In this document: positions 1 to 64,000 of the stretch, one piece after another
How positions within the stretch are numbered: position 1 is the first letter of the stretch
How the letters are laid out: each line of letters starts with the position of its first letter
Origin: an uncultured bacterium
Lineage (GTDB): Bacteria > UBP4 > UBA4092
Assembly: GCA_964644695.1 (NCBI GenBank)
Contig: CAZXWN010000001.1
Span: 118,869 to 182,868, forward strand
Direction: 5' to 3'
DNA length: 64,000 bases
Translations under genes and position numbers: made by a program
The notes under the pieces: generated by a model
Database searches by the model: none
What the model saw: only the letters and a program-made list of their open reading frames with translations
What the model was told of the DNA's origin: nothing

Positions 1-1
1 G

Positions 2-163
2 AATAAGCATGGAACAGATAAATTATTAGTGGGAAGTGATTATCCTGTTATAACGCCAGCCAAGGGTATAGAGTTAGTTCAACAGAAGATGGATTGGCTT
101 ACATCGAATGATATTGACAATATTTTAGGTAATAATTGCGCTCAATTATTAGGTATTGCTTAA
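2..163 (+). CDS. C-terminal fragment of an amidohydrolase-2 (TIM-barrel metal-dependent hydrolase) family protein; the 5' end is outside the window
   Basis: Frame 2 from window start to TAA 161-163 translates as ..HGTDKLLVGSDYPVITPAKGIELV..ILGNNCAQLLGIA*. Motifs like GSDYP and a C-terminal ILG..A..LLGI tail are typical of the Amidohydro_2 family. Confidence 0.35.
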   Translation, partial: NKHGTDKLLVGSDYPVITPAKGIELVQQKMDWLTSNDIDNILGNNCAQLLGIA

Positions 164-259
164 TCCAATATGGAAGATGTGTTTGCTTGTTTGTGTTATG
201 ATTTTTAACTTCAATTGACTTATTTTTTAATTACTTTACTGGAGCAGGAATCCTTAATT

Positions 260-1171
260 ATGACAAAACCCTCTTTATTAGTATTAGCGGCCGGTGTAGG
301 TAGTCGTTATGGTGGACTGAAACAGTTAGATACTTTTGGCCCCCATGGTGAGACTATTATCGATTATTCAATTTATGATGCAATTAGATCTGGATTTGGG
401 AAAATAGTTTTTGTTATTCGTAAAGACATTGAGGAAGCATTTAAAGAAAAATTGAGCAAAAAATATGAATCGCAGATAGATGTTCGATATGTTTTCCAGG
501 AATTAGATGCTATACCTGAGGGATTTTCTGTTCCCAGTGGCAGGAAAAAACCATGGGGTACAGGACATGCAATTTTAGTGGCTAAAAATGAAATTCAGGA
601 ACCTTTTGGTGTGATTAATGGTGATGATTTTTATGGATCACACTCCTTTCAAGTAATGTGTGATTACCTCTCAAACGCTCACGATACAACGGAATATTTA
701 GATTATTCAATGGTGGGATATGTGTTACGAAATACACTATCCGATTATGGTAGTGTGTCTCGCGGTGTATGTACTGCGGATGAATGTAATAATTTAAAGT
801 CTGTTGTAGAGTATACAAACATTGAAAGAAATGGTTCAGCTGCTCGTTATACTGCTGAAGATGGCACTGTTAGTAACTTGTCTGGTGACGAAACGGTATC
901 CATGAATATGTGGGGGTTCACTCCATCCTTGTTTGGCTTTTTAGATGAACTATTTGTTTCCTTTCTTCAAAAGCATGGAAATGAAATGAAAAGTGAATTC
1001 TTTATTCCCACCGTTATAAATGATTTGATACACCGTCACTTGGCGCGTGTAAGAATAAATAAGACACATGCTTGTTGGTTTGGTGTTACTTATCCAGAAG
1101 ATAAGAAAACTGTAATCAACAGTATCCAATCTCTAATTAATCAGGGAATATATCCCGAGAAGCTTTGGTAA
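260..1171 (+). CDS. Sugar-1-phosphate nucleotidyltransferase (NTP_transferase family, MurU-like or UDP-HexNAc pyrophosphorylase-like)
   Basis: Track ORF is 215..1171. The N-terminus MTKPSLLVLAAGVGSRYGGLKQLD is the G-rich loop of sugar nucleotidyltransferases and sits right after an AGGAA RBS at 246-250, so ATG 260 is the likely start. The stop is immediately followed by the ATG of the kinase gene. Confidence 0.55.
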   Translation: MTKPSLLVLAAGVGSRYGGLKQLDTFGPHGETIIDYSIYDAIRSGFGKIVFVIRKDIEEAFKEKLSKKYESQIDVRYVFQELDAIPEGFSVPSGRKKPWGTGHAILVAKNEIQEPFGVINGDDFYGSHSFQVMCDYLSNAHDTTEYLDYSMVGYVLRNTLSDYGSVSRGVCTADECNNLKSVVEYTNIERNGSAARYTAEDGTVSNLSGDETVSMNMWGFTPSLFGFLDELFVSFLQKHGNEMKSEFFIPTVINDLIHRHLARVRINKTHACWFGVTYPEDKKTVINSIQSLINQGIYPEKLW

Positions 1172-2248
1172 ATGACAAACGAATATTTATTTTCTCTTGC
1201 CAGATGTTTTGTCTTAGCAGGAGACCCTATCTCAATCATTCCTTTTGGCAATGGTCATATCAATGATACATATGCTGTCACAATTGATAATCATTCTGTC
1301 CGATATGTTCTTCAAAGAATTAATCACTTAATATTCAAAGAACCTGTTGGATTAACTGAGAATATTGTAAAGGTTACCAGTCATATTCGGAGAAAACTGG
1401 AATTACAAGGAACCTCTGACATTGATCGCAAAGTAATGACACCAATCCCAACTTATGAAGGTCAATATTTAGTAATCGATGAAGAGAGAAATTATTGGCG
1501 AGTTATGTTGTTGATTGAGAATTCCTGTACGTATGAGACTTTTAATCGACCTGAACAAGCATATCATGCTGCAAAAGGTTTTGGATGTTTTCAAAAAATG
1601 CTTCAGGACTTTCCTGGAAGTGATTTAATAGAAACAATCCCGGGATTCCATGATACTCCGAGTAGATTATGCAATTTTGTATCTGTTTTAAATCAGGATA
1701 ATTTTGATAGAGTTAAAACCTGCTCAGATGAAGTTAAGTACTTGCTAGAGCAACAGGCTTGGGCTGATTTATTACTTGGTCTTAATGTTCCGATAAGAGT
1801 TACTCACAACGATACGAAATTTAATAATGTATTGTTAGACAAGGATAGTGGAGAAGCTCTTTGTGTGATTGATTTAGATACTGTGATGCCTGGATTGGCA
1901 CTTTATGACTTTGGTGATATGGTACGAACAGGTACAAGTCCTTGTGATGAAGATGAAACCGATTTAAGTAAAGTCTTTTGTAGAAGTGATATGTTTGCTG
2001 GTTTGGTTGAAGGCTTCTTATCAGAAACTAGCGGTTTTCTGACTTTAGATGAAAAGACTAACTTGGTAAATGCAGGAATAGTAATTACCTATGAACAGGC
2101 AATTCGTTTTCTGGGTGATTATCTTAATGGTGATACCTACTATAAAATCCAGTATCCAGAACATAACCTTACTCGCGCAAAAACGCAGATAAGATTGATA
2201 AAGTCTATTCTTGAGCAAAAAGAAATACTTGATAAATACATCAAATAG
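1172..2248 (+). CDS. N-acetylhexosamine 1-kinase (NahK/AmgK family anomeric sugar kinase, APH phosphotransferase fold)
   Basis: 358 aa. FGNGHINDTYAVT N-terminal nucleotide-binding region, catalytic VTHNDTKFNNVLLD (HxDxxxxN), and C-terminal YPEHNLTRAKTQIRLIKSI closely match my recollection of Bifidobacterium NahK and Pseudomonas AmgK. Operonic with the upstream nucleotidyltransferase. Confidence 0.55.
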   Translation: MTNEYLFSLARCFVLAGDPISIIPFGNGHINDTYAVTIDNHSVRYVLQRINHLIFKEPVGLTENIVKVTSHIRRKLELQGTSDIDRKVMTPIPTYEGQYLVIDEERNYWRVMLLIENSCTYETFNRPEQAYHAAKGFGCFQKMLQDFPGSDLIETIPGFHDTPSRLCNFVSVLNQDNFDRVKTCSDEVKYLLEQQAWADLLLGLNVPIRVTHNDTKFNNVLLDKDSGEALCVIDLDTVMPGLALYDFGDMVRTGTSPCDEDETDLSKVFCRSDMFAGLVEGFLSETSGFLTLDEKTNLVNAGIVITYEQAIRFLGDYLNGDTYYKIQYPEHNLTRAKTQIRLIKSILEQKEILDKYIK

Positions 2249-2250
2249 TA

Positions 2251-2295
2251 AAAATCAAAGAGCCTAATTGTAAATAACAATTAGGCTCTTTTTAA
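2251..2295. terminator. Bidirectional intrinsic terminator between the convergent kinase and oxidoreductase genes
   Basis: Perfect 12-bp stem agagcctaattg / caattaggctct with 7-nt loop taaataa, flanked by an A-run and TTTTT. Confidence 0.6.
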
Positions 2296-2311
2296 ATTTG
2301 AGATTGTTAGT

Positions 2312-3487
2312 TTATATTTCTAAATCTTGGTTAAAATAATCGACGATTTCCTTAGCAACTGGTGGAATGTCTGTTGGCATAAAGCCATTTCTGATGGAAT
2401 GTGTGGCTTGGCAACCTGCTGCGACACTCATTCTGGCAGCAATGGGGGAAGTTTTAACTTTGCCGCCTTCTCTAATATATCGTATGAATTCGCTTACGAT
2501 ATTGGGATCGCCACCGCCATGACCTTCTAAGTCACAAGATAAACGATATTCAACATCACCATGATCCTGATAATGATGTCGTTTATCCCAGAGCTTAATC
2601 ACGGAATCCCCTGAATAGTCACCAAAGTTTTCTAAACGTCCTTCAGTACCAATAAAAGTATAATTTCTCCATCCATCAGGGGTGTAATGGCATTGTTGAT
2701 ATGAAGCAAAAACACCATTATCTAATTGCATGAGCATCATACTAATATCTTCCACATCAATTACTGGATTTAATCCTTTTAGTGACAGCGGAGGCCAATT
2801 ATTATGTGACCATGTGGCATCTCCCCGTTCTTCTGGAGAATGTCTATCAGTTATTTGATCATATACAGTTAATCCACCCATAGCAGTTACTTTCTGGGTG
2901 TACCCACCACAAAGCCAATGTAAGACATCTATATCATGTGCACCCTTTTGTAGAAGGAGCCCTGTTGATTTTGTCCTGTCAGCATGCCAATCTTTAAAGT
3001 AAGCATCTCCCCCATAGGCAACAAAATGCCTGCACCAGGCAGCTTTGATTTGCCCAATAGCACCATCATCAATTAGTTTCTTCATTTTTTGAATGATGGG
3101 CATATGTCTCATATTATGTCCTAAGTAGAGCTTTTTTTTACATTCAAAAGCTGTTTTGAGAATCCGATCACAGCCATCAATAGTAATTGCCATAGGTTTT
3201 TCTAAATAAACATGTTTCCCAGCTTTTAGAGCATCTACAGCAATTGTTTCATGGAGGTAATCAGGGGCCGTAATAAAGACCGCATCAATATCTTGTTTAG
3301 CGATTAATTTATGGTAATCGTCGGTGGTAAAAACATCAGAACCGTATAGTTCTTTGTATTTTTGCAGGGCAGAAGGAACAATATCCGCCGCCGCTGTGAT
3401 TTTAACACCCTGTTCAGGTTTATGTGCATGACCAGACAAATAACCTCTGCCACCAGCACCAATAACACCAATATTTAAGTGAGTCAT
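2312..3487 (-). CDS. Gfo/Idh/MocA family NAD(P)-dependent oxidoreductase
   Basis: N-terminal Rossmann GVIGAGGRG. 391 aa, typical family size and pattern (EKP motif LEKPMAIT). Confidence 0.65.
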   Translation of the reverse strand: MTHLNIGVIGAGGRGYLSGHAHKPEQGVKITAAADIVPSALQKYKELYGSDVFTTDDYHKLIAKQDIDAVFITAPDYLHETIAVDALKAGKHVYLEKPMAITIDGCDRILKTAFECKKKLYLGHNMRHMPIIQKMKKLIDDGAIGQIKAAWCRHFVAYGGDAYFKDWHADRTKSTGLLLQKGAHDIDVLHWLCGGYTQKVTAMGGLTVYDQITDRHSPEERGDATWSHNNWPPLSLKGLNPVIDVEDISMMLMQLDNGVFASYQQCHYTPDGWRNYTFIGTEGRLENFGDYSGDSVIKLWDKRHHYQDHGDVEYRLSCDLEGHGGGDPNIVSEFIRYIREGGKVKTSPIAARMSVAAGCQATHSIRNGFMPTDIPPVAKEIVDYFNQDLEI

Positions 3488-3731
3488 TATGTAATATCCT
3501 TTCTAACATGTTGCCATAATTATTATTTTTATTTAAGAAATAATCCTAACATAGGCAAAGAATAGACTGTTGTATGTATTACTCAATATTGCTGTCAATA
3601 TTTATAGGGTTATAAAGTAATATGGAAAACGGTAGAATCAGAATTATTATGCGCATCTATAAGGTTACATATAAAATACAGTAAAAATATACTTACTCAA
3701 TGATTTAGAAATTGGAGGTTAGAATCCAAAC

Positions 3732-4034
3732 ATGAGAAGAGAACCAATACAAATTAAATGTCCATGCTGTGACAGTATATTGGTAATTGATCCCTTTGAG
3801 AAGAAAGTTTTGGAGATACGCAAACCCATCGTAGAGGAGTCTACTGGAGACCGTTTGCAAGATGCTTTCCTGAAAGTACAGAAGAGAAAATCTGAAGCAG
3901 AAGAACAATTCAAAAAGGCAAAAGAAAAGGATAAGGAACGAAAATCAAAAATGGATGAGATATTTCGTGAATCATTAGAAAAAGCCAAGGATGAAGATGA
4001 TGGTACTCCTCCGTCAAATCCTTTTGACTGGTAA
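3732..4034 (+). CDS. Small zinc-ribbon protein with a Lys/Glu-rich tail (hypothetical)
   Basis: GGAGG RBS at 3715-3719. CPCC..(zinc ribbon-like) N-terminus followed by a KE-rich low-complexity C-terminus. 100 aa. Confidence 0.4.
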   Translation: MRREPIQIKCPCCDSILVIDPFEKKVLEIRKPIVEESTGDRLQDAFLKVQKRKSEAEEQFKKAKEKDKERKSKMDEIFRESLEKAKDEDDGTPPSNPFDW

Positions 4035-4172
4035 GCAAAATAACTGTTTGATTTCCGTGAAAAAACACTTATACATGCCGATTGCTATCAGATAATAATG
4101 GTTCCTTTGAATATCTAAATAATGGCTGTGTTAGAATTTGCGGGTAATTAACTTTATGCTTAGGAAGGGCTT

Positions 4173-5348
4173 ATGATGATATTAAAAAAATGTTTCTTAA
4201 TCTCTGTGTTATTAATTTCCATAAGTTTTACAAATCATGTATGGGGAAGGACTTTACCTATGGACACACCCGAATCTGTGGGAATGTCGAGTGATCGCCT
4301 TAAACGCGTAGACAGAGTTATTGATGAAAGTATTAAAAACAAAGAGATTCCTGGTGCTGTATTGCTTGTATCTCATAAAGGTAAAATTGTTTATAAAAAA
4401 GCATATGGATACAGGATGGTAACTCCTCGTCAAGAAAAGATGACGGTTGATACCATCTTTGATATGGCCTCGATTACAAAGCCAATGGCTACTGCCAGTG
4501 GAATTATGTTGTTGGTTGAAGACGGGAAAATAAGATTACAAGACCCTGTTGCCAAATATTTACCAGGATTTGAAGTCAAAGGTAAGGCTGATGTTCCTGT
4601 AGCTTATTTATTAACGCATTGTTCTGGTTTGCCAGCCTGGGATCGTTATGCAACTAAGAATCTGGACCGGGATGGCATCATTGCTGATATATGTTCTAAA
4701 GATACAGCCTACGAGCCTGGAACAAAATTTGTTTATTCTGATTTGGGTTTTGTGTTACTGGGTGAGATCATCACTCGAGTATCGGGTGTTCCTGAAAATG
4801 AGTTTGTTGCAAAAAATCTATATAGCCGACTGGGGATGGAACATACTGGATACTTGCCTCCTGATTCATGGAAAGCTCAATGTGCAGCCACGGAGCCTCG
4901 TGGTGGCAAGATGATGCAGGGTGAAGTACATGATCCCATCGCTTATGCTCTTAAGGGTGTAGCAGGGCATGCTGGATTGTTCTCAACCGTGGATGATATG
5001 GCTGTATATTTCCAAATGCTTTTAAATGGCGGGGTGATTGATGGTGTCAGGATATTTAGTCCTCTCACAATTAGAGAAATGACAAAAAATCAATCACCGG
5101 TAGCTGCGCGTGATTATGGATTTGGGTGGGTGATTGGGACCTCATATGCTGGTCAGCGGGGTGATATATTCCCTCGTGGTGGATTTGGTCATACAGGCTG
5201 GACAGGTACTTCTGTTTGGGTGGATCCTACCTCACAGACCTTTATTGTGTTGCTGACAAATCGAGTTCATCCTGATGGAAAAGGTGACGCGGGAAGAGTT
5301 CGTGCATTAGTAAGTAATATCGTTGCATCTTCAATTATGGATGAATAA
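4173..5348 (+). CDS. Secreted serine hydrolase of the beta-lactamase / PBP4* (class C-like) family
   Basis: Signal peptide, then the SxxK motif (ASITKPM). ~390 aa, typical of AmpC-like esterases. YxN-like and HxG-like (GHAG / GHTGWTG) elements are present. Confidence 0.6.
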   Translation: MMILKKCFLISVLLISISFTNHVWGRTLPMDTPESVGMSSDRLKRVDRVIDESIKNKEIPGAVLLVSHKGKIVYKKAYGYRMVTPRQEKMTVDTIFDMASITKPMATASGIMLLVEDGKIRLQDPVAKYLPGFEVKGKADVPVAYLLTHCSGLPAWDRYATKNLDRDGIIADICSKDTAYEPGTKFVYSDLGFVLLGEIITRVSGVPENEFVAKNLYSRLGMEHTGYLPPDSWKAQCAATEPRGGKMMQGEVHDPIAYALKGVAGHAGLFSTVDDMAVYFQMLLNGGVIDGVRIFSPLTIREMTKNQSPVAARDYGFGWVIGTSYAGQRGDIFPRGGFGHTGWTGTSVWVDPTSQTFIVLLTNRVHPDGKGDAGRVRALVSNIVASSIMDE

Positions 5349-5421
5349 GTCATCTATAAGTCTTTTTTATGATTATAATGAGAATATGAATTGTGTGTGA
5401 TAACTCTAAGGAGGCTTTAAG

Positions 5422-6003
5422 ATGGAACACAAGTTACCAGAACTACCTTACTCAAAAGATGCATTAGTACCTTACATCTCTGCGGAAACAATTGAGTATC
5501 ATTATGGGAAACATCATGCTACCTATGTTGCCAACCTTAATAAATTAATACCCGGAACTGAATTTGAAAATATGTCATTAGATGAGATTGTTATGAAATC
5601 CAGTGGGGGTATTTTTAACAACGCTGCACAGGTTTGGAACCATTCATTTTATTGGAATTGCCTGACTCCCAATAAAGGAGCCAATCCGATTGGACCCCTT
5701 TCTGAAGCTATCAATAAAGCTTTTGGTTCATTTGATATCTTTAGGGAAAAGTTTTCATTAGCAGCGATAGGTACTTTTGGATCGGGCTGGGCCTGGTTGG
5801 TTAAGAATGTTGATGGTAGTTTGGAGATTGTCAGTACTTCGAATGCAGCCACTCCTTTGCGGGATGGAAAAGTGCCATTATTAACCTGTGATGTTTGGGA
5901 ACATGCTTATTACATTGATTATCGAAATGCACGGCCCAAATATGTTGAGAATTTCTGGAATTTGGTGAATTGGGACTTTGTCGCTGCAAACTTTGCAAAA
6001 TAA
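5422..6003 (+). CDS. sodB: Superoxide dismutase, Fe/Mn family (Fe-type signature)
   Basis: [30 protein letters not shown] (Ala-Gln as in Fe-SODs rather than Gly-Gly-His as in Mn-SODs), and [11 protein letters not shown] metal-ligand motif. 193 aa. Confidence 0.8.
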
Positions 6004-6011
6004 AACTGGAT

Positions 6012-6056
6012 TAAAAATAAAAGCTCCTGTTCTTGTCATGAACAGGAGCTTTTTAT
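6012..6056. terminator. Bidirectional intrinsic terminator between sod (+) and galT (-)
   Basis: 12-bp stem aagctcctgttc / gaacaggagctt, loop ttgtcat, A-run upstream and TTTTT downstream. Confidence 0.65.
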
Positions 6057-6067
6057 CTTTGAATTAA

Positions 6068-7129
6068 TTATCCAGCAATAATAGCTGATCTGTCTGGGGC
6101 ATGTTCCTCGGGTGGTTTTGTGTCTTCTCTTTCGATGACGACATCCCGGAGGCATTGAGCTGCATGTTCTGGTGGCGTGGGATTAATATAAAACCCCGTT
6201 CCCCATTCAAATCCGGCGACTTTTGTAAGTTTTGGCATAATTTCCATATGCCAGTGATAAGTGGGCGATTCTGATGTATCACAGGGTGAACAATGAATGA
6301 TGTAGTTATAAGGTGGGTCTTCCAATGTAGTATGAAGTCGTTTCAGAGTTGACTTCAATATTTGAGCAAAATCAACCACATCAGACTTTTTTAGATTTTC
6401 GATGGAAGACGAATGTCTTTTCGGCATAATCCAAGTTTCAAATGGAAAACGAGAGGCAAATGGACAGAAGGACAGAAACTCACTGTTCTCCTCAACCAGG
6501 CGCACTTTAGATAGGCGTTCCTGGGTGATGATGTCACAGAACACACAACGATCCCTGTAGTCATAATACCGCTTAGAACCTTCCATTTCTTCAATAGCAC
6601 GTTTGGGAATAATTGGAGTGGCGATAATTTGACTATGGGTATGTTCCATGGATGCGCCTGCGGCACTGCCATGGTTTTTAAATATCACAATATATTTGAA
6701 TCGACTGTCTTTTTTTAAATCGATATACCGGTCTCGGTAAGCCCAGATTACTTCTTGAATATGTTTATCATCCAAATCTGCCAGATGTGCATTATGATCT
6801 GGAGACTCAATAACTACCTCATGAGCACCAATCCCGTTCATTCGATCATAGATGCCTTCCCCTTGTTTATTTAACTCTCCTTCGATTTGCAAGGCGGGAA
6901 ATTTGTTGGGAACAACCCGGGTCCACCACCCAGGGGAGTTAGGGTAGGTGCCAGCTTCCCGATATGAAAGTACTTCTGGAGGAGTCTTATCTTCATTGCC
7001 ATAACAGAAAGGGCAGAAGCCGCTTTTCTTGAAAGCGGTTTCCTTTCCGAAATCACTGGGTTTTTTACCGCGTTCGGTTGCAATAATTACCCAACGACCT
7101 ACTATCGGATCTTTTCTTAATTCAGGCAC
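6068..7129 (-). CDS. galT: Galactose-1-phosphate uridylyltransferase (UDP-glucose--hexose-1-phosphate uridylyltransferase)
   Basis: CxxC zinc site (CPFCYGNE) and HIT-like HxHxQ (EHTHSQI) active site. 353 aa. Confidence 0.8.
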   Translation of the reverse strand: MPELRKDPIVGRWVIIATERGKKPSDFGKETAFKKSGFCPFCYGNEDKTPPEVLSYREAGTYPNSPGWWTRVVPNKFPALQIEGELNKQGEGIYDRMNGIGAHEVVIESPDHNAHLADLDDKHIQEVIWAYRDRYIDLKKDSRFKYIVIFKNHGSAAGASMEHTHSQIIATPIIPKRAIEEMEGSKRYYDYRDRCVFCDIITQERLSKVRLVEENSEFLSFCPFASRFPFETWIMPKRHSSSIENLKKSDVVDFAQILKSTLKRLHTTLEDPPYNYIIHCSPCDTSESPTYHWHMEIMPKLTKVAGFEWGTGFYINPTPPEHAAQCLRDVVIEREDTKPPEEHAPDRSAIIAG

Positions 7130-7256
7130 TCATTATCCTCCGATAAAACACATCATCACAAGAGTTTTTATAGATAATAAAACCCCGTTACTTTCTATAA
7201 TATCGCAAAAATATACTTATCGTCACTTCACATATACAAGAGGGCAAAGTGATTGA

Positions 7257-7601
7257 TTATCTTCTTCGTCTTGATTTTGAAGTGGTCTTTTTGGAACTCG
7301 TGGTTCGTTTGGGAGTAGATACTTTCGTTGCTTTAGGTTTTGTTTCTAATGTTTTAATATTTGCCTTGGCCTGATTAAGTTGTTGAGTTAGCTCAGCATT
7401 TTCTTTTTTAAGTGTATCTACTTGAGTTTGGAGGTTGGTAACATCATCTTTTTGATCGGCAATGGTTCCAATCTCATCCTTAACTTTACTCAGTTCTGTT
7501 CTTAGTCGAATATTCTGTGCGGCAAAGGCAATGGTTAACAGTAAAGACATTACGACGACTATTAATAAAAGCCAGGAAGCTATTCCAAATTGTGTTCTCA
7601 T
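7257..7601 (-). CDS. Membrane-anchored coiled-coil protein with a basic Lys/Thr/Ser/Arg-rich C-terminal tail (hypothetical; possibly FtsB/DivIC-like)
   Basis: N-terminal TM helix (WLLLIVVVMSLLLTIAFAA), a heptad-like region rich in L/K/E/Q, and a tail KKTTSKSRRRR. 114 aa. Confidence 0.4.
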   Translation of the reverse strand: MRTQFGIASWLLLIVVVMSLLLTIAFAAQNIRLRTELSKVKDEIGTIADQKDDVTNLQTQVDTLKKENAELTQQLNQAKANIKTLETKPKATKVSTPKRTTSSKKTTSKSRRRR

Positions 7602-7889
7602 GTTTCTTTCCTCTAAATAATTACAACATCTTTTTACTGTATATATTCCTGTTTTCCTGGGGTGGTGTCAAATCAATCATTGCAAGCAAGGGATTTGATG
7701 TTTTGACACAAACAAGGATAACTCTGTGTGTTCCATGACACAACTTAAATCAATTAGACTGATTAATTTCTTTGTTATATAAATGTAAATCATTGATAAA
7801 TATGATGATAGCATGTTATTTTAAATATTGGTACGATAATTGCTTCTATAATAAATGTCCTTATGAGGACAAGGAGATAATAAGAAACA

Positions 7890-8027
7890 ATGATACAGAT
7901 TACTGAAGCCATCATCGTATTAGGACTGACCAGCATGTTGGCATTGACCGTGGCAAGATATTCACTGAATGCTGTACTTTATACAATGCATTACTTCCTG
8001 GTCAAAAATAGTCTCAAAAAGCGTTAA
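7890..8027 (+). CDS. Small hydrophobic protein (45 aa) not present in the ORF track
   Basis: ATG 7890, aaggag RBS at 7871-7876 (13-nt spacer). Sequence MIQITEAIIVLGLTSMLALTVARYSLNAVLYTMHYFLVKNSLKKR has one predicted TM helix. Followed 30 nt later by a strong intrinsic terminator. Confidence 0.3.
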   Translation: MIQITEAIIVLGLTSMLALTVARYSLNAVLYTMHYFLVKNSLKKR

Positions 8028-8059
8028 CAAACAAGAAATCCTGATTAACCCTAAACGGG

Positions 8060-8094
8060 CCGCATCTTTCATGTTAAAGATGCGGATTTTTTTT
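8060..8094 (+). terminator. Rho-independent terminator
   Basis: 10-bp perfect stem ccgcatcttt / aaagatgcgg, 6-nt loop, then T8. Confidence 0.65.
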
Positions 8095-8173
8095 GTCTTA
8101 AAATAAATAGTATTTTAGAATATTAGTTGACAAGATTATAGTTACATCGATATACTTCACCTATTACTTAAAG

Positions 8174-8551
8174 ATGGATTTGGGAATGCAGGACGACAAA
8201 ATTAAAATACCCAATAAGTTGTATTTCGACATAAGTGAGGTCAGTGAACTCACGGGTGTGAAACCTTATGTTCTTCGATATTGGGAGAGTGAGTTTACTC
8301 AGTTAAAGCCTACCAAAACATCCAAGGGACAGCGGAAGTATAAAAAGAAAGATATTGAAAAAATACTGGAGATCAAAGAGCTTCTCCGAGACGAGAATTA
8401 CACAATTGCTGGCGCACGCAAGAAACTGACCCAGAAACAGACAGAACAAGTGCGAAAACCGGATTTATATTCTATTATTGAGGATGCGAAAAAAGAATTG
8501 TATTCACTCCGGGATATGTTAAGCCGACCTGTCCAACCACGCAGAAAATAA
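8174..8551 (+). CDS. MerR-family HTH transcriptional regulator (small, stand-alone)
   Basis: YFDISEVSELTGVKPYVLRYWESEF matches the MerR-type HTH signature (I.E.a..tGv....lRyyE). 125 aa with a basic/coiled C-terminus. Confidence 0.55.
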   Translation: MDLGMQDDKIKIPNKLYFDISEVSELTGVKPYVLRYWESEFTQLKPTKTSKGQRKYKKKDIEKILEIKELLRDENYTIAGARKKLTQKQTEQVRKPDLYSIIEDAKKELYSLRDMLSRPVQPRRK

Positions 8552-8626
8552 AAGTATCTATTATTTTCTTCTATTTATACTCTAACCTCTTCTGTTAGCA
8601 ATAAATTACCTGTTCAAAAAGGATTT

Positions 8627-8676
8627 GATTGAATATCGAACGAGATGGATCTTGTTCGATGCTTCTTCGAATCACG
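8627..8676. repeat. Family-1 palindromic intergenic repeat, copy 1 (degenerate)
   Basis: GATTGAATATCGAACGAGATGGATCTTGTTCGATGCTTCTTCGAATCA. About 40 of 44 positions are identical to the copy at 40021-40074, whose core is the perfect 26-bp palindrome ATCGAACAAGATCGATCTTGTTCGAT. Confidence 0.6.
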
Positions 8677-8791
8677 TTCGTTCATACTCAGCATACTATT
8701 CTTCGTTAAGACTAAGATGAGAAATAACTGAAAACGATTTATATATAGTTTGGGTAGGATAAAGCGAAGATTTGTGGCATTTGGGAGTAAA

Positions 8792-8870
8792 TGGTCGGGG
8801 CGAGCCGATTCGAACGGCCGACCTCTCGCACCCCAAGCGAGTGCGCTAAACCAGGCTGCGCTACGCCCCG
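8792..8870 (-). tRNA. tRNA-Pro (anticodon GGG)
   Basis: The reverse complement folds as a cloverleaf: acceptor CGGGGCG/CGCCCCG, D-arm GCGC..GCGC, anticodon stem CTCGC/GCGAG with loop TTGGGGT (anticodon GGG), T-arm GGCCG-TTCGAAT-CGGCT, and an encoded CCA. Confidence 0.85.
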
Positions 8871-8895
8871 AGTAATCATTTAGTTGAGATATATA

Positions 8896-8924
8896 ATTTT
8901 AGATGAACACCCACCAAGTTGCAA
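8896..8924 (-). promoter_or_regulatory. Sigma-70-type promoter for tRNA-Pro (minus strand)
   Basis: On the minus strand: TTGCAA, a 17-nt spacer, then TAAAAT, ending about 25 nt upstream of the tRNA 5' end. Confidence 0.5.
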
Positions 8925-8925
8925 G

Positions 8926-10116
8926 TTAATAAGCTGTTAATCTAGATTTTAAATAAGGGAATTTGGATTGATAATGAATCATGTTCTGCTTCATTTCAGA
9001 AACAGTGTCTTCTCCAAACTTTTCCTGAAGAGATTTTACCAGCTCAATAGCCACCACTGCTTCCGCAATGACGGCTGCTGCCGGCGCTGCACAGACGTCT
9101 GAGCGTTCAACAGAGGCCTTTTCTGGAGACATGGATGTGAGATTCACGGATTCCAATGCATACATCAATGTGGCAATGGGTTTCATGGCAGCTCTGATAA
9201 TCAATCTTTCTCCATTTGTTACGCCACCTTCTAATCCACCCGCTCTGTTTGTTTTCCGATAAATTGTGCCGTTTTCGACATAAAGAGCATCATGGACCTG
9301 ACTACCCGGTTTCCTTGCTCCATCAAAGCCCATACCTATTTCAACCCCTTTGATTGCCTGGATACTCATAACGGCTTGAGCCAGTCGTCCATCCAGCTTT
9401 TTATCCCACTGAACATAAGACCCTAATCCGACAGGAAGTCCTTCAGCAATCACTTCCAGGATACCTCCCAACGTATCCCCATTTCTTTTTGCTGTATCAA
9501 CAGCAGCTTTCATGGAATCTTCAACTGAATTGTCAAAAACTCTAAAGGGAGAATTGTTAGTTTTTTCTTTAATGGTTGCTATGGATATATCTGATGGAAT
9601 GGGTTTTGCAGTTATATCTCCCAGAGATACCAGATATCCGACTATTTCGATTCCTAATTCGTGAAGCAATGACTTTGCGACGGCTCCTACGGCTACTCTC
9701 ATTGTAGTTTCTCGTGCACTTGAGCGTTCGAGCACATTTCTCGCATCATCAAACTCGTATTTGACCATTCCACCTAAATCGACATGCCCTGGTCTGGGTC
9801 TGGTTACTTTTTGAATGGAATCGTAATTATCCAAGGGTGTAATGGACATCTTCTCTGTCCAGTTTTGCCAATCTTTGTTAACGACAACTAATGTGACCGG
9901 GCTTCCCAGTGTTTTCCCAAATCGTACCCCTGAGGTGATTTCTACCTGATCCGTTTCAATCTTCATTCTTCCACCACGACCGTATCCCTGCTGTCGGCGG
10001 TAAAGATCTTCATTTATTTGTTCTGCTGACAGGGGTAATCCTGCAGGAAGTCCTTCAATGATGGCAGATAGAGCTGGACCATGTGATTCGCCAGCGGTAA
10101 AGTATCGAATGGGCAT
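8926..10116 (-). CDS. aroC: Chorismate synthase
   Basis: MPIRYFTAGESHGPALSAIIEGLPAGL and GRSSARETTMRVAVGA are canonical AroC motifs. 396 aa. Confidence 0.9.
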   Translation of the reverse strand: MPIRYFTAGESHGPALSAIIEGLPAGLPLSAEQINEDLYRRQQGYGRGGRMKIETDQVEITSGVRFGKTLGSPVTLVVVNKDWQNWTEKMSITPLDNYDSIQKVTRPRPGHVDLGGMVKYEFDDARNVLERSSARETTMRVAVGAVAKSLLHELGIEIVGYLVSLGDITAKPIPSDISIATIKEKTNNSPFRVFDNSVEDSMKAAVDTAKRNGDTLGGILEVIAEGLPVGLGSYVQWDKKLDGRLAQAVMSIQAIKGVEIGMGFDGARKPGSQVHDALYVENGTIYRKTNRAGGLEGGVTNGERLIIRAAMKPIATLMYALESVNLTSMSPEKASVERSDVCAAPAAAVIAEAVVAIELVKSLQEKFGEDTVSEMKQNMIHYQSKFPYLKSRLTAY

Positions 10117-10128
10117 AAGTGTACTCCC

Positions 10129-11007
10129 TTAGTTTTTATGAACTCGGTTTAAATGATTTTCTATGGCTGTCCGCATCACTGCTAATGGGGGCATCACATT
10201 CAGCCAGATTTTAAATGAGGCGGCACCCTGGGCAATCAACATGGTCATCCCATTTGTGCAGGGACATCCTCGGTCTTTTGCTGCAGCCAATAATGGGGTA
10301 ACAGATGGATTGTATATAAGATCGATGACCGATAATTTTGAGTGTAACCAATCTGCTGGAATAGGTGTGGAATCTCCTGGTTTCATTCCAACGGGAGTGG
10401 CATTTACTAACAAATCAGCTTTTTTTACATAGGAAGACAGGGGTGTTAAATCTGGTCCGATTATATCCAATCGGATGGTCGGAAAAAACTGTTGAATTCG
10501 ATACGCTAACTCGGTTAGTTTCTTTTCATTGCGTCCAGCAAGAGTAATGCTTTTGACTCCCCCCATGGCACATTCCGTTGCAACGGCCTTAGCGGCTCCA
10601 CCTGCGCCAATAATGACGACATGGGCTCCTTCTAAGCTAAACGCTATATCTTCGTCTAGAGAGCGTTTAAAGCCCTCTCCATCGGTGTTGTATCCATGAT
10701 ATCGGTTCTCCGTCCAATGTAATGTATTGACGGACCCGACGATCGTAGCTCTTTTGGAAAGTTTTCCAATATAGGGAACGATGACTTCTTTGAAGGGAAT
10801 GGTTACATTTACTCCAATAAAATGGACTGTATGAATCCCAACGAGTGCTTCTGAAACTTTATCTAAGGGAACTTCCAGAGGAACATATACTGCATTTAGG
10901 CCCAGGTTTTGAAATGCAGCGTTGTGCATGATAGGAGAATATGAATGACTGATGGGATTACCTATGACCCCAAATAAAGCGGTTGTACCGGTAATGCTTG
11001 AGATCAT
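10129..11007 (-). CDS. aroE: Shikimate 5-dehydrogenase
   Basis: The GVIGNPISHSYSP..HN substrate-binding motif and the GAGGAAKAV NADP Rossmann loop. The likely start Met (MISSITG) at 11007 overlaps the pilD stop by 4 nt (ATGA). The track ORF extends to 11070. Confidence 0.8.
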   Translation of the reverse strand: MISSITGTTALFGVIGNPISHSYSPIMHNAAFQNLGLNAVYVPLEVPLDKVSEALVGIHTVHFIGVNVTIPFKEVIVPYIGKLSKRATIVGSVNTLHWTENRYHGYNTDGEGFKRSLDEDIAFSLEGAHVVIIGAGGAAKAVATECAMGGVKSITLAGRNEKKLTELAYRIQQFFPTIRLDIIGPDLTPLSSYVKKADLLVNATPVGMKPGDSTPIPADWLHSKLSVIDLIYNPSVTPLLAAAKDRGCPCTNGMTMLIAQGAASFKIWLNVMPPLAVMRTAIENHLNRVHKN

Positions 11008-11915
11008 GGCATTCCTCGGGGCCCATTTATCATTGTGGAAACATCGGGGGTTAAAAGATTCAAATACCACTCAATTATCAGATGTCCCCACAAAATGGAT
11101 ATTAATGAACCAATTGCCAGAAATGGACCGAAAGGAATATAGTGTCCCGTTAATTCTGTCTCACTATCTTTTCGTTTCATAAGATATAGCTGGATGATTC
11201 CAACGATTGAACCAACCAATGACGAAATCATTAAAGCGAGAATGATTGGCATCCATCCTGTAAAAGCACCAACAAAAGCCAGAAGTTTTACATCGCCTCC
11301 CCCCATTGCTTCCTTTTTTAGAATTGCCTGGGCAATTAACCCGATGCCCCAGAGTATTCCTCCCCCGAGGAGTAATCCTAAAAATGAATCAACTAATGGT
11401 GCCCAAGTTTTAAAAACTGGGAATAGCAGATTGTTGGGATTCTCAACTGGGAATAATCCATTTGTGGTGGGTTTGAAGCATAGTATGACGGCTACGACCA
11501 ATCCAAAAACAATCCCACTAAGTGATAACTCATCAGGGATGATGAAATGATCCAAGTCAATAAAAGATATGGCAATCAACATACAGGTAACAATCGTAAA
11601 AACAAATGACGCCGCATTTGGCCCCTTAAACGCCCAGTTTACTACCAGGAAAAGTATTCCAGTCAATAATTCCACCAGAAAATATCGGGGTGAATATCCC
11701 GCTCCGCAATGGCGACATTTGCCTCGTAGGATTATGTAACTTAACAGGGGGATATTGTCATACCACTCAATCATCTTCTGACACTTAAAACAATGTGAAC
11801 GAGGGGTGACTATGGAGAGTCCTTCCGGCATTCGGTATATTACAACATTCAAAAAGCTGCCGATACAAATTCCAAGTATGAATAATATGATTATAATTGA
11901 CATAAGTAATACCAT
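11004..11915 (-). CDS. pilD: Type IV prepilin leader peptidase (A24 family)
   Basis: Tetra-Cys zinc motif (CFKCQ...CRHCG), multiple TM helices, and the catalytic GGGDVKLL aspartate motif. 303 aa. Confidence 0.8.
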   Translation of the reverse strand: MVLLMSIIIILFILGICIGSFLNVVIYRMPEGLSIVTPRSHCFKCQKMIEWYDNIPLLSYIILRGKCRHCGAGYSPRYFLVELLTGILFLVVNWAFKGPNAASFVFTIVTCMLIAISFIDLDHFIIPDELSLSGIVFGLVVAVILCFKPTTNGLFPVENPNNLLFPVFKTWAPLVDSFLGLLLGGGILWGIGLIAQAILKKEAMGGGDVKLLAFVGAFTGWMPIILALMISSLVGSIVGIIQLYLMKRKDSETELTGHYIPFGPFLAIGSLISILWGHLIIEWYLNLLTPDVSTMINGPRGMP

Positions 11916-12023
11916 TTAACCTTAAATTGCAGTCATTTGGCAAGGTATAGTACCTTTCCATGTTCATATTTTACCTTAAATTTCATTGACTCTATTAAAT
12001 AACACCTGCTACGATGAATTACT

Positions 12024-13292
12024 ATGTCTGAACCTATTTATTCTCCTAAAATTGATGTTGTTTTGAAACAAATTGCTCTTCAGGACCCCATATTGAAGGC
12101 TATGTTTTGCAGTGCTCTTGAACAAATATGGACACAGTCTCTGCGTTTATTATCGGATGGTCGAGTTCAGGTAACCAGTACTGTTTCGAATCAGATGAGT
12201 ATCCGAGATACTGTTCGGATTCTTCAGCCTTTGTGTTTAATATGTCGTGATGATGCTGCTTTACAGCAGGTGGTAAGAGGTGGGTTGACATCTCTTTTCC
12301 AGATGATCTTATCGGATGCGTATGCTAATCAATTCCACCTGGATTCCATACAAGAGGGTAGTGACAAATTATTAGGTGCCGTCCCTCGGCCTGTTTGTCG
12401 TGAGTTTGCTCTCGATGCTTTATTAGCTCCGGTTCAACTGTTGGGTACATACTGGATGACAACCGGTGATGAATCGGTTTTTAATGAAACGACCCATGCG
12501 GCCCTTTCAACTATTATTGACATTCTTCGTAGTGAACAAAAACATAATGAATTATCCTCCTATGATTTGTTGCAGGAATTAGAAGGGACCCTGTTACCGG
12601 GACAAAAACCTGAAATCAATCCAGTTGGTGATACCGGAATGATTTGGTCAGCGTATCGACCGGATGGAACTTTATGTAAATATAACTATAATATTCCGGT
12701 CCAAATGATGGTTTCTGTAACATTAAGCTTACTCATCGAAATCTTTCGTGATGTTTATTCGGAATTGGATTTAGCAGATGAATTAGCTGAATTACAAAGT
12801 GATGTTAATTTAGGAATTGAACGATTTGGTATTGTCGAAAATCCACAAACTGGTTTGATGTATATTTATGAAACTGATGGGTTAGGGAACTATCTTGTCA
12901 GTGACAGCCCTGTATATCCAAGTTTGATCTCGGCACCTTTTATCGGGTTTTTGGATTCAGATTCAGAAACATATCAAAATACCCGACAGTATGTCTTATC
13001 TCAATCTAATCCGGATTATCGTAAAGGTGTCAGTGTTGAAGGAATTCAAGAAACCGGCCAAAAAACATCTAAGATATCTATGGAATCCTTGATACAAAGA
13101 GCGCTGGTCAGTGATAATCCTCTCGAAACTCAAGTTTTAATTCAACAGTTTAAGAAATACAGGACTAGTAATCATTTGCTTCCTCAGTATATAGCTCCGA
13201 ATGGGGATGTGGCTCCGGACTCCATCACGTCATCTGTTATTAATGCCTTATTCCTTGAATTAGTTTTGACTCAACTGGCTGGCTCTTATTAA
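12024..13292 (+). CDS. Hypothetical cytoplasmic protein, possibly an (alpha/alpha)6-barrel glycoside hydrolase (GH125/DUF1237-like)
   Basis: 422 aa with no signal peptide. The size and an AYRPDG...IPVQMM segment loosely recall GH125 exo-alpha-1,6-mannosidases. This is a weak assignment. Confidence 0.3.
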   Translation: MSEPIYSPKIDVVLKQIALQDPILKAMFCSALEQIWTQSLRLLSDGRVQVTSTVSNQMSIRDTVRILQPLCLICRDDAALQQVVRGGLTSLFQMILSDAYANQFHLDSIQEGSDKLLGAVPRPVCREFALDALLAPVQLLGTYWMTTGDESVFNETTHAALSTIIDILRSEQKHNELSSYDLLQELEGTLLPGQKPEINPVGDTGMIWSAYRPDGTLCKYNYNIPVQMMVSVTLSLLIEIFRDVYSELDLADELAELQSDVNLGIERFGIVENPQTGLMYIYETDGLGNYLVSDSPVYPSLISAPFIGFLDSDSETYQNTRQYVLSQSNPDYRKGVSVEGIQETGQKTSKISMESLIQRALVSDNPLETQVLIQQFKKYRTSNHLLPQYIAPNGDVAPDSITSSVINALFLELVLTQLAGSY

Positions 13293-13312
13293 GATAATGA
13301 GCTGATATTAAT

Positions 13313-13345
13313 AGCCTGAAGGGAACTATCCTTCAGGCTATTTTG
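13313..13345 (+). terminator. Intrinsic terminator after the 12024 gene
   Basis: 10-bp stem agcctgaagg / ccttcaggct, 7-nt loop, then ATTTT. Confidence 0.5.
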
Positions 13346-13400
13346 CTTGACATGTCTTTCTGATTGATTAAGTATTAAGGGAAACTGACTGGAAAGGACA

Positions 13401-14879
13401 TTGTTAATGCGCCGTTTAACCTTCATCATTTCAATTATTTCTTTGTTTCTACCTGTTTATTTGTATGCCTCATTCTCTCCAAACAAAATGGATAACTGGC
13501 TAGATGTTTTAATGAACTCTGAAAAAATTGGTTATCTTCATACGTGGGAAGAAACCACTGTTTGGAATAAACAGAAATCAGTTTTAATTCGCAGTCAGGT
13601 TGTCAGTAAACTAATGCGATTTGGTATTGAATTTGAAGTAATGCAGGATATGGGTGTTGTTCTGAATAAGCAGGGAAGCCCGGTATTTTCGTATTACAAT
13701 GAATCTCTGATGGGATCACACAGGACTATCCAGACACGAAATCTTGGAAATCAGCTTGAAGTATTAACAATATTAGGAAACGCTACGACATCATCAGTGA
13801 AACCATGGAGTGATGATGGGGAATTTGAATCTTCTGTGATGTATAAAATAATGAAGAAGGGTCTGAAATCGGGTTGGAGTAAATCATTTGATATATATAG
13901 TCCTGAGTTAAACAAATCATTTCATATGCTGCTTTCAGTAAGTGATAAAACCACTATTCATGTGAATGGAACTGCTTGGAATGTTTATCCCGTTCGGAGT
14001 GAGTATTCTGGTGCCGATGAGTTAAGTGGACTTAGTTATATAACTCCAGAGGGAGTACTCATAAAATGTGTTGTAGGAAGTTATGGTATTGAAATGATCA
14101 AAACAACTCCCCAGAAGGCCGAAGAGTTCTCCCAAAAAGTGGATGTTACTGACCTTTCTGGGGTCAAGATTGATCGTCCTTTGAAAGAACCTCAGAAATT
14201 AAAAAAACTTGTATTAAAAGTGATTCCAGTTTCTGATAAAAATATTCAGACTCTTTTCCCCACTGATGACCGTCAAAAATGGAAAGACAAAGATAAAGGC
14301 TTATTAATTCTTCAAAATTCACTGTCTGTTAGCAGTATCCAGAGTATGTATCCTATCCAAAACTTACCTTCTGCTATGTCTATTTATACCTCATCCAGTC
14401 CTTATGTTGAGGCAAGTCATCCTGATGTCATGTTAACTGCCCAATTAGCCATTGGAACTGTAGAGAATTCTTGGGAAGCTGTTACTACATTAAATGAATG
14501 GGTTCACAACCACATCCAAAAAAAAGGTTTTGACACTGGATTTGGAACTGCCTTGGAAACCTTACGAAGTCGTAAAGGGGATTGTACAGAACATGCTGTT
14601 CTCTTTGCTGGATTAAGTCGTTCATTAGGGATACCCACCCGGCTGGTGGTTGGTTTGGCAGCTGTTGAGTCTGGCTATTTTTATCATATGTGGGATGAAG
14701 TTTATTTAGATGGTCATTGGATCCCCATTGATCCTACATTCAATCAAATTCAAATAGATGCAGCACATATTAAGCTGGCTGTTAGTGATACGGGTGAAGA
14801 TCAATTAGGTGATTTTGCTCTCAATCTTATGAAATCTTTGAATAAGTTTCGATTTGAAGTTGTTGAAACATCATATTAG
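13401..14879 (+). CDS. Secreted transglutaminase-like (Cys protease fold) domain protein
   Basis: Signal peptide or anchor (ISLFLPVYLYASF). C-terminal RSRKGDCTEHAVLFAGLSRSLGIPTR is the transglutaminase-core catalytic Cys motif. The probable ATG is at 13407. Confidence 0.6.
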   Translation: MLMRRLTFIISIISLFLPVYLYASFSPNKMDNWLDVLMNSEKIGYLHTWEETTVWNKQKSVLIRSQVVSKLMRFGIEFEVMQDMGVVLNKQGSPVFSYYNESLMGSHRTIQTRNLGNQLEVLTILGNATTSSVKPWSDDGEFESSVMYKIMKKGLKSGWSKSFDIYSPELNKSFHMLLSVSDKTTIHVNGTAWNVYPVRSEYSGADELSGLSYITPEGVLIKCVVGSYGIEMIKTTPQKAEEFSQKVDVTDLSGVKIDRPLKEPQKLKKLVLKVIPVSDKNIQTLFPTDDRQKWKDKDKGLLILQNSLSVSSIQSMYPIQNLPSAMSIYTSSSPYVEASHPDVMLTAQLAIGTVENSWEAVTTLNEWVHNHIQKKGFDTGFGTALETLRSRKGDCTEHAVLFAGLSRSLGIPTRLVVGLAAVESGYFYHMWDEVYLDGHWIPIDPTFNQIQIDAAHIKLAVSDTGEDQLGDFALNLMKSLNKFRFEVVETSY

Positions 14880-15080
14880 TCTTATTGGCACGCCATATTG
14901 GCAAGCATCCTGGCTTTTTTCGAAGGGCTGACTATAGTTTTTCCTTTTCTATTTTTTATTTAACCCTAATTTTTAGAATATCTTATACAATAAGTGGTGA
15001 TTTGCTACTGATAATTTATGAAAATGGTATGTATTTCGCATCACTCGTATATATGACCTGAATAAATAAGGAAAAGGATC

Positions 15081-15458
15081 ATGAATACTCATCCAAATAC
15101 CACAATATTGGTTGTTGATGATGATGAAGCCATCCGTGATACTTTGCGGGAAATATTTCTTCGCGATGGGTTTAATACTGAGATAGCTGAAAATGGATAT
15201 ATAGCTACTCGGATCGTTCGTGAAAAATGGCTGGATTTAGTTTTTCTTGATTTTGAGTTACCAGGTCAAAACGGAATAGATGTGCTCAAAGAGATTAAGC
15301 AAATCAATATTAATTTACCGGTTGTTATGTTAACTGGTTATTCTGGAGAAGAAATTAATACTTGGGCAATTAATGCTGGCGCTTTTGAGCTATTACGTAA
15401 GCCTATTCAATTAAGTCAGATAAGACAGACTATTCATAAAATTTTATTGAACATGTAA
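15081..15458 (+). CDS. Stand-alone response-regulator receiver (CheY-like) protein
   Basis: ILVVDDDEAIRDTLREIF acidic pocket, phospho-acceptor Asp in LVFLDFELPG, and T and K motifs (VVMLTGYSG, LRKP). 125 aa with no output domain. Confidence 0.7.
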   Translation: MNTHPNTTILVVDDDEAIRDTLREIFLRDGFNTEIAENGYIATRIVREKWLDLVFLDFELPGQNGIDVLKEIKQININLPVVMLTGYSGEEINTWAINAGAFELLRKPIQLSQIRQTIHKILLNM

Positions 15459-15548
15459 TCCAGCCAAGTAAACCTTAGTCGTACCATGAATGTAATATCT
15501 TAATGAACTTCGGTTTCGGCTATTTACACTAAGTCGTAGGAGTTTTGT

Positions 15549-16409
15549 ATGAATTATTTTAAAACAGCACTTTTAATGGTAGGCATGACAGTCCTACTAA
15601 TGTTTGTTGGACAATTATTGATGCCGCAAAATCCATCCATGGGCCTTGCTCTTGGGTTTATTATTGCCTTAGGGATGAATGGGTTTCAATATTGGTTCTC
15701 AGATAAGATCGTGTTGAAAATGTATGGGGCTAGACCCATAGATGCACATCAGGTACCCGATGTTTATAGAGCTATGAACGAGCTGGTACACAAATCGGGA
15801 ATGCCAATGCCCAAAATCTATTGGATGGATAATCCGACTCCCAATGCTTTTGCAACGGGAAGAAATCCACAGAATGCAGCAATTGTTGTTACATCTGGTA
15901 TCTTACAGCTGCTTTCTTATGAGGAACTTAAAGGTGTTTTAGCCCATGAGCTAGCCCATGTAAAAAATCGAGATATCTTGATTTCTACTATTGCATCTAC
16001 ATTTGCCCAAACCATCATGTTTATCGTCTCTATCGCACGATGGACTGCTTTATTCGGGGGCTTTGGTGGCCGAGATGAGGATGGGCGAGGAGTTAATCCA
16101 ATAGCATTAATTGTAGGATTAATTGTTATGCCTTTGGCGGCCACTTTATTACAAATGGCTATCTCCCGTTCAAGGGAATATGCCGCTGATGCTACTGGTG
16201 CAACCCTTGCAGGAAGTTCGTGGGGACTGGCTAGCGCCTTAGAAAAATTAGAGCGAGGTGCTGAAGTAATCCCAATGCATGCAACAGAGGCTACTGCCAA
16301 TATGTTTATTGTAAATCCCCTTCGTGGTTCTTCCTTAATGAATCTATTTTCTACGCATCCGCCTACTCAGGAAAGAATTAGACGGTTGCGTGAAATGAAT
16401 ATCCAATAA
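15549..16409 (+). CDS. htpX: Membrane zinc metalloprotease HtpX (M48 family)
   Basis: Zinc-binding HELAHV motif, N-terminal TM helices, and the conserved C-terminal NLFSTHPPTQERI. Confidence 0.85.
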   Translation: MNYFKTALLMVGMTVLLMFVGQLLMPQNPSMGLALGFIIALGMNGFQYWFSDKIVLKMYGARPIDAHQVPDVYRAMNELVHKSGMPMPKIYWMDNPTPNAFATGRNPQNAAIVVTSGILQLLSYEELKGVLAHELAHVKNRDILISTIASTFAQTIMFIVSIARWTALFGGFGGRDEDGRGVNPIALIVGLIVMPLAATLLQMAISRSREYAADATGATLAGSSWGLASALEKLERGAEVIPMHATEATANMFIVNPLRGSSLMNLFSTHPPTQERIRRLREMNIQ

Positions 16410-16436
16410 ACCAATCATTACTATTTGGGAGGTTAT

Positions 16437-17894
16437 ATGAAATTCAAACAAAAATCTCTAAAATCTCTATTATCAGGTGGAATCCTGATAATGTCAGTTG
16501 TTTTTACGATTCCAGCAATTGGTGCTGAACAAGCTACAAAGTCGGGTCCAGCAGCATTTGAATTGCAGAAAAGTTTTATATCTGTAATTAAGAGAGTGAA
16601 ACCTTCCGTTGTTGATATAAGTGCTAAAAAAATAGTGACACGCCAACAAACCCAACAAGATCCTTTTGGTGGAATGTTCGACGATCCTATGTTCCAACAG
16701 TTTTTTAGACGTTTTCCCCCTTCTGCCCCCCAGCGACAGGAATTACAGAGTCGGGGTTCAGGAGTAATTATCCGTAAAGATGGTTATATCCTCACCAATA
16801 ATCATGTAGTCGCTCAAGCCGATCAATTAACTGTCACTTTGAGTGATGGACGAACTAAAGAAGCAAAGATTATTGGAAATGATGAGAGTACTGACTTGGC
16901 GGTAATCAAGGTTGATGGAGATAATTATTCTGAAGCAGAATTGGGTGATTCAGACGTTTTGGAAGTAGGCCAAATTGTGTTTACTTTTGGTTCTCCTTTT
17001 TCTTTTTCAGGTTCTGTATCACAAGGTATCATTTCTGGGATGGGAAGAGAATTAGGTCTTTCCCAGTATGAAAATCTAATTCAAACAGATGCAGCAATGA
17101 ATCCCGGTAACAGTGGGGGACCTCTGGTAGATTTGAATGGTCGAATTGTTGGTATTAATAAGGCTATAGCTACTCAGGGTGTTGCTCAATCTGCTGGTCT
17201 TGGTTTCGCTATTCCCATAAATTTAGCAAGGCAGGTAATGGGTGATTTAATTCAGAATGGTAAATGGACTCGTGGCTATCTGGGTATTTTCATGGATGAA
17301 TTAAATGCTGAAAAAGCACAACAAATGGGATTGTCTCAGAATAAGGGCGTTTTGGTTGCAAAAGTAGTTGAGAATAGTCCTGCGGCCAACTCTGGATTAA
17401 AAGAATATGACGTAATTATCAGTTTTAATAATAAGCCTGTTGAGACTGTTTATGAATTGCAAAGTATGGTTGCTATGACCAAGGCATTACAAACGGTCCC
17501 TGTAAAAGTGATTCGAGATGGTAAAGAGGTCGTTCTAAATGTGAAGATTGGTGAACGGACTGACGAATCAGATGCCTTGGCAAGTGATTCGTATAAGAAA
17601 TGGGGGCTTACCTTACAACTACTATCTGAGAATTTGGCCAAGCAAAGAGGTGTAAACTATATCGCAAATACACTCATCATTACTGCAGTGGATCAGGATT
17701 CTCAAGCCTTCCAACTGGGCTTTAGAGAAAATGATATTATTTTGGAAATAGACCGCAAACCTGCCAAGGATTTGAAAGAAATAATAAAGTCCTTCTCAGC
17801 TAAAAAATCAGGTGAAAAAATTCTTTTCAGGACACTCTCACAACAGGGTGCCTATAAGATAATATCTTTCCCTGTTCCAGAAAAAGATAAATAA
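16437..17894 (+). CDS. htrA: Periplasmic serine endoprotease of the DegP/HtrA (Do) family with two PDZ domains
   Basis: GGGAGG RBS 5 nt upstream of ATG 16437. Signal peptide, catalytic triad context (TNNHVV, DLAVIKV, GNSGGPLVD), then PDZ regions. Confidence 0.85.
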   Translation: MKFKQKSLKSLLSGGILIMSVVFTIPAIGAEQATKSGPAAFELQKSFISVIKRVKPSVVDISAKKIVTRQQTQQDPFGGMFDDPMFQQFFRRFPPSAPQRQELQSRGSGVIIRKDGYILTNNHVVAQADQLTVTLSDGRTKEAKIIGNDESTDLAVIKVDGDNYSEAELGDSDVLEVGQIVFTFGSPFSFSGSVSQGIISGMGRELGLSQYENLIQTDAAMNPGNSGGPLVDLNGRIVGINKAIATQGVAQSAGLGFAIPINLARQVMGDLIQNGKWTRGYLGIFMDELNAEKAQQMGLSQNKGVLVAKVVENSPAANSGLKEYDVIISFNNKPVETVYELQSMVAMTKALQTVPVKVIRDGKEVVLNVKIGERTDESDALASDSYKKWGLTLQLLSENLAKQRGVNYIANTLIITAVDQDSQAFQLGFRENDIILEIDRKPAKDLKEIIKSFSAKKSGEKILFRTLSQQGAYKIISFPVPEKDK

Positions 17895-17910
17895 GGCTGA
17901 TTGTAATTAA

Positions 17911-17950
17911 AAGCCGTTACCGAAATAATCGGTAACGGCTTTTCTTTTTA
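17911..17950 (+). terminator. Intrinsic terminator after htrA
   Basis: 12-bp stem aagccgttaccg / cggtaacggctt, 7-nt loop, then TTCTTTTT. Confidence 0.6.
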
Positions 17951-18004
17951 ACATTACAATAGTAGATATTAATAAAAGTAATTTGATATAGGGCTTGGTG
18001 AAGC

Positions 18005-19864
18005 ATGAAAGCTAAAAACATATTTGATCAATTTGATAAGTCCCCTCTATCGTTTATTCGAATAAGCATTCGAACTAAATTATTACTATCATTGATATTT
18101 TTACTCGTTGCGTCGTTATTGGCCATCGCATACTTTTCCATGCGAATTGTCGAAGATCAGTTTTATAAAATGAGTCAGGACCGAGTGGAAGGCGCTCTGC
18201 GTGCAATCAGCACTGAATTGGATTTGCGGCATAAGGATGTTGTCCAAAAGTTGGGACAGACAGCAAAAATTGTTGATTTAAAAAGAAAAATATTACTTAG
18301 GACGGATGATGGTTCACCTGACTATGCTGGATTAGCCCTTCAATTAAACGATATCAAAGAATCAACAGGACTTGATTTGTTGGAGTTGTGTGATAAAGAC
18401 GGAATATTGTTGGCATCAGGGCATGAGCCTGGTAGAGCAGGAGAAGATCGTACGAAAGATCCATTATTCATTTCTGCCATAAGTGGTGTAACAGTTGTTA
18501 ACATCGTAAGACAGCAAATGTTATCTGAAAACTTCCTGGCCATTAAATCCGCAGTGCCTATTGAACAAAGAGGTGAGGTCATTGGTGTTTTGATGGGTGG
18601 ATATGTTTTGAATCGTGAGTATCTAAAAAGACTTCATCGTCTCAGCGCTGCTGAAGTTATATTGCTGCGTCCTGAGGCGGCTTCCATGAGTTCAATTCAG
18701 ACTCCAAGTGGGGATGATGATGCTGGTTTATATATAGAGCCCGATTTTATCAAGCGATCCTTATCCACCAAAGATATAAAGATATCATCATTTCGATTGA
18801 AAGGTGATTATTATATAGCCGGCGTACATAAACTCAAAGGATCTAATAAAGTTCTTGGTTCGATGGTGGTACTAGTGTCTAACCAGGTGATTGAACAGAC
18901 GGTAAGAGAATTAAATCATGGTTTTATTACAGTCACTGCAGTAGCTTTATTACTTGCTGTTTTGATTGGTTATTTAACTGCCCGCAGGATTACACGACCC
19001 GTTCAAGCACTTGTAGATGGAGCTGTGGCTATTGCACAAGGTAACTACGAACAGGAGATACCTGTTAAAGGTAAAGATGAAATAGCTACCTTGATTAAGG
19101 CTTTTAATTACATGGCTCATGAGTTGAAAGATAACCGGGAAAAGCTAGTTACAGCAATAAAAATGGCTGAATGGCGGGAAGTGGCGCGCCGCATTGCCCA
19201 TGAAATCAAAAATCCATTAACTCCAATTGCTCTGTCAATTGAAAATCTCAGGCGATCGTACCGAGATAAAGATGATGATTTGGAAGAAACTTTTAATGAG
19301 TCGACGAAGACCATTCTTGAAGAAGTCCATAATCTGCAAAAGATTGTAGATGAATTTTCTGCCTTTGCCCGTATGCCAAAATTAAGGAAAGAGTGGATGG
19401 ATCTTCAGGAGTTACTTGATAGCATGGTTTTTCTTTATGAGAACATGCAGGATAACGTAAAAATAAAAATTGAATATTTGAGTAAAATCCCACCTCTCTA
19501 TGCAGATTGTGAACAGTTGCGAAGAGCTTTCTCCAATTTAGTAAGGAATGCCATTGATGCCATGCCAGATGGGGGGGATTTGATAATTCAAGCTGTTGAG
19601 GAAGATAAAAATCCTCCTTCACATTATATACAGCTTGAGTTTATTGATAATGGAATAGGAATTTCAGAAGAAAATCTGAAAAAAATGTTTATTCCTTATT
19701 ACTCTACCAAACAAAAGGGAACAGGATTAGGGCTTTCTATCGTTGAGAAAATCATCAACGAGCATGGTGGTAACATCAAAGTCGAATCAACCTTAGGTAA
19801 AGGAACAAAATTCACAGTTCGATTACCTCTGTTGCAGCCAGAAGCTACCGATGAAACCAGTTAA
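18005..19864 (+). CDS. Sensor histidine kinase (two TM helices, large periplasmic domain, HAMP, HisKA, HATPase_c)
   Basis: H-box HEIKNPLTPI, N/G boxes (NAIDAM, DNGIGI, GTGLGLSI). 619 aa. Confidence 0.75.
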   Translation: MKAKNIFDQFDKSPLSFIRISIRTKLLLSLIFLLVASLLAIAYFSMRIVEDQFYKMSQDRVEGALRAISTELDLRHKDVVQKLGQTAKIVDLKRKILLRTDDGSPDYAGLALQLNDIKESTGLDLLELCDKDGILLASGHEPGRAGEDRTKDPLFISAISGVTVVNIVRQQMLSENFLAIKSAVPIEQRGEVIGVLMGGYVLNREYLKRLHRLSAAEVILLRPEAASMSSIQTPSGDDDAGLYIEPDFIKRSLSTKDIKISSFRLKGDYYIAGVHKLKGSNKVLGSMVVLVSNQVIEQTVRELNHGFITVTAVALLLAVLIGYLTARRITRPVQALVDGAVAIAQGNYEQEIPVKGKDEIATLIKAFNYMAHELKDNREKLVTAIKMAEWREVARRIAHEIKNPLTPIALSIENLRRSYRDKDDDLEETFNESTKTILEEVHNLQKIVDEFSAFARMPKLRKEWMDLQELLDSMVFLYENMQDNVKIKIEYLSKIPPLYADCEQLRRAFSNLVRNAIDAMPDGGDLIIQAVEEDKNPPSHYIQLEFIDNGIGISEENLKKMFIPYYSTKQKGTGLGLSIVEKIINEHGGNIKVESTLGKGTKFTVRLPLLQPEATDETS

Positions 19865-19865
19865 A

Positions 19866-21758
19866 TTAATTGCGTAGCTGATTAGCTTTAAGAGCTTCCT
19901 GGTCAGCTTTCCAATTATCTCCAACTGAGTGGTAAAAGTTGGAGAGTAATTGATGATATTCTGGTTTAGTTGGATATAGATCACAAGCTGCTTTGTAATT
20001 GGTTTCGGCTTGGAGTAGATTTCCTGATAACTCATAAGCCTTGGCTAAATCAGCTCTTAAAAAAGCCGTCTTAGGATTCAGTTCTACGGATTTTTTTAGA
20101 ATCGGAATCCCTTGTGCAAAATCGCCTAAACTGACCAAAGTATTCCCTAAATGTTGTTGGTATTCAGATTGATTAGGCATATTCTTTACTGCTTTTTGAA
20201 ACGAATCAATAGAGCTTCTAATTTCACCAGTACTGAGTCTGTTTTGTCCTTGCATGAAATACACTTGAGCTTTGAAATTGGGTAATACCCAACCTAAAAG
20301 ATAAATGGCCATAATCAAAATCAGAGAGGGTGTAATAATTAAAAACCAGGTGTTAGGTTGCCGTCTCCATACAATATCCCATGGTCCCGGTTCAGGCACA
20401 AACTCAGCCTGACAGGCTGAATATAATCCACCCAAAACAATGCAGCCAATCCAGAATAAATCCTTCCAATAAAAACCAAACCCCACGAATGAGTCTGTAA
20501 AAAAGGCGGCTGTGGCTGCGTAAAAAATAACGAATTGAAGTTGGACATCAGGTCTGGTTAATTTGCGCCATCTCAAGAGTGGCCAGATCAAGACGGTTAA
20601 AAATAATACTGAGAATCCAATGCATTGGAATATGCCACCTTCCACCCATGTCTGGATAAAGGTGTTGTGAGCATATCTGGTTTCACCTACACCGACTGGT
20701 TTATATTGTCCATATATAGTACCGAAATTTCCTAAACCCGCTCCTAATATGGGACGGTCTTTAATCATGTCCATTGACATGGACCAGTAATTAATACGTT
20801 CTTGTGTTGTAGACTGACCGGATTTGATACGATTTGTGATTGACTCATTTTTTTGTGGGGCGGGGGATTGATATTGACAAACAATAAATATAACTAATAT
20901 TCCCAAAAGACTGGTTGTGAACCACACCTTCATCTGGAGTAATTTCTTCTTGTCTATAAGAATTGCAAAGATAACTAATGCGATGATTGTCGCCAGAATT
21001 CCACCTCTGGATGCACTCAGTAACAAGCTGGTTCCCATCAGAGCTATGGACAGAGTCGTGAGAATCTTTTTTTGCAGCGAGCATGTGTCGAATAGATAAC
21101 CCATTGCTAATGGAATACAGATTGCCAATAAGAGGGCAAATAGGTTGGGATTTCCAAATGTTCCTGTAACACGATGGGATTCGAGTGTGAATTGAATCCC
21201 AGACAGAATCCGAGGGCTTAGTTCTGTTTGCACTTGGGGAAGCAGAGCCAATTGTTGATTGAATTGGAAAAGATACTGATAAAGTCCAATGATTGCCTCA
21301 AACGCACCAACCAGAACTAATACTCCAATCAAAGTGAAACGAAATTTTCTCTGAGGATACTCTGTTTCCAATTCATGTTCGTGCAGGGTTTTTAACTGAT
21401 GGTTTGCGGTTAATAAATAGGTGATAAATCCCAATAATAGAATATTCCATGATTGGAAACTGTTGTATCGATAGACTGAGCTTAGTAAGCCAAAAGAAGA
21501 TAAAACAAGAAATGCACTGAATGCCAGGGTGATTGGATTATATCTTTGAATTTTCCATTGGAATCCTTTTCTTCTGACTGTTTGATACAGAAGAAGCATC
21601 ATCAGGCAACAGGGTATTACAAAAGTTAATGTGGGCGTGATATCAAAGGGTACTAAAGCGATTAATCGGGGATAGATAGCAATGATGCTAAGTAATAATA
21701 GGCTGACATGAAATAATTCATTCATTGGACATAGTTTCCTTATCAGATGATAATTCAC
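19866..21758 (-). CDS. Polytopic membrane protein with an O-antigen ligase (Wzy_C)-like domain and C-terminal TPR repeats
   Basis: About 10 TM helices and an SRGG motif typical of O-antigen polymerase/ligase. The C-terminal 180 aa are TPR-like. The true start is probably Met-12 (about 21725), reducing the overlap with scpB. Confidence 0.55.
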   Translation of the reverse strand: MNYHLIRKLCPMNELFHVSLLLLSIIAIYPRLIALVPFDITPTLTFVIPCCLMMLLLYQTVRRKGFQWKIQRYNPITLAFSAFLVLSSFGLLSSVYRYNSFQSWNILLLGFITYLLTANHQLKTLHEHELETEYPQRKFRFTLIGVLVLVGAFEAIIGLYQYLFQFNQQLALLPQVQTELSPRILSGIQFTLESHRVTGTFGNPNLFALLLAICIPLAMGYLFDTCSLQKKILTTLSIALMGTSLLLSASRGGILATIIALVIFAILIDKKKLLQMKVWFTTSLLGILVIFIVCQYQSPAPQKNESITNRIKSGQSTTQERINYWSMSMDMIKDRPILGAGLGNFGTIYGQYKPVGVGETRYAHNTFIQTWVEGGIFQCIGFSVLFLTVLIWPLLRWRKLTRPDVQLQFVIFYAATAAFFTDSFVGFGFYWKDLFWIGCIVLGGLYSACQAEFVPEPGPWDIVWRRQPNTWFLIITPSLILIMAIYLLGWVLPNFKAQVYFMQGQNRLSTGEIRSSIDSFQKAVKNMPNQSEYQQHLGNTLVSLGDFAQGIPILKKSVELNPKTAFLRADLAKAYELSGNLLQAETNYKAACDLYPTKPEYHQLLSNFYHSVGDNWKADQEALKANQLRN

Positions 21759-22533
21759 TGTCTATTTCAGGTTTGGATTGTTCATTAATGTCAGTTTCTG
21801 ATTCAATTTTATCTTGATTATCAATCATGTCGGAATCCGCGGTGATGTTTGTTTCAGAAGCAGAATCTATCTTATCCTCACTGGACTCTATTGCATCATT
21901 GACATTATTTTCAGATTCAACAGGGTGAATAGTGCTTGGAATAGTCTTCAGTGCTTCCATGTCAATGATATCCAAATCCTCAGTCCCTGAATTCTCCGAT
22001 TCATCATCCATTAATTCGTCAATTGTGGGTAAGTCATTTAGATTTTTTAATCCAAACTGGTCCAGAAATTCTGTTGTTGTTCCATAGAGCAGGGGACGTC
22101 CTAATACATCTTTTCGCCCTACGACTTTGATAAGTCGGCGTTCCATCAAGGTTTGCAGGACCGCTCCACTATCAACACCTCTGATGGCTTCAATTTCTGC
22201 TCGAAGCAGAGGTTGTTTATAAGCGACGACAGCCAAAGTTTCAATGGCTGCTTTCGTAAGTTTTAAGTTTTGCTTGGCAATAACAAGTTTCTGGATATAA
22301 GGTGCAAACTGAGGTTTTGACGTGAGACGGTATCCATGCGCTATTTCAATCAACTGAATACCTCGTCCAGAATTATCAAGATCGTCCTGCAGTTCTCGTA
22401 ACCATTGTTTGAGGACTTTATCCTCCAAATTACTGTCAATTATGTCTTTAATTTGTTTTAAAGTTAAAGGATCTCCACTGATGAACAGAAGAGATTCAAT
22501 AATTGGTTTAACTTGTTCTGATGTCAGTTCCAT
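21718..22533 (-). CDS. scpB: Segregation and condensation protein B with a long acidic Ser/Asp/Glu-rich C-terminal tail
   Basis: N-terminal IIESLLFISGDPLTLKQI and tandem winged-helix ScpB domains. About 95 extra low-complexity acidic residues at the C-terminus. Confidence 0.8.
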   Translation of the reverse strand: MELTSEQVKPIIESLLFISGDPLTLKQIKDIIDSNLEDKVLKQWLRELQDDLDNSGRGIQLIEIAHGYRLTSKPQFAPYIQKLVIAKQNLKLTKAAIETLAVVAYKQPLLRAEIEAIRGVDSGAVLQTLMERRLIKVVGRKDVLGRPLLYGTTTEFLDQFGLKNLNDLPTIDELMDDESENSGTEDLDIIDMEALKTIPSTIHPVESENNVNDAIESSEDKIDSASETNITADSDMIDNQDKIESETDINEQSKPEIDSELSSDKETMSNE

Positions 22534-22649
22534 AATGTCATTTCTCTATTTTCGATGCTGAAGGCTAGGGTAAAGTCTAAATTCTAGCAAGGAACACTCA
22601 CCCTGACAAATCGAATAATGATTGAAAAGGTTAATGTTACAATCTTTAT

Positions 22650-23846
22650 ATGCAATGGATTGCCGATTTACACCTACATTCCCGATTTTCAATGGCTACG
22701 AGTCGGGATTTAAATATTCCGAATATTGCCAGAGGATGTCATCGAAAAGGGATAAATCTGGTCGGGACAGGAGATTTAACTCATCCTGTATGGCTTGATG
22801 AAATTGAAGCGGTTCTGGAACCGGCTGGGCCCGGTATCTACCAATATCAGGGTATTCATTTCATTTTATCCGGTGAAGTAAGCCAGGTTTACAGACAAAA
22901 TGGGAAGGCACGACGAATCCACAATCTTATATATGTGCCGGATTTTAAAACGGCCAGAGAATTAAACCGTCAACTGGATAAATATGGGAAGCTTGCCTCG
23001 GATGGGCGGCCAACACTTTCACTGGATGGTATGTCGCTTGTAAAACTCTGTAAATCCATAAACCCTGATATTGAGATTGTACCTGCCCATATTTGGACAC
23101 CCTGGTATGCTTTATTTGGTTCAAAATCAGGATTTAATTCATTCGAAGAGTGCTTTGGTGATCAGGAAGAACATATTCATGCTGTTGAGACAGGATTATC
23201 CAGTGATCCTGAAATGAATTGGCGTTGGTCAAAACTGGATAGAATGACTTTGATATCCAATTCGGATGCTCATTCTCCCTCCAAGTTGGGTAGAGAAGCT
23301 AATTTATTAGAGTCCCCAGTTAATTATCGACAGTTATTTGACACGATATACGGGCGGGGTCCGGGTCAATTTAAAGGGACTATTGAGTTTTATCCTGAAG
23401 AAGGAAAATACCATTGGGATGGTCATCGTGCCTGTGGAATTTGCTTGATGCCCGCTGATGCTGAAAAATTGGGGAATATCTGTCCCGTATGTGGGAAACC
23501 ATTAACTTTGGGAGTGTTACACCGAATCAATGATTTATCTGACCGTGAAGAAGGTTTCCAGCCCAAGAATCGACCGAGTTTTGAACGGTTGATAGACTTA
23601 CACAGTTTGTTGGCTGAAGCCATGAGTAAGCCTGTTGCCAGTAAGGCTGTGCAACAGGAATATGACCGGATGATATTTGAATTTGGATCGGAATTTTACA
23701 TACTCCGGGACTTGCCCGAAAAAGAAATGGACCGAATCTCCATGAAAGTTCGTGAAGGACTGATGCGGATTCGACAGGGAAATATTCAAGTTAAACCTGG
23801 ATTTGATGGCCAGTTTGGTGTTGTATCTATTTGGAATGGTAAATAA
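22650..23846 (+). CDS. PHP-domain protein of the endonuclease Q (TIGR00375) family
   Basis: N-terminal DLHLHSRFSMATS...KGINLVGTGDLTHPVW matches the EndoQ PHP metal-binding N-terminus. A C-terminal Cys4 zinc finger (CGIC...CPVCG) is present. 398 aa. Confidence 0.5.
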   Translation: MQWIADLHLHSRFSMATSRDLNIPNIARGCHRKGINLVGTGDLTHPVWLDEIEAVLEPAGPGIYQYQGIHFILSGEVSQVYRQNGKARRIHNLIYVPDFKTARELNRQLDKYGKLASDGRPTLSLDGMSLVKLCKSINPDIEIVPAHIWTPWYALFGSKSGFNSFEECFGDQEEHIHAVETGLSSDPEMNWRWSKLDRMTLISNSDAHSPSKLGREANLLESPVNYRQLFDTIYGRGPGQFKGTIEFYPEEGKYHWDGHRACGICLMPADAEKLGNICPVCGKPLTLGVLHRINDLSDREEGFQPKNRPSFERLIDLHSLLAEAMSKPVASKAVQQEYDRMIFEFGSEFYILRDLPEKEMDRISMKVREGLMRIRQGNIQVKPGFDGQFGVVSIWNGK

Positions 23847-23850
23847 TCTA

Positions 23851-24615
23851 CTATTGGGGTGGCAGGGCTCTGGTGAAAAATGTTTTCTCTCGTATCACTT
23901 TTCCCTTGTCAGTAAAATACTCGTTATTATAATTAACACCTTGAGTGGATTTTTGACTGCTCCAATATTTGAAGCCGATGACATTGGATTTCCCATCTTT
24001 TAGCCATTCAATAAAAACCGCCGAATGTCCAGACCCAGGTGTTCTCCAAAATTGAACAAAATCACCTGGCTTAACCTCTCTCCAATCATTGATGATATAG
24101 CCAAGCTTGTAAAATTCTAATGCGTCCCCAGGTCCTGGTGATTCTTTATAGGTGCAAAACCACCTGTTCTTAAAATCCGGGAATTTACTGACAGGCAACT
24201 TGGTTAAAGGTGTTTTTACTTGATAGGACGTTTGGGTTGTGTCTGAACTGATAGATTGTGAATCCATTAATTGAGAGTTTTCTGTTGAATGTTGATTCAA
24301 ATACAAATCCGCCGCTCTTATATAGACTTCTAAAGTTAATCCACAACAGAAAGTATTCATCCTGCTGTTTCCATTCATGACGGTAACTCCGTCATAAATG
24401 ATGTCCTTGGAAGATCCATCATAGGGTTCCCGTTTAGAGGGGTCTCTATCCCAGGAATACATAAATCGACCATCTGTGGGATATGATTTTACGATTTGGA
24501 GAATGGCATCATTCATAGTATTTATCCGTTTCGTAGTGATGACATGCGCAGGTTTTGCCAATCCTGATATTATCAGAGACAGTGTTATTAATAATGTAAT
24601 AAGGATATATTTCAT
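23851..24615 (-). CDS. Secreted hypothetical protein (possible Cys/His hydrolase fold)
   Basis: Signal peptide MKYILITLLITLSLIISGLA. 254 aa. A Cys (FCCGLT) and a His (GSGHSAVF) lie in conserved-looking contexts. No confident family. Confidence 0.35.
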   Translation of the reverse strand: MKYILITLLITLSLIISGLAKPAHVITTKRINTMNDAILQIVKSYPTDGRFMYSWDRDPSKREPYDGSSKDIIYDGVTVMNGNSRMNTFCCGLTLEVYIRAADLYLNQHSTENSQLMDSQSISSDTTQTSYQVKTPLTKLPVSKFPDFKNRWFCTYKESPGPGDALEFYKLGYIINDWREVKPGDFVQFWRTPGSGHSAVFIEWLKDGKSNVIGFKYWSSQKSTQGVNYNNEYFTDKGKVIREKTFFTRALPPQ

Positions 24616-24703
24616 GGGTTTAATTTACATCGAATTTGTGTGCATGACAATATTTTCGTTAAATTTTAAAATCCATTTTTCCCGATTATCACATATATCT
24701 GTA

Positions 24704-24747
24704 GTGAATCATCCACGGAGCTGCTCCGACCAACTCCGTGGATGATT
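24704..24747. repeat. Family-2 hairpin repeat, copy A
   Basis: GAATCATCCACGGAG-CTGCTCCGACCAA-CTCCGTGGATGATTC: a perfect 15-bp stem with a 13-nt loop. Related copies are at 51640-51690 and 62190-62237. Confidence 0.6.
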
Positions 24748-24789
24748 CGTTTTAACTTTGTATTTAACTGATTGAAATTATGAATTGTA

Positions 24790-27324
24790 GTGACGGATGA
24801 GTCACTCATTGCTAAAATTAGGTTAAGGTGCGAAAGTATACTTCCTCAAATGATGAATAAAGTCACTGTCCATTATTATCGTTTCGATGGCGATTATGCC
24901 GGCTGGAATATCTGGAGCTGGGATGGTCATAGTCATTCCTATTCCCATGAATTGAATCCTATCGGACAAGATTCAGAAGGTTTAATATTCCAGTTTTATC
25001 CACATGAATATGGGTTGGGCGACTGGGTTGGTTTATTACCGCGGAAGGGGCAATGGGAAATAAAAGACGACCCTGACCGTTATTGGAAACCTGAATGGGG
25101 GGATGATATCTGGTTGATAGAAAGTCGTCCGGATATTATGAAAACACCTCCAGAAACCACCCCTTCTTTACGATTGGCTTATTTGGATGACGCTCTGACC
25201 GTCAGAGTATTGTTGTGGAATTCAATACATAAAAACCAATTAACGCCTTTTGTTTTTTCTCTATTGGATGAACATGGGAAAAGGTACTCTCTCCATTCAG
25301 CAAATCTCTGGCCTGAAGATTCCATAACCTCCAGAACTGTATTACTAAGATTGGAACATCCATTAGGCCCCCAGGACATTTTAGAGAAAAAATATAAAGT
25401 TGAACGGTTGGGGTACAAATCTGTTGCCCTGATTCCGGGCCATATTTTAGACCATCCCCCATTTATTTCTAACCAACCTTTGGGAGCTTTATACTCACCC
25501 AACAATACAATATTCAGGATATTTCTTCCTACCGCCGAAAGCGTTACCCTCTGTCTCTATCAACAACCAGTGGGTGGGAAATCCCGTGATATTCCTCTTC
25601 AGAGAAACAATGATGGCACATGGCAGGAAACTGTCATCGGGGATTGTAAAAATAAGTTTTATACATACAGGGTAAAAGGTTTTGATCCTCGATTTAATCC
25701 CCAGTTAGAACTGATAGACCCTTATGCTCACTGCACTACAGCCCATGATGGTCGCGCTATTATTGTTGATGATCGTACTGTTATAGCTGAACGGCCCAAA
25801 TTTGATATATCGCAAGCTGTAATCTATGAATTACACATCAGGGATTATACGATTGATCCTCGTTCAGGCATAAAACATAAGGGTAAATATCTGGGAGTAG
25901 CAGAATTTGGTACCATGGCTCAGGGGTTGGTGGGAGTTTCAACCGGAATAGATCATCTAATTGATTTGGGAGTAAATACTGTACAGTTAATGCCATTTCA
26001 GGAATTTGAAAATGATGACAATAAAGATGATTATAATTGGGGTTATATGCCGGTTCATTATAATTCCCCAGAGGGTTGGTATTCACTGGAACCTCATTCA
26101 TCCCGTCGAGTTTCTGAAGTCAAAACTTTGATTGATGCTCTCCACAAACGAGGCATCAAGGTCATTATGGATGTTGTATATAACCATACTGCCGAAAATG
26201 AAACCAGTCGGATCTTTTCTTTTAATGGATTAGTACCTGGCTATTACTACCGAATCCGAGAAGATGGTTCTTACTGGAATGGTTCGGGCTGTGGGAATGA
26301 ATTCCGGACAGAAGCTCCCATGGTTCGGAGGTTTATTTTGGATTCATTGAAGTATTGGGCAACAGAGTATAAGGTGGATGGTTTTCGATTTGATTTAATG
26401 GGATTAATTGACCAGGAAACAATAGATATGATTATCCATGAATTGAAAATGATTGAGCCTGATATTTTTATTTATGGTGAACCCTGGGCGGCGGGAAGTT
26501 CTGCTATCTCTGTAACAGTAAAAGGAAGTCAGAAATCAAAGGGTTATTCAGTATTTAATGACCATTATCGAAATGCTCTTAAGGGAAATCCTTTCGGATG
26601 GGAGGCTGGTTATATTATTGATGGAGCCCATCGGGATGCTGTAAAGCAGGGGATTATGGGGGGAGTATTTGATTTTACTGAGCATCCGGTTGAATCCATT
26701 AATTATGTTGAATGTCATGACAATCAGACATTGTGGGACCGTATTAATTGGGTTACTCGTGATGACAACCGTATCCATTATGAAGATAGAGTTCTCATGG
26801 ACAAGCTGGCGGCGGTCCTCATAATGGTCTCTCAAGGAGTTCCCTTTATTCAGGCTGGGCAAGAGTTTTTACGTACTAAGGGTGGGGTTGGAAACTCCTA
26901 TAATCATCCTGATTCTGTGAATATGATTCGCTGGCAGGATAAACTGCGTTTTAATGAAATATATCGATATTACAGAGGATTGATTCACTTACGAAAAGCC
27001 CACCCAATGTTTCGCTTAAAAACTCGTGATGAAGTGTTGAACCAACTCCATTTTTTGGATGATCATTATCATCTGGAAATTTCTGTCCCATGTATTGGAT
27101 TTCACCTTATACGTGGTAATACTGGTGACCCCTGGAAGGAAATTATTGTCTACATTAATCCAGACCAAAACCGTCATTCCGTACCGCTTTTACCAGGACA
27201 ATGGAAGATTTGTGTTAATTCCAAAGAAGCTGTTAATGGCTTGGTTCATCATGGGCATTCAATCATTCATTCCTCTTCGTTTGAAATTCCCCCTCGTTCC
27301 GCAATAATCGCCTTTAAAGACTGA
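24790..27324 (+). CDS. pulA: Type I pullulanase (GH13 family, with N-terminal CBM41/CBM48-like modules)
   Basis: GH13 conserved regions (DVVYNH, GFRFDLMG, YGEPW, VECHDNQTL) and the pullulanase YNWGY motif. 844 aa. The start is uncertain: GTG 24790 or ATG 24850. No clear signal peptide. Confidence 0.8.
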   Translation: MTDESLIAKIRLRCESILPQMMNKVTVHYYRFDGDYAGWNIWSWDGHSHSYSHELNPIGQDSEGLIFQFYPHEYGLGDWVGLLPRKGQWEIKDDPDRYWKPEWGDDIWLIESRPDIMKTPPETTPSLRLAYLDDALTVRVLLWNSIHKNQLTPFVFSLLDEHGKRYSLHSANLWPEDSITSRTVLLRLEHPLGPQDILEKKYKVERLGYKSVALIPGHILDHPPFISNQPLGALYSPNNTIFRIFLPTAESVTLCLYQQPVGGKSRDIPLQRNNDGTWQETVIGDCKNKFYTYRVKGFDPRFNPQLELIDPYAHCTTAHDGRAIIVDDRTVIAERPKFDISQAVIYELHIRDYTIDPRSGIKHKGKYLGVAEFGTMAQGLVGVSTGIDHLIDLGVNTVQLMPFQEFENDDNKDDYNWGYMPVHYNSPEGWYSLEPHSSRRVSEVKTLIDALHKRGIKVIMDVVYNHTAENETSRIFSFNGLVPGYYYRIREDGSYWNGSGCGNEFRTEAPMVRRFILDSLKYWATEYKVDGFRFDLMGLIDQETIDMIIHELKMIEPDIFIYGEPWAAGSSAISVTVKGSQKSKGYSVFNDHYRNALKGNPFGWEAGYIIDGAHRDAVKQGIMGGVFDFTEHPVESINYVECHDNQTLWDRINWVTRDDNRIHYEDRVLMDKLAAVLIMVSQGVPFIQAGQEFLRTKGGVGNSYNHPDSVNMIRWQDKLRFNEIYRYYRGLIHLRKAHPMFRLKTRDEVLNQLHFLDDHYHLEISVPCIGFHLIRGNTGDPWKEIIVYINPDQNRHSVPLLPGQWKICVNSKEAVNGLVHHGHSIIHSSSFEIPPRSAIIAFKD

Positions 27325-27371
27325 TTTAATAGCCTCACCATCAATTAATTGGCTTGTGCCAAACTTTAGTG

Positions 27372-27400
27372 TTGTCATAGTTGTAGGCATGTCTTATAAT
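27372..27400 (+). promoter_or_regulatory. Sigma-70-type promoter upstream of the secreted-protein cluster
   Basis: TTGTCA, a 17-nt spacer, then TATAAT. Confidence 0.5.
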
Positions 27401-27497
27401 TAATCGATTTGTTACATAATTGTAGCCCTATTGGTTTTTATATTGTTTTAAACTATTTGTGGAATTTTGCTTATAAAAGTGAAGGGGAGGTGATTTT

Positions 27498-28262
27498 GTG
27501 TTAAAGAAATTAATGTTATTAATAGCTGTTACTCTCATTGCCAGTTTTTCATTTGCTGCTGGCCAGCTTGATATTGTTCCGCAGTATTTTATGGGAGACA
27601 CAGCGACACCTTTTGCTGTTCATTTTCAAATTACTGATTTGGGAACTTATGCCAGTCTTAGTGTTAAAGCAAGAATGACCAATGCAGCTGCGACTGATTT
27701 TACTAAAAATGCTTATACGTGGTCTACGTTAAGCTCACTCTGGGGCAATGATAGCTATTCATGGAAAAATTTAAGTGTTTTTCCCATTTCTGGTGGAGTT
27801 GCAAGTGGTTGGTTGATTGTAAAAAACTGTACCTTGAATTCATACGGTATTTGCAGTATCAAGGCTAGAGCGAGAGTAAATGGTGGAACATCAACAAATT
27901 ATGTTACATCAACATCAGCCATTACTGCTTTAGATCCTGCTAATAATGGCGGATGGATTGCTGGTAACTACATGAGCAATGAAGATAAAATCGTGTTGGT
28001 TAAAGATGATGCTAACAATGTTTTAGGTTCCGGTTTGACTGAAAATAACAATGTCAATGAAGGGTATGCATCAACGAATCCAGGCTATTTTAAAGTTGCT
28101 CTTCCAACCGGGACTCGTAATCTCAAACTTTCATTCTTAAATAAGGATGGAAGCAGTGCTGGTTCCGACTATAATTTAGGTTCAGTTACGATTAATGCAA
28201 ATGAAACTAATAGTGCTTTTGGAACAGTTCCTGTTGAGTTATCTGGTTTTATTAGTGAGTAA
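27498..28262 (+). CDS. Secreted Gly/Thr/Ser/Asn-rich protein ending in the conserved tail VPVELSGFISE
   Basis: GTG start with a GGGGAGG RBS. Signal peptide (LLIAVTLIASFSFAAG). 254 aa. The C-terminus shares a motif with the next two genes. Confidence 0.5.
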   Translation: MLKKLMLLIAVTLIASFSFAAGQLDIVPQYFMGDTATPFAVHFQITDLGTYASLSVKARMTNAAATDFTKNAYTWSTLSSLWGNDSYSWKNLSVFPISGGVASGWLIVKNCTLNSYGICSIKARARVNGGTSTNYVTSTSAITALDPANNGGWIAGNYMSNEDKIVLVKDDANNVLGSGLTENNNVNEGYASTNPGYFKVALPTGTRNLKLSFLNKDGSSAGSDYNLGSVTINANETNSAFGTVPVELSGFISE

Positions 28263-28287
28263 TAATTGTTATTCTGATATACAACAA

Positions 28288-28320
28288 AAGCTTATCTTCA
28301 AAAGGAGATAAGCTTTTTAT
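28288..28320 (+). terminator. Intrinsic terminator
   Basis: 10-bp stem aagcttatct / agataagctt, 8-nt loop, then TTTTT. Confidence 0.6.
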
Positions 28321-28510
28321 TATTTTAAGCAAATATCTACATAAAAGTAGCAAGTGCATATATTGACAAAAATCCTGTTTTCGATGAATATTGTTTTGGC
28401 TGACCATTTCAGGTGATGGAATGGAATTTAGTGAAAAGGTGGTGAGTATGTATATGTATTCAATTAGCCAATTAATTCAATATAGTCATCGTTTAAAAAG
28501 GAGAAACATT

Positions 28511-29551
28511 ATGAGGAAGTTATTGTTTTTAACAGTATTTATAATTTGTGGCTTTTCATTTTCTGCAACTTTGACGCAATCATGGTTGGTTTCCACAACA
28601 TCAGGCACTTCACAGGGTGTTGGTGCTGGTATTGTTTTGATGGATGCCGGTAGTGCTCTTAGAGGTTTTGATTTTTCTACAACCGAAAGTAAAGTGTTTT
28701 TGGCTTCTGGTACTAATATATATGTTATTAATTCTAATGATGGTACAACTACAGGGAATGGCTATAATCAAAACGGGCAAGTTGATGTTACCGGAGCTTC
28801 TGGCGGAACACGCGTAATCAATAAAGTGAAAGTAGCAGACGATGGTGCTATTTACGCCTGTAACTTACAAACAGCTATTGCAACCGGTGCGTTAAAGATT
28901 TATCGCTGGGCAACTTCATCATCATCAATCTCTGTGGCCGTCAATACTACAATTTCTGGACTTCCGGTTGCTAGATATGGTGATTCTTTAGGTGTTGTTG
29001 GTTCTGGTGTTAATACTGAAATATATGTGAGCGGTTCGGCACAGACACGAATCTTGAAATTTACTACGACAGATGGTGTCAATTTTACTCTTGCTACTAC
29101 TATTGCTGTCACAGCAAATTACGGTGGTACAGATATTGCTCCAGTTGCTGTTAATGGTAATTTATGGGTCAGTGGTAGTGGTGTATTAACATATAAAATT
29201 AACCAAAGTGGCACCGTTCTTGAGACTATACCAGGAACTGTAGCCGCTACTGGATGGCCTGTATCCATGATTGCTAAAGCAAAAAGTGGCAAAACCTATA
29301 TTCTGAAAACTCCAGGAAATACAGCTGGTGCAAAAGTAGGTAATTTGATAAATGTCACGAGTGGTGCATCTTCCGCAACAAATGACTATCAGACTCCTAC
29401 CATAGGTTCAAATGCAAATACTAATGCTACAGCTGCTGCAGCATATGATTCACTGACGGATTCAGTATATTTTATGATTACAAATAATGGATATGGGAAA
29501 TATGGAGATGCAACCTTACCGGTTGAACTAAGTGGTTTTGAAACAGAATAA
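28511..29551 (+). CDS. Secreted Gly/Thr/Ser-rich repeat protein ending in LPVELSGFETE
   Basis: AAGGAG RBS 7 nt upstream of ATG 28511 (track ORF is 28391..29551). Signal peptide (LLFLTVFIICGFSFSA). 346 aa. Shares the C-terminal motif. Confidence 0.5.
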   Translation: MRKLLFLTVFIICGFSFSATLTQSWLVSTTSGTSQGVGAGIVLMDAGSALRGFDFSTTESKVFLASGTNIYVINSNDGTTTGNGYNQNGQVDVTGASGGTRVINKVKVADDGAIYACNLQTAIATGALKIYRWATSSSSISVAVNTTISGLPVARYGDSLGVVGSGVNTEIYVSGSAQTRILKFTTTDGVNFTLATTIAVTANYGGTDIAPVAVNGNLWVSGSGVLTYKINQSGTVLETIPGTVAATGWPVSMIAKAKSGKTYILKTPGNTAGAKVGNLINVTSGASSATNDYQTPTIGSNANTNATAAAAYDSLTDSVYFMITNNGYGKYGDATLPVELSGFETE

Positions 29552-29555
29552 TTTA

Positions 29556-29598
29556 ATTAAAAACTCCCTGTTGCCCATGGGTAACAGGGAGTTTTTTT
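29556..29598. terminator. Bidirectional intrinsic terminator between convergent secreted-protein genes
   Basis: 10-bp stem actccctgtt / aacagggagt, palindromic 10-nt loop, A5 upstream and T7 downstream. Confidence 0.65.
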
Positions 29599-29601
29599 AT
29601 T

Positions 29602-31254
29602 CTATTCGGCAAGAAAATCTGATAATGATATGGGTACAGTAAACCCTATTATTTCATCTGCACCGGGCCAGCAGGACATGGCTCGGGTTTCCCCATCAAA
29701 GTCCAATATACACTCATCTAATCTGTTGACAGGTTGTATTGCAGGTGTTTCAGCACTTCCTGAGAAATGCAAGTCAGTTGTAGATATCCAGCTCCCTGGA
29801 GATGTGCTTAATGGATCAATAAATTGGCTGTTTATATCACAACCGGATAGCGTCTGCCATTGGGAAAGAGTCGATACTTGTTGGGTGGTTAGTTGTCCCA
29901 ATAGAGCATTATTTTCTGTATAAATAACATTGTTGTCTGAAGTAAAACTTCCACCACTTCCTAGTTTGTATATAACAGCCATCCCTGGATGTGATGTTCT
30001 AAATATATTATTTTTAATAATTGCTTTTCCCGTAAAACTACTGCTGGTTAATCCTAATATATAACACTTGCTTGCTGGAAGGTTTCCGGTCAAAGAAGTG
30101 GTTTGATTACACATATTTATCGAATTGTTCAAAATATAGTAATTAAAATTTGCAGATCCCAGCCGAAGCGCAGAATATGCAACTTCAGCTGCAGTACTTC
30201 GTAATACCCAGTTTTGGGAACTAATTATATTATTTTTGACGATGAAATTAGTGTTTCCAGTGGAAGTTCCAAAAAACTCGACTGCCCAAACTCCATTGGA
30301 TGCGATGGTATTTTTACTTGATAAAACATCAAAAACACAGGAATCAATTACTGTTGTCAGGTTTGTATAGGATGTGGCTATATAACTAATCCCTACACAG
30401 TCATATCCTGATGTATTTTGGTTAACTCTTATCGTTGAGTTTGATATGGTTCCCCAGTAGGGATAAGTGATAGAAATACCATGTTTTCTTCCACAAATTA
30501 ACGAGTTTTTTATCGTCATTCCTGACATTGGAATTAGTGAGTCAGGAGAAGCGGAAGTCCTATACTCAACAGCACTTCCCGTAATGCTATTCATAGCTGA
30601 AACAAGAACACAATTATCTATTAAACCGTTATCAGGTATGCATTCAACACTGGATACTTTTCGGGCAGTAAAAGCAATTGCTGCCGAAGTAAGAGTTGAC
30701 GATGTTTGATTAATTATGGAGCAATTTTTAATTATGGTGTTATCGCAGTCTCCATAAACATGAATAACTCGGATATGATTTCCTGAACCAGAATAGATAA
30801 TTGATAAAAGATTAACGGATGTATCATCAGAAGGCGAACCATCAATAACAAAATTGTCAGTCTTAATCAGTGAATTTTCATTTGCATTCTGAGACGCACC
30901 AATTACAATGCTTCCCGGGATACCTGATGTATATGAATGATTAAAGGTGATGGTCTTTTTTGTTCCGTTTGTAGGACGAATAGTTATCTTATGCCCATTA
31001 GTATTTTTCCCAAAATAACTGGCAATTGCTTCAGTCAGGTCTGAATCAATATATATTGTCCAATCTCCCTGACATCCTCCAGCATAGTTATTAAAGTCAG
31101 TTGATGCTGAATACAAGCTAGGATAATCAGAGTTCACCCCTCCTACAGTTGATGATCCCAATCCACCTATTTCACTGAATCGACCAGCTTGGCTTTGGGA
31201 TAAAGTTAATGATAATAGAATCCCTAATACAACAAAAAAACGGTTTAAAAACAT
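29602..31254 (-). CDS. Secreted right-handed parallel beta-helix repeat protein (pectate-lyase-like fold) ending in VPISLSDFLAE
   Basis: Signal peptide MFLNRFFVVLGILLSLTLSQSQA. Repeated N-x-(I/V)-x-x-(N/S/D) beta-helix rungs (for example NNIISSQNW, KNNIF, NCSIINQT). 550 aa. Confidence 0.5.
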   Translation of the reverse strand: MFLNRFFVVLGILLSLTLSQSQAGRFSEIGGLGSSTVGGVNSDYPSLYSASTDFNNYAGGCQGDWTIYIDSDLTEAIASYFGKNTNGHKITIRPTNGTKKTITFNHSYTSGIPGSIVIGASQNANENSLIKTDNFVIDGSPSDDTSVNLLSIIYSGSGNHIRVIHVYGDCDNTIIKNCSIINQTSSTLTSAAIAFTARKVSSVECIPDNGLIDNCVLVSAMNSITGSAVEYRTSASPDSLIPMSGMTIKNSLICGRKHGISITYPYWGTISNSTIRVNQNTSGYDCVGISYIATSYTNLTTVIDSCVFDVLSSKNTIASNGVWAVEFFGTSTGNTNFIVKNNIISSQNWVLRSTAAEVAYSALRLGSANFNYYILNNSINMCNQTTSLTGNLPASKCYILGLTSSSFTGKAIIKNNIFRTSHPGMAVIYKLGSGGSFTSDNNVIYTENNALLGQLTTQQVSTLSQWQTLSGCDINSQFIDPLSTSPGSWISTTDLHFSGSAETPAIQPVNRLDECILDFDGETRAMSCWPGADEIIGFTVPISLSDFLAE

Positions 31255-31386
31255 AAGTTATCCCCTTCAAGTATTTGAATTACAACGGTATTATAAGAAG
31301 AGATATGAATCATGTCAATCCCAGTAATTACTGATTTGTTATGAAATGAAAAATAAAAGAGAGGATTATCTTGTTGGAGGGTTAAC

Positions 31387-31427
31387 AAAAATAGGGGCAA
31401 TAAGAATTTTTATTGCCCCTATTTTTA
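31387..31427. terminator. Bidirectional intrinsic terminator downstream of tkt (-)
   Basis: 10-bp stem aggggcaata / tattgcccct, loop agaatttt, flanked by A5 and T5. Confidence 0.6.
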
Positions 31428-31454
31428 TAAAATAGTATAAGTGGAGAATAAATC

Positions 31455-33488
31455 TTATGACAATAACTCTTTGGCTACTTTAAGTACATTTTCACCAGTA
31501 AATCCATATTCTTTAGCTAAAACATCCCCAGGCGCTGAGGCCCCGAAATGATCTAAACCAATAACTTTGCCTGATAGTCCCACATAACGTTCCCATCCCA
31601 GACTAATTCCCGTCTCAATGGCCAGTCTTCTAGTCACTGTAGGGGGAAGTACTTCATTTCTATATTCTATTGGCTGTGCTTCAAATAATTCCCAGCAGGG
31701 TAGAGAAACTACTCGACAAGCTACACCTTCAGAAATCAGCTTCTGATATGCATATAAGGCATATTGCACCTCTGACCCGGTGGCAATGAGTATTATCTGG
31801 GGTTGAGCCTTATCAGGTGAGTCTGCAAGAACATATCCGCCTTTAAGAAGACCTTCTGCTGATGAGTATTGTGTCCTATCTAAAATTGGAAGATTTTGAC
31901 GAGTTAGTGAAAGAATGGTTGGGCCATCTTTTCTTTCAAGAGCGGCTTTCCATGCATAAACTGTTTCATTGGCATCACAGGGTCTCATAAATATTAGTCC
32001 CGGTATGCCACGCAGTGCCATGTAGTGTTCAATAGGTTGATGGGTTGGACCATCTTCTCCCACTCCAATTCCATCATGAGTGAACACGAATATTTGTCGT
32101 ATCTTCATAAGTGAAGCCAATCGAATAGCTGGACGACAATAGTCTGAAAAGACCATAAATGTCGCTGAAAATGGAATTAATCCCCCATGGAGGGCTATTC
32201 CATTACTCGCTGACGCCATTGCATGCTCTCTTACCCCCCATGCAATGTTTCTGTTTTCATATTTACCGGGTTCTAGGAAATCACCTTTACCAATAAAAGT
32301 CATATTTGATTCTGCTAAGTCGGCTGAGCCACCAATTAAATTACTGATTTTCTCAGCAACAAATTGAATCATTCGACCAGAACTTTTACGAGTTGCTTCC
32401 CCTTTTAGATTTGGATCTTGGAAAGGAAGATTATTGTCCCATCCTGCAGGAAGATTTCCTGAAATAAATTGCATTAATTGTTTTGATTCAGATGGATATG
32501 TTTTCTGATAAAGATCCCATTGTTTATCCCAGTTTTCCTGGGCTTTGATTCCGGTTTCTTTAACGCTTCTAAATTTATTTAGTACATTAGATGGTACATC
32601 AAATGGTTCTTCGGAAGACCAACCTAGATTTAATTTGGTAAGTTTTAGTTCATCTTCACCCAACGGTGCTCCATGTGCTTTACTGGAATTCTGTTTGTTG
32701 GGACTTCCAAAGCCAATCTGAGTTCTGACAGCAATTAGAGAGGGCTTGTTTTTTTCTGCCTTAGCCACATTTAAGGCGTTATCTATAGCCTTTATATCAT
32801 TGCCATCATCCACTTTAATAACCTGCCAGCCATATGATTCAAAACGTTTAGCTCTATCTTCTGTAAAAGTTATATCGGTTGAACCATCGATACTAATGTG
32901 GTTATCGTCGTAAAGGAAAATTAAGTTTCCAAGTTTTAGATGTCCAGCCAGTGAAGCTGCTTCACTGGATATTCCTTCCATTAAATCGCCATCGCCACAA
33001 ATACCATAAATATTATGGTTTATTATTTGGCAGTCAGGTTTATTAAAGCGAGCTGCTAAATGTTTTTCAGCAATTGCCATCCCAACAGCATTAGCAAAGC
33101 CTTGTCCGAGTGGTCCTGTTGTTGTCTCAACACCAGGAGTATGTCCGAATTCTGGGTGTCCTGGTGTTTTGGACCCCCATTGTCTAAATGATTTGATATC
33201 TTCTAAGGAAACCTCATAACCTGTCAGGAAAAGTAAAGTGTATAACAATATAGAGCCATGTCCAGCGGAAAGTACAAACCGATCACGATCAAACCATTGT
33301 GGGTTTTGTGGATTATGTTTCATATGATGGGTCCACAGAACATAAGCCATTGGTGCAGTACCCATGGGCATGCCTGGATGACCAGAATTTGCTTTCTGTA
33401 CTGCTTCAGCTGACAAAATGCGGATCGTATTAATACAATCGGACTCTAAATTACGGGTAGGATTCATTAGAATAGATTTCCTTTTCAA
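31455..33488 (-). CDS. tkt: Transketolase
   Basis: 677 aa. Thiamine-diphosphate motifs ([12 protein letters not shown]) and a transketolase C-terminal domain. Confidence 0.9.
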
Positions 33489-33575
33489 TGACTGAAAATT
33501 AGGAGTTTTACGGGTTATATTTTACCATAATCGATTTTTCCTATTGGAAATTATGGGGTTAGCAGATCGTTGAAA

Positions 33576-33604
33576 TTGACTTGGGGGTGTCTTTCCGTTA
33601 GAAT
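33576..33604 (+). promoter_or_regulatory. Sigma-70-type promoter for initiator tRNA
   Basis: TTGACT, a 17-nt spacer, then TAGAAT. The -10 ends 13 nt before the tRNA 5' end. Confidence 0.5.
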
Positions 33605-33617
33605 TAAATATATCAAT

Positions 33618-33694
<77 letters not shown>

Positions 33695-33708
33695 ATTGCA
33701 ACTTCAAG

Positions 33709-33743
33709 TCCCATGTTAAATAGTTATTAACATGGGATTTTTT
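33709..33743 (+). terminator. Intrinsic terminator immediately after tRNA-fMet
   Basis: 11-bp perfect stem tcccatgttaa / ttaacatggga, 7-nt loop, then T6. Confidence 0.65.
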
Positions 33744-33765
33744 AATGAATAATACTGGTAACTGA

Positions 33766-33794
33766 TTGACAGTAAATTGCGTCCTTGGTAGAAT
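33766..33794 (+). promoter_or_regulatory. Sigma-70-type promoter for the tRNA-Met and tRNA-Leu unit
   Basis: TTGACA, a 17-nt spacer, then TAGAAT (same architecture as the fMet promoter). Confidence 0.5.
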
Positions 33795-33841
33795 TTTCTT
33801 TCTACTGCCGTTGTAAACTAAAGCTGTAGAGGCTTATGTGT

Positions 33842-33917
33842 GGCGGGATAGCTCAGTTGGTAGAGCAAGCGGTTCATACCCGCTGTGTCGGGGGTTCAAA
33901 TCCCTCTCCCGCTACCA
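33842..33917 (+). tRNA. tRNA with CAT anticodon (elongator tRNA-Met, or possibly tRNA-Ile2 needing lysidine)
   Basis: GGCGGGATAGCTCAGTTGGTAGAGCAAGCGGTTCATACCCGCTGTGTCGGGGGTTCAAATCCCTCTCCCGCTACCA. Cloverleaf with anticodon loop TTCATAC. Confidence 0.85.
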
Positions 33918-33952
33918 TTTATATTGAAAACCTCGTTATTTATACCTCCCTG

Positions 33953-34037
33953 GCCCGGGTGGTGGAATTGGCAGACACGTACGTTTGAGGGGCGTATGGA
34001 GCAATCCGTGCGGGTTCAAATCCCGCCCCGGGCACCA
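33953..34037 (+). tRNA. tRNA-Leu (anticodon GAG), class II with a long variable arm
   Basis: GCCCGGGTGGTGGAATTGGCAGACACGTACGTTTGAGGGGCGTATGGAGCAATCCGTGCGGGTTCAAATCCCGCCCCGGGCACCA. Anticodon loop TTGAGGG, 14-nt variable arm, encoded CCA. Confidence 0.85.
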
Positions 34038-34136
34038 TTTATTCTTCTCTCTCCTTTTATTTTTTGAATTTAGGGAACTTCTCCTTTCATGAATACATTA
34101 CTGATTGTATAGGCGTTCATGTTTTAGGAGGATATT

Positions 34137-34421
34137 TTGATGTCCACAAAAGTAATAATTAATAAAAATGGCAGTTTAAAAGTAGAAGGAACAGATTTTA
34201 CTGTTACTGATTTGGAAGGTAATGAGTACTCTTTGGGTGGAAGAACCCGGATATCTTTCTGTCGTTGTGGGGCTAGTAGTACTCAGCCTTTTTGTGATGG
34301 AAAACATCGTGAAATTGGATTTTCAACATTTTTAAACACGAGGAGTTTACCTCCATTATCTCCCCAAACAGAGAATTTACCTGAAACGAATGAAAACATA
34401 CCATTGAAGAATAATAAGTGA
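34137..34421 (+). CDS. CDGSH-type iron-sulfur domain protein (mitoNEET-like zinc-finger CDGSH)
   Basis: AGGAGG RBS. CRCGASSTQPFCDGKH matches the C-x-C-x2-S-x3-P-x-C-D-G-S/K-H 2Fe-2S binding signature. 94 aa. Confidence 0.6.
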   Translation: MMSTKVIINKNGSLKVEGTDFTVTDLEGNEYSLGGRTRISFCRCGASSTQPFCDGKHREIGFSTFLNTRSLPPLSPQTENLPETNENIPLKNNK

Positions 34422-34445
34422 TAAAAAACTTATTCATTATTTTTA

Positions 34446-34485
34446 AGAATCCCTGATTAAATAGGATATTCAGGGATTTTATTGT
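34446..34485 (+). terminator. Probable intrinsic terminator after the CDGSH gene
   Basis: 9-bp stem aatccctga / tcagggatt with a 13-nt loop, followed by a T-rich run. Confidence 0.45.
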
Positions 34486-34544
34486 TTGGTATAAATTGTT
34501 GATACTGTTAAAATGCTTTTAGTTTTGATTTGTGTGGATAATTA

Positions 34545-37310
34545 TTGATGTGGTTAAAACTTCGAATCATATTTTATACGGTTGCTTTAATGTTGTTAAT
34601 GCTATTGGGTGTTTATTTCTCAACTCAATATATATTAACAACTCAATTTACCGCTTTAAAAAAAGCCCACCTTTACGAAAAAATTAATATTGTAGAAAAT
34701 GTGTTGCAGAATGAAATAGATAAATTCAATAAATCTGTCCACCAATATTCTCAAAAACAGACTTCATTTGATTCAAAAGAATTATCAATATTTGATGAAA
34801 TACCTGAAATACAGTGGGTGATTACTAGAAATTTAAATCAGTCTTTTCAGATAAATGGAAATCCGAAAATATCAACTAATCTAACTAAGGATTGGAAAGA
34901 TTGTATTGCTCATCTTATACAGGATTATGACAAATCACCTCTATTATCAAGAAGTGGATGCTTCATACATAAAGAACAGATGTATTTGGTATATGAAGAG
35001 AGAATAAATAGTCCGAATCAGGAAAAATTAGAAACAAGTCTTTATATTAAGCCTTTCGATATTTACAGTGGTGGATTAATTAGTAAAAGTCTTACCGAGA
35101 ACTATCATCTTTCTTTCATTCCTATACCCACTCCTGATAAAGCAACATACTCAATTTATCAAGATTTACTTAGTAGTAAATCATCAACCCAATTTGTTTT
35201 TAGTACACAGACTGTCTATGGTTATTTTCTATTGAATGACGTATCCGGTAGCCCCATGCTACTAGGTAGATTGGATATGGATAGGGCTCTCTATATTAAT
35301 ACTCAAGTCAAGCTTCGAAACATTATCTTATTAATATCTGTAGGCAGTTTGTTTGTTTCAATAGTTTTTATTGGTTTGATTTGGAAGCTTCTAATAACGC
35401 GTATTGGAGTTCTTAAAGATGAAATATTGAAGATAGGAACACAAGATGATTTGACTGCCAGAGTAAGTGTTCAAGGCGAAGATGAATTAACACAACTCTC
35501 AATGGCTGTTAATCATACTTTAGAGCGACTAAATGATTCTCATGTTGAATTGATGGCCAGAGAAGAGTATTTATCGGCGATTGCAGAAGTGAATGATTTG
35601 TTATCAAAATATCCCTTAAGTAAGGAATTATATACCCGAATACTTGAACCTCTTGGGAAAATAGCTAAAGCTGACCAGGTTTTTTATTTTGACATTATGA
35701 CGGGTGGAGATAAAACCATTCATGCGACACCCATAGGCTCTTGGACCTCTGAAGGGATTTCCAATATCGAGAGTGATCCTCAGGTACAGGATTTGCGAAT
35801 TGAGCATTGGCTTGGCCCCATGTTTGTTCATTTAGAGTATGGTCAAATTGTTCATGGTCATACAACTGAAATGCCAGAGCCTTTTCAAACTTTTCTAAAA
35901 AAATATGATAACAAGACGATTTTATTATTACCCATGATGTTGGAAGGGAAATGGATAGGTTTTCTTGCTTTTAATCACATTCGACAGGAAAAGAATTGGA
36001 AGGCAAAAGAAATAACAACTTTGATAACTGCAGCTCAAGTGTTAACTCTGGCTATTAATAGAAAGGTGCAAGAGGAAAAACATTTTCATTTATATGAAAT
36101 AATGCAGAAAGACATGAAAATAGCCAGTGAAGTCCAAAGTTACTTGATACCCTCAGATCTTCAAGTATTCAGTGATTTGATGGTTTGTTCCAAATATTCA
36201 CCATCATCTCAAATTGGTGGAGATTTGTACGATGTGATAAAAGTCGGGCTGCATGATTATTTTGTTTGTATGGGAGATGTCTCTGGGCACGGTGTTCAAT
36301 CGGCTTTGCAAATGTCTGCAGTAAAAGCAATGATCAGTTCAATTGTAAAAAGTAGTAGAGGTAGTATTGCTCCCTATGAAATTGCAAATCGTTTGAATGA
36401 ATTGCTATTACCAGTACTTTCTTCTCACAGTTATTTAACTATTATTATGGGGTATCTAAACACAGTAAAGGGTGAGTTTCATTATATAAATGCGGGGCAT
36501 CCCCCCCTGTTGCTTTACAAGACTAAAAACCATCAACCAGAATACCATAGGGCAGAAGGTTCCATTCCTATTGGTTGGATGCCTATGATGAATTATTCTT
36601 TAAGTGATGAATCTTTGGTTCAGCTAGAGTCTGGAGATATATTGATTCTTTATACGGATGGTTTTTTAGAGGCAGAAGATGAGCATGGAGAACAACTGGG
36701 AATTGCAGGGATAAAGAATATTTTGGCGGAAAAACTGCATCCCAGTGATTGTCTCTTATTACCACATCACTTTTTCCAATACCTTATACAGAATAATTAT
36801 CAAGTAAATAAGGATGATTTTTCATTACTCACTCTGCAGATGTATGACTATGAAAAAAGGACTTTAACATTAGTTGTTCCACCAACGGTTATGGATCCAG
36901 CTGATTCCAACCATATGTCACAGCAATTAAGTCAAATCCGCATTCAGATTAATAATCAGGTACAGGAGTGGACAGGTGATTCACATTATGCCAGCAGAGC
37001 GGAATTAGCCACCCATGAGTATCTGATGAATATTATCAGGCATGCTTATAAGGATCAGAAGAAAAGAGATGCCATCATCCAGTTGAAAGAAAGAAATGGA
37101 TTGATTTCATTGAAAATAATAGATTCAGGAATTAAATGGGAGCCTGATATATCGCCCGGCAGTCCTTATTCTGTATCTGATTCTATGTCATTAGAAGGGC
37201 GTGGGTTAAAAATTATTCAAGATTTAATACTGGATTATCAATATAAGCGTTATGAACCCTATAATGAAGTAATAATGGTTATGAATCCTAATGCTAAGAT
37301 AAATAGATAA
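34545..37310 (+). CDS. Membrane sensor fused to an RsbU-type PP2C phosphatase and an RsbW-type GHKL kinase (TM - periplasmic domain - TM - HAMP - GAF-like - SpoIIE/PP2C - HATPase_c)
   Basis: 921 aa. Two TM helices flank a periplasmic domain of about 225 aa. HAMP-like amphipathic segment after TM2. PP2C motifs GGDLYDV / CMGDVSGHGVQSAL / LYTDGF. C-terminal GHKL N-box EYLMNIIRHAY and G-boxes IIDSGIKW, GRGLKII. Confidence 0.7.
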   Translation: MMWLKLRIIFYTVALMLLMLLGVYFSTQYILTTQFTALKKAHLYEKINIVENVLQNEIDKFNKSVHQYSQKQTSFDSKELSIFDEIPEIQWVITRNLNQSFQINGNPKISTNLTKDWKDCIAHLIQDYDKSPLLSRSGCFIHKEQMYLVYEERINSPNQEKLETSLYIKPFDIYSGGLISKSLTENYHLSFIPIPTPDKATYSIYQDLLSSKSSTQFVFSTQTVYGYFLLNDVSGSPMLLGRLDMDRALYINTQVKLRNIILLISVGSLFVSIVFIGLIWKLLITRIGVLKDEILKIGTQDDLTARVSVQGEDELTQLSMAVNHTLERLNDSHVELMAREEYLSAIAEVNDLLSKYPLSKELYTRILEPLGKIAKADQVFYFDIMTGGDKTIHATPIGSWTSEGISNIESDPQVQDLRIEHWLGPMFVHLEYGQIVHGHTTEMPEPFQTFLKKYDNKTILLLPMMLEGKWIGFLAFNHIRQEKNWKAKEITTLITAAQVLTLAINRKVQEEKHFHLYEIMQKDMKIASEVQSYLIPSDLQVFSDLMVCSKYSPSSQIGGDLYDVIKVGLHDYFVCMGDVSGHGVQSALQMSAVKAMISSIVKSSRGSIAPYEIANRLNELLLPVLSSHSYLTIIMGYLNTVKGEFHYINAGHPPLLLYKTKNHQPEYHRAEGSIPIGWMPMMNYSLSDESLVQLESGDILILYTDGFLEAEDEHGEQLGIAGIKNILAEKLHPSDCLLLPHHFFQYLIQNNYQVNKDDFSLLTLQMYDYEKRTLTLVVPPTVMDPADSNHMSQQLSQIRIQINNQVQEWTGDSHYASRAELATHEYLMNIIRHAYKDQKKRDAIIQLKERNGLISLKIIDSGIKWEPDISPGSPYSVSDSMSLEGRGLKIIQDLILDYQYKRYEPYNEVIMVMNPNAKINR

Positions 37311-37349
37311 AGCAGGATTACTTTCAAGCTATCAGTGCCGGAGGCAAGT

Positions 37350-37682
37350 ATGACTCTTCAATTTGATAAACAAGGAAAAATTGGTTTAATACGACTCACA
37401 GGTCCTATTGATGCATCAAATGTGATGGACTTGAAAAAGAAATTTCAAGAGTGGATGAATGAGACCAGTTATTTTGTTATGGATTTAAATCAGGTTGATT
37501 TTATTGATAGTACTGGATTAGGTGGATTAGTAGCCTGTTTGAAATATGCATCTGAAGCGGGTGGAGATCTGAAGATTGCATGCCTCCAACCAAAACCCCG
37601 AATGGTATTTGAAATAACGCGGGCTTTTAAAATATTTGAAGTATATGATGATGTGAATGTTGCAATAGCCAGTTACAAGTGA
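37350..37682 (+). CDS. STAS-domain anti-sigma-factor antagonist (SpoIIAA/RsbV-like)
   Basis: GGAGG RBS 6 nt upstream of ATG 37350 (track ORF starts 37335). FIDSTGLGGL contains the conserved phosphorylatable Ser/Thr of the DST(G) motif. 110 aa. Confidence 0.7.
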   Translation: MTLQFDKQGKIGLIRLTGPIDASNVMDLKKKFQEWMNETSYFVMDLNQVDFIDSTGLGGLVACLKYASEAGGDLKIACLQPKPRMVFEITRAFKIFEVYDDVNVAIASYK

Positions 37683-37707
37683 TGATTGGATATAAACAGG
37701 ATCTCCG

Positions 37708-39096
37708 ATGAAATGTCTTGTTTATTTAGGAGAACATGATACAGCCTGGGCATATCCGTATTTCAAGAAACTTCATCCGGCTATGCTCAATATTTTGAAT
37801 CGTCCTTATATTGATCATTTGTTGGATTTTTTGTGGGGTAATGGGTGTCAGGAAGTTCGGCTTATTTTAGCTAAACCCTCTCCCATGTTAGAAACTCGTT
37901 TATTCGATAGTCATTCCCATAAACTTAAATTAAGTTTTGGATTAGCACAGCCTGAGGATGACTTAGATCATATTTTTCTGAAAAATTGGTCTTTTTGTAA
38001 AGACACAAAATTATTAGTCATTAAAGGCTTTCCCTATTTAGCGGGTACCTTCGAGAGTCTGCTTGAATCAAATAAAGAGTGGGTAATCACAGAAGGTAAA
38101 ACTCGTATTTATTTCATTAACTCCCCCAATACTACTGCAGTCAATTTTAACCGTATCGAAACTGTATTTGTACCCGAGTCTTTAATTGTTTATTCAATTG
38201 ATTCACTGAAAAATTATTATGATTTATGCATGACCCGGTTATCTCTTCTTTTGAATGTGGAATCGAAAAAAGGGGTGTTGAAAGGAATTCAGGTTAATAT
38301 ACCCAAAAACAGTCGATTGGTTGCTCCCACTCTTTTAGGAAATCATTTGTATTTACATAAGATGACACTTATTGGTCCAAATGTTGTGATTGGAAGACAT
38401 GTGAGAATTGATTCGGGTACGAGCATCAAAAACAGTATTGTTTTTAATGATACCTATATTGGTCAGGATTTAGAAGTTAAGAATAAAATTGTTTTTCGGG
38501 ATAGGCTGATTGATCCCATATCCGGAGACATAGTCCACTTAGTTGATTCACGATTAATTGCACGATTGGAAGTTGAAAAAAAACACATCATTCGTCGGAG
38601 ACTTTTCCATATATTTTGGGGAGTGGTCTGGGGAATTGTATGGCTGATTCCGATGCTCCTTATTCATTCCGTATATATATTCTCAAAGAAACAGAACCCG
38701 AAAGAGTCCTTTTATGTAGACCATAACAGGACTCGTATGCTATTTCCAAAGTCTCTCGTAGAACCTGATTCCGGGATAGAGAAGATTTATTATCGTCTAT
38801 CGGGTGACAAATATAGATTGTTACCTGCTGTGCTAAAAGGACATATTGCGTTGGTGGGGCACCAGATGTTAAACATTAATCCAGAAAATTCACGTTATCT
38901 GGATGAACTCCCTTTTTATATCCCTGGAATATTCAGTCTTCCTGAAGCAAACGGTGTATTTGGTCAGAAAGAGCAGGCAGTGGTTGATGAGTTATATTAT
39001 AGTCGTCATTTTTCAGCCGGGCTTGACATGAAAATATTAGTAAAACAGTTGTTACGTCGTTTGTTTGTACCGTGGTCAAATGTTGAGGAGGATTAA
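37708..39096 (+). CDS. Fusion of a degenerate sugar-nucleotidyltransferase-like domain, a left-handed beta-helix, a reentrant/TM segment and a PglC/WbaP-type polyprenyl-phosphate phosphoglycosyl-transferase (Bac_transf) domain with altered catalytic residues
   Basis: N-terminus KKLHPAMLNILNRPYIDHLLDFL..GCQEVRLI aligns with NTP_transferase, but the GGxGTRL loop is replaced (GEHDTAWAYPYF). Hexapeptide repeats at 210-265. Hydrophobic reentrant segment RRRLFHIFWGVVWGIVWLIPMLLI. C-terminus LSGDKYRLLPAVLKGHIALVGHQ aligns with PglC [23 protein letters not shown], and IPGIF/DMKIL with PGITG/DLKI. Asp-Glu becomes Asp-Lys, and PRP becomes HQM. Confidence 0.55.
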   Translation: MKCLVYLGEHDTAWAYPYFKKLHPAMLNILNRPYIDHLLDFLWGNGCQEVRLILAKPSPMLETRLFDSHSHKLKLSFGLAQPEDDLDHIFLKNWSFCKDTKLLVIKGFPYLAGTFESLLESNKEWVITEGKTRIYFINSPNTTAVNFNRIETVFVPESLIVYSIDSLKNYYDLCMTRLSLLLNVESKKGVLKGIQVNIPKNSRLVAPTLLGNHLYLHKMTLIGPNVVIGRHVRIDSGTSIKNSIVFNDTYIGQDLEVKNKIVFRDRLIDPISGDIVHLVDSRLIARLEVEKKHIIRRRLFHIFWGVVWGIVWLIPMLLIHSVYIFSKKQNPKESFYVDHNRTRMLFPKSLVEPDSGIEKIYYRLSGDKYRLLPAVLKGHIALVGHQMLNINPENSRYLDELPFYIPGIFSLPEANGVFGQKEQAVVDELYYSRHFSAGLDMKILVKQLLRRLFVPWSNVEED

Positions 39097-40022
39097 TGCG
39101 ACCTATTCATCCACAGCGGAAACTGCTTGAGATATCAGCTTTTGCTCATATCTTGCGATGGGGTGGAAAGAAAAGGTTTCACTTTGAAAACATAACTTCA
39201 ATGATGCCAATATTAGACAATATTTTGAAGTTGACGGGATTGCATAAGATTGGTGAACGAAATGCGTTGGATGTGATCATCAAAAGAACAGAGATTTCTC
39301 TCAATGATTTACCCGTGGAACTCGATGGAATATCCTTTGTTTTAATCAGTGACTTACACATTGATGGAATGCCAGATAGGCTGATTGAAAAGATACTCTC
39401 AGAATTAAACAACATTTCTTATGACTATTGCTTATTGGGGGGAGATTACCGATTTCGAGTTAGGGGGAGCCCTTTGTTGGCCATCGCTCGCATGAAGGAT
39501 TTGGTCCGTGAATTAAGAAAAAGAACCCCGGTTCTGGGAATATTGGGAAATCATGATGAGTATTATATTGCTGATGAATTAGCCAAACAAGGTGCTGAGA
39601 TGCTCATGAATGAACATGTTCAGCTTTCAAAAGGTGGTAAATCTATTTATCTGGTAGGTCTGGACGATGCTCATTATTATGAGGCGCATGATTTTGAACA
39701 GGCAGAAAATGGAATCCCTGAAGATGGATTTAAACTGCTTTTGTGTCACTCTCCTGAACTTTACAAAGAGGCTTGGAAACGAGGATATCGTTTATATATG
39801 GCGGGACATACTCATGGAGGACAAATTTGTCTTCCTTGGGGAATAGCGGTTGTCCAGAATGCTCGAGTGCCCATGGCAATGGGAAATGGTCTGTGGAGTT
39901 ATAAATCACTACAAGGATATACAACTCCCGGAGCCGGATCTTCAGGTATTCCAGTACGTTTTAATTGCCCACCCGAAATAAGTCTGCTTATTTTGCGGAG
40001 AAAAACTCCATCCATTCAATGA
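39096..40022 (+). CDS. Calcineurin-like metallophosphoesterase (YkuE/MPP family)
   Basis: The start overlaps the upstream stop by 1 nt. MPP motifs DLHID, GGDY, GNHDE, GHTHGGQ. 308 aa. Confidence 0.7.
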   Translation: MRPIHPQRKLLEISAFAHILRWGGKKRFHFENITSMMPILDNILKLTGLHKIGERNALDVIIKRTEISLNDLPVELDGISFVLISDLHIDGMPDRLIEKILSELNNISYDYCLLGGDYRFRVRGSPLLAIARMKDLVRELRKRTPVLGILGNHDEYYIADELAKQGAEMLMNEHVQLSKGGKSIYLVGLDDAHYYEAHDFEQAENGIPEDGFKLLLCHSPELYKEAWKRGYRLYMAGHTHGGQICLPWGIAVVQNARVPMAMGNGLWSYKSLQGYTTPGAGSSGIPVRFNCPPEISLLILRRKTPSIQ

Positions 40023-40074
40023 TTGAAGGAGTATCGAACAAGATCGATCTTGTTCGATACTATTTCGAAACAGA
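40021..40074. repeat. Family-1 palindromic intergenic repeat, copy 2 (intact)
   Basis: GATTGAAGGAGTATCGAACAAGATCGATCTTGTTCGATACTATTTCGAAACA contains the perfect 26-bp palindrome ATCGAACAAGATC|GATCTTGTTCGAT. It sits between convergent genes and overlaps their stop codons. Confidence 0.6.
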
Positions 40075-40722
40075 CTGGCAGTCGGTAATCTCTTCATCTG
40101 TAATAAGATAGTGTGTTTTTTTGTCCCATATTTCACGCGGAATCGTATCGAGGACTTGAAATTGGAAGGCCAGGGCGATCCGGGGAATGGATGCCGGTAC
40201 TTTTTTCAAGAAATTATCATAATACCCACCCCCGAATCCTATTCGGTGCCCGTGTCGATCAAAAGCAACACCGGGCATGATTATCAGGTCCAGTTCAGAA
40301 GGGGGTATATATCGATAAAAATCGGGATGGGGCTCCATAACACCATATGTTGAACGATGTAATTCACAAGGAAACTTTTTTATTTCACTAAGGACAAGGT
40401 TTCTGCTGTACCTGTCGGTAATAGGAACAATCACTCTTTTTTCAGATTTCAGTGCTTTTTGGATTAAGAAATGAGTATCTACTTCACCCGGCAAAGAAAC
40501 ATAAAAGAGGATTGTGGTGGCTGATTGGTAATGTGAAGAATTTAGAAAATGAGTGTGTATTTTATGGTTAAAAGAAATCAGCTTATCAGGAGGGATGTTA
40601 CGGCGATAATACAACATCCGCTGTCTGATTTTCTTCTTTTCATGCTGTATTTCATCGGGGTCATTTATCATGTTAACTTTGTCCATTTTATCACAGTGAA
40701 TTTCTATGAAAATTGATGTCAA
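40060..40722 (-). CDS. 5-formyltetrahydrofolate cyclo-ligase
   Basis: LFYVSLPGEVDT, RVIVPI and PGVAFDRHGHRIGFGGGYYD are hallmark MTHFS motifs. The likely true start is Met-13 or Met-18 (about 40686). Confidence 0.7.
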   Translation of the reverse strand: MTSIFIEIHCDKMDKVNMINDPDEIQHEKKKIRQRMLYYRRNIPPDKLISFNHKIHTHFLNSSHYQSATTILFYVSLPGEVDTHFLIQKALKSEKRVIVPITDRYSRNLVLSEIKKFPCELHRSTYGVMEPHPDFYRYIPPSELDLIIMPGVAFDRHGHRIGFGGGYYDNFLKKVPASIPRIALAFQFQVLDTIPREIWDKKTHYLITDEEITDCQSVSK

Positions 40723-40747
40723 AACAATGATTGTGTCCGTTTTGACA
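40717..40747. promoter_or_regulatory. Perfect 9-bp inverted repeat TGTCAAAAC-N13-GTTTTGACA in the divergent region between the cyclo-ligase and ABC-transporter genes (operator-like)
   Basis: Seen directly in sequence. The 10-mer GTTTTGACAC also recurs in a second inverted repeat at 7665-7710. Confidence 0.4.
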
Positions 40748-40871
40748 CTAATGGTAAAATTTAACTCAAATGTCCGGGTATTGATACTATGATAAATAAA
40801 CTGATTGTAATAAAGATTAGCTATAACAATATAAAGAATCCTACAGAAAAGAAAAGGCAGGATGAAAAGTT

Positions 40872-41795
40872 ATGGATGTAATTCGTATTGAAAGCCTCAG
40901 TAAGTACTACAGGCACCCTTTAACCGGTCGTCGGGTTACAGCTCTGGAAGGATTAAGTCTGAATGTGAGTGAAGGTGAAACATTTGGATTTCTGGGCCCA
41001 AATGGAGCTGGAAAAACAACTACAATCAAAATGTTGTTGGGAATCGTTTTTCCCAGTGCTGGAAATGCATGGTTATTTGATAAACCACATACTGATATCT
41101 CAGTTAAAAAAGATATTGGATTTTTACCCGAGAATCCTTACTTCTATGATTACTTAAAAGGTGAAGAAATTCTCTATTTTATTGGTCAGCTATATGGGAT
41201 GAACAGTGTTGATCTGAAAAAGAGAGTTGACTACTTATTAGATAAAGTTGGATTGTCGCAGGCACGTCATCTACCATTACATAAATATTCCAAAGGGATG
41301 TTGCAGCGTATTGGTCTGGCTCAGGCTGTCATTCATAAACCCAAACTTGTTATTCTTGACGAACCTTTGACGGGTCTTGATCCTATTGGTCGTAAGGATA
41401 TAAGAGATTTTATTTTTACGTTGAAAGACGAGGGAAGTACGATCTTCTTCAGTACTCACATTCTTTCTGATGCCGAATTGATTTGTGATCGAGTTGCCAT
41501 TCTCAGTAAAGGAAAACTCGCAAAGATTGGCAAATTAACTGAATTATTAAGTCCCAAGGTAAAAGCCTATGACATTGTGATTAATAATTTATCTGTGGAT
41601 GGTATTACAACATTAAAGGACTTGTCTTCCCGTGTTGTAATTGAAGGTGCTCAGGTCGCCTCTATCGTTGATGATGAAACAAAGGTTGGAAGAGTCCTCG
41701 AACTAATTAATCGGGATAAAGCACAATTGGTTTCATTAGTTCCGCAAAAAGAATCTTTGGAAGAAATATTTATTCAGGAAGTGAAAGGGAAATAA
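40872..41795 (+). CDS. ABC transporter ATP-binding protein
   Basis: Walker A GPNGAGKTT, signature YSKGMLQR (LSGGQ-like), Walker B LVILDEP, and H-loop. Confidence 0.8.
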   Translation: MDVIRIESLSKYYRHPLTGRRVTALEGLSLNVSEGETFGFLGPNGAGKTTTIKMLLGIVFPSAGNAWLFDKPHTDISVKKDIGFLPENPYFYDYLKGEEILYFIGQLYGMNSVDLKKRVDYLLDKVGLSQARHLPLHKYSKGMLQRIGLAQAVIHKPKLVILDEPLTGLDPIGRKDIRDFIFTLKDEGSTIFFSTHILSDAELICDRVAILSKGKLAKIGKLTELLSPKVKAYDIVINNLSVDGITTLKDLSSRVVIEGAQVASIVDDETKVGRVLELINRDKAQLVSLVPQKESLEEIFIQEVKGK

Positions 41796-41798
41796 CCC

Positions 41799-42602
41799 AT
41801 GTTTGGACGGATTAAAGCTATTGCGATGAATACTTTCCGTGAAGCCATCCGGAATAAAATCCTTTATATTTTATTGGCATTTGCCATGGTGCTGATTGTT
41901 TTTTCTGTAGTGATGAGTGCGCTCAGTATCGGTCAAGAAGAACGTATTATTAAGGATGTGGGACTTTCTGCTATTTCCATTTTTGGTGTTCTGATTGCGA
42001 TAATGGTGGGTATTGGACTTATCTACAATGAATTAGATAAACGAACAATTTATATTATCGTGAGTAAACCCATTCATCGATTTGAGTTTGTACTCGGTAA
42101 GTTTTTTGGTCTGGTTTTTACGATTGTTGTAAATGTTTTAATTATGACAGCGGTATTTTTCGGATTGTTGCTAATCCAGAAATTTTCAATTACGCCTATG
42201 ATGGTGAAAGCTATTGGAATGACCATTTTTGAACTGACTGTTGTCACCGCTTTGGCTACGCTGTTTTCATCTTTCAGTACTCCCATCCTCTCAGCGGTCT
42301 ATACTTTTATGCTTTATATTGCAGGGACTATGACGGATGACTTGATACGGTTTGCAAAAAAAGTAATGGAAGTAGGACCCGATCAAACGGCGCCATCTTT
42401 TATTAGTGTGGTCATGTCAAAAACTGCCATTGTGATTAGCTGGATACTGCCTCAATTAAACCAGTTTAATATTCGCAATGAAGCTGTGAATCTTCAACCC
42501 GTAACCGTCAGTATGGGATGGAGTATTCTCTATGGTCTTTTATATACGGCGTGTATTCTTTTTATTGCGTCAGTCTGTTTTTCTAAACGGAACTTTAAAT
42601 AA
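41799..42602 (+). CDS. ABC-2 family transporter permease
   Basis: Six predicted TM helices. 267 aa. Sits immediately downstream of the ATPase. Confidence 0.6.
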   Translation: MFGRIKAIAMNTFREAIRNKILYILLAFAMVLIVFSVVMSALSIGQEERIIKDVGLSAISIFGVLIAIMVGIGLIYNELDKRTIYIIVSKPIHRFEFVLGKFFGLVFTIVVNVLIMTAVFFGLLLIQKFSITPMMVKAIGMTIFELTVVTALATLFSSFSTPILSAVYTFMLYIAGTMTDDLIRFAKKVMEVGPDQTAPSFISVVMSKTAIVISWILPQLNQFNIRNEAVNLQPVTVSMGWSILYGLLYTACILFIASVCFSKRNFK

Positions 42603-42627
42603 ACCAAAACCAGGGAAACCTTAATCT

Positions 42628-43536
42628 ATGAAATTACGAAATATGAAACAATTCGTGAGCCTGGTGCTGGTCTTTATCCTTCTTGCAGGAGCCACTCACT
42701 GGGTTCATACAAAAATACGTCCGCATGATTTAGATAAAGTTCCACCTCCGCAGGATGTTCTTTATTTACCAAAGGGTGAATACGTCCGAGTCATTTCTCT
42801 AGGATTTGATAGCCTCTGGGCTGATGTTTTATGGCTTCGGACTCTCCAATATTTTGGAGGGCATTATATGGGTGATAAAGAATACCGACTAATGGATCGT
42901 TTGATTGAAGTCATCACCACATTGGATCCCTCTTTTGCGGATGTTTACAGTTTTGGAGCGATGGTTCTTTCTGAAGAAATGAAACGTACGGATTTAGCAG
43001 ATTCATTTTTGGACAAAGGAATTAAAAATAACCCCAAGAATTGGCGATTAGCATACGAACGAGGATTTCTATGGTTCGAGGCTATGCGAGTTACTGAGGA
43101 CACTACAAAACGGAAGCAATTAGCTGATAGAGCTATCAGTGCTTATGCCACAGCAACGACTCGTCCTGACTGTCCGGAGTTTGTCAGTCGTATTATTTAT
43201 TATATGTACGACCAAAAAGGTGAGGAAAGTGTTGCGCGGAATCTATGGACATTAGCACGAGATGAAGCGATATCCAAAGGTGATCAATATACAGCTGCGA
43301 TTGCACAGGATAAGTTATATTTAATGGACTTTAAAAAGGCCGCAGTCCCTGCTCAAAAAGCTGTTATTGCTTACTATGAGAAGAATAAGAAAATGCCTCC
43401 AGACCTCCAAACTTTGGTCAGTATGGGATTAATACCCAGAATTCCCATTGATCCTGTAAATGGAAAGCCCTTGAGTTATGATAAGCGAACAGGTCGTGTT
43501 TTTAGTAAAGAAAAACCACAATTTTATGCCTTATAA
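42628..43536 (+). CDS. Hypothetical N-terminally anchored or exported helical-repeat (TPR-like) protein
   Basis: Signal or anchor sequence VSLVLVFILLAGA, a helical-repeat body, and a C-terminal segment IPIDPVNGKPLSYDKRTG. 302 aa. Confidence 0.4.
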   Translation: MKLRNMKQFVSLVLVFILLAGATHWVHTKIRPHDLDKVPPPQDVLYLPKGEYVRVISLGFDSLWADVLWLRTLQYFGGHYMGDKEYRLMDRLIEVITTLDPSFADVYSFGAMVLSEEMKRTDLADSFLDKGIKNNPKNWRLAYERGFLWFEAMRVTEDTTKRKQLADRAISAYATATTRPDCPEFVSRIIYYMYDQKGEESVARNLWTLARDEAISKGDQYTAAIAQDKLYLMDFKKAAVPAQKAVIAYYEKNKKMPPDLQTLVSMGLIPRIPIDPVNGKPLSYDKRTGRVFSKEKPQFYAL

Positions 43537-43544
43537 GGACTCCT

Positions 43545-44960
43545 GTGCAAAAGGCCCATTTACTAATAGTCGATGATGAAAAAAATATCATTTCATCGTT
43601 AACACGTCCTCTTACCCGTGAAGGTTATAATATTCGGTCTGCATTAACCGGGCAGGAAGCTTTGGATATTCTTCAAAGAGCTGAGGATGGAACTGAAGAA
43701 GATATTGATATTTTGTTAGTCGATGTTTGGTTGCCTGACATTGATGGTTTACAAGTACTCCAGAAGGCCAAAGAGATTAGTCCGGACATTATACCAATTG
43801 TCATGTCAGGGCATGCCAGCATTGATACGGCTGTAAAGGCTACCAAGTTGGGCGCTTTCGATTTCATGGAGAAACCTCTCAATTTAGATAAAGTGTTACT
43901 TCTGATTGAGCATGCACTTAAATATCGAAGATTAGAGGAAGCTAACAGAGGGTTCCGTCAAGCTATTGAACAGGAATACCAGATTATTGGACAGAGCCAA
44001 CAGGTTCTCGACATGATAGAACGGATTTCCATTGTAGCAGCGACTCCGGGACGTGTCCTCATCGCCGGTGAAAATGGAACTGGAAAAGAATTGGTGGCGC
44101 GTGCTATTCATGCTAACAGTAATCGCCAGGAAGGTCCTTTTATTAAAGTGAATTGTGCAGCCATACCTAATGAACTGATTGAAAGTGAGCTTTTTGGCCA
44201 TGAAAAGGGTTCCTTTACGGGGGCGCATGAAAGAAAAAAAGGTAAGTTTGAGTTGGCTAATGAAGGGACTATTTTCCTGGATGAAATTGGGGATATGAGT
44301 TTACCCACACAAGCAAAGATTCTCCGGGTATTGACTGATAATGAAATAGACAGGGTAGGGGGGACAAGACCTATTCGAGTTGATGTTAGGGTCATTGCCG
44401 CTTCTAACAAAAATCTTGAGGAAGAGATAAAAAAGGGAAACTTCCGAGAAGATTTGTATTATCGCTTAAATGTAATTCCTTTCATGGTACCCCCATTACG
44501 AGAACGTCGTGAAGATATTCCCTTATTAGCGGGGCACTTTCTAAAACTCTATTGCCGTGAGACGCAGACCAAAGCGAGAAAATTTGACACCTCAGCTTAC
44601 AGGGTATTGATGAATTACGCCTGGCCTGGTAATGTACGAGAGCTGAAAAACATTGTTGAGCGTGTGGCAATCCTGACCCGTTCTGATGTGATTGGGGAAC
44701 GTGAAATCTCTAGTGTTTTGCCTCCCTCGGCAGTGATGACACAATCTTCAGTAAATAATACAAATCATGATATTTCCTGTTTTCCAGAAAAAAGCCTCAA
44801 AGAGCTTTGTGAAGAATATGAGAAAAAAGTTATTGTATCAGCATTGAAGGCTCATGATGGGAATGTCAGTAGAACTGCTGAGGTTCTGGATTTGGAACGT
44901 AGTCACCTTTATAAGAAATTGAGGCAATATAATATAAGCAAAGCATCTGATGCCGAATAA
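43545..44960 (+). CDS. Sigma-54-dependent response regulator (NtrC/Fis family: receiver, AAA+ domain and Fis HTH)
   Basis: Receiver (LLVDVWLPDIDG), Walker A GENGTGKE, GAFTGA-type GSFTGA motif, Walker B FLDEIGD, and a C-terminal HTH. Confidence 0.8.
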   Translation: MQKAHLLIVDDEKNIISSLTRPLTREGYNIRSALTGQEALDILQRAEDGTEEDIDILLVDVWLPDIDGLQVLQKAKEISPDIIPIVMSGHASIDTAVKATKLGAFDFMEKPLNLDKVLLLIEHALKYRRLEEANRGFRQAIEQEYQIIGQSQQVLDMIERISIVAATPGRVLIAGENGTGKELVARAIHANSNRQEGPFIKVNCAAIPNELIESELFGHEKGSFTGAHERKKGKFELANEGTIFLDEIGDMSLPTQAKILRVLTDNEIDRVGGTRPIRVDVRVIAASNKNLEEEIKKGNFREDLYYRLNVIPFMVPPLRERREDIPLLAGHFLKLYCRETQTKARKFDTSAYRVLMNYAWPGNVRELKNIVERVAILTRSDVIGEREISSVLPPSAVMTQSSVNNTNHDISCFPEKSLKELCEEYEKKVIVSALKAHDGNVSRTAEVLDLERSHLYKKLRQYNISKASDAE

Positions 44961-44998
44961 AAAAGAGGCCCATCAAACGATGGGCCTCTTTTCTTTTA
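44958..44998. terminator. Bidirectional intrinsic terminator
   Basis: 10-bp stem agaggcccat / atgggcctct, 6-nt loop, flanked by an A-run and TTTTCTTTT. Confidence 0.65.
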
Positions 44999-45003
44999 TA
45001 AAC

Positions 45004-46641
45004 TTAATTCTTTAATAGCTGGTCTCTAATTAATTGGATAGGTAAACTTCCAAACGAAAGCAGTCGATCATGGAATTCCTTCAGATTGAATTGCTCACCT
45101 CTAACCTTCTTGTATTCATTTCTCAAATCTAATATGGCCAGTTTTCCTGCCAGGTAGCTCATAGGTTGGGTTGGACTTTGAGAATATCGCTTCACTTCTG
45201 AAATAGCGTTTTCTTTTTCCAATAATGCCGTCTCAACTAACATCTTGACAGCATCATCAATAGTCATCTCTCCTGTGTGTAACTGTACATCAATTACTAC
45301 GCGACATGCACGCCAAAGAATATCTTTTAATTGGAGAAGCCGGGTTTTGGGATCAGTATAAAATCCCTGTTCCCACATTAGTTCCTCACAATACAAAGCC
45401 CATCCCTCAATAAAAACATTTGTTCCAAGTATGCGCCTTATCAAAGAGGAATTTTTGTTTGCATGTGAAAATTGTAAATGATGTCCAGGATAACCTTCAT
45501 GGGCTGCTGTAATGGGAATGCTGAAATTTGAATGTCCCTTTAACTGTTCTTCCTGTTGTTCCGGGGAAAGTTGAGTATTAACGGGTGTGACCCAGAAAAG
45601 CCCTTCCTGACGGTCTTCAAAAGGTGCTGGAGGCAAATAAGCCGCATAAGGAATGGTATGTCTTTCAAATGCTGGAGTTTCGGTGACAGATAATGTTTGA
45701 TTTTCTGGAATACTAACTAATTCTTTTCGTTGAATAAACTCAAGACATTCTTCCATTTGATTTTTATAAGTATTAATGAGCTCAATTGACTCTGGATGCT
45801 CAGTTTTACATTCTTTAACGAGAGTTTTCCAACTTACGGTTGAGTTAATGAGCCGTCCTATTTTATAAAGCTTTTCTTGTGTTTCTTGTATTTGTTCATT
45901 ACCCAACTCAAGTAGCTTTTCTGTGGTGTAGGGCAACATATGTTCTTTATCTAACAATAATTGAAATAATGTTTGACCCAATGCAAAGCGGCCATCTGAC
46001 CGAGGTAGTAATTCTTCTTTCAGAAAGGTCAGGTATTGTTCAAAAGCAACTACAGCTTCATTACAGGCAATGATAAGTTCATCTTTTAATTCGGGTGTTT
46101 TCACAGCAAAGTTTGGCACAGCCTGTTGGAAAAACTGTAGTCCGCTTTCAGTTATTTCGATCCCCATTTCTGTCCATACTTGAGGAATATTTGTGCCCTG
46201 ACTAAGATTGTCTTTGCCTTCCTGCATTAATCGTGGCAATTTTTTTAAACGTGCGAGCAGATTCCGAGACCTTTCTTCAATGGGAGCAAAGTCTCTAATC
46301 ATTAGTATGAAACAACCGGATAAGGCTATTTGTGGATAAACTGTAGCATCTCTGAGTATTTTCTGATGATTCTTTGTAAACTCTATATCAACATAAAGAT
46401 TGTTTTTTAGAAGAGCCAGGTCTATCTGTTCATCATTACCAAGATCGTATTGATTCAGTGCTTCCTGCAATCTGTTGTAAAAAGATTCTTTGATTGATAA
46501 AGATTTTTGCCGGGATTCCTTGTCATATAAATCAATTTCTGAATCGAATTTATGAATGCCCATAAATGTGGCGCTTATGGGACTGTCTTGCCAGAAGAAG
46601 TCTAATATTTCATTTATAAGCGATTGATTTTTATAATCCAT
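45004..46641 (-). CDS. DUF885 family protein (putative metallopeptidase-like)
   Basis: The HEGYPGHHLQ motif (HExxPGHH) is characteristic of DUF885. 545 aa. Confidence 0.55.
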   Translation of the reverse strand: MDYKNQSLINEILDFFWQDSPISATFMGIHKFDSEIDLYDKESRQKSLSIKESFYNRLQEALNQYDLGNDEQIDLALLKNNLYVDIEFTKNHQKILRDATVYPQIALSGCFILMIRDFAPIEERSRNLLARLKKLPRLMQEGKDNLSQGTNIPQVWTEMGIEITESGLQFFQQAVPNFAVKTPELKDELIIACNEAVVAFEQYLTFLKEELLPRSDGRFALGQTLFQLLLDKEHMLPYTTEKLLELGNEQIQETQEKLYKIGRLINSTVSWKTLVKECKTEHPESIELINTYKNQMEECLEFIQRKELVSIPENQTLSVTETPAFERHTIPYAAYLPPAPFEDRQEGLFWVTPVNTQLSPEQQEEQLKGHSNFSIPITAAHEGYPGHHLQFSHANKNSSLIRRILGTNVFIEGWALYCEELMWEQGFYTDPKTRLLQLKDILWRACRVVIDVQLHTGEMTIDDAVKMLVETALLEKENAISEVKRYSQSPTQPMSYLAGKLAILDLRNEYKKVRGEQFNLKEFHDRLLSFGSLPIQLIRDQLLKN

Positions 46642-46725
46642 GAGATTCCTCGTGATAACGTTTAATGAAAGAATAACATAAATTGACTTGTCCGATTGAA
46701 ACCGTTTATTCGATAATGATTCACT

Positions 46726-48300
46726 ATGTTTGAAGAAAATAAACTTATTCTATATTCTCGCAAAAACTTATGGGTTTTGGGGTTATTATTATTTTTATTC
46801 ACAATTGGATTGGTTTATCTTCCTATTCATACCCATTCTTTAACTACTGACGAAGTAGGGGATATCTCAGTTGGTTATGCACAGGCAAGGTATGGTTTAT
46901 ATTTCCTGGATCCTGCTAATCCCCCGTTGATTCGAATGATATATGGAACTGTTGTTGCCTTATGTGAGCCTCTGTCATATAAGGGACCTGAAGTAGAGCT
47001 GATGGATTTTTTCTATTATTCGCGGATGTTCTTTGATTTTAATAAAAGCAGTTTAATTACACTGACCGTTATTTCCCGATATGTTGTTGTCGGACTTATG
47101 CTGCTGACGGGATTTATTCTGTTCAGGTGGGTAAAACAACTTTATGGGATAACTTCAGCGTACATCTCATTTTTCTACTTTATTTTGAATCCAAACGTAT
47201 TAGCACACGGGACGTTGGCAACACTTGATATGGGATTAACTTTTACCTGGTTATTCTATGGTTACATTTTACATAAATGGATTGGAGAACCTGATAAAAA
47301 AGTTAATACTATTTTATTGGGGCTCTCTCTTGGGTTTTGTTTGACGGCAAAATTTACTTCAGTGATTCTTATCCCTTTGACTTGTTTGGTGTTACTATGT
47401 GATCGTTCCTGGATTAAACAGTTTAATGTTAAGTCTGCATTCCTTCATAGCGGTATATTTCTTTTATCTATGTGGATGACTATTTTAGCGGTATATCGTT
47501 TTCATAATATCCAATATGGTTTGCCTTATTGGTTTGTTACGGGGATTAAATTACAGATAAACGATGCAGGTACATATTTCACTTACCTTAATGGAAAGAT
47601 TAGCCAGAGTGCCCCCTGGTATTATTACCTTGAAGCCATTCTCCTTAAGAATCCAATACCTTTTCTTATTGTGATGGTGTGGGGGATTTTCTCAGCATCA
47701 AAACAGAAACTCAAAATGAGCAGGGATGTTTTAATTAGTTTGGTATTTATTGGAGGACTGTTAATCGTCTTTTCTCTATCCGGCAAAAAAATGCTGGGTA
47801 TTCGTTATCTTCTTCCCATGTATCCCTTTATTGCACTTCTAATAGCTCGCCTATTTCATACACAACAACACTGGAAATATCGAACCCACATTCATCTACT
47901 GATGTTGATCGGATGTTTAATATCTACTCTGTCTATAAATCCTCATTATTTGTCATATTTCAATATCATTGCAGGTGGGCCAAGTAAAGGTCATCGTTAT
48001 TTACTGGATTCAAATTTAGACTGGAGCCAGGATACGCTGCGTCTAAAGGAATACATGTATGTAAACAATTTGGATTCCATATATTTTGTTTATTCAGGAT
48101 ATTTGATGCCAGAGGTGTATGGTATCCAGACATATCCTCTCTATGACGATACTGTTAAAGGTATTGTGGCGATTAGTGTGAATCGGTTATATGGGATACA
48201 GGCTGCTTCACCTGAATATATTCATCAATATGAGTGGTTAAAAAATAAAAAATATCTGGGACGTGTAGGATACTCAATATGGTTGTATGATACAAGATAG
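46726..48300 (+). CDS. GT-C fold glycosyltransferase (ArnT/PMT-like, family 39/83-like) polytopic membrane protein
   Basis: An early periplasmic-loop DE motif (TTDEVGD), at least 11 TM helices, and a soluble C-terminal domain. 524 aa. Confidence 0.5.
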   Translation: MFEENKLILYSRKNLWVLGLLLFLFTIGLVYLPIHTHSLTTDEVGDISVGYAQARYGLYFLDPANPPLIRMIYGTVVALCEPLSYKGPEVELMDFFYYSRMFFDFNKSSLITLTVISRYVVVGLMLLTGFILFRWVKQLYGITSAYISFFYFILNPNVLAHGTLATLDMGLTFTWLFYGYILHKWIGEPDKKVNTILLGLSLGFCLTAKFTSVILIPLTCLVLLCDRSWIKQFNVKSAFLHSGIFLLSMWMTILAVYRFHNIQYGLPYWFVTGIKLQINDAGTYFTYLNGKISQSAPWYYYLEAILLKNPIPFLIVMVWGIFSASKQKLKMSRDVLISLVFIGGLLIVFSLSGKKMLGIRYLLPMYPFIALLIARLFHTQQHWKYRTHIHLLMLIGCLISTLSINPHYLSYFNIIAGGPSKGHRYLLDSNLDWSQDTLRLKEYMYVNNLDSIYFVYSGYLMPEVYGIQTYPLYDDTVKGIVAISVNRLYGIQAASPEYIHQYEWLKNKKYLGRVGYSIWLYDTR

Positions 48301-48303
48301 GAG

Positions 48304-48798
48304 ATGAGTATGAATATTATTCATGCACAGAGTGAGCATACGGCTAAGATTCGTGAGCTTCTTATTGATATCTGGTATGCCACTTATCAGGGTTTATTGC
48401 CAGATGATGTTATTAAGCAGGCTACTCAAAAATGGTTTGCCGAAAAAGGTTTACAAGAACAAATTGAAAATGATGATTATGTTTTTCTTGTAGCAGTGAC
48501 TGAAGATGGGAAATTGGCAGGCCTCACAACAGCCAAGCTCATAAAACCCTCTACAATGCATTTACTGAGACTATATGTTCTCCCAGAGTATCAGGGGATA
48601 GGTTTGGGGACATTGTTATATAAAAGCGCCTTAGAGCAGTTTCATGGGATTAGTACTGTTCGATTAGGTGTTATTGAGGGCAATCAAAAAGCCATTCGAT
48701 TTTATGAAAATCAAGGATTCATTAAAACAGGGGAAGAAAAAGAGTCATTTCATAATTATGAAATGATTATATGGGTCATGGAAAAGCTGATAATATAA
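48304..48798 (+). CDS. GNAT family N-acetyltransferase
   Basis: Acetyl-CoA motif A region QGIGLGTLL. 164 aa. Confidence 0.65.
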   Translation: MSMNIIHAQSEHTAKIRELLIDIWYATYQGLLPDDVIKQATQKWFAEKGLQEQIENDDYVFLVAVTEDGKLAGLTTAKLIKPSTMHLLRLYVLPEYQGIGLGTLLYKSALEQFHGISTVRLGVIEGNQKAIRFYENQGFIKTGEEKESFHNYEMIIWVMEKLII

Positions 48799-48830
48799 AC
48801 CTGGCAATCAACGACTGCCAGGTTTATATG
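48798..48830. terminator. Probable bidirectional terminator between the GNAT gene (+) and valS (-)
   Basis: 9-bp stem aacctggca / tgccaggtt, 9-nt loop, then a T-rich tail. Confidence 0.5.
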
Positions 48831-48845
48831 TTTTATTCAGATAAA

Positions 48846-51518
48846 TTACTTTTTCAGTTCCGCAAGTTTCTCATTCAGTTTTGATACTTCAAGACGTAGT
48901 TGTTCCATTTTGGCTTTCTCTTTTTCAACAACATCCTGAGGTGCTTTTTCCACAAAAGATGGGTTGGATAGTTTATTTTGAACCATCGCCAGACCTTTTT
49001 CTAATTGTGGAATTTCTTTGGTTAACCGAATAATCTCTGACTCAATAATTTCTTCCGGTAGCGGAACCGATATTTCAATGTCTTTCACTAAAGCTGTGGA
49101 TGCGTGTTTTCCAGCTTCAATCTTTCTATCAATCTGCAAATGATTGGTTGGAATCAATGCACGGAAATACTCAGCATGAGCCTTTAAAAGAGCTAGCATA
49201 TTGTCATCCTGAGGTTTTAAGAGAATATCTACTTTCATCGCAGGTGGAATTCTCATTTCTCCGCGGATGTTTCGGATAGACTCAATAATTTGCATGATGA
49301 TGTTCATATCTTCTTCGGCACTTGGGCAATCCAGATTCTTAACCGCCTCTGGATAACTGGAAATCATAATGCTTTCTTTTGAAGACTCTGGTTTTTCTGG
49401 AAGAATTTGCCATATCTCTTCAGTAATGAAAGGCATAATAGGGTGTAATAATCTCAGTACGGTTTCCAATACTTGGGTGGCAACGCGTAGTGCTGTCAGC
49501 TTTTGGGTTAAATCGCCCCTTAATTGGGGTTTGATAAACTCCAGATACCAATCACAATATTCATGCCACAGGAATTGATATAAATCGCTGGCAGCCGTAT
49601 CAAATTCAAAGTTTTTCAGATGCTTATCTGTATTGTTGACTACGGCATTCATGCGGGAGAGGATCCAGCGGTCAGCCAGGCTGTATTCATAGTCAGGTTT
49701 ATCAATGGTTGTTATATCAATATCGTTCCATTGCATTAAAACAAAGCGGGAAGCATTCCAAATCTTATTACAGAAATTTCGGTATCCTTCTATTCGTTTT
49801 GGATCCAGATTCATATTACGACCCTGGGCCGCCAGTGCACAAAGTGTAAAACGAAGGGCATCGGTACCTGATTCTTCTGTGATTTTAAGGGGGTCAATGG
49901 CATTGCCCGTCGATTTAGACATCTTTTTCCCTTGTGCATCACGAACCAGAGCATGGAAATACACATCTTTGAAGGGAATCTCACCTGTAAACTTCAGACC
50001 CATCATAATCATTCTGGCAACCCAGAAGAAAATAATGTCATGGGAAGTAGAAAGAACAGAGGTTGGATAAAACTTCTCTAATTCAAGAGTCTCATTGGGC
50101 CACCCTAAGGTTGAAAATGGCCACAGTGCAGAACTGAACCAGGTATCCAACACATCGGAGTCCTGCTGTATTTTGGTGGAGCCGCAATGAGAGCATGAAG
50201 TAGGGTCGGTACGGCTTACAGTTTCTTTACCGCAATCTTCACAGTACCAAACGGGGATTCTATGTCCCCACCAAAGCTGACGAGAAATACACCAGTCACG
50301 AACATTTTCCATCCATGAGAAGTAAGTGTTTTCCCAACTCTTAGGATGGAAATGGATTCGTTCATTTTTCACCGCTTCAATGGCGGGTTCCGCCAGTGGC
50401 CGCATCTTAACAAACCACTGTAATGACAGATAAGGTTCAACAATGGTGTCGCAGCGATAACAGTGTCTAATGGCATGTTGGTAATCATCAATCTTGAGAA
50501 GATAACCTTGTTCTTTGAGGTCTTCAACCACAGCCTTGCGTGCGGCAAGCGCTTTCATTCCCTGATACTTGCCACCGTTTTCATTAATAGAGGCATCAGG
50601 GGTCAATACATTGATTTGTGGTAGATTATGCTTGATACCGATTTGATAGTCATTCGGGTCATGCGCCGGAGTGATTTTAAGGCATCCGGTTCCAAATTTT
50701 GGGTCAACATAATTATCAGCAATTACTGGTATGACACGGTCTGTTAATGGAAGACGCACATTCTGACCAATTAAATGACTATAACGGGTGTCTTCTGGAT
50801 GCACAGCAACAGCAGTATCCCCCAACATGGTTTCGGGGCGGGTGGTGGCGACGATGACATATTCGTTTTCTGAGCCATCTAATGGATATTTTATGTGCCA
50901 AAGATGACCTGCAGTATCTTTGGGTTCTGCTTCATCATCTGAAAGGGCCGTTTTGCAACGAGGACACCAGTTTACAATATAATTGCTGCGGTAAATAAGT
51001 TTTTCTTCATAAAGCCGGACAAACACTTCACGAACAGCCTGGGAGAGTCCTTCGTCCATTGTAAATCGTTCTCTATCCCAATCGCAGGATGAACCCATTT
51101 TCTTTAATTGCCGAATAATGGTTCCTCCATATTCTTCCTTCCACTGCCATACACGTTCCAGAAATTTTTCGCGGCCTAAATCATGGCGAGTCAATCCTTC
51201 TTTTTTTAGGGATTTTTCAACCACATTCTGAGTGGCAATTCCCGCATGGTCTGTACCCGGAATCCAACAGGCGTTAAATCCTCTCATACGATGCCAGCGG
51301 ACTAATATATCCTGGAGGGTATTGTTTAGAGCATGACCAATATGTAATATCCCCGTGACATTGGGGGGAGGAATAACAATGACAAATGAAGGTTTGTTTT
51401 CTGAAGGATCTGCGTGAAAATAGCGTTTGGCCAGCCACTCAGAATACCATTTTTCTTCCACATGACTGGGATCGTACTTGCTTTCTAACTCGCGTGTTGG
51501 ATTAGACATAATATACAC
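48846..51518 (-). CDS. valS: Valine--tRNA ligase
   Basis: Class I HIGH (PNVTGILHIGH) and KMSKS (KMSKSTGN) motifs, and a C-terminal coiled-coil. 890 aa. Confidence 0.9.
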   Translation of the reverse strand: MYIMSNPTRELESKYDPSHVEEKWYSEWLAKRYFHADPSENKPSFVIVIPPPNVTGILHIGHALNNTLQDILVRWHRMRGFNACWIPGTDHAGIATQNVVEKSLKKEGLTRHDLGREKFLERVWQWKEEYGGTIIRQLKKMGSSCDWDRERFTMDEGLSQAVREVFVRLYEEKLIYRSNYIVNWCPRCKTALSDDEAEPKDTAGHLWHIKYPLDGSENEYVIVATTRPETMLGDTAVAVHPEDTRYSHLIGQNVRLPLTDRVIPVIADNYVDPKFGTGCLKITPAHDPNDYQIGIKHNLPQINVLTPDASINENGGKYQGMKALAARKAVVEDLKEQGYLLKIDDYQHAIRHCYRCDTIVEPYLSLQWFVKMRPLAEPAIEAVKNERIHFHPKSWENTYFSWMENVRDWCISRQLWWGHRIPVWYCEDCGKETVSRTDPTSCSHCGSTKIQQDSDVLDTWFSSALWPFSTLGWPNETLELEKFYPTSVLSTSHDIIFFWVARMIMMGLKFTGEIPFKDVYFHALVRDAQGKKMSKSTGNAIDPLKITEESGTDALRFTLCALAAQGRNMNLDPKRIEGYRNFCNKIWNASRFVLMQWNDIDITTIDKPDYEYSLADRWILSRMNAVVNNTDKHLKNFEFDTAASDLYQFLWHEYCDWYLEFIKPQLRGDLTQKLTALRVATQVLETVLRLLHPIMPFITEEIWQILPEKPESSKESIMISSYPEAVKNLDCPSAEEDMNIIMQIIESIRNIRGEMRIPPAMKVDILLKPQDDNMLALLKAHAEYFRALIPTNHLQIDRKIEAGKHASTALVKDIEISVPLPEEIIESEIIRLTKEIPQLEKGLAMVQNKLSNPSFVEKAPQDVVEKEKAKMEQLRLEVSKLNEKLAELKK

Positions 51519-51639
51519 CTTTAATAAAATTCAATTATGGTTAATAGTCAAGTGCCTAAATAGCGGGAATTATTATAGATATTATAAACTTCCCTCTTGA
51601 AAGCGTCAAAACTTGAATTGGAAAAGGTCCTGCCTCTTT

Positions 51640-51690
51640 AACGAAAGATTCACGGAGCTGTTCTGAGCAACTCCGTGAATCATTCGTTGA
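51640..51690. repeat. Family-2 hairpin repeat, copy B (stem with one mismatch)
   Basis: AACGAAAGATTCACGGAG-CTGTTCTGAGCAA-CTCCGTGAATCATTCGTT. It lies between the valS start and the cimA/leuA stop. Confidence 0.55.
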
Positions 51691-51725
51691 TAAATGATGG
51701 ACAGACTCTGGTGTCTTAATGGTTT

Positions 51726-53324
51726 TTATTCTTTAGAGGGTTTCTTTTTTTTGCGTTTTTGTTCATCCGTAAGAAGTTTGTATTCAACGGAATCAACCAA
51801 AGCTTGCCATGATGCCTCAATCACATTGGAATGAACTCCAACTGTACCCCAAGACTTATCCTGATCTGAGGATTCAACCAAAACTCTAACTTTGGCTGCA
51901 GTTCCTGATTTTGGATTAATGATACGAACCTTATAATCAGTGAGTTTAAGGTCTTTCAATTGGGGGTAGAAAGGTATTAATGCTTTTCGTAAGGCACCAT
52001 CCAAAGCGTTTACGGGACCATCTCCATCCGCAGCGGTATGTTCTTCTTTCCCATCCACAGTGACTTTGATAGTTGCTTCTGAGAATAACTGTTTATTTTC
52101 ACGTTTCTCAACAATGACCCGGAAACCACCTAAATCGAAATAACGGCGATATTTCCCCAGCGCTTTTTGAATGAGCAAATCAAAGGAACCATCTGCACCC
52201 TCATATTCATAACCCTGATGTTCCAGTTCTTTGACATGTTGGACTATTTCCTTGGCAAGAGGGTCGTCTTTACTCATTTCAATTCCCAATTCATGGGCTT
52301 TAAAGAGTACATTTGATTTCCCTGCCTGGTCGGAAACTAGAATCCGGCGGATATTTCCCACATTAGATGGGTCTGTATGTTCATATGTTTCTGGATTTCG
52401 CTCAACAGCACTGACATGGATTCCGCCCTTGTGTGCAAAAGCGGATAATCCCACATACGGCTCTCTCTCATTGGGAAGCATGTTTGCTGTTTCAGCGATG
52501 AACCGAGAAACCATGGTTAAATTTTTCAATTGTGTGTCAGTAATACAGGGGATTCCATATTTTAATTTCAAATTTGCAATAATCGGGATTAAATCGGCAT
52601 TACCACAGCGTTCACCAAATCCATTAATCGTTCCTTGAATATGTCGAGCGCCATTTTCAACTGCGATAAGTGCATTAGCCACAGCGACCCCACTGTCATT
52701 GTGAGTATGGATTCCAATAGTTGTTTTAACGGATTCTGTTGCCTTCGTAACAGCTTCTTTAATATAGAAAGGCATGGAACCGCCATTCGTATCGCAGAGC
52801 ACTATGGCATCAGCTCCCGCGTCTTCGGCTGCTTTTAATGTTTTTATTGCATATTCAGGGTTTGCTTTGTATCCATCAAAAAAATGTTCGGCATCATAAA
52901 TTACTTCACGACCATTTTTCTTAAGGAAAGCGACGGAATCTCGAATCATGGAAAGATTTTCTTCTAATGAAACGCGAAGCGCATCTTTTACATGTAAATC
53001 CCAGGTTTTTCCAAAGATGGTTACGACTGGAGTTTCTGCTTTCAACAACATTTGAAGATTATAATCTTGTGATGCTGCGGTTTTCCCACGACGGGTACTT
53101 CCAAATGCCGCTATTTTTACATTTTTCAGCTTCAGGGATTTTACTTTTTCGAAGTATGCAATATCTTTAGGATTTGAACCTGGCCAACCACCTTCAACAT
53201 AGTGGACTCCCAGTTCGTCTAGTTTCTGAGTAATGCGGAGTTTGTCTTCAACAGAATAAGTTACACCTTCGGCTTGCTGTCCATCCCGAAGTGTTGTGTC
53301 GTAGATTTTGACTGTTTTTGCCAT
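51726..53324 (-). CDS. 2-isopropylmalate synthase / (R)-citramalate synthase family enzyme (size and C-terminal regulatory domain favour citramalate synthase)
   Basis: DRE-TIM barrel N-terminus [11 protein letters not shown], HxH metal site (HTHNDSG), and a LeuA-dimer C-terminal domain. 532 aa. Confidence 0.75.
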
Positions 53325-53347
53325 ACAAACTCCTTTTTAGTGGGTAT

Positions 53348-53848
53348 TTATTTTCCCTGTAATTCTTTGTCGGTATTGGTTTTTGATTTTCGAGATAATG
53401 GTTTTAACAATGTTTGCAATTCAGACATGAATTCATCAATTTCTTTGAACTGACGGTATACAGAAGCGAATCGAACATACGCAACTTTATCAATCATCTT
53501 CAGTCGTTCCATGACCATTTCACCAATATCTGTACTGGACACTTCTCTCTCATATTTACTCATTAGAGAACAAAGCACTTCATTTGCTTCATGTTCGATG
53601 GTTTCAATGGAAATGGGGCGTTTCACACAAGCTTTCTGTATGCAGGTCAGAAGTTTTTCACGAGAGAAGGGTTCCCTCGTTCCGTTTTTTTTGATGACTA
53701 TTAATTCAATCTCAACAACGGTTTCATAAGTAGTAAAGCGCTTCTGGCAATTCAGGCATTCACGCCGCCGGCGTATGGAATCGCCTTCTTTGGATTCCCT
53801 GGAGTCGATGACCTTGTTTTCAGTATGACCGCAATATGGGCAGCGCAT
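53348..53848 (-). CDS. nrdR: Transcriptional repressor NrdR
   Basis: [18 protein letters not shown] zinc ribbon, then an ATP-cone. 166 aa. Confidence 0.85.
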
Positions 53849-53997
53849 GGTTTCTTCCTTGGATATAAAACAGCCCGCGCTACGCGGGGAAGCCGGGCTT
53901 ATTTATTACTTATAGGTTTTATTTTATCTGATTTTATAAGGCTTTACAAATTCATAATATGGGAAATTAATTTCCAAAATAGTCAGTAAAAACGGGG

Positions 53998-54843
53998 CTA
54001 TTCCTGATTTTCTGAAGGGATGGAAATAATTGGCTCAGAATTTGAAGTGTAATGAGATTGATTTAGCTGCTCAACCATTTCTGAAACGGTTTGAGAGGGT
54101 CCATTCCCATTAAGTGATTTTCCATAGATTGATTGCCAGCTGGATATCAGGAAATCTGCAAAACATTTTGGCTGTTTAACGGATAGATGTTTTAGTCGGC
54201 ACATTTCAAGTACTGCTAGCACGGTACAGACTAACTCAACCCGATTCTTGGTGTCTTTTCGTAGCTGACTGAAATAAAGATGCTCATTTTCCTTTATTAA
54301 AGCGTTGATGAGATCAATCTTCATTTCAACAGTGTACTCTTCAAGTTCAACTTCCCGAACCGTAGGTGCCTCTGTGAACCGTGCATATTTCTGGAATGCC
54401 AATACCAAATCATTGAGTGTTGCATTCACGGGTATTTCAGAAGGATTATCAATCTGCGGCAGAGGTTCTTTGCGTGTGTATAACAATTGGCGGTCTTCAG
54501 CACACTCCCATAAAGTCTCGCCCAGCAGTTTATATTTCTGATATTCTTCAAGTTTTTGCTTGAGTTCTTCTTCCGTTTGTTCCAATTCCGCTATTTCTTC
54601 AGGAGTTTGCGGTTGGGGGAGCATCCTCTGTGTTTTGATATAGATAAGGGTGGCCGCAATGACCAAAAATTCACCCGCTACATCCAAATCCATTTGCTGC
54701 ATGTTTCGGATGTAGCTCAGGTACTGAGATGTTATCTCTGATAGTGAAACATTGTAGATATCTAATTCATTCTTACGAATTAAATATAAAAGAAGATCAA
54801 ATGGACCTTCAAAGATATCTACCTTGACCTGATAATTCGGCAT
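53998..54843 (-). CDS. scpA: Segregation and condensation protein A (kleisin)
   Basis: N-terminal FEGPFDLLLYLIRKNELDIY is the canonical ScpA start. 281 aa. Confidence 0.8.
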   Translation of the reverse strand: MPNYQVKVDIFEGPFDLLLYLIRKNELDIYNVSLSEITSQYLSYIRNMQQMDLDVAGEFLVIAATLIYIKTQRMLPQPQTPEEIAELEQTEEELKQKLEEYQKYKLLGETLWECAEDRQLLYTRKEPLPQIDNPSEIPVNATLNDLVLAFQKYARFTEAPTVREVELEEYTVEMKIDLINALIKENEHLYFSQLRKDTKNRVELVCTVLAVLEMCRLKHLSVKQPKCFADFLISSWQSIYGKSLNGNGPSQTVSEMVEQLNQSHYTSNSEPIISIPSENQE

Positions 54844-54848
54844 TATGT

Positions 54849-55841
54849 TTATTCCGTCAGTTTCATAGCTTTGCGGACATCCAGCATCGTTTCCATAGCT
54901 GTTTTCTGTGCTCTGAGTTTACCATCATCTAAAACCTGTCTAACATAATCTGGTTTTTGTGATAACTCATGTCTTTTCTGTTGATGAGGTGCCAACACGT
55001 TACATAATTCACCTGTCAACCGTTTCTTGCACTCTACGCATCCAATCTCAGCTTTTTCGCAAGCAGTTCTGATTTCATCGACAGTCTTGGGTGCAAATAC
55101 TTTATGATACCCGAAAACCGGACAGATATCAGGATGACCTGGATCACTTTTTTTAACTCGTGCTGGATCAGAAAGCATATTTTTTACTTTTGTTCCAATC
55201 GTTGCTGTGTCGTCAGATAAATAAATCGCATTATCGTAGGACTTACTCATCTTACGCCCATCTAATCCTGTCAGCTTCGACACTGGGGTCAGAAGTGATT
55301 CAGGTTCAGGGAATATCTCACCATATAGGTAATTGAAACGTCGCCCAACCTCACGGGTTAGCTCAACATGAGGAACCTGATCTACACCGACAGGCACAGC
55401 GTGAGCTTTGTAAATTAAAATATCTGCAGCCTGTAATAGGGGATACTGTAAGAATCCGATAGTAGAGAGATCCTTGTTCGAAAGTTCATTGATTTGTTCT
55501 TTATAAGTAGGCACCCGTTCTAACCATGGGATGGGGGTAATCATAGACAAAAGAAGGCATAATTCAGCATGTTCTTTGACTTCAGACTGTACAAACAAAA
55601 CACTCTTTTGAGGGTCAATCCCTGCGGCCAACATATCGGTGACGTTATCAATTGTAAATTCTCTTATTGGTCCGATATTCTCATAACTTGTGGTCAAAGA
55701 ATGCCAATCAGCCACCATAAAGTAACATTCATATTGATTTTGCAGTGTAGCCCAGTTCTGTAAAGCACCGAGGAGATGCCCAAGATGTAGTTTACCTGTT
55801 GGGCGCATTCCACTGAGGATTCGTTTGGGTGTTGTTGTCAT
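54849..55841 (-). CDS. trpS: Tryptophan--tRNA ligase
   Basis: HIGH-type motif (TGKLHLGH) and KMSKS (KMSKS). 330 aa. Confidence 0.9.
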   Translation of the reverse strand: MTTTPKRILSGMRPTGKLHLGHLLGALQNWATLQNQYECYFMVADWHSLTTSYENIGPIREFTIDNVTDMLAAGIDPQKSVLFVQSEVKEHAELCLLLSMITPIPWLERVPTYKEQINELSNKDLSTIGFLQYPLLQAADILIYKAHAVPVGVDQVPHVELTREVGRRFNYLYGEIFPEPESLLTPVSKLTGLDGRKMSKSYDNAIYLSDDTATIGTKVKNMLSDPARVKKSDPGHPDICPVFGYHKVFAPKTVDEIRTACEKAEIGCVECKKRLTGELCNVLAPHQQKRHELSQKPDYVRQVLDDGKLRAQKTAMETMLDVRKAMKLTE

Positions 55842-55859
55842 GGCAATTTATGTCCTTTA

Positions 55860-56528
55860 CTAGATAAATATTGCGAAAAATCTGAGTAGATTACTGAAAA
55901 CAAAATCTATGGTAAACGAGAGGTAGTGATTAAGAAATGGAGTATTTATCAATACAATTAAGATGATAATTCCAAAAGATTCAATTTTATTATAATGGTA
56001 AGCCCACTTATAGGGTAATGATGCCGACACCACTCTTGATCCATCAAGGGGAGGGATCGGAATCAGATTGAATACCATGAGCAATATGTTGATGAATATG
56101 AAACTCTGCGACAAGGTATTTACATAAGAAATAATACTTTCTGGATGGAAAGCCGTATATTTATATGTAAGAACAAAAAATAAAGTTCCTGCGAACGCAA
56201 GAATGAAATTCGATAGAGGTCCGGCAATCGATACTAGAATTACCCCTGTTCTGAATGGCCTGAGATTATTAAAGTTTACAGGAACAGGCTTGGCCCATCC
56301 AATTAAGGGGCCTCCTAATATTTTCATTATAATAGGTACCAAGATAGTACCTATGGGATCTATATGAGCTATTGGATTAAGCGTGATGCGTCCCATTAAT
56401 TTTGCAGTAGGATCACCCATGAGATTCGCGGTAAAACCATGAGCACATTCATGGACAATGACCGAAAATCCCACCATCATCATGATGAGTAAAAACTCTA
56501 ATATTGATGTAATATTGAATGCTTCCAT
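55860..56528 (-). CDS. Site-2 protease family (M50) intramembrane zinc metalloprotease
   Basis: HExxH in TM context (VHECAHGF) and downstream LDG motif (PPLDGS). 222 aa, multi-TM. Confidence 0.6.
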   Translation of the reverse strand: MEAFNITSILEFLLIMMMVGFSVIVHECAHGFTANLMGDPTAKLMGRITLNPIAHIDPIGTILVPIIMKILGGPLIGWAKPVPVNFNNLRPFRTGVILVSIAGPLSNFILAFAGTLFFVLTYKYTAFHPESIISYVNTLSQSFIFINILLMVFNLIPIPPLDGSRVVSASLPYKWAYHYNKIESFGIIILIVLINTPFLNHYLSFTIDFVFSNLLRFFAIFI

Positions 56529-56607
56529 ATTGTATAAGTATCCAATTTAGTTAGTCGTTGAAATAATATCTTACTATAAAGATATGCTTAGTAGGGTTGA
56601 AATGATG

Positions 56608-58809
56608 TCAGTCAAACCATGAAATTGGGATTCTAAAGATGCTGCGTAAAGAAAATGACTCTATAGTCTCGTCATTATCCTTTACAGGAATGGGTGTGGT
56701 CATTTTCGTAATGGTACGTGTTTGATTTCTATTTGAGGGGAATTGTGTTTCTGAAACTCTCAAATTATTTGGTGAGAGTGCTTCTTGGAGTAAGTCCCAA
56801 CTATTCGACTTCTCGAAATTTACCATGGCGAATATCATTATTCCATCAGAACTATTGAGACTCATCCGAACAGCTTTTTTAAAGGTTTCTGGTTTGGAAA
56901 TATTTGGATAATATAGGCTGGAATAGACTTTTGTTGCATCACCGACGACACGGTCTACCATCTTTAAACCTGAATCCAAGTTGGCCCATTCTGGTTTTCC
57001 TGCAGCTATGGATTCAGCCTGTGACAGGTCGGGATAGTAAAGTCCTGGGCAAAGATAATCAAGGTATTCAGCATAACCTGTTCCCCGATATGCCGGAGTA
57101 GCCCAATCATAATCTCTGCTGGGATCGTATTTATAGGAAGCCCAATTTACTCCAACTTCATAATACTCTGGATACCAGCCGCCCACATAATCCCCAAAAC
57201 TGACATTGGGTTTAGTATCTTTTATTACATTACGCGCTTCAATCATGAAGTCCTTGATGTTTGATGCACGCCAGTAGACCCATTCTTTATAGAACATCCC
57301 TGGTACAATATTGGGGGGATTACCATTTGGATTAGGAACAATCTGGTAGATATCTTCTGGCCAACGCCGTATGTTTTGCCCAATAAAGTGCTCAAATTGT
57401 CTTCGGGTCAGGTCACTGAAATCAACTTTGAAATTATCATAACGAACCCGATCTAACACTATCCCGTCAATATTGTAATTTTTAACAACCTCTTCAATTA
57501 TATCCAAGGCTCTTTGCCTAACTACTGGGTGACTGGGGTTGACATAGACCAACATTCCCGGTAATTCAGTCGTGGGGACAAGTCTGGTTCGTAGTGAGCG
57601 AGAAACTCTGGTTCCTTCACTAAGATTAGTGTATGCCCAGTTTCTTGTTTTCCCATTAGCGGAGATAACATAACCCTCCGAAGGTATGTCTATTCCATCA
57701 CTAGGAAATTCACTGGCTCCAATCTGACGAGAGACGCTGTTGTTTCGAACAATGTAAAAAGTATCTGAATTGTTTCTGGGATTATGCGAATCGGCGGTGG
57801 CTCTAGCATTCAGTGCCAAGTTGACTGGGTTAGTTGAGCCTTGGGTACTGAATACCTCAACTTCCTGAATTCGCGCAATAGCATCGTTACCTGGATCCTC
57901 AATATAAATTCTTATTCGTTTAGTGTTTAACGGTAAAAAAGTAGATGTGGCGACGATGTCTCTGTTATTAGTGACTCTGGTTAAATCGGTCCAACGACCA
58001 TTCTGGAGTGCTTGAATCCGATAGGATCTGACAATATAGTTCTTGATAAAAGAAATTCGAACGGAATCTATCTTAGGAGAGTTATTCCATTCGAGAGCAA
58101 TCCAATGTGGACCTTCTTGGGAGTTGGATGTCCATTTAGATGATGGAGAATTAACATTTCCATCAATCGCATTTCCGGGTTCATCGCGACGAAACAACTT
58201 TTTACCATAATCTGGTGTGAAGAATGTTAGCGTATCTTCTGTCGTTCTTTGATTTTGCTCATAAAGAATTTCTTCGGAATCATTGCTTGTTTTTAGAAAG
58301 TATGAGACATCGTAATTTACGACCTGCCAATCTGGATGAGAATAGGCGGGACCTTCCCGTGTTGCTTTAAGACCTTCAGAAAAAATATTCAGTGCAGCAT
58401 GTACTTTTATGCCCCGCTTATGGGCCTCAACTGTAAGGGTTCGAAGCAGATCATAATTTTCAGGGTATGGCTGCCCTTTGAATCGAGTCATTTTGGGAGC
58501 AATTTTAGAATTGTATAGAACATAACCTGAATAGGGTTTGATATCAACTGCTACAGCATTAATACCAGCTTTAGAACACTTATCCAAAACAGCTGCGACT
58601 TTAGGTTGGCTGGAAAGAAGGAAGACGTTTTCTTCAGCATCTAACCATAGCATTTTTACTTTGGCAGGTATTGGTCTTTGGACCGGTCTGGGGACTCTTT
58701 TCTTGGGGGCAGAAAAGGTATTTGAAGATATAAACAGCACGAACATGAGGGTCAAGATTAGGAATGACCCATAATGGCGAATAACTCTGTCGCCTATGTC
58801 ATCAGACAT
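56608..58809 (-). CDS. Secreted glycoside-hydrolase-like family 10 (GHL10/DUF187, YngK-like) protein with an inserted F5/8 type C (discoidin) domain
   Basis: Signal or anchor sequence. TIM-barrel-like GHL10 N-terminal region (WLDAEENVF...GINAVAVDIK...KVHAALN). A discoidin-like segment around WTSNSQEGPHWIALEW. 733 aa. Confidence 0.45.
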   Translation of the reverse strand: MSDDIGDRVIRHYGSFLILTLMFVLFISSNTFSAPKKRVPRPVQRPIPAKVKMLWLDAEENVFLLSSQPKVAAVLDKCSKAGINAVAVDIKPYSGYVLYNSKIAPKMTRFKGQPYPENYDLLRTLTVEAHKRGIKVHAALNIFSEGLKATREGPAYSHPDWQVVNYDVSYFLKTSNDSEEILYEQNQRTTEDTLTFFTPDYGKKLFRRDEPGNAIDGNVNSPSSKWTSNSQEGPHWIALEWNNSPKIDSVRISFIKNYIVRSYRIQALQNGRWTDLTRVTNNRDIVATSTFLPLNTKRIRIYIEDPGNDAIARIQEVEVFSTQGSTNPVNLALNARATADSHNPRNNSDTFYIVRNNSVSRQIGASEFPSDGIDIPSEGYVISANGKTRNWAYTNLSEGTRVSRSLRTRLVPTTELPGMLVYVNPSHPVVRQRALDIIEEVVKNYNIDGIVLDRVRYDNFKVDFSDLTRRQFEHFIGQNIRRWPEDIYQIVPNPNGNPPNIVPGMFYKEWVYWRASNIKDFMIEARNVIKDTKPNVSFGDYVGGWYPEYYEVGVNWASYKYDPSRDYDWATPAYRGTGYAEYLDYLCPGLYYPDLSQAESIAAGKPEWANLDSGLKMVDRVVGDATKVYSSLYYPNISKPETFKKAVRMSLNSSDGIMIFAMVNFEKSNSWDLLQEALSPNNLRVSETQFPSNRNQTRTITKMTTPIPVKDNDETIESFSLRSIFRIPISWFD

Positions 58810-58937
58810 AAATAATACCCTGAAATCATAAAGAAGTTGTGGTGTTTCTCTTGACGGGGAAAACCGATGAAGAGCTTATATTTAGTTTAACACCCTGAGT
58901 TTGACTCGTCAATTAAGGTTTGGCTGGGGCTTAAGTA

Positions 58938-61016
58938 TTATCTGGCTTTATTCCTATAGGCATTTGCTTTGGTTTTGGCTGCCTCAGCGGCGTCTGTTTC
59001 ACCAGACATACTATAAAGCATATATAAATTTACCCAACCTTCATAACTATCAGGTCTGATTTTGACTGCTTTCATAAAACATTTTTCTGCAATAAGGAAC
59101 TGATTTTGTGTTGCATAAGCTGCTCCCAGGCTTATCCATGCATCATGGGATATTGGATTCAACTCGAGAGCTTTTTTAGCTTCTTGAATAGCCATCTCGG
59201 GAGAGCGGCAGATATTAGCCCAGATTGCTCTCTTGAGATAAGGGTCAACATACTCCGATTCGTAAGAGGAGGCCTGAATGGATTCATTAAAAGCAATATT
59301 CCAGTCTTGACGCTCTGCTGCAAGTATGGAGAAGTTATTACGAATCTGGGCAAAAGGATGAATATCTCTAATAATAACGGGGTAGGGTGAAACTCCTGTT
59401 GCCGGATCAAGTTCATTTACCCATTGATTCCAATTCATAGTTGAAGTGTAAGAATAATTAAACTCTTCACTCGAGATTCCTTCAGGAGTAAGACGGGCCC
59501 ATAACCCCGAAGGAATTGCCTGTACAATCCAGCGATTCCCTTGTATCAAGCTGTATTCAGCAAATACAGGCCTGTTTTTTTGAAGAGCAGCAGTGATGAT
59601 GGATGGGTTAATCTTTTGGCGGTTAATGCTGACAATTTCAATCTTTGGCCGCGCCCCTTTTATTTGCTGCTGATATAACAAATTAAAATCAATATAGACT
59701 GAACGAACTAATACCAGTGAATTATCGGGAAGTTGTTTTAATAAAATCTGTCCAAACCGGTCAGGTGCTCCATTTGAGATATGTTTAATAACATTCCATG
59801 ATGAATTAACCTGCCATGCCCAAAGCCCAGTCAAAATAAAAAAAGTGATCCACTGCCAACTAACAGCCAGTGGGATCTTATAAGTAGGACATTCAAGTCT
59901 TTCTGCCAGCCATATACCAAAACGAATGATTGCATAAATCCCCAGTGAACATAAACCACCCCACAGATAAATAGAGGGAAGCAAGAATGATGGGAATTCA
60001 GGTTCAATGATTTCGGAGTGTCCATAGAAAACGGCCATCCCAATATTTGTCAAAATAATTAAAATTGGGAGAGAAGCCATAATTGCTTTGCGGCGGATAA
60101 TATATGCGAGTCCACCCAAACCGAGAGCAATTCCCCATGGCTTAAAAGTCATGAGAAATACTTTGCCTGTTTCAAAAATAAAATATCGAACTGCAATCCA
60201 AGACCGATTAAATACCTTTTCATGGAACTCCGCCTGGCTTAAGTATCCCCACAATGCCTTGGAGGTGGTCAATGAAATGCCGTGATGAAGTACTGGGTGA
60301 GTTGAAGAACGAATAGGAAGATAAAGCGTTACCAGAAAGCCAAGGAAAAACAACCCAGGAATAGCTGTTAACCAGGTTCTTCCTTCAGGGGATTTCCATG
60401 GTCTTGTATATAAAAGTATCAAAATAAAAGATGGAAAACAGATAATCATTTGGGCATGGACGGTTAATCCCAGTCCAAGGATAAAAGCTGCAAATGAAAG
60501 ATATTTTCCCTGCTCGGTAGAAGATTCTGAGCTCAGAACTTTAACCAGCGTCCATACAAAAGACCCAATAAAGAAAAGGTTGAAAGTATAAATTTCAGCA
60601 ATAACTGACTGCGACCAATATATCTGTGTAAAAGCCAAACCCAGTAATCCGAGACTATATCCAATCCATCTGGCAAATGGATATAAAGTGGTGGGAAGAA
60701 AATTACGGTTTATTAAAAACAGCCAGTAGAGAGAAACGGCTCCAGCAATAGCAGAAAAGAAGTTGACACAAACTGCCGTATTACTCAGGAAATCGGGAAT
60801 TGTGAATAATTTACCTAAAAGTAAATATAAGGGAAAACCTGTTGGATGGGGTATTCCCAATTCTTTAACAGCCGTAATTAATTCACCACTGTCCCACCAA
60901 TATAAAGAGGGGCAAAGTGTTCGTATGAAAACGAATAACGCAGTAAGGACAATTAAGAACCCTGGCCAATCTCTGTTGAAAACTTTCAATATATTTTGTT
61001 TATTGAGTTTTTTCAT
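58938..61016 (-). CDS. DUF2723-family polytopic membrane protein (GT-C-like) with C-terminal TPR repeats
   Basis: N-terminal YWWDSGE motif, about 11 TM helices, and C-terminal TPR repeats. 692 aa. The start overlaps the mutY stop by 4 nt. Confidence 0.5.
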   Translation of the reverse strand: MKKLNKQNILKVFNRDWPGFLIVLTALFVFIRTLCPSLYWWDSGELITAVKELGIPHPTGFPLYLLLGKLFTIPDFLSNTAVCVNFFSAIAGAVSLYWLFLINRNFLPTTLYPFARWIGYSLGLLGLAFTQIYWSQSVIAEIYTFNLFFIGSFVWTLVKVLSSESSTEQGKYLSFAAFILGLGLTVHAQMIICFPSFILILLYTRPWKSPEGRTWLTAIPGLFFLGFLVTLYLPIRSSTHPVLHHGISLTTSKALWGYLSQAEFHEKVFNRSWIAVRYFIFETGKVFLMTFKPWGIALGLGGLAYIIRRKAIMASLPILIILTNIGMAVFYGHSEIIEPEFPSFLLPSIYLWGGLCSLGIYAIIRFGIWLAERLECPTYKIPLAVSWQWITFFILTGLWAWQVNSSWNVIKHISNGAPDRFGQILLKQLPDNSLVLVRSVYIDFNLLYQQQIKGARPKIEIVSINRQKINPSIITAALQKNRPVFAEYSLIQGNRWIVQAIPSGLWARLTPEGISSEEFNYSYTSTMNWNQWVNELDPATGVSPYPVIIRDIHPFAQIRNNFSILAAERQDWNIAFNESIQASSYESEYVDPYLKRAIWANICRSPEMAIQEAKKALELNPISHDAWISLGAAYATQNQFLIAEKCFMKAVKIRPDSYEGWVNLYMLYSMSGETDAAEAAKTKANAYRNKAR

Positions 61017-62137
61017 AACTTGCTGACATTATTCTCCTGTAACCATTTTACGATGGGTTGATCTGCTGCCGGAAAAGCATATTTACTTAACTGCTTTGGA
61101 GTTACCCATTTAAAATCGTCCACTTCAAGTTTTTTTACGGTTCCTTCCAATATGGAGCAAAGATAAAAATGGATAGTGACTGTGAAGTGGGAATAACCAT
61201 GGTCAATAGCCATTATCTTTGATTCTGTTTTGACGATAATATCTAATTCTTCCTTTAACTCTCTAACCAGACATTGTCTCAGGGATTCTCCCTGTTCCTT
61301 TTTTCCTCCAGGGAATTCCCATAATCCACCCAGAAGTCCCTTGGCAGGTCTTTGGGTGATTAATACTTTATCATGACAATGGATGACTCCGGCCGAGATG
61401 ACTTTATGAGGTAGTTTCCGGCTGAGTTTGCGATAGGGGATGACATCTGTTAATCCCGAAGCATTTGCCACGCAATATTTTGACAGTGGGCATACTGTAC
61501 ATTGTGGTTGTCGGGGAGTACAGATAATTGCTCCCAATTCCATCAGTGATTGGTTAAAATCTCCCACTTTGTCGGAACCTGGTAATAGTTGTTCAGAAAT
61601 ATTCCATAACCTTTTATTTATTTCTGATGATTTGGGATCCTCTTGAATTCCGAATAATCGAGTAAGGACCCTGATGACATTTCCATCCAAAACTGGCATC
61701 CGGTGACCGAAAGCGATACTTCCAATAGCCCCGACGGTATATCGGCCAATTCCGGGTAATTGTTTTATTTCATCGGGAGTCGTTGGAAAACAGTTGGAAA
61801 AGTTATCCCGAATTATTATTGCAGCCTTGTGAAGGTTTCTCGCTCTTGCATAATAACCTAAGCCTTCCCAATGTTTTAGGACAACATCCAGTCGAGCGTC
61901 AGCTAAACTTTTTACCGTAGGAAATCTTTTCTTGAATTTCTCAAAATAGGGGATGACGGTTGTTACCTGGGTTTGTTGTAACATGATTTCAGATATCCAG
62001 ATCAAATAGGGATCCTTCGTGTTACGCCACGGCATGGACCGTTTCGATTTATGATACCAATCCAACATCTTATTCTGGATAGTATGGATTTTTCGTGTAT
62101 TTAAAGTGGATAATTTGTCTTGTGTTTCTTCAGGCAT
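61013..62137 (-). CDS. mutY: A/G-specific adenine DNA glycosylase
   Basis: HhH-GPD domain, Fe-S cluster Cys ligands (CTPRQPQCTVCPLSKYC), and a C-terminal NUDIX-like domain. Confidence 0.8.
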   Translation of the reverse strand: MPEETQDKLSTLNTRKIHTIQNKMLDWYHKSKRSMPWRNTKDPYLIWISEIMLQQTQVTTVIPYFEKFKKRFPTVKSLADARLDVVLKHWEGLGYYARARNLHKAAIIIRDNFSNCFPTTPDEIKQLPGIGRYTVGAIGSIAFGHRMPVLDGNVIRVLTRLFGIQEDPKSSEINKRLWNISEQLLPGSDKVGDFNQSLMELGAIICTPRQPQCTVCPLSKYCVANASGLTDVIPYRKLSRKLPHKVISAGVIHCHDKVLITQRPAKGLLGGLWEFPGGKKEQGESLRQCLVRELKEELDIIVKTESKIMAIDHGYSHFTVTIHFYLCSILEGTVKKLEVDDFKWVTPKQLSKYAFPAADQPIVKWLQENNVSKL

Positions 62138-62189
62138 GGTTAATTATATCAACAGTCATTGAAGAATAAAGTCAGAGGATTCGAATCAT

Positions 62190-62237
62190 CCACGGACCTG
62201 GTCCGAACAGCTCCGTGGATGATTCGCGGAATAAACG
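62190..62237. repeat. Family-2 hairpin repeat, copy C
   Basis: CGAATCATCCACGGA-CCTGGTCCGAACAGC-TCCGTGGATGATTCG: a perfect 15-bp stem. Confidence 0.6.
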
Positions 62238-62383
62238 CTCAAACTTATTATTAAATATATCAATATAACATTATAAATATCAGTGTTATACATATTACAT
62301 TTATCTTTCTTGTTGAGAGTTTATATTACGACTATAGATAAATTCGGTATAATAGTGCGGTTATTAATAGATGAAGGTGGAAT

Positions 62384-63187
62384 ATGGAACCTGATAAAAA
62401 TGAAACACCCTTTAATCGACTCGTCTGGTTGGTCAATCGACTAAGAGATCCAGGAGGGTGTCCCTGGGATCGGGAACAAACTAAGGAATCCCTTTCTCCC
62501 TGTGTTTTGGAGGAGGCGCATGAAGTTGTTGAAGCTATTGCAGATCCCAATCCTGAGGCTTTACGGGAGGAACTAGGGGATTTGACCTATCAGGTGTTGT
62601 TCCTGGCCAAAATTGCATCGGAGCGCCAGGAATTCACGCTAGATGATGTATTTCAATGTGCTTATCAGAAATTATATAATCGGCATCCTCATGTTTTTGG
62701 AGAAGTAAAAGTTAATGGAACACAGGATGTTCTTCAAAACTGGGATAAAATCAAAGCCATTGAAAAAAAAGACACCCGGAAATCCGTTTTGGATGGATTG
62801 CCAAATACTTTACCAGCGCTGATCAAGGCTCAGAAGGTTCAAGAAAAGGCGTCCCGGGTTGGTTTTGACTGGAATCATTTTAAGCCAGCTTTTGAGAAGG
62901 TAAAAGAAGAACTAAGTGAATTTGAACAGGCTGTAGAATCCGGTGAGCAATGTCATATTGATGAGGAGCTGGGCGATTTATTATTTGCGATTGTAAACAG
63001 TGCTCGATTTGTTAAGGTAAATCCGGAAATGGCACTCCAGGGAACTATTCGTAAATTTACTCATCGGTTCCATTATATTGAAGAAATGGCTCAGAAGCAG
63101 GGCCGTTCATTAGAAGATATGAGTCTGGAAGAAATGGACCATCTTTGGAATGAAGTAAAAAAACAGGACATGGAGGTGAAAGAATGA
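62384..63187 (+). CDS. mazG: Nucleoside triphosphate pyrophosphohydrolase MazG (tandem MazG domains)
   Basis: Two EExxE-type MazG motifs (EEAHEVVEA, EELGDLLF). 267 aa. A TATAAT -10 element at 62349-62354 and a GAAGGTGG RBS. Confidence 0.8.
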   Translation: MEPDKNETPFNRLVWLVNRLRDPGGCPWDREQTKESLSPCVLEEAHEVVEAIADPNPEALREELGDLTYQVLFLAKIASERQEFTLDDVFQCAYQKLYNRHPHVFGEVKVNGTQDVLQNWDKIKAIEKKDTRKSVLDGLPNTLPALIKAQKVQEKASRVGFDWNHFKPAFEKVKEELSEFEQAVESGEQCHIDEELGDLLFAIVNSARFVKVNPEMALQGTIRKFTHRFHYIEEMAQKQGRSLEDMSLEEMDHLWNEVKKQDMEVKE

Positions 63188-64000
63188 GTTTTAGTTGGCA
63201 TAGTCAGAAGATGCATACAAAAGAACCTTTTGGGATATCCCGTGGGACCTATTCTGAGGTAACCGATTTGATTGTGGAAATCGGTGATGGGATAGGCGAG
63301 GGCGCTCCCCATAAATTTTTTAATGACACATTAGAGACCTTTATACCCGATTTAGATAAAGTAACCCGTTATTTTGAAGATAAAGATTTATTTCAGATAG
63401 AAGAACTATTAAAAGATATTGACCACATGACACATAGTAAAGTCGTGAAATGTGCGCTTGATATGGCTCTTTATGACCATGTTGGTAAACAATTAGGTGT
63501 TCCTGTCTATAAACTTCTGGGGTTATCTTCAGATAAAACACCCCAGACGTCATTTACCATTGGAATCTCTGATACAGAAGATATGGTGAGAAAAGCACTG
63601 GATGCAAAAGATTTCCCCATTCTTAAAATCAAACTGGGTGGTAAAGACGATTTGAATGTCATGCGCCGGATTCGGGAATCCCTGCCAAACCATGTGCTTC
63701 GTGTTGATTGTAATTGTGGGTGGACTTCCGAAAATGCACTTCCTCAAATTGATGCTTTGGCTGAGCTGGGCGTAGAGTTTGTTGAACAACCTTTACCTCC
63801 TGATGATATCGAGGGAGCAAAAAAGATATTTGCTCAATCAAAACTTCCCATCTATCTTGATGAAAGTATTTGTACAACCAGTGATATCCCCAAAGTAGCC
63901 CCTTATTGTCATGGGGTGAATTTTAAATTAGTTAAAACCGGCGGAATCAGAGAATGTCTTAGAGGTATTCATACTGCCAGAGCCTGTGGTTTGAAAGTTA
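63184..64000 (+). CDS. Enolase-superfamily dipeptide (L-Ala-D/L-Glu) epimerase-like protein; the 3' end is outside the window
   Basis: The ATG overlaps the mazG stop (ATGA). KIKLG, VDCNCGW, EQP, DES and KLVKTGG are the conserved metal-ligand and catalytic-Lys contexts of the MR/MLE family. It is absent from the ORF track because it runs off the window. Confidence 0.6.
   Translation, partial: MSFSWHSQKMHTKEPFGISRGTYSEVTDLIVEIGDGIGEGAPHKFFNDTLETFIPDLDKVTRYFEDKDLFQIEELLKDIDHMTHSKVVKCALDMALYDHVGKQLGVPVYKLLGLSSDKTPQTSFTIGISDTEDMVRKALDAKDFPILKIKLGGKDDLNVMRRIRESLPNHVLRVDCNCGWTSENALPQIDALAELGVEFVEQPLPPDDIEGAKKIFAQSKLPIYLDESICTTSDIPKVAPYCHGVNFKLVKTGGIRECLRGIHTARACGLKV

Follow-up and report, generated by a model that had tools for sequence, protein, structure and literature searches.

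The endoQ locus and its surroundings

The window, by which we mean the whole 64-kb stretch of DNA that was analyzed, contains a complete open reading frame (ORF) of the endonuclease Q (EndoQ) family that starts with ATG and encodes 398 amino acids followed by a stop codon. Its amino terminus is MQWIADLHLHSRFSMATS...KGINLVGTGDLTHPVW, and both this terminus and the coordinates assigned to the ORF in the initial annotation match the ORF listing exactly. The gene, the three domains of its product and the features around it are collected in Table 1. The two neighbors that had been named, scpB and a gene for a secreted protein, are both present, the second yielding no family match in NCBIfam and Pfam profile searches, and mutY, which had been placed 38 kb away, was found at close to that distance. 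No partner repair gene was found beside the EndoQ ORF within the 64-kb window, and no UvrD gene was found in the window.

Table 1. The endoQ-family gene, its encoded domains and neighboring features, in window coordinates
Feature	Position	Strand	Basis or remark
Complete endoQ-family gene	22650..23846	+	ORF listing, phmmer, TIGR00375, AF2 model, Foldseek
PHP catalytic domain, residues 1-248 (Pfu 1-238)	22650..23393	+	Residue mapping onto PfuEndoQ
Zn-binding domain, residues 249-315 (Pfu 239-303)	23394..23594	+	Ligand positions H259, C262, C278 and C281 at nt 23424-23492
C-terminal helical DNA-binding domain, residues 316-398 (Pfu 304-382)	23595..23843	+	Pfu alignment, helices in model
scpB	21718..22533	-	Score above TIGR00281 cut-off; divergent from EndoQ ORF
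Divergent intergenic spacer, 116 bp, common to scpB and EndoQ	22534..22649	.	Gene coordinates, sequence
254-aa protein with signal-peptide-like N-terminus (MKYILITLLITLSLIISGLAKP)	23851..24615	-	Convergent with EndoQ ORF, 4 nt apart
mutY	61013..62137	-	About 37 kb from EndoQ ORF

The GC content near the EndoQ gene is 0.41 and that of other parts of the window 0.33-0.42, so the gene is matched to its flanks. The other genes of the window are bacterial housekeeping genes (scpA, nrdR, trpS, valS, htpX, degP, aroC, aroE, sodB, tkt, mutY and mazG), and EndoQ itself stands in a housekeeping setting of scpB, degP, htpX, pullulanase and transketolase. The ValRS encoded in the window is 62-64% identical to entries titled 'MAG: bacterium' and about 58% identical to Desulfuromonadia, the best named matches.

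Several further observations were made along the window. The genes scpA and scpB lie side by side in many bacteria; here scpA (53998-54843, minus strand) is about 31 kb from scpB, and the window ScpB has an acidic, Ser/Asp/Glu-rich C-terminal extension of about 95 residues past the 186-position TIGR00281 profile. ARAGORN called a tRNA-Pro(GGG) of 79 nt at 8792-8870 on the minus strand, with the anticodon at position 37. At its gathering score the Rfam tRNA model missed this call but recovered the three remaining tRNAs (33618-34037); the call could be an unusual tRNA or a spurious one. ORFs of 222-733 amino acids in 28391-31254, 37708-39096, 45004-48300 and 55860-58809 had no NCBIfam match at the thresholds used and are lineage-specific proteins; the longest of them, of 733 amino acids (56608-58809, minus strand), lies upstream of a 692 amino acid TPR protein and mutY.

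The spacer between scpB and endoQ is, from its position and sequence, the presumed promoter region of both genes. A consensus scan for promoters and terminators around the EndoQ gene returned 8 sites compared with 5.6 +/- 2.0 in shuffled sequence, which is no excess, and within the spacer it returned only a minus-strand site (for scpB) and no plus-strand promoter site. No Shine-Dalgarno sequence is visible upstream of the endoQ ATG. A TACAAT hexamer that is absent from the list of scanned sites occurs at 22638-22643 on the plus strand, 6 nt ahead of the ATG, and no -35 element matching it was found. With this hexamer near the start codon and no Shine-Dalgarno sequence, the endoQ mRNA could be leaderless.

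Family identity from sequence and structure

The proposal that the ORF encodes an EndoQ homolog was supported by sequence comparison, by fold and by the conserved metal and catalytic residues described below. Among PDB sequences, PfuEndoQ (5ZB8, and 7K30-7K33 in complex with DNA) aligned with the window protein in a phmmer search with an E value of about 1e-57, residues 5-394 pairing with Pfu 5-382 at 35.6% identity. An AF2 model of the window protein, built on 52 homologues, was confident (pLDDT 92.5, pTM 0.91). [quoted passage not shown]

The sole NCBIfam match was TIGR00375 (E=7.6e-53, profile positions 2-372 of 374). An HMM search against this model had been suggested as a check on the family assignment. 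It was the only family matched, and over its full length; the score was 180.2 bits, where the curated cut-off is set at 326.6 bits. TIGR00375 is an NCBIfam hypothetical equivalog, and the tested proteins of the bacterial clade fall below its cut-off because the model is centered on archaeal proteins. Eight other members of that clade, taken from Omnitrophota, Acidobacteriota, WOR-3, Aerophobetes, Dictyoglomaceae and Ruthenibacterium, scored 162-212 bits, and Pfu scored 430 bits. The score therefore assigns the window protein to the bacterial EndoQ clade, or the wider EndoQ family, and not to the strict TIGR00375 equivalog.

The window protein is a typical member of the bacterial EndoQ clade, being 44-58% identical to hundreds of its members. 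Our Pfam profile search with the window protein gave no match; PF27218 (MJ0043_C) is on record for the clade in precomputed annotations only. The assayed proteins closest to it are PfuEndoQ and the Bacillus EndoQ; the assayed B. pumilus and B. subtilis enzymes presumably belong within the bacterial clade, a placement that we assumed. NCBI already names the clade 'endonuclease Q family protein', and standard annotation would label the window protein in that way.

The PHP domain and the lesion pocket

Two sources supplied the residue roles: the PfuEndoQ structure of Miyazono et al. 2018 (PMC5961232) and the account of Shi et al. 2021 given in PMC8307549. Conservation was assessed in an alignment of the window protein with its 120 closest homologues (n=121). 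A resemblance to the PHP metal site had been noted at the N-terminus, and the alignment with Pfu bears this out, with all ligands and catalytic residues conserved. The six metal ligands of Pfu (H8, H10, E76, H84, H139 and D193) correspond to H8, H10, E76, H91, H147 and D206 of the window protein, and the essential R114 and H195 of Pfu to R120 and H208; all eight positions are invariant in 121 of 121 sequences. Serine 14, which in Pfu replaces the third-metal site, is also S14 in the window protein and is invariant in the clade alignment. The window protein differs from Pfu in this region by a 7-residue insertion after E76.

The lesion pocket is conserved to a similar degree. Pfu residues T142, E167, G169, L170, S171 and N191 are matched by T150, E180, G182, L183, S184 and N204, each invariant in all 121 sequences, and the ETGLSSD pocket motif found in the window protein is invariant in the bacterial clade. 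The only pocket difference between the two proteins is at Pfu L168, which is T181 in the window protein; at this position the base is contacted through the main chain only (PMC5961232, PMC8307549). The wedge residue W144 of Pfu is represented by W152, a position occupied by tryptophan in 97, histidine in 22 and tyrosine in two of the 121 sequences. Mutations that reduce or abolish PfuEndoQ activity have been described at H8, H10, E76, H84, R114, H139, W144, G169, L170, D193 and H195 (PMC5961232), and by residue mapping every one of these residues is kept in the window protein. The steric gate of PfuEndoQ, H139/G169/S171 (PMC8307549), is likewise conserved.

The zinc site

The window protein contains four cysteines, C262, C265, C278 and C281, of the kind that the initial annotation had read as a Cys4 finger near the C-terminus. 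The cysteines are present, but they sit about two-thirds of the way along the protein, and the homologous site has a different composition. In an ungapped alignment anchored on GKYH and CPxCG, the Pfu ligands C249, C252, C268 and C271 pair with H259, C262, C278 and C281, and the spacing of 16 residues between C262 and C278 is identical to that between C252 and C268 of Pfu. H259 is invariant (121/121), and position 265, which is mostly arginine, is cysteine in only 16 of the 121 sequences. A finger made of C262, C265, C278 and C281 is disfavored by the invariant H259, the non-conserved C265 and the spacing identical to that of Pfu.

On these grounds we predict from the alignment a His-Cys3 zinc site in the bacterial EndoQ clade, in contrast to the C4 site of Pfu. 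The window protein shares this predicted H-C-C-C site with its clade and differs from Pfu in having His at the position of the first zinc ligand where Pfu has Cys. Histidine is a competent zinc ligand. In the window protein, C265 could in principle stand in as a ligand.

The C-terminal domain and the missing clamp-binding tail

Residue K332, in the C-terminal helical domain, is the equivalent of the DNA-binding K320 of Pfu and is not invariant in the clade. The window protein ends in ...GVVSIWNGK and does not contain a Qxx[LF]F clamp-binding motif; it thus differs from Pfu, which carries a C-terminal PIP box and a disordered tail, and from the bulk of its own clade. A C-terminal Q-x-x-[L/F]-F (QLSLF, QLGLF, QMTFF and similar), the beta-clamp-binding consensus, is present in about 110 of its 120 closest homologues. 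A beta-clamp-binding motif of the QLxLF type in bacterial EndoQ was previously pointed out by Shiraishi et al. 2016 (PMC4858679), who also describe Methanomicrobiales EndoQ without a PIP box, and because of the latter the clamp motif cannot be taken as defining the family.

The convergent gene downstream leaves no space for an EndoQ tail, the two stop codons being 4 nt apart. The tail is also missing in the nearest relatives of the window protein, P0001 (98% identical), P0003 (58%), P0006 (54%) and P0017 (53%), and in five further homologues that are 48-53% identical (P0002, P0005, P0007, P0015 and P0075). The window EndoQ does not have the beta-clamp-binding tail, so it probably acts untethered from the sliding clamp; the parallel with the PIP-less Methanomicrobiales proteins likewise suggests, by analogy, a clamp-independent action. 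A more far-reaching and rather improbable proposal is that these proteins form a clamp-independent EndoQ sub-clade that has lost the tether of archaeal EndoQ (PIP box) and of most of its closest bacterial homologues (QLxLF) and kept its divergence from scpB, so that EndoQ might be co-regulated with SMC-ScpAB and might survey the chromosome without relying on the replisome.

Distribution of EndoQ in bacteria

A word-indexed search returned at least 8000 clusters of homologues at 90% identity, distributed over many phyla, and an exhaustive search of 50%-identity representatives returned 3380, 2143 and 983 clusters at E values of <=1e-3, <=1e-10 and <=1e-30, respectively. In GTDB representatives, homologues 44-53% identical to the window protein were present in Omnitrophota, WOR-3, Desulfobacterota, Patescibacteria, Bacillota, Latescibacterota, Aminicenantes and 'Micrarchaeota' metagenome-assembled genomes (MAGs), and the scan of these representatives found none closer than 53%. 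EndoQ had been described as patchy in bacteria, which is an understatement for a family so widespread in uncultivated phyla. Because genes of this kind occur commonly in uncultivated bacteria and already receive the EndoQ name, the one in the window is an ordinary find.

At five loci (L011, L050, L055, L073 and L077), the EndoQ homologues of the 'Micrarchaeota' (DPANN archaea) MAGs are of the bacterial and not the archaeal type, with 47-48% identity to that of the window. These could be due to horizontal transfer from bacteria or to an error of binning or labeling.

Many bacterial EndoQ proteins are longer than that of the window. At least 600 amino acids were found in 140 of the best 150 50%-identity representatives (P0241-P0390). 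Seven longer proteins were scanned for additional domains, and in five of them a UvrD/REP helicase (PF00580, PF13361) follows an EndoQ module of about residues 1-413; the helicase domain is absent in P0249 (777 amino acids) and P0002 (538 amino acids). These EndoQ-UvrD fusions, of about 1000-1200 amino acids, are 45-52% identical over their N-terminal 410 or so residues to the full-length window protein. They differ from it in that UvrD/REP domains follow a low-complexity linker with an internal GQxxLF, while the window protein stands alone. The fusions explain why database entries are often named 'DNA helicase UvrD', and they would support a pathway of nicking followed by unwinding in bacteria. 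The published description of three families by domain organization may already include them.

About 25 of 80 GTDB-representative loci place an EndoQ homologue inside a pyrimidine operon, on the same strand, in the order pyrR-pyrB-pyrC-EndoQ-pyrK-pyrD-pyrF (L001-L006, L008, L010, L014-L016, L018-L021, L024-L027, L029, L030, L044, L045, L047 and L059). All of these loci are titled as Omnitrophota or 'uncultured Planctomycetia' MAGs. The slot filled by EndoQ is the one taken by pyrAA/pyrAB in the B. subtilis operon. Our literature searches found no mention of EndoQ within a pyrimidine operon. The arrangement may link incision at DNA uracil to the supply of pyrimidine nucleotides, or it may be one arrangement inherited within one phylum.

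Selection, inheritance and alternative explanations

Codons were compared with those of a sister strain (Logan SRR24236060, locus L081). The two EndoQ genes differ by 24 synonymous and 8 non-synonymous changes and are 97.0% identical in nucleotide sequence, compared with 94.9% across the shared 21-kb region; endoQ is under purifying selection. Gene order was also kept in more distant relatives. The order DegP, histidine kinase, Wzy_C/TPR, ScpB divergent from EndoQ and, farther on, pullulanase is repeated at a locus whose EndoQ is 54% identical (L083), and the order EndoQ, small unknown gene on the minus strand and pullulanase is repeated where EndoQ is 58% identical (L082). With gene order kept and purifying selection acting, endoQ has been inherited vertically and has long resided in this genome; it is not a recent acquisition or a passenger of a defense island.

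These results bear on an alternative in which the protein has the fold and chemistry of EndoQ but serves mainly in a role other than housekeeping repair, either restricting phages with uracil-containing DNA, as has been suggested for Bacillus EndoQ, or acting on a set of lesions that is different or more limited. A proposal that bacterial EndoQ serves against viruses is cited in the review PMC8307549, which also notes that the phage inhibitor Ugi does not affect B. subtilis EndoQ. The missing clamp tether is also compatible with a non-repair role, as are the two positions, Pfu L168 (Thr in the window protein) and the first zinc ligand, at which the clade departs from the archaeal proteins. Against a role in defense, PADLOC models gave no match for the EndoQ protein or for four neighboring proteins of unknown function, and the housekeeping context, which is kept in the relatives with 54-58% identical EndoQ, is unlike that of a mobile defense island. 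The lesion-pocket side chains are all identical to those of Pfu. We consider this explanation unlikely.

The protein might instead be another kind of PHP phosphoesterase, such as a histidinol phosphatase, a PolX-type enzyme, a 5'-3' exoribonuclease of the RNase AM/YciV type or a nucleotide phosphoesterase, that resembles EndoQ at its metal site only. The metal motifs are common to PHP families, the Pfam profile search was empty, and the position of the Omnitrophota homologue in a pyrimidine-nucleotide operon could hint at a nucleotide substrate. However, the match to EndoQ spans three domains, including the Zn-binding and helical DNA-binding domains that are absent from other PHP proteins, and TIGR00375 was the only NCBIfam model to score; histidinol phosphatase (HisJ), PolX PHP, RNase AM/YciV and TrpH gave no NCBIfam or Pfam match. 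The next-best Foldseek matches after EndoQ were PHP phosphoesterases (TM0559, 2ANU; BAD_1165, 3E0F; RNase AM, 7UG9), which share the PHP barrel and its binuclear metal site; only the barrel aligned, with TM scores of 0.29-0.38. They also keep the third metal site, the ligands of which, in nucleotide phosphoesterases, are replaced in the window protein by S14 and R120, as in Pfu. A closer match to another PHP subfamily had been named in advance as the result that would speak against EndoQ; other PHP structures align at a TM score of 0.38 at most, over the barrel alone, and therefore none is the better match. This explanation is very improbable and, on current evidence, effectively refuted. Just as improbable is that the gene is a remnant, either decaying or without catalytic function, a reading suggested by the missing C-terminal tail and the score under the family cut-off, since the ORF is intact with start and end aligned with its homologues, the catalytic residues are all present, synonymous changes outnumber non-synonymous ones by 24 to 8, and the tail-less form is kept in relatives 50-58% identical.

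Proposed activity and biological significance

The sequence and the structural model make it highly probable that the product of the gene is a functional bacterial endonuclease Q in stand-alone form, that is, a base-flipping, metal-dependent PHP endonuclease that would cut immediately 5' of the lesion. We infer its metal binding, substrate range, downstream steps and physiological role as follows. The PHP domain would hold two Zn2+ (or Mn2+/Mg2+) ions through H8, H10, E76, H91, H147 and D206. Duplex DNA would be bent within the cleft formed by the three domains, with W152 inserted as a wedge, and the damaged nucleotide would be flipped into a tight pocket made of H147, T150, E180-S184, N204 and D206. 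This pocket is predicted to admit uracil, hypoxanthine, xanthine and an abasic sugar and to exclude thymine and adenine sterically. Hydrolysis of the phosphodiester bond directly 5' of the lesion would leave a nick, after which the damaged stretch may be cleared by a flap or 5'-3' exonuclease working with a helicase or a strand-displacing polymerase, and a ligase would seal the gap. B. pumilus EndoQ is reported in the literature to have the same activity in vitro.

A functional analogue is Endonuclease V (Nfi), likewise a lesion-specific endonuclease, with which the repair of deaminated bases begins independently of a glycosylase (PMC5961232). It differs in having an unrelated, RNase H-like fold and in cutting the second bond 3' of the lesion, whereas EndoQ cuts directly 5' of it. 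An alternative repair route for deaminated bases in this organism, as the initial annotation suggested, is a reasonable possibility; it would depend on whether ung, nfi and xth are present in the genome outside the 64 kb covered here.

Reviews present EndoQ as an archaeal enzyme that occurs in 'a few bacteria'. The homologues described here form, in contrast, a large bacterial clade in which the zinc site is predicted to be His-Cys3, fusions to UvrD are frequent and, among Omnitrophota, EndoQ has a fixed place in the pyrimidine operon. These are features of the clade as a whole and are not specific to the window, and the clamp motif at least has already been published. For the organism itself, EndoQ is an unsurprising entry in the repair inventory, one that is predicted to provide glycosylase-independent incision at uracil, hypoxanthine and abasic sites.

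Follow-up and report, generated by a model that had tools for sequence, protein, structure and literature searches.

A dispersed intergenic palindrome, probably a REP-like repeat, in an uncultured bacterium

A hairpin that recurs between unrelated genes raises the question of how its copies arose and whether the host makes use of them. In the DNA studied here, a stretch of 64,000 nucleotides that we refer to as the window, an earlier note had described three copies of such a hairpin and had proposed that they form a REP/MITE-like family with a possible role as terminators. In this study, the anatomy of the element, its distribution inside and outside the species, and the possible routes of its spread are considered in turn.

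The palindrome and its three copies in the window

All three copies are present, and all of them are intergenic:

Copy A, 24704-24750 (core 24706-24748): palindrome with a perfect 15-bp outer stem, GAATCATCCACGGAG/CTCCGTGGATGATTC.
Copy B, 51640-51688: palindrome with "type 2" arms, GAATGATTCACGGAG, in which two stem positions are changed on both arms relative to copies A and C.
Copy C, 62182-62226: palindrome with A-like arms bearing one C.C mismatch, subfamily GGAC...CTCC.

The positions first given for copies A and B were broadly right, but copy C had been placed at 62190-62237, which is shifted rightward by approximately 8-11 nt. The claim that one hairpin occurs three times in the window was borne out, and the number of copies exceeds chance. 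When the 15-mer of the arm was searched with up to three mismatches, eight matches were found in the window against 1.55 expected, and none of 100 shuffles reached eight. Six of these matches are the arms of copies A, B and C, and the other two (49259 and 60513) stand alone inside coding ORFs, namely valS (48846-51518) and a 692-aa ORF (58938-61016). The match at 49259, with two mismatches, was tried as a fourth copy and rejected as a lone arm in the valS coding sequence; covariance model R1 detected no fourth copy in the 64-kb window. When the copies were aligned with 40-nt flanks, their similarity was found to end at the palindrome edges, and the flanks are unrelated. The possibility raised at the outset, that only these three copies exist and that they lie in duplicated segments, gave way to the finding of 11 further sites and of flanking homology that ends at the hairpin. 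With this excess of arm matches, unrelated flanks and 14 distinct sites, chance similarity or segmental duplication has a negligible probability. A CRISPR array was also rejected because distances of 26.9 kb and 10.5 kb separate the copies, which occur singly at every locus.

The gene contexts had been identified correctly, as confirmed by the ORFs and by Pfam. Copy A lies in a 174-nt region between the divergent starts of a 254-aa ORF (24615, minus strand) and a pullulanase gene (24790, plus strand). Copy B, read on the minus strand, is located 38 nt past the stop of a cimA/leuA-like gene (51726) and upstream of valS, approximately 30 nt before a valS promoter-like site (51609-51581, minus strand). 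Copy C lies between the divergent starts of mutY (62137, minus strand) and mazG (62384, plus strand), 43 nt from the mutY start. As a separate matter, the mechanically called valS ORF starts at a GTG (51518) and encodes 890 aa. Because an ATG lies 9 nt downstream in the strain alignment and the homologues of the closest relatives have 887 aa, the true valS start is probably 51509.

The earlier note had described the element as two stems around a 13-nt loop. The perfect 15-bp stem of copy A, the loop sequences and the small inner palindromes in the loops (GGAGCTGCTCC and GGACCTGGTCC) are as described there, but the loop itself is not a loop. In each window copy, a repeat finder returned arms of 21-24 nt that are 88-91% complementary and separated by 1 nt, and the supposed loop is therefore the degenerate inner part of a near-complete palindrome of 45-49 bp. 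An alignment of 14 copies, comprising copies A, B and C and those of 11 further sites in the set L002-L014, gave the consensus AACGAATCATCCACGGAGCTGCTC-S-GAGCAGCTCCGTGGATGATTCGTT. In this alignment, an outer stem of 14 bp (GAATCATCCACGGA/TCCGTGGATGATTC) is invariant or nearly so and the centre, TC-S-GA, is invariant; between them lies an inner stem with five variable positions per side, in which 21-50% of the cells are unpaired, depending on the pair. Just outside the palindrome, nothing is conserved except an A/T before CGAATC, and a GTAG at the hairpin foot occurs in copy A only. Taken alone, the conserved 15-nt arm has no palindromic symmetry, and the left sub-palindrome GGAGC-T-GCTCC was rejected as a functional unit since no more than 4 of the 14 copies have it in perfect form.

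The check by RNA folding that had been proposed gave stable hairpins for the window copies on either strand, with energies of -27 to -33 kcal/mol and z-scores of -5.3 to -8.4 against shuffled sequences. For copy A, the values are -27.3/-33.1 kcal/mol and -6.6/-8.4, and its score with model R1 is 72.8 bits. Across the 14 copies, 85.7% of all alignment cells pair, and covariation is not above that of column shuffles. Therefore, the family is conserved as a sequence and not as a freely covarying structure, and a selected RNA or DNA structure evidenced by covariation was rejected. The double changes of copy B were likewise rejected as family-wide compensation; they represent a second arm variant, GAA(A/T)GATTCACGGAG, which is unpaired in the chimeric copy L006.

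Such a pattern of conservation also bears on a reading in which the copies are binding sites for a dimeric DNA-binding protein, for example a global regulator or a nucleoid-associated or chromosome-organising protein, that would recognise two 15-bp half-sites approximately 13 bp apart. Several features agree with this reading: the arm and the TC-S-GA centre show strict invariance, whereas the inner stem is variable and frequently unpaired; covariation shows no excess; and divergent promoter regions harbour two of the three copies in the window. However, copies also occur between convergent gene ends and between tandem genes, and related genera are without them at orthologous promoters. Known operators and sites of the parS/matS/NBS type are far shorter than the 45-49 bp of this element. 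Moreover, both half-sites are altered jointly in copy B, and L006 combines the two arm types. We consider binding sites a very unlikely explanation.

The window also holds a second, unrelated palindromic repeat family (...TATCGAACAAGATC/GATCTTGTTCGATA...), whose two copies, 82% identical over 50 nt, are found at 8625-8674, between a MerR gene and a tRNA-Pro gene, and at 40023-40072, where the genes for a metallophosphoesterase and a 5-FTHF cyclo-ligase converge at their stops. This is probably the "family 1" of the earlier note. The tRNA-Pro(GGG) gene (8792-8870, minus strand) was called by ARAGORN and does not appear in the Rfam scan at gathering scores, which returned only three tRNAs (33618-34037).

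Dispersal and copying within the species

The family was sought elsewhere with the stringent pattern CACGGAS-N11-15-CTCCGTGRATSATTC, in which each match needs one good arm. Thirteen metagenome loci were recovered, and 12 of them came from metagenome 3300009768, which also holds the species of the window. Two of the loci are orthologues of copies C and A, and the other 11 are new sites. The documented total is at least 14 sites in one species, with 20 exact 14-mer copies of the arm, in a count that depends on a single stringent pattern and a fragmented metagenome. Every one of the 14 sites falls between genes, and none of the copies is spanned by an ORF of 80 aa or more. The new sites adjoin genes for FtsY, TilS, AhpC, JAB, VWA, GH20, RsmD, YhhN, PhoU/Na-Pi and hypothetical proteins. 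Where both neighbours are known, two sites are divergent, five tandem and two convergent. Random intergenic placement leads to a rough expectation of 1:2:1, which the tally approximately follows, so no preference for gene orientation is apparent. A stop codon precedes the palindrome by 27-140 nt at no fewer than 9 of the 14 sites. The exact 12-mer arms in the collected loci all fall inside recognised palindromes, and each locus has one palindrome; no locus has two copies flanking a gene, and no REP doublets occur.

The same species was found in the JGI metagenomes 3300009768 and 3300021167 and in ENA and Logan assemblies. Ten of the proteins that flank the sites were looked up, and seven were present in the protein collection. 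Six of these seven belong to 90% clusters with at least three other members, one of them from NCBI; the cluster mates come from NCBI, Logan and JGI and, for most clusters, from ENA as well. The seventh protein is alone in its 90% cluster and is itself encoded on an NCBI contig. The NCBI contigs bearing the flanking proteins measure 838,389 bp (the window's own), 294,258, 139,543, 113,149 and 66,723 bp. Because the NCBI cluster members are distributed over these five contigs, we infer that one genome (MAG) carries the copies on five or more of its contigs. Three Logan contigs, each at a different site, have one of their ends within the hairpin (L017:1-27, L020:21-32 and L029:3738-3774), as is expected of a multi-copy palindrome. 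The same stringent pattern, applied to 185,579 species genomes that do not include the source genome, had one match, in a Zhuqueibacter MAG (L001). This match was rejected as a copy: approximately three chance matches are expected, its right arm is not conserved, and it scores 13 bits with model R1.

The main evidence on the origin of the copies is provided by derived states that are shared at unrelated sites. There are two arm types: both arms of copy B are of type 2, and types 1 and 2 are combined in the chimeric L006. Only 2 of 49 positions distinguish the copies at L002 and L013, which have a private inner variant in common although their loci are unrelated. Furthermore, a C.C mismatch is common to six copies, in the same polarity relative to the central base. 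When the copies are oriented with the central base as C, 13 mismatches fall on the left (5') arm and 3 on the right, and six of the seven C.C mismatches are found on the 5'-arm side. A genuine strand polarity is thereby hinted at, in what is otherwise a symmetric element, although the asymmetry is partly a matter of ascertainment because the search pattern required one good arm. The shared derived states in these sequences point to the copies having stemmed from master sequences by copying.

The distribution among strains and relatives was examined at the same sites. At sites A, B, C and L002, the element is retained in strains of the species whose intergenic sequences there are approximately 97% identical. 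The site of copy A is occupied in two other strain populations, copy B is kept in strain L019, and copy C is present in four other assemblies of the species. No presence/absence polymorphism was found at these four sites among three to five strain populations; empty sites were looked for, and every strain examined carries the element, so that movement was not directly observed. Outside the species, model R1 found no copy in approximately 82 kb from the related genera L021, L024, L025, L030 and L031, and no element stands upstream of mutY in two related genera. From these sequences, we conclude that the amplification is specific to the species. The species of the window is itself distant from named organisms: the nearest named homologue of its valS is that of Geobacter (58%), an unclassified "MAG: bacterium" reaches 64% and other relatives 71-75%, and the nearest named MutY match is from Planctomycetota (53%).

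Taken as a whole, we believe that the element is probably a species-specific, non-coding hairpin repeat of the REP kind, copied by a putative trans-acting enzyme, largely quiescent, and used by the host at some of its sites. Under this reading, a master sequence would have been amplified by copy-and-paste, the copies having been made by an enzyme supplied in trans. The enzyme would most likely act on the single-stranded hairpin, as do the HUH/Y1 transposases (RAYT and the TnpA of IS200/IS605). Enzymes of this class move REPs without target duplication. The family may now be largely quiescent and inherited vertically, and individual copies may have been put to host use.

The enzyme, the parent element and possible host roles

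The RAYT gene that was to be looked for nearby did not appear. Neither Y1_Tnp/RAYT (PF01797) nor any other transposase domain was found in 28 ORFs of the window, which comprise all non-nested ORFs of 100 to approximately 400 aa and the larger genes adjoining the copies, and the 18 ORFs flanking the other 11 sites contain no Y1_Tnp or other transposase domain. Known RNA families did not account for the element either. An Rfam scan of the whole window at gathering scores returned tRNAs only, and a permissive scan of copies A and B yielded sub-threshold matches to miRNA hairpins, at 28 bits or less against the 60-100 required. The arm sequence is absent from the literature searched.

The proposal of a REP/MITE-like family holds insofar as this is a dispersed hairpin family; assignment to the REPs in the strict sense is tentative, since no RAYT was found in the ORFs examined, and the MITE half of the proposal is weakened by the lack of a target-site duplication. 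A minimal MITE would be built of the terminal inverted repeats of a DDE-type IS, two of them abutting each other, and moved by the transposase of that IS. The two inverted arms of 22-24 nt around a 1-nt spacer could be such terminal repeats, and the element is dispersed in intergenic DNA as a MITE would be. However, no direct target-site duplication was found at any of the 14 copies; beyond the arms, the inverted symmetry is prolonged into the neighbouring bases (AAC...GTT), and no empty site similar enough to fix the boundaries was found. The collected loci contain no solo arm and no arm beside a transposase gene. In addition, no match, and hence no IS end, was found on 72,556 plasmids or 50,697 phage records, nor in viral contigs. 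We regard a MITE as improbable.

The site between cimA and valS provides the clearest view of a possible host role. This site differs among three genera, and the valS promoter, TTGACG-17-TATAAT, is conserved downstream in all three. In L021, the site holds a canonical terminator (AACCCCGATTCTTC...GAGGAATCGGGGTTTTCTTTT). In L023, it holds a different palindrome with 25-nt arms (R1 score 32 bits), which has an outer ATCATTCC/GGGATG module and an apical CAGCTCCGAAC module in common with the present family but contains an extra 13-bp inner stem. The elements of two genera at this site are thus alike in their outer ATCATYCC/GGRATG and apical CAGCTCCGAAC parts, whereas the sequence between these parts differs. 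In L023, the cimA stop and the palindrome are further separated by an additional stretch of approximately 400 nt (L023:9456-9850) in which no gene is called; this stretch is absent from the species of the window and from L021.

On the minus (cimA) strand, copy B was called terminator-like, with a shortened stem and the tail TTTCGTTAAA, and it is the only copy so called; nothing passes the terminator scan at copies A and C. Because a canonical terminator takes this position in a relative and the tail of copy B is enriched in T, copy B probably terminates or insulates the transcription of cimA, as judged from sequence. Copies A and C, which lie in divergent promoter/5'-UTR regions, could at most be 5' stabilisers or DNA-structure elements. 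Ordinary bidirectional terminators composed of an A-tract, a stem and a T-tract are common in the window (2257-2291, 6019-6053, 17909-17943, 29559-29596 and 44956-44997), and the genome therefore does not depend on U-less hairpins for termination.

An extension of the terminator role to all copies would make them intrinsic terminators or insulators that are poor in U-tracts and kept alike by selection or gene conversion, not by transposition. In addition to copy B, which stands where L021 has its canonical terminator, this reading can draw on the sites downstream of stop codons (at least 9 of 14) and on the GTTTT or GTTTA that follows several copies on the side of the upstream gene. Nevertheless, divergent starts flank two of the three copies in the window, so that at these there is nothing to terminate, and at least five T in the eight positions after the full palindrome were observed on only 2 of 28 strand-sides, A(+) and L004(-). 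The existence of ordinary A-tract/T-tract terminators (such as 6019-6053, 17909-17943 and 29559-29596) and a context tally close to random intergenic placement also argue against this reading, and it leaves unexplained the invariant TC-S-GA centre and the shared private variants. We consider it unlikely. With a single copy called by the scan and T-rich tails so rare, the terminator role, which had been suggested for the family, fits copy B and perhaps a few other copies but not the family as a whole.

Comparison with known repeat systems

Related genera have long near-perfect palindromes of their own, with arms of 16-27 nt and 0-2 nt between them:

L023, 18606-18648: palindrome of a related genus.
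L027, 22-54: palindrome of a related genus.
L031, 1657-1711, 13197-13236 and 13462-13497: palindromes of a related genus.

Some of these recur within a contig, GGGGGTAGWGTGTTTC-G-GAAACACTCTACCCCC twice and the AACCCCGTTAGAAA type twice. Families of long intergenic palindromes thus appear to be a trait of the whole lineage. By analogy, and drawing on the species of the window and on the relatives L023/L027 and L031, one might speculate that the wider lineage maintains species-specific families of near-perfect palindromes of 40-55 bp with a single central base, in a long-lived, vertically inherited partnership of hairpin repeat and enzyme. Such a partnership would be analogous to REPIN-RAYT, perhaps with a different or novel hairpin-recognising enzyme. 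We hold this doubtful; if true, it would place an analogue of REPIN-RAYT in a phylum where none is known.

For the element itself, what is new is the sequence and the host, and it is otherwise an ordinary REP-like repeat that leaves the current view of bacterial repeats unchanged. For an uncultured bacterium it is a clean marker of strain and species, it accounts for the breaks in short-read assemblies of the organism at these points, and model R1 is a concrete means of counting such repeats. Copy B, set against the canonical terminator of the sister genus, is a tidy case of a repeat in a terminator slot. If a cognate enzyme were found, REPIN-RAYT-like systems would reach beyond the well-studied Proteobacteria.

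Among the known systems, the Correia elements of Neisseria, ERIC/IRU and the RUP elements of Streptococcus are 100-150 bp long, contain internal sequence and duplicate their target (TA in the case of Correia). The present element resembles them in its inverted-repeat build, its intergenic dispersal and its occasional co-option for termination or mRNA processing. It differs in being only 45-49 bp long and fully palindromic, with no visible target-site duplication and no parent IS. The TRIT motif of Mycobacterium and the paired DUS terminators of Neisseria are repeated, conserved terminator hairpins. The likeness here is a near-identical long hairpin repeated past genes, with copy B in the terminator position and followed by a T-enriched tail. 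Unlike these terminators, the present element has two of its three window copies between genes that start divergently, mostly lacks a U-tract, and matches no Rfam family at the gathering score.

The closest comparison is with the REPs. In E. coli and Pseudomonas, these repeats have a conserved tetranucleotide of the GTAG type at the 5' foot of the hairpin, and no such conserved 5' tetranucleotide is found in the present element. REPs and REPINs are extragenic hairpin repeats that persist vertically and flank RAYT genes present in single copy, and "long palindromic REP singlets" have been described in Pseudomonas fluorescens SBW25 (PMC3337134, PMC5581495). They are recognised by 16-mers whose frequency is far above a chance level of approximately 5, and genomes contain tens to hundreds of copies (PMC5581495). 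Compared with classical REPs, the 14 documented sites, which come from a metagenome pattern scan, are far fewer. The element is also longer (45-49 bp) than a typical REP (20-40 nt), forms no doublets, has an arm that is not palindromic, and occurs as one palindrome per locus. Its centre, TC-S-GA, is conserved, unlike the spacers of REPINs; no RAYT was found in the ORFs of the window or in those flanking the other sites; and the host belongs to a deep uncultured lineage. A REPIN-like layout, with conserved ends and a variable, partly paired middle, can be claimed by analogy only. Nevertheless, the element agrees with the REPs and REPINs in being a short extragenic palindrome with a stable single-strand hairpin and a species-specific sequence, which lies beside housekeeping genes in any orientation, falls into "quasispecies" subfamilies, makes no target-site duplication, and is stable at orthologous sites between strains.

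Follow-up and report, generated by a model that had tools for sequence, protein, structure and literature searches.

Three neighbouring, otherwise unrelated signal-peptide proteins end in an 11-residue tail that recurs at the C-terminus of many unrelated secreted proteins in several little-known bacterial phyla, and that is positionally homologous to the first β-strand of an Fn3-like domain. The tail looks like an undescribed sorting signal. In Hydrogenedentota and Sumerlaeota genomes that bear it, we found small lipoproteins that carry this Fn3-like domain without its first strand, usually encoded next to a PorU-like C25 peptidase, which suggests that the lipoprotein may read the tail by strand complementation. 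This last step is inferred, since neither partner gene lies in the 64,000-nucleotide stretch of DNA that we analysed (hereafter the window) and the rest of this genome could not be searched.

Three adjacent secreted proteins share an extreme C-terminal tail

The region contains the following elements:

27498..28262 (+): gene 1, a 254-aa signal-peptide protein with no known domain, ending in the tail
28230..28262 (+): tail 1, PVELSGFISE plus TAA
28286..28317 (+): terminator-like hairpin after gene 1 (14-bp stem followed by a T run)
28511..29551 (+): gene 2, a 346-aa signal-peptide protein related to DUF4623, ending in the tail
29519..29551 (+): tail 2, PVELSGFETE plus TAA
29559..29596 (no strand assigned): bidirectional terminator hairpin (17-bp stem) shared by the convergent genes 2 and 3
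29602..31254 (-): gene 3, a 550-aa signal-peptide protein ending in the tail
29602..29634 (-): tail 3, PISLSDFLAE plus TAG

The three proteins end in ...TVPVELSGFISE, ...TLPVELSGFETE and ...TVPISLSDFLAE*, respectively, that is in VPVELSGFISE, LPVELSGFETE and VPISLSDFLAE. The start of gene 2 was placed at an ATG preceded by AAAGGAG, although the longest ORF in that frame starts at 28391. A six-frame scan of the window found the motif only at these three places, each directly before a stop codon, and the degenerate DNA pattern CCNRTNNNNYTNWSNNNNTTYNNNNNNGARTAR hits exactly these three sites, compared to 0.00 expected in 100 shuffles. All three proteins have signal-peptide-like N-termini, and their bodies do not match each other by BLASTP. 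These data confirm the preliminary description, which had noted the shared tail, with one correction: gene 3 stops at TAG rather than TAA.

The tail did not arise by recent DNA duplication, because its codons differ between the genes (Ser TCT/AGT/TCA, Leu TTA/CTA/TTA, Glu GAG/GAA) and the upstream DNA does not align. The apparent similarity downstream of genes 2 and 3 is the bidirectional terminator that the convergent pair shares. Likewise, the tail is not the stump of a broken or read-through gene, since terminator-like hairpins follow the stops and no downstream frame encodes the rest of any domain.

None of the three proteins has a Pfam or NCBIfam hit (E<=1), and no paper that we found covers the tail. 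At 11 residues, it is not a folded T9SS C-terminal domain (CTD) of about 70-100 aa matching PF18962/TIGR04183 or TIGR04131. It also lacks the PEP motif, hydrophobic TM helix and Arg-rich tail of PEP-CTERM proteins, and the signature motif, TM helix and basic tail of LPXTG, GlyGly-CTERM, PGF-CTERM and similar signals. Nor does it fit the β-signal of outer-membrane barrels, which ends in an aromatic residue: the last residue is Glu or Asp in all 81 tails that we collected (a feature imposed by the search for the pattern-derived tails, and independent only for those found through homologues and gene context), and the bodies are soluble-type proteins such as subtilases and LTD-domain proteins.

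The tail is widespread and is exchanged with known anchors

A stop-anchored DNA pattern scan of species genomes found the tail at the end of about 70 long ORFs (110-1270 aa), which concentrate in Sumerlaeota/BRC1, UBP4_UBA6127 (17 hits), Acidobacteriota and Hydrogenedentota, with a few in other groups. The remaining hits were short junk ORFs, and a control scan of a viral collection gave 2 junk hits. Tailed ORFs are enriched for signal-peptide-like N-termini (48/55, or 87%, compared to 72/182, or 40%, of neighbouring ORFs; p=2e-10).

The tail is conserved in orthologues of two of the three families. Orthologues of gene 2 end in the tail (P0013, P0015, P0016), in PEP-CTERM with VPEPGT, a TM segment and RR (P0017, P0020, P0024), or in an Fn3-like domain plus T9SS CTD (P0021, P0022). 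Orthologues of gene 3, one homologue of which (P0007) is named by its source a right-handed beta-helix repeat protein, end in VPVELSSFNIE, LPVAVSAFTID, VPVEVEFFMVD and LPVTVEWAVVD, whereas the T9SS-phylum orthologues P0009 and P0010 continue from LPVELTSF into a full domain plus CTD. P0009, P0010, P0021 and P0022 all carry PF18962. By contrast, the gene 1 family has only one tailed homologue, a 38%-identical ORF in the UBP4 genome UBA6127 (locus L104, 5255-6025) that ends in VPVELSSFSIE.

These comparisons support both ideas of the preliminary description, namely that the tail is a C-terminal sorting or processing signal and that it corresponds to a PVEL(T/S)SF-type first β-strand; the two are compatible with each other. 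The PDZ or C-terminal-processing protease that it proposed as a possible partner is not supported. Pfam, NCBIfam and PDB sequence searches with the full PVELTSF domain assigned it to no family and returned only a weak Ig hit.

Tail-bearing Hydrogenedentota and Sumerlaeota genomes encode lipoproteins that lack the corresponding strand

An HMM of the full domain found, 6 nt downstream of a tailed subtilase in the Hydrogenedentota locus L110, a 173-aa lipoprotein that matches only domain positions 22-94. Its family is conserved, and the family's profile hits 16,769 proteins, including dozens of 120-240-aa lipoproteins with no PVELxxF strand. Non-lipoprotein copies of the domain, by contrast, carry PVELxSF directly upstream. 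The AF2 model of one lipoprotein, P0041, is Fn3-like (pLDDT 87.8 with a 54-sequence alignment; a 10-sequence alignment gave an unusable model with pLDDT 48), and its first strand is ARIRLFWRT. Basic residues at positions -5 and -3 from the strand-B Trp occur in 74%/70% of the lipoproteins, compared to 24%/21% of cis domains, an enrichment that is not corrected for phylogenetic relatedness.

In 8 of 12 independent gene contexts, the lipoprotein gene lies next to, or one gene from, a Peptidase_C25 gene, and P0053 is a natural fusion of the C25 peptidase and the domain lacking strand A. The lipoprotein-adjacent or -fused C25 proteins that were scored match NCBIfam PorU at 151-185 bits, far below the cut-off of 420, and all retain GHG...W and PxxFxxxC motifs. 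Tailed genes flank these pairs in L110 and in three further loci (L116, L119 and L124). Tails and lipoproteins lacking strand A co-occur in two Sumerlaeota MAGs identified by accession prefix (CAYYNQ01, CAZSMK01), in two Hydrogenedentota contigs, and probably in a third Sumerlaeota MAG, for which only the source metagenome matches. A metagenome scan for more lipoprotein loci returned only 2.

Within the 64-kb window, we found neither a lipoprotein of this family nor a C25 gene, and none of the T9SS core genes (SprA/Sov, PorK/L/M/N, PorV) or a true PorU. The neighbours include a histidine kinase, a Wzy_C-TPR protein, ScpB, a transketolase (from Pfam domains on the identical gene in locus L001) and a SpoIIE phosphatase. 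No such lipoprotein was seen in the roughly 90 kb sampled from UBP4 or the roughly 200 kb sampled from Acidobacteriota, and linkage is therefore shown only for Hydrogenedentota and Sumerlaeota.

A model for recognition of the tail

We propose that the tail, [VL]-P-V-E-L-[ST]-x-F-x-[VIA]-[ED]-COOH, is a sorting or attachment signal on Sec-exported proteins and the detached strand A of an Fn3-like domain, the rest of which (strand B, with the conserved Trp, through strand G) is supplied by the small lipoprotein or, occasionally, by a module fused to the enzyme. After export, the tail would dock as an edge strand against strand B, with its terminal acidic residue and carboxylate facing the Arg/Lys residues that these modules conserve at the start of strand B. 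Docking would tether the cargo to the lipid-anchored module, present it to the C25 peptidase for cleavage and possibly sortase-like transfer to the cell surface, as PorU does, or both; the evidence does not distinguish these outcomes. Docking, cleavage or transfer, cellular location and the presence of the partners in this genome are inferred, without a model of the complex. Moreover, the lipoprotein is predicted to fold confidently without strand A, and its C-terminal helix plus strand (residues 149-165) might itself occupy the vacant edge. With one or two lipoproteins per genome and dozens of cargos, the numbers argue against simple stoichiometric anchoring. On balance, we regard this model as about as likely as not.

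In its most far-reaching form, which remains tentative, this would be a previously unrecognised, multi-phylum sorting system in which cargo is recognised by completing a split Fn3 domain on a lipoprotein adaptor coupled to a PorU-like peptidase that acts as a sortase or activator: a natural SpyTag-like tag and catcher for cell-surface display, and possibly an evolutionary relative of the T9SS attachment step outside the FCB phyla. If correct, the tail would be the first bacterial C-terminal sorting signal read by strand complementation rather than by a TM-anchored motif or a folded CTD. It would allow surface proteomes to be predicted in Sumerlaeota, UBP4, Hydrogenedentota and many Acidobacteriota, which are largely uncultured polymer degraders whose tailed proteins include subtilases, C25-like peptidases, LTD-domain proteins and proteins related to beta-helix repeat families. 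It would also show that PorU-like peptidases work outside T9SS phyla, which bears on how the T9SS attachment complex arose, and an 11-residue natural tag with a receptor of about 100 aa is a candidate protein-ligation or display tool.

Alternative explanations

The strongest alternative, although we consider it unlikely, is that the tail is a genuine sorting or processing signal read by other machinery, such as an outer-membrane translocon, a T2SS-like system, or a PDZ-domain or C-terminal-processing protease, and that the lipoprotein and C25 pair is only a frequent neighbour or one more cargo-related module. The evidence for a sorting signal applies equally here, and the absence of both partner genes from the window and from the UBP4 and Acidobacteriota samples is in line with this view. 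In addition, prepilin-type pseudopilin-like genes neighbour tailed genes in 9 of 63 loci, and some C25-like peptidases in Sumerlaeota carry the tail themselves, which makes them cargo. However, this view does not explain why the tail is precisely strand A of the domain that the lipoproteins carry without strand A, nor the natural fusion in P0053, nor the tight adjacency of tailed, C25 and lipoprotein genes in L110, L116, L119 and L124.

Less likely still, the tail could serve assembly among the cargos or with other surface proteins, for example by donor-strand polymerisation or by docking onto complete Fn3/Ig domains or an S-layer, without a dedicated receptor. Its β-strand character and homology to an Fn3 edge strand fit this idea, and donor-strand exchange can build surface fibres. 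Yet the cargo bodies (subtilases, beta-helix proteins, LTD proteins, C25-like peptidases and unknowns) are unrelated and show no common acceptor groove, and orthologues replace the tail with bona fide membrane or cell-surface anchors. Finally, that the tail is a functionless remnant, left after lineages that lost T9SS deleted the remainder of the domain and the CTD, is suggested by the full domain plus CTD in T9SS-phylum orthologues but is disfavoured, as the tail always ends exactly three residues after the Phe, ends in an acidic residue in every tail collected outside the pattern scan (which itself required Asp or Glu there), is kept at protein level despite codon turnover, occurs on many unrelated families in at least four phyla, and is replaced by PEP-CTERM in other orthologues.

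Comparison with known systems

The T9SS CTD/PorU system of Bacteroidota/FCB likewise uses a C-terminal signal on Sec-exported surface enzymes, PorU is the best NCBIfam match of the candidate C25 partner, and FCB orthologues of the cargos are T9SS substrates. Here, however, the signal is a single 11-residue strand rather than a folded CTD of about 80 aa, and recognition would be by a split Fn3 module rather than by PorV. Type V pili of Bacteroidia (FimA/Mfa1) combine the same three components, a lipoprotein with a vacant or vacatable strand slot, a C25-family peptidase (gingipain) and a C-terminal donor strand from another protein; in our case the acceptor would be a single small Fn3-like module rather than a pilin, the donors would be diverse enzymes, and no polymer is implied. 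As with PEP-CTERM/exosortase, LPXTG/sortase and similar choice-of-anchor signals, there are many cargos per genome and cargo genes sometimes sit next to the putative processing genes, but the tail ends in a free acidic residue. In chaperone-usher donor-strand complementation, the myomesin:obscurin-like-1 complex (PDB 5fm5) and the engineered SpyTag/SpyCatcher pair, one missing β-strand of an Ig-like sandwich is supplied by a peptide from another chain. The families and biological settings differ: here the missing strand is strand A, it would come from the extreme C-terminus of secreted enzymes, and there is no evidence of an isopeptide bond. Myomesin Fn3 chains from the 5fm5 entry are among the fold matches of the lipoprotein model.

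Three adjacent exported proteins share a C-terminal tail

Listing the open reading frames of this region revealed three adjacent ORFs that end in closely similar residues. The features of the locus are as follows:

27498-28262 (+), gene 1, 254 aa, ending in TVPVELSGFISE
28286-28317, terminator-like hairpin following the stop of gene 1
28511-29551 (+), gene 2, 346 aa from the ATG behind a Shine-Dalgarno sequence, ending in TLPVELSGFETE
29559-29596, terminator-like hairpin with a perfect 17-bp stem flanked by A and T runs, serving as a shared bidirectional terminator for the convergent genes 2 and 3
29602-31254 (-), gene 3, 550 aa, ending in TVPISLSDFLAE

A six-frame motif scan of the 64-kb window found the tail only at these three places, each time immediately before a stop. 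A degenerate DNA pattern that covers all three tails plus the stop gave 3 matches, against 0.00 expected in 100 dinucleotide-preserving shuffles. All three proteins start with signal-peptide-like sequences, their bodies show no BLASTP similarity to one another, and none has a Pfam or NCBIfam family. The tails are encoded with different codons (Ser TCT/AGT/TCA, Leu TTA/CTA, Glu GAG/GAA), and the DNA upstream does not align. The similarity is therefore maintained at the protein level and is not a recent duplication. No frame downstream of the stops encodes a continuation of any domain. The preliminary description had all three genes stopping at TAA; gene 3 ends at TAG.

The tail occupies the position of other C-terminal anchors

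Upon examination of homologues of gene 3 at 29-40% identity, we found that they end in VPVELSSFNIE, LPVAVSAFTID, VPVEVEFFMVD and LPVTVEWAVVD. Two homologues with a T9SS CTD (PF18962) continue at the same alignment position as LPVELTSFSASVIGSKVKLNWQTATEINNYGFEIQR, followed by the CTD. Homologues of gene 2 fall into three groups at one and the same position: some end in VPVELSEFLSE, LPVELTSFDTE or LPVELDMFQID; some carry a classic PEP-CTERM (VPEPGT, then a TM segment, then RR); and some carry LPVSLSSFTAAV, then a domain of about 95 aa, then a T9SS CTD. This is the pattern expected of a C-terminal anchor or sorting module. It also shows that the tail is positionally homologous to the first strand (strand A) of a domain of about 95 aa, which has no Pfam or NCBIfam model and only a weak Ig-like hit in the PDB.

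Tailed proteins occur in several phyla

We next scanned one genome per GTDB species for [LVF]PVE[LF][ST..]xFxx[DE] followed by TAA or TAG. About 70 of the matches terminate ORFs of 110-1270 aa or ORFs cut by the locus edge. By record title, these come from Sumerlaeota/BRC1 (about 21 loci), the UBP4 genome UBA6127 (17 matches in 12 loci), Acidobacteriota of the classes Thermoanaerobaculia, Holophagae and Vicinamibacteria (about 25 loci), Hydrogenedentota, an unclassified MAG (SBS.BIN.55), and single Planctomycetaceae and Dokdonella MAG contigs. The remaining matches end ORFs of 1-90 aa and are noise. Among them is a conserved 32-75-aa frame of unknown nature ending FVPVEFSSFALD that matches the DNA pattern in many Nostoc genomes (loci L010, L024, L029, L036, L038, L043 and others), which we treated as pattern noise. 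The same pattern in the viral collection gave two junk hits.

Tailed ORFs belong to many families, including subtilases, C25-like peptidases, LTD-domain proteins and unknowns. With a crude predictor, 48 of 55 tailed ORFs have signal-peptide-like N-termini, against 72 of 182 neighbouring ORFs (Fisher p=1.7e-10). The consensus of 81 distinct tails is [V>L]-P-V-E-L-[S>T]-x-F-[S/T/x]-[V/I/A]-[E>D], with no conservation upstream; because several of these positions were fixed by the search pattern, the unbiased range is given by the tails derived from homologues of genes 2 and 3. UBP4 tails (FMTE, FLSE, FLAE, FSTE) resemble those in the window, and UBP4 homologues of genes 1 and 3 are 33-38% identical and carry the tail. 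The tetranucleotide composition of the window correlates best with a UBP4 locus (r=0.95).

In 9 of 63 loci (L018, L026, L041, L057, L067, L092, L101, L108 and L109), proteins of 200-245 aa with prepilin-type N-termini (GFTLIELLIVVAIIAIL) lie next to tailed genes. This could be chance in phyla rich in such paralogues, or a hint at a T2SS or pseudopilin link.

A lipoprotein lacking strand A is a candidate receptor

We built an HMM of the complete domain from four T9SS-type homologues and searched all retrieved loci in six frames. It gave one significant hit (E=2e-6), a 173-aa ORF lying 6 nt downstream of a tailed 1156-aa subtilase in the Hydrogenedentota locus L110. The ORF has a signal peptide with a lipobox Cys, a linker of about 25 residues, and then domain positions 22-94 only, that is the domain without its PVELxxF strand (hereafter A-less). 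Its relatives are all lipoproteins of 150-170 aa with the same truncation. Their profile finds 16,769 proteins in the 1.84-billion representative set. Among the best 150 hits there are dozens of lipoproteins of 120-240 aa, none of which has a PVELxxF-like strand. Non-lipoprotein copies of the domain, including T9SS substrates, have PVELASF, PVKLSAF, PVQLSAF or PVELSSF directly in front.

Basic residues at positions -5 and -3 from the strand-B Trp occur in 74%/70% of 43 such lipoproteins, against 24%/21% of 87 cis domains. This is where the acidic C-terminus of a docked tail would lie, although the comparison is suggestive only, because it is not corrected for relatedness.

The A-less lipoprotein is linked to PorU-like peptidases and tailed genes

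We recovered twelve independent gene contexts of the lipoprotein. In eight of them a Peptidase_C25 gene is adjacent, or separated by a single tailed gene.

Gene contexts in which the A-less lipoprotein lies near a Peptidase_C25 gene (locus or contig: arrangement)
L110: C25 - tailed subtilase - lipoprotein
L115: C25 adjacent
L116/117: 4-nt overlap with C25
L118/119: C25 adjacent
L120/121: C25 adjacent
Contig of protein P0057: lipoprotein - C25 - GT4
L122: C25 adjacent
L126: C25 adjacent

In addition, protein P0053 is a natural fusion of a C25 peptidase, an Ala/Pro/Glu-rich linker and the A-less domain. The three lipoprotein-linked C25 proteins that were scored (L115, L119 and the P0053 fusion) match NCBIfam's PorU model best, at 151-185 bits over about 500 positions, which is far below the 420-bit equivalog cut-off. 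All C25 proteins examined, including the partial ones, keep GHG...W and PxxFxxxC motifs about 38 residues apart, which appear to correspond to the His/Cys dyad of family C25.

Tailed genes lie next to these pairs. L116 has one ending in PVPVELSIFSVE just upstream and one ending in VVPVELSVFTAE downstream, and L119 has a subtilase ending in AVPVEVSGYLID. In L124, a tailed LTD-domain gene (product ending in GPVPVELDSFVIE) is flanked by two different A-less lipoproteins, at 6510-6959 (-) and 8001-8597 (+), one of a short type and one of a long type with a KPL..E..I..G..FR extension; no C25 gene lies within 8 kb. By accession prefix, L120 and L124 belong to Sumerlaeota MAGs that also gave tail hits elsewhere (CAYYNQ01, CAZSMK01), and L119 comes from the metagenome of a third such MAG. 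In the Sumerlaeota locus L084, a 721-aa C25-like peptidase (4682-6847, -) carries the tail itself, ending in VVPVELSVFNIE. T9SS PorU likewise carries its own CTD.

Several of the lipoprotein/C25 pairs sit beside glycan-synthesis genes, namely GT2, GT4, capsule synthesis, a PMT-like GT-C, an O-antigen-ligase-like fragment, DUF6311 and DUF6798 (L120 1915-9782; L118 1579-2742 and 11499-13292; L128 3-2370; the P0057 contig). This could relate to a glycolipid attachment substrate, as A-LPS does in T9SS. In the window, a 630-aa Wzy_C (O-antigen-ligase-like) protein with C-terminal TPR repeats (19866-21758, -) lies about 6 kb upstream of the tailed gene cluster, but no link to the tail was established.

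A model for recognition by strand complementation

The best-supported reading of these observations is that the tail is a sorting or attachment signal that works by beta-strand complementation. In this arrangement, the detached strand A of a predicted Fn3-like fold, at the extreme C-terminus of exported proteins, would dock on an A-less Fn3 module that is lipid-anchored or fused to a PorU-like C25 peptidase. Docking, catalysis, cellular location and the route across the outer membrane are inferred, as is, importantly, the presence of the partners in the genome from which the window derives, since the 64 kb that could be searched contain neither. The fusion protein and the many-cargos-per-module ratio favour a role as a substrate-docking adaptor for the peptidase, with cleavage and perhaps sortase-like transfer as in PorU, although simple non-covalent tethering to the lipoprotein cannot be excluded. 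It is further possible that the lipoprotein's own C-terminal helix and strand (residues 149-165 in the predicted model) plug the vacant edge until removed, which would parallel gingipain-activated type V pilins.

The tail fails the defining features of T9SS CTDs, of PEP-CTERM, of LPXTG-type signals and of the OMP beta-signal. Functionally, it sits closest to the T9SS CTD/PorU step, to type V pilus assembly (lipoprotein, C25 protease, C-terminal donor strand), and to trans-complemented Ig/Fn3 folds. No curated family covers the tail or the A-less lipoprotein, and no paper in the literature searched describes either. C-terminal sorting signals with a dedicated sortase-like enzyme are already known. 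If strand complementation is confirmed, there is a substantial chance that the recognition principle is categorically new.

Other C-terminal tails

Two family members whose relatives carry the PVEL tail, P0008 and an ORF of L084 (2083-4260, -), end instead in PLTAVEHWTDY and PPALVENWFLY, which may represent a second tail variant (VE.W..Y-COOH). Among the hits of the lipoprotein-family profile, P0122, P0149, P0153, P0160, P0166, P0187 and P0193 are cis copies of the same Fn3-like domain with strand A present (IELSSFTA or LIELTSFDA). These end in a different recurrent short tail, ATPR[WFL]I[FY]G[IF]FG[FK], which may be yet another uncharacterised C-terminal anchor motif.

Follow-up and report, generated by a model that had tools for sequence, protein, structure and literature searches.

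Layout of the operon

Within the window, by which we mean the whole 64-kb stretch of DNA analysed here, an operon of four same-strand genes occupies positions 34548–40022 (Table 1). Its genes are separated by 39 nt, by 25 nt and finally by a 1-nt overlap (TAATG) of the gene 4 start with the gene 3 stop, and hairpins are found on both sides. The 5' hairpin is unexceptional in energy (−14.4 kcal/mol, z = −1.4) and was not flagged in a consensus scan, whose loop limit of 8 nt is below its 13-nt loop; because it sits after the upstream CDGSH gene, it fits a terminator and the 5' boundary of the operon. The promoter candidate is a consensus match only, and the region contains no more such matches than shuffled sequence would lead one to expect. 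The 3' palindrome (−24 and −21.5 kcal/mol; z = −5.5 on the + strand and −5.0 on the − strand) occurs as a single copy in the window and is probably a bidirectional terminator. The tightly spaced operon, the preceding terminator and the following palindromic repeat described in a sequence-only reading of this DNA were thus all recovered.

Table 1. Coordinates of the operon, its domains and its flanking elements in the window (nt, unless aa is indicated)
Feature	Position	Strand	Description
Likely terminator hairpin	34446–34480	+	11-bp stem, 13-nt loop, then U-rich run
Promoter candidate	34486–34514	+	sigma-70-like, TTGGTA-17-TAAAAT, extended-10 TG, ~30 nt 5' of gene 1
Gene 1	34548–37310	+	two-TM sensor, predicted fused PP2C Ser phosphatase and GHKL Ser kinase, 920 aa
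HAMP, gene 1	35382–35537	+	PF00672, 4.9e-07, 30.4 bits (cut-off 25)
GAF-like region, gene 1 (weak)	35628–36056	+	PF01590, 17–18 bits (cut-off 22.4)
PP2C/SpoIIE phosphatase, gene 1	36255–36839	+	PF07228 SpoIIE, 4.6e-34
RsbW-type GHKL Ser kinase, gene 1	36924–37280	+	PF13581 HATPase_c_2, 1.3e-12
Gene 2	37350–37682	+	predicted single-domain STAS, 110 aa
Gene 3 (family G3fam)	37708–39096	+	462 aa
Predicted pseudo-nucleotidyltransferase, gene 3	aa 1–185
Left-handed beta-helix (LbH), gene 3	aa 186–288
Re-entrant helix-break-helix, gene 3	aa 290–324		break at Ile314-Pro315
PGT-like domain, gene 3	aa 325–462
Asp367-Lys368, gene 3	38806–38811		in place of the PGT Asp-Glu dyad
Gene 4	39096–40022	+	predicted calcineurin-like metallophosphoesterase (MPE), YaeI/LpxG type, 308 aa
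Palindrome	40031–40060	.	perfect, 30 nt; between gene 4 and a convergent 5-formyl-THF cyclo-ligase gene

Predicted products of genes 1, 2 and 4

Gene 1 was listed from a TTG (34545–37310), and the ATG at 34548 gives the 920-aa product, in whose numbering hydrophobic segments lie at approximately aa 5–26 and 258–282, about 230 aa apart. The HAMP, SpoIIE and HATPase_c_2 domains previously proposed for it pass the Pfam cut-offs, whereas the GAF-like domain proposed along with them scores below its own, so that the label GAF-like is unproven. The PP2C metal-binding motifs are complete (GGD, GDVSGHG, TDG and DD), the kinase displays an N-box (HEYLMNIIRH), DSG and GRGL, and the nearest solved structure to the two domains is the RsbU-RsbW dual domain of Rv1364c (3ke6, E 6.7e-14). 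On sequence criteria, the cytoplasmic part of gene 1 carries a PP2C phosphatase followed by an RsbW-type Ser kinase, both intact.

The listed GTG start of gene 2 (37335–37682) is probably replaced by the ATG at 37350, which is preceded by a GGAGG SD; the gene caller also gave 110 aa. Its product matches Pfam STAS (2.4e-20, above cut-off) and TIGR00377 (8e-20), in agreement with its earlier designation as a STAS (RsbV/SpoIIAA) protein, and it reads as a STAS with a canonical phospho-Ser, the predicted acceptor being Ser54 (codon 37509–37511) within FIDSTGLG. The motifs DS[TSGA]GLG and IVxCLK are common to all STAS proteins linked to G3fam, the family of gene 3. The calcineurin-like phosphoesterase assigned to gene 4 likewise held (Pfam Metallophos 2.6e-08, above cut-off); its NCBIfam matches to YaeI (1.2e-25) and LpxG (1.1e-18) are both below the equivalog cut-offs, its motifs are intact (DLHIDG, GGDY, GNHD and GHTHGG), and a sequence scan found no hydrophobic segment. 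We predict that gene 4 encodes a cytoplasmic phosphoesterase, with a role poorly constrained because a metallophosphoesterase is found in only two G3fam lineages.

Gene 3 is a predicted double pseudoenzyme

G3fam comprises 85 full-length cluster representatives at E<1e-30, the nearest being 32–35% identical to gene 3. The nucleotidyltransferase-like, beta-helix and phosphoglycosyl transferase (PGT) domains proposed for gene 3 were not retrieved by Pfam, in which Bac_transf reached 26.0 bits (cut-off 27) over profile positions 94–175 only, the Hexapep and LbH matches were under cut-off and no NTP_transferase match was found. They were, however, confirmed by comparisons of the G3fam profile with PDB sequences (CugP 3e-27, PglC 8e-12, RmlA ~5e-10 and WbaP 1e-9), by hhalign against canonical PGTs (97.4% probability) and by the AlphaFold model of gene 3 (pLDDT 90.9). 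On sequence criteria, gene 3 is a monotopic, cytoplasm-facing protein in which a sugar-1-P nucleotidyltransferase and LbH fold is joined to a monotopic PGT fold.

The suggestion that gene 3 is a pseudo-enzyme was strengthened by losses across G3fam. The Asp-Glu pair, the conserved catalytic dyad of monoPGTs (PMC10942596), aligns from PglC to Asp-Lys, with D367 conserved in 52 and K/R368 in 57 of 61 members; the PRP motif is replaced by Asn in 52/61; the KFRSM, PRIT and PGITxxWQ segments are absent in hhalign against canonical PGTs; and all 61 members have a variable segment at the position aligned to the GxGTR loop. The replacement motifs are themselves strongly conserved (Asp-Lys/Arg, Gly-Asn, Tyr-x-Pro, Glu413 and Glu428), with G384 in 61/61, N385 in 52/61, Y404 in 60/61 and P406 in 59/61. 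The membrane determinants are also kept, namely Arg-Arg before the helix and Ile-Pro at its break, matching the re-entrant membrane helix (RMH) rules (PMC6133551); with this helix retained, access to the membrane interface is kept. Both enzyme-like domains lack catalytic signatures family-wide, and we predict a double pseudoenzyme.

Genomic linkage of G3fam genes

Linkage was examined in 26 non-redundant G3fam loci with upstream sequence, from Cloacimonadota, Victivallales and UBP4-like MAGs, annotated with home-made HMMs and an ORF finder rather than with curated gene calls. A canonical small PGT (226–248 aa) lies within 1.5 kb of the G3fam gene in 21 of them, usually inside a Wzx/Wzy polysaccharide locus, among Poly_export, Wzz, Wzy and GT genes. 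We consider it unlikely that gene 3 is nonetheless active with altered chemistry, with Asp-Lys/Arg and other family-specific residues giving the PGT scaffold a new active site, as in a polyprenyl-phosphate-linked hydrolase or a transferase for another donor, with its activity under direct control of the STAS switch. The high conservation of family-specific residues in place of canonical ones, the retained re-entrant helix and the translational coupling to an intact phosphoesterase would suit such an enzyme, but every known phosphate- or Mg-binding motif of monoPGTs is missing (KFRSM, the dyad Glu and PRP), the N-terminal domain is also without its nucleotide-binding loop and, with a canonical PGT next door in those 21 loci, a second priming activity would be superfluous. 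Non-catalytic NT-LbH paralogues are known in GMPPA, eIF2B gamma/epsilon and GlgD, which are soluble and paired with an active NT paralogue, whereas the NT-LbH part of G3fam proteins continues into a membrane-anchored pseudo-PGT within one chain and has an active PGT as its genomic partner.

In 22 of the 26 loci a STAS gene belongs to the cluster; it comes within 1.5 kb of the G3fam gene in 20 and directly precedes it in 17, counts that record gene adjacency and do not discriminate which protein the STAS contacts; it is lacking in four loci (L009, L018/L025, L032 and L035), and still adjoins G3fam where no PGT is adjacent (the window, L013 and L024). GHKL and PP2C are encoded by fused REC-PP2C-GHKL genes at the head of L008 and L013 and by separate genes in L002 and L007, and a GHKL gene is missing in 17 of the 22 STAS-bearing loci. 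That the STAS/G3fam adjacency persists in most loci without a nearby kinase or phosphatase gene would be hard to explain if the STAS communicated with the kinase alone, and argues against a canonical switch in which the kinase of gene 1 would be the anti-sigma for a sigma encoded elsewhere, the STAS its antagonist and genes 3–4 cargo or regulon. Such a switch, which we judge quite improbable, would account for the complete RsbU/RsbW/RsbV-type domain set, for the origin of the nearest solved homologue, Rv1364c, in a sigma-F regulatory system, and for locus L040, where a similar membrane sensor (dCache-PP2C-GHKL) is followed by two STAS genes and no G3fam. Against it, a scan of the non-nested ORFs of 100 aa or more across the whole window returned no sigma-70-family gene, as the sequence-only reading had noted for the vicinity, and the syntenic L013 locus has no sigma factor either; also, a membrane-tethered kinase makes sigma sequestration less obvious, though possible.

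Linkage of all four genes, on which the sequence-only reading had staked itself in advance, is conserved elsewhere: the syntenic lineage L013/L023 keeps PP2C-kinase, STAS, G3fam and Metallophos, and the STAS/G3fam pair extends over several phyla. Gene order and chromosomal neighbourhood in L013 are those of the window, except that an inserted 776-aa GT separates PP2C-kinase from STAS; identities are 60% for STAS, 49% for the MPE and 33% for G3fam, which has diverged faster than any of its neighbours in the block (49–82%). A syntenically conserved sigma-54 activator lies 3.5 kb downstream of the operon, and is also found inside L002 and L007. No canonical PGT or polysaccharide gene was found beside the operon or elsewhere in the 64-kb window. 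Although the 776-aa GT is missing from the window, as are the PGT, WecG and export genes that other relatives carry, although no gene of the block has diverged more than gene 3, and although the G3fam gene of one MAG (L028) is split into two ORFs, it is very unlikely that the operon is a decayed exopolysaccharide-locus fragment, stripped of GTs, PGT and export genes, with gene 3 drifting and functionless, given that the gene 3 ORF is intact and keeps most of the family-conserved residues (W14, N31, P33, D40, P315, D367, K368, G384, Y404, P406, F409, E413, E428, Y431 and D440), its AlphaFold model is confident, near-identical copies occur in independent metagenomes, and the genes remain closely spaced, with their start/stop overlap preserved.

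Precedents and proposed mechanism

Neither a phosphatase-kinase fusion nor a partner switch that acts on polysaccharide priming is unprecedented, contrary to what had been supposed: SypE, Rv1364c and the L040 sensor precede the former, and SypE/SypA and All4160 the latter. Mycobacterium tuberculosis Rv1364c (RsbU-RsbW-RsbV) has phosphatase and kinase in one chain, in the order of gene 1; it is cytoplasmic, receives its input through PAS, has a STAS fused to it, is tied to sigma-F regulation and differs in having no glycan-related partner.

In Vibrio fischeri, SypE is a kinase-REC-PP2C fusion, SypA works downstream of it, below transcription, on the Syp polysaccharide, and a sigma-54-dependent response regulator is part of the system (PMC10120452). 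The likeness to the operon lies in one polypeptide that combines RsbW-type Ser kinase with PP2C and acts on a single-domain phospho-Ser STAS, in the STAS, not the kinase, being the downstream component, and in the sigma-54 activator near the window operon. However, SypE is cytoplasmic and ordered kinase-REC-PP2C, as against TM-HAMP-(GAF-like)-PP2C-kinase in gene 1 and REC-PP2C-kinase in its L013 orthologue, the window operon is outside any polysaccharide locus, and we know of no NT-LbH-pseudoPGT gene described in syp. Anabaena All4160 is a STAS-Bac_transf fusion whose phosphorylation is set by a SpoIIE phosphatase together with GHKL kinases (PMC13555669). Like the operon, the Anabaena All4160/HenR/Alr3423 and Synechocystis XssP systems tie a STAS domain to a monotopic PGT-type domain, and in them polysaccharide formation is under the control of STAS phosphorylation, no sigma factor being involved (PMC13555669); in these, the STAS is fused to a presumably active PGT, whereas here a separate STAS gene accompanies an NT-LbH-fused PGT-like domain without catalytic motifs. 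The STAS-PGT link was regarded as largely cyanobacterial (PMC13555669), in contrast to the phyla represented by our G3fam loci. Myxococcus xanthus EpsW, which binds the PGT EpsZ directly and thereby activates it (PMC12802240), is also a small phospho-signalling protein exerting post-translational control of exopolysaccharide at the priming PGT, but it is a single-domain response regulator of an active large monoPGT, without STAS, PP2C/GHKL pair or pseudoenzyme.

On balance, we lean slightly towards the operon being a non-sigma partner-switching-type module with a membrane-interface pseudoenzyme as its output. An extracytoplasmic signal would tip gene 1 between kinase and phosphatase and so set phosphorylation of STAS Ser54; unphosphorylated STAS would then bind the gene 3 protein. 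Binding might be direct, on the model proposed for SypA, or might work through displacement of that protein from the kinase domain. The gene 3 protein would in turn govern the access of polyprenyl phosphate and NDP-sugar to a glycan pathway, acting as a paralogue of the priming PGT that regulates without catalysing, its GMPPA/eIF2B/GlgD-like N-terminal half possibly sensing NDP-sugar. In most relatives, the priming PGT would be the product of the next gene, within a Wzx/Wzy exopolysaccharide locus. The earlier proposal of signal-dependent control of a glycan priming step would rest, for the window, on these relatives with their PGT near G3fam, since the window itself has no canonical PGT and no polysaccharide genes next to the operon. 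In the window lineage, the module may have parted from the polysaccharide locus and become associated with a YaeI/LpxG-like enzyme, either a pyrophosphatase or a phosphodiesterase; hydrolysis of a nucleotide-sugar or lipid-pyrophosphate intermediate by gene 4 is the weakest step of the proposal.

With fused kinase-phosphatases and partner-switch control of priming already known, the novelty is the double-pseudoenzyme partner. The pairing of a STAS with a disabled enzyme in many uncultured bacteria suggests an undescribed control of glycan initiation.

Organization of the four-gene operon

Four genes of one strand, encoding a PP2C-kinase sensor (gene 1), a STAS protein (gene 2), a fusion protein with a phosphoglycosyl transferase (PGT)-like domain (gene 3) and a metallophosphoesterase (gene 4), were found in the ORF listing of the window. 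The listed starts of genes 1 and 2 were revised, and the resulting gene 2 product was also called by the gene caller on an identical metagenomic contig. From the revised starts, genes 1 to 3 are spaced by gaps of 39 and 25 nt and genes 3 and 4 overlap by 1 nt (TAATG), and a consensus scan found no terminator-like sites on the + strand inside the block. A hairpin precedes the operon. At the other end a 5-formyl-THF cyclo-ligase (MTHFS) gene converges on gene 4, with a palindrome between the two; the palindrome folds far better than its shuffles and, being single copy in the window, is not a dispersed repeat. The physical description in the sequence-only reading, of tightly linked genes with short gaps or overlaps between a terminator and a palindromic repeat, was correct. 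Upstream of gene 1 the only promoter match was sigma-70-like; by eye, a sigma-54 candidate in the preceding 120 nt (TGGTAT...TTGT) had the wrong spacing and lacked the GC. We also set aside a phage or defence-island origin, because housekeeping genes, in synteny with a relative, flank the operon.

Coordinates of features in the window and in related loci (L numbers; MAGs and metagenomic contigs)
Sequence	Feature	Position	Strand	Remarks
Window	NTP_transferase and APH-family kinase genes	215-2248		adjacent
Window	Receiver, M48 peptidase, HtrA-like protease, dCache-HAMP histidine kinase	15081-19864		genes in a row
Window	Wzy_C+TPR protein	19866-21758		large membrane protein
Window	tRNA cluster (two tRNA-Met, one tRNA-Leu), then small CDGSH-type iron-sulfur gene	33618-34421		directly 5' of operon
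Window	Hairpin, 11-bp stem, then U-run	34446-34480		5' side of operon
Window	Operon, four ORFs	34545-40022	+	as listed
Window	Gene 1	TTG 34545 as listed; ATG 34548	+	920 aa from ATG
Window	Gene 2	GTG 37335 as listed; ATG 37350	+	110 aa from ATG, GGAGG before it
Window	Gene 3	37708-39096	+
Window	Gene 4	39096-40022	+
Window	Palindrome, perfect, 30 nt	40031-40060		3' of gene 4
Window	Sigma-54-dependent REC-AAA+-HTH activator	43545-44960		3.5 kb 3' of operon
Window	PMT_2 protein	46726-48300		large membrane protein
Window	TMEM260-like+TPR protein	58938-61016		large membrane protein
L002	WecG/GT26-type protein	5041-6897
L007	WecG/GT26-type protein	1700-3070
L011	WecG/GT26-type protein	5584-6831
L012	WecG/GT26-type protein	5501-6865
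L004	NPP-type gene (PF01663)	14415-15551
L011	NPP-type gene (PF01663)	13538-15232
L012	NPP-type gene (PF01663)	10631-11776
L028	Split gene 3 homologue	9001-10430		ORFs of 232 and 220 aa
L040	dCache-PP2C-GHKL sensor, two tandem STAS genes	380-3101		followed by cysS

Genes 1 and 2 encode the parts of a partner switch

Pfam searches of the gene 1 product detected SpoIIE (PF07228, 4.6e-34) and, above the cut-off, HATPase_c_2 (PF13581, 1.3e-12), in the order PP2C then GHKL. The metal-binding motifs of the phosphatase (GGD, GDVSGHG, TDG and DD) and the N-box and G-boxes of the kinase are intact. Two strongly hydrophobic segments, at about aa 5-26 and 258-282, enclose some 230 residues without Pfam match, indicating that the protein is a membrane sensor. 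This agrees with the make-up proposed from sequence for the HAMP (30 bits, cut-off 25), PP2C, GHKL and sensor parts, but the GAF-like domain gave only a weak match below the cut-off (17-18 bits versus 22.4). Gene 2 encodes a single-domain STAS protein (PF01740, 2.4e-20; TIGR00377, 70.7 bits, cut-off 53.45) with a predicted phospho-acceptor, Ser54, in a canonical FIDSTGLG. The operon thus has the PP2C phosphatase, the RsbW-type GHKL kinase and the STAS antagonist with a phosphorylatable Ser that make up a partner switch, and the motifs establish a predicted intact kinase and phosphatase pair in one membrane sensor together with a phosphorylatable STAS. All SpoIIE, HATPase_c_2, STAS and Metallophos assignments expected from the sequence-only reading were supported by Pfam, as was its statement that no sigma factor lies nearby: a sigma-70-family domain was found neither among the scanned ORFs of the 64-kb window nor in the syntenic locus L013 of a related NCBI MAG.

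Gene 3 defines a divergent family with nucleotidyltransferase, beta-helix and PGT folds

For gene 3, Pfam matches were marginal: LbH and Hexapep fell below the cut-off, NTP_transferase (PF00483) was not detected, and Bac_transf (PF02397) scored 26.0 bits against a cut-off of 27, covering only profile positions 94-175, its C-terminal half. A word-index search retrieved only its own cluster with gene 3 alone, 14 proteins with a 61-sequence profile and two with gene 1, since the index is too insensitive for so divergent a lineage. An exhaustive HMMER search brought out the family of gene 3 (G3fam), with 1235 matches. Of these, 85 lie at E<1e-30; almost all have a length near 460 aa and align over their full extent, and the closest relative of gene 3 is only 32-35% identical to it. 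The profile of 61 members matched the solved structures of CugP (3e-27), PglC (8e-12, along its entire length), WbaP (1e-9) and RmlA (~5e-10), and hhalign related it to the canonical PGTs encoded beside members with 97.4% probability. An AlphaFold model of gene 3, built on this alignment, was confident, with a pLDDT of 90.9 and a pTM of 0.78. The proposed succession of a nucleotidyltransferase-like (NT, GT-A-like) domain, a left-handed beta-helix (LbH) and a PGT catalytic-domain fold is thus present, on the strength of the family profile, hhalign and the model rather than of Pfam. We found no family-level model for G3fam in Pfam or NCBIfam. Among the best 150 representatives, the longest of 507 aa, the proteins have no room for a STAS domain.

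Gene 3 has a single hydrophobic segment of 28 residues (299-326), modelled as helix-break-helix over residues 290-324 (helices 290-311 and 313-324). Membrane association of PglC follows from basic residues N-terminal to the helix and from a break at [S/I/L/V]-Pro, a branched-chain residue followed by Pro (PMC6133551). These re-entrant-helix determinants are kept in gene 3, with Arg296-298 before the helix and Ile314-Pro315 at the break, the Pro occurring in 45/61 members. A re-entrant segment like that of PglC would place all of the protein on the cytoplasmic side, with the STAS and kinase domains.

Both enzyme folds lack their catalytic signatures

In the profile alignment with solved PglC, the segment 'LSLDELPQL...VGPRP' corresponds to 'LSLDKfPLL...VGN' in G3fam. 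Asp-Glu is the conserved catalytic dyad of monotopic PGTs (PMC10942596); the Asp is retained in 52 of the 61 members, and the position of the Glu (368) holds Lys in 46 members and Arg in a further 11, the window protein having Asp367-Lys368. VGPRP has become VGN or VGH, the first Pro of PRP being Asn in 52/61, and KFRSM, PRIT and PGITxxWQ, invariant in the neighbouring canonical PGTs, are gapped or replaced in the hhalign alignment. Likewise, the CugP stretch AAGKGTR (GxGTR loop) falls opposite a variable stretch that contains no Gly and closes with a conserved Trp (60/61), positions 8-13 being variable across all 61 members, and the Gly-Asp metal-binding motif of the NT fold has become Gly-Phe (Gly107 then Phe). 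Judged by these alignments, both folds are without their catalytic signatures throughout the family, in line with the sequence-only reading of gene 3 as a pseudo-enzyme and contrary to the labels 'NDP-sugar synthase' and 'ADP-glucose pyrophosphorylase' that members bear in source annotations.

The replaced positions are themselves conserved, indicating that selection, not random decay, produced an altered function. Our default reading is that G3fam proteins are probably regulatory pseudoenzymes; the main rival is that these replacements mark a changed catalytic activity instead.

G3fam is linked to STAS and priming PGT genes

We examined G3fam contexts on the contigs encoding family members and in scans of species-representative genomes and metagenomes, both seeded with a 4-sequence alignment; scanned loci were annotated with ad-hoc HMMs built from the first, Pfam-annotated locus set. 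Collapsing copies at least 90% identical left 27 loci, of which 26 had 1.5 kb or more of upstream sequence; they come from Cloacimonadota, Victivallales/Victivallaceae (Lentisphaerota) and UBP4-like MAGs. A STAS gene lies directly upstream of G3fam in 17 of the 26, within 1.5 kb in 20 and anywhere in the cluster in 22. A canonical small PGT of 226-248 aa, with all motifs intact, is found within 1.5 kb in 21/26. These results show that the STAS/G3fam linkage is tight and phylogenetically broad, and that a real priming PGT is usually adjacent. Overall, 16-21 of the 26 loci have a polysaccharide-locus setting, with typical Wzx/Wzy exopolysaccharide surroundings (GT2, GT4, WecG-type fusion, Wzz-like, Poly_export and Wzy_C genes). 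The linked STAS proteins all share DS[TSGA]GLG followed by an unusual IVxCLK, indicating that they form one subfamily.

Kinase or phosphatase genes occur in five loci: as separate GHKL and REC-PAS-PP2C genes in L002, as a GHKL gene in L007, as fused REC-PP2C-GHKL genes in L008 and L013, and in the window's own lineage. The STAS/G3fam adjacency survives without a kinase gene nearby, and also without a PGT nearby (window, L013 and L024), which argues for this pair as the core of the module.

Exopolysaccharide-type loci of the relatives (L002, L007, L011 and L012) also encode, just 5' of the true PGT, a third PGT-related protein. It is a glycosyltransferase of the WecG/GT26 type, and at its N-terminus it matches the re-entrant-helix part of canonical Bac_transf, the initial ~90 residues.

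The window operon is a reduced form of a syntenic locus

The operon occupies the same gene neighbourhood as L013, to which three other loci are at least 90% identical: L014, L023 (labelled UBP4_UBA6127) and L028 (labelled Aminicenantes UBA4085). The order in L013 is transketolase, CDGSH, REC-PP2C-GHKL, a 776-aa GT4-type glycosyltransferase, STAS, G3fam and Metallophos, continuing with convergent MTHFS, an ABC transporter, an ABC-2 permease, a 300-aa protein and a sigma-54 response regulator. Identities between L013 and the window are 64% for the transketolase, 49% for the syntenic CDGSH protein, 36% for the PP2C-kinase part, 60% for STAS, 33% for G3fam, 49% for Metallophos, 58% for MTHFS, 82% for the ABC transporter, 74% for the ABC-2 permease and 74% (73.5%) for the response regulator. 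The four-gene linkage is thus kept in a second lineage, and no sigma factor appears as a conserved partner, so that neither outcome named as refuting the sequence-only reading on genomic context came about. The input modules differ, REC in L013 versus TM-HAMP-GAF-like in the window. The 776-aa glycosyltransferase, which also heads many exopolysaccharide-type loci, has been lost from the window, making this the most reduced form, with signalling parts, pseudoenzyme and phosphoesterase only. No PGT, glycosyltransferase or export genes stand beside the window operon, and tblastn with nine canonical sequences found no canonical PGT in the 64 kb. The G3fam gene, intact in L013, is split in L028, either by an assembly or frameshift error or as a genuine pseudogene.

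Gene 4 and other genes of the window

Gene 4 encodes a metallophosphoesterase (PF00149, 35 bits, cut-off 21.5) with complete motifs (DLHIDG, GGDY, GNHD and GHTHGG) and no hydrophobic segment. It resembles YaeI and LpxG but scored below the equivalog cut-offs for both (YaeI, 90.5 bits versus 188; LpxG, 67.7 versus 350), and no solved homologue was detectable by sequence. Its role is the least constrained, because the gene is present in only two lineages. Three exopolysaccharide-type loci have NPP-type phosphodiesterase/nucleotide pyrophosphatase genes near G3fam; these may be a non-homologous counterpart of gene 4. Their presence is a hint that an activity able to cleave pyrophosphates or phosphodiesters is needed repeatedly.

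Three further genes of the window, none adjoining the operon, encode large membrane proteins of the kind that uses polyprenyl-phosphate sugars or of the O-antigen-ligase type, indicating that the organism handles lipid-linked glycans. An NTP_transferase gene and an APH-family kinase gene that lie next to each other resemble the AmgK/MurU sugar-recycling pair. The stand-alone receiver of the window is 33% identical to the REC of the L013 REC-PP2C-kinase, an ordinary level for REC domains. The sigma-54-dependent activator 3' of the operon is syntenic in L013, and such activators also lie inside L002 and L007, recalling SypG of the syp system.

Discussion

The closest analogue of the operon is SypE/SypA of Vibrio fischeri, in which a fused kinase/phosphatase controls a STAS protein whose effect on polysaccharide is exerted below transcription, with a sigma-54 regulator and a STAS target that is unknown (PMC10120452). 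As in that system, kinase and phosphatase share one polypeptide and the STAS protein stands alone; unlike in SypE, the order is PP2C then GHKL (PMC10120452), and the window operon lies outside any polysaccharide biosynthesis locus. The closest mechanistic precedent is All4160 of Anabaena and XssP of Synechocystis, in which STAS is fused to Bac_transf under a SpoIIE phosphatase and GHKL kinases, an arrangement rare outside cyanobacteria according to its authors (PMC13555669); in the window, STAS and the PGT-like domain are instead separate genes, 25 nt apart. In EpsW-EpsZ, a small signalling protein directly controls a PGT post-translationally (PMC12802240). Among solved structures, Rv1364c comes nearest to the PP2C-kinase part of gene 1, and a contig with SusD-like genes and no G3fam (L040) encodes a dCache-PP2C-GHKL membrane sensor with STAS genes. 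Neither the fusion, already found in SypE, Rv1364c and the L040 sensor, nor a partner switch directed at polysaccharide, preceded by SypE/SypA and All4160/XssP, is therefore new. The sequence-only reading was right in outline, and wrong in taking these two features as unprecedented. A literature search for a pseudo-PGT or the NT/Hexapep/Bac_transf/STAS combination returned only the Anabaena papers, subscription journals lying outside its coverage, and the monoPGT annotation paper makes no mention of pseudoenzymes or STAS.

We propose that the gene 1 sensor would set the phosphorylation of STAS; unphosphorylated STAS would engage G3fam directly, or compete with the kinase domain for it; and G3fam would modulate the priming PGT or access to polyprenyl phosphate. 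GMPPA, GlgD and eIF2B are inactive NT-LbH paralogues that read NDP-sugar level within their complexes, and the N-terminal half of G3fam may do the same. On balance, we lean towards this non-sigma phospho-switch, running from sensor through STAS and G3fam to the priming PGT or polyprenyl phosphate, as judged from gene content and motifs. Support for STAS working after the kinase and phosphatase, on a target other than a sigma factor, comes from gene linkage. It is possible that a sigma factor encoded elsewhere is the partner of the kinase.

A more tentative version, which we consider rather unlikely as a whole, is that G3fam is an unrecognised class of direct STAS targets, a double pseudoenzyme beside the priming PGT that would gate the entry of polyprenyl phosphate and NDP-sugar into exopolysaccharide synthesis according to the phosphorylation of a dedicated STAS. 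If so, this would be the first case of a partner switch whose defined output is neither a sigma factor nor an enzyme, and the coupling of STAS to PGT, thought to be cyanobacterial and in cis, would occur in trans in several uncultured phyla. The module of the window lineage (sensor, STAS, pseudoenzyme and pyrophosphatase) would then be autonomous, perhaps serving lipid-carrier homeostasis and not one polysaccharide.

At glycan initiation, the conserved double pseudoenzyme G3fam is a strong candidate for what a STAS switch controls. Post-transcriptional control of this first committed, lipid-carrier-consuming step is only now emerging (EpsW-EpsZ in 2025, All4160 in 2026). The four-gene version of the window, without biosynthetic genes attached, would be compact for reconstitution, and the STAS/G3fam pairing offers a concrete candidate for what SypA-like STAS proteins bind. 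As a regulatory pseudoenzyme, G3fam would be a clear bacterial example of its kind, and its pairing with STAS would extend STAS-to-PGT coupling beyond cyanobacteria.
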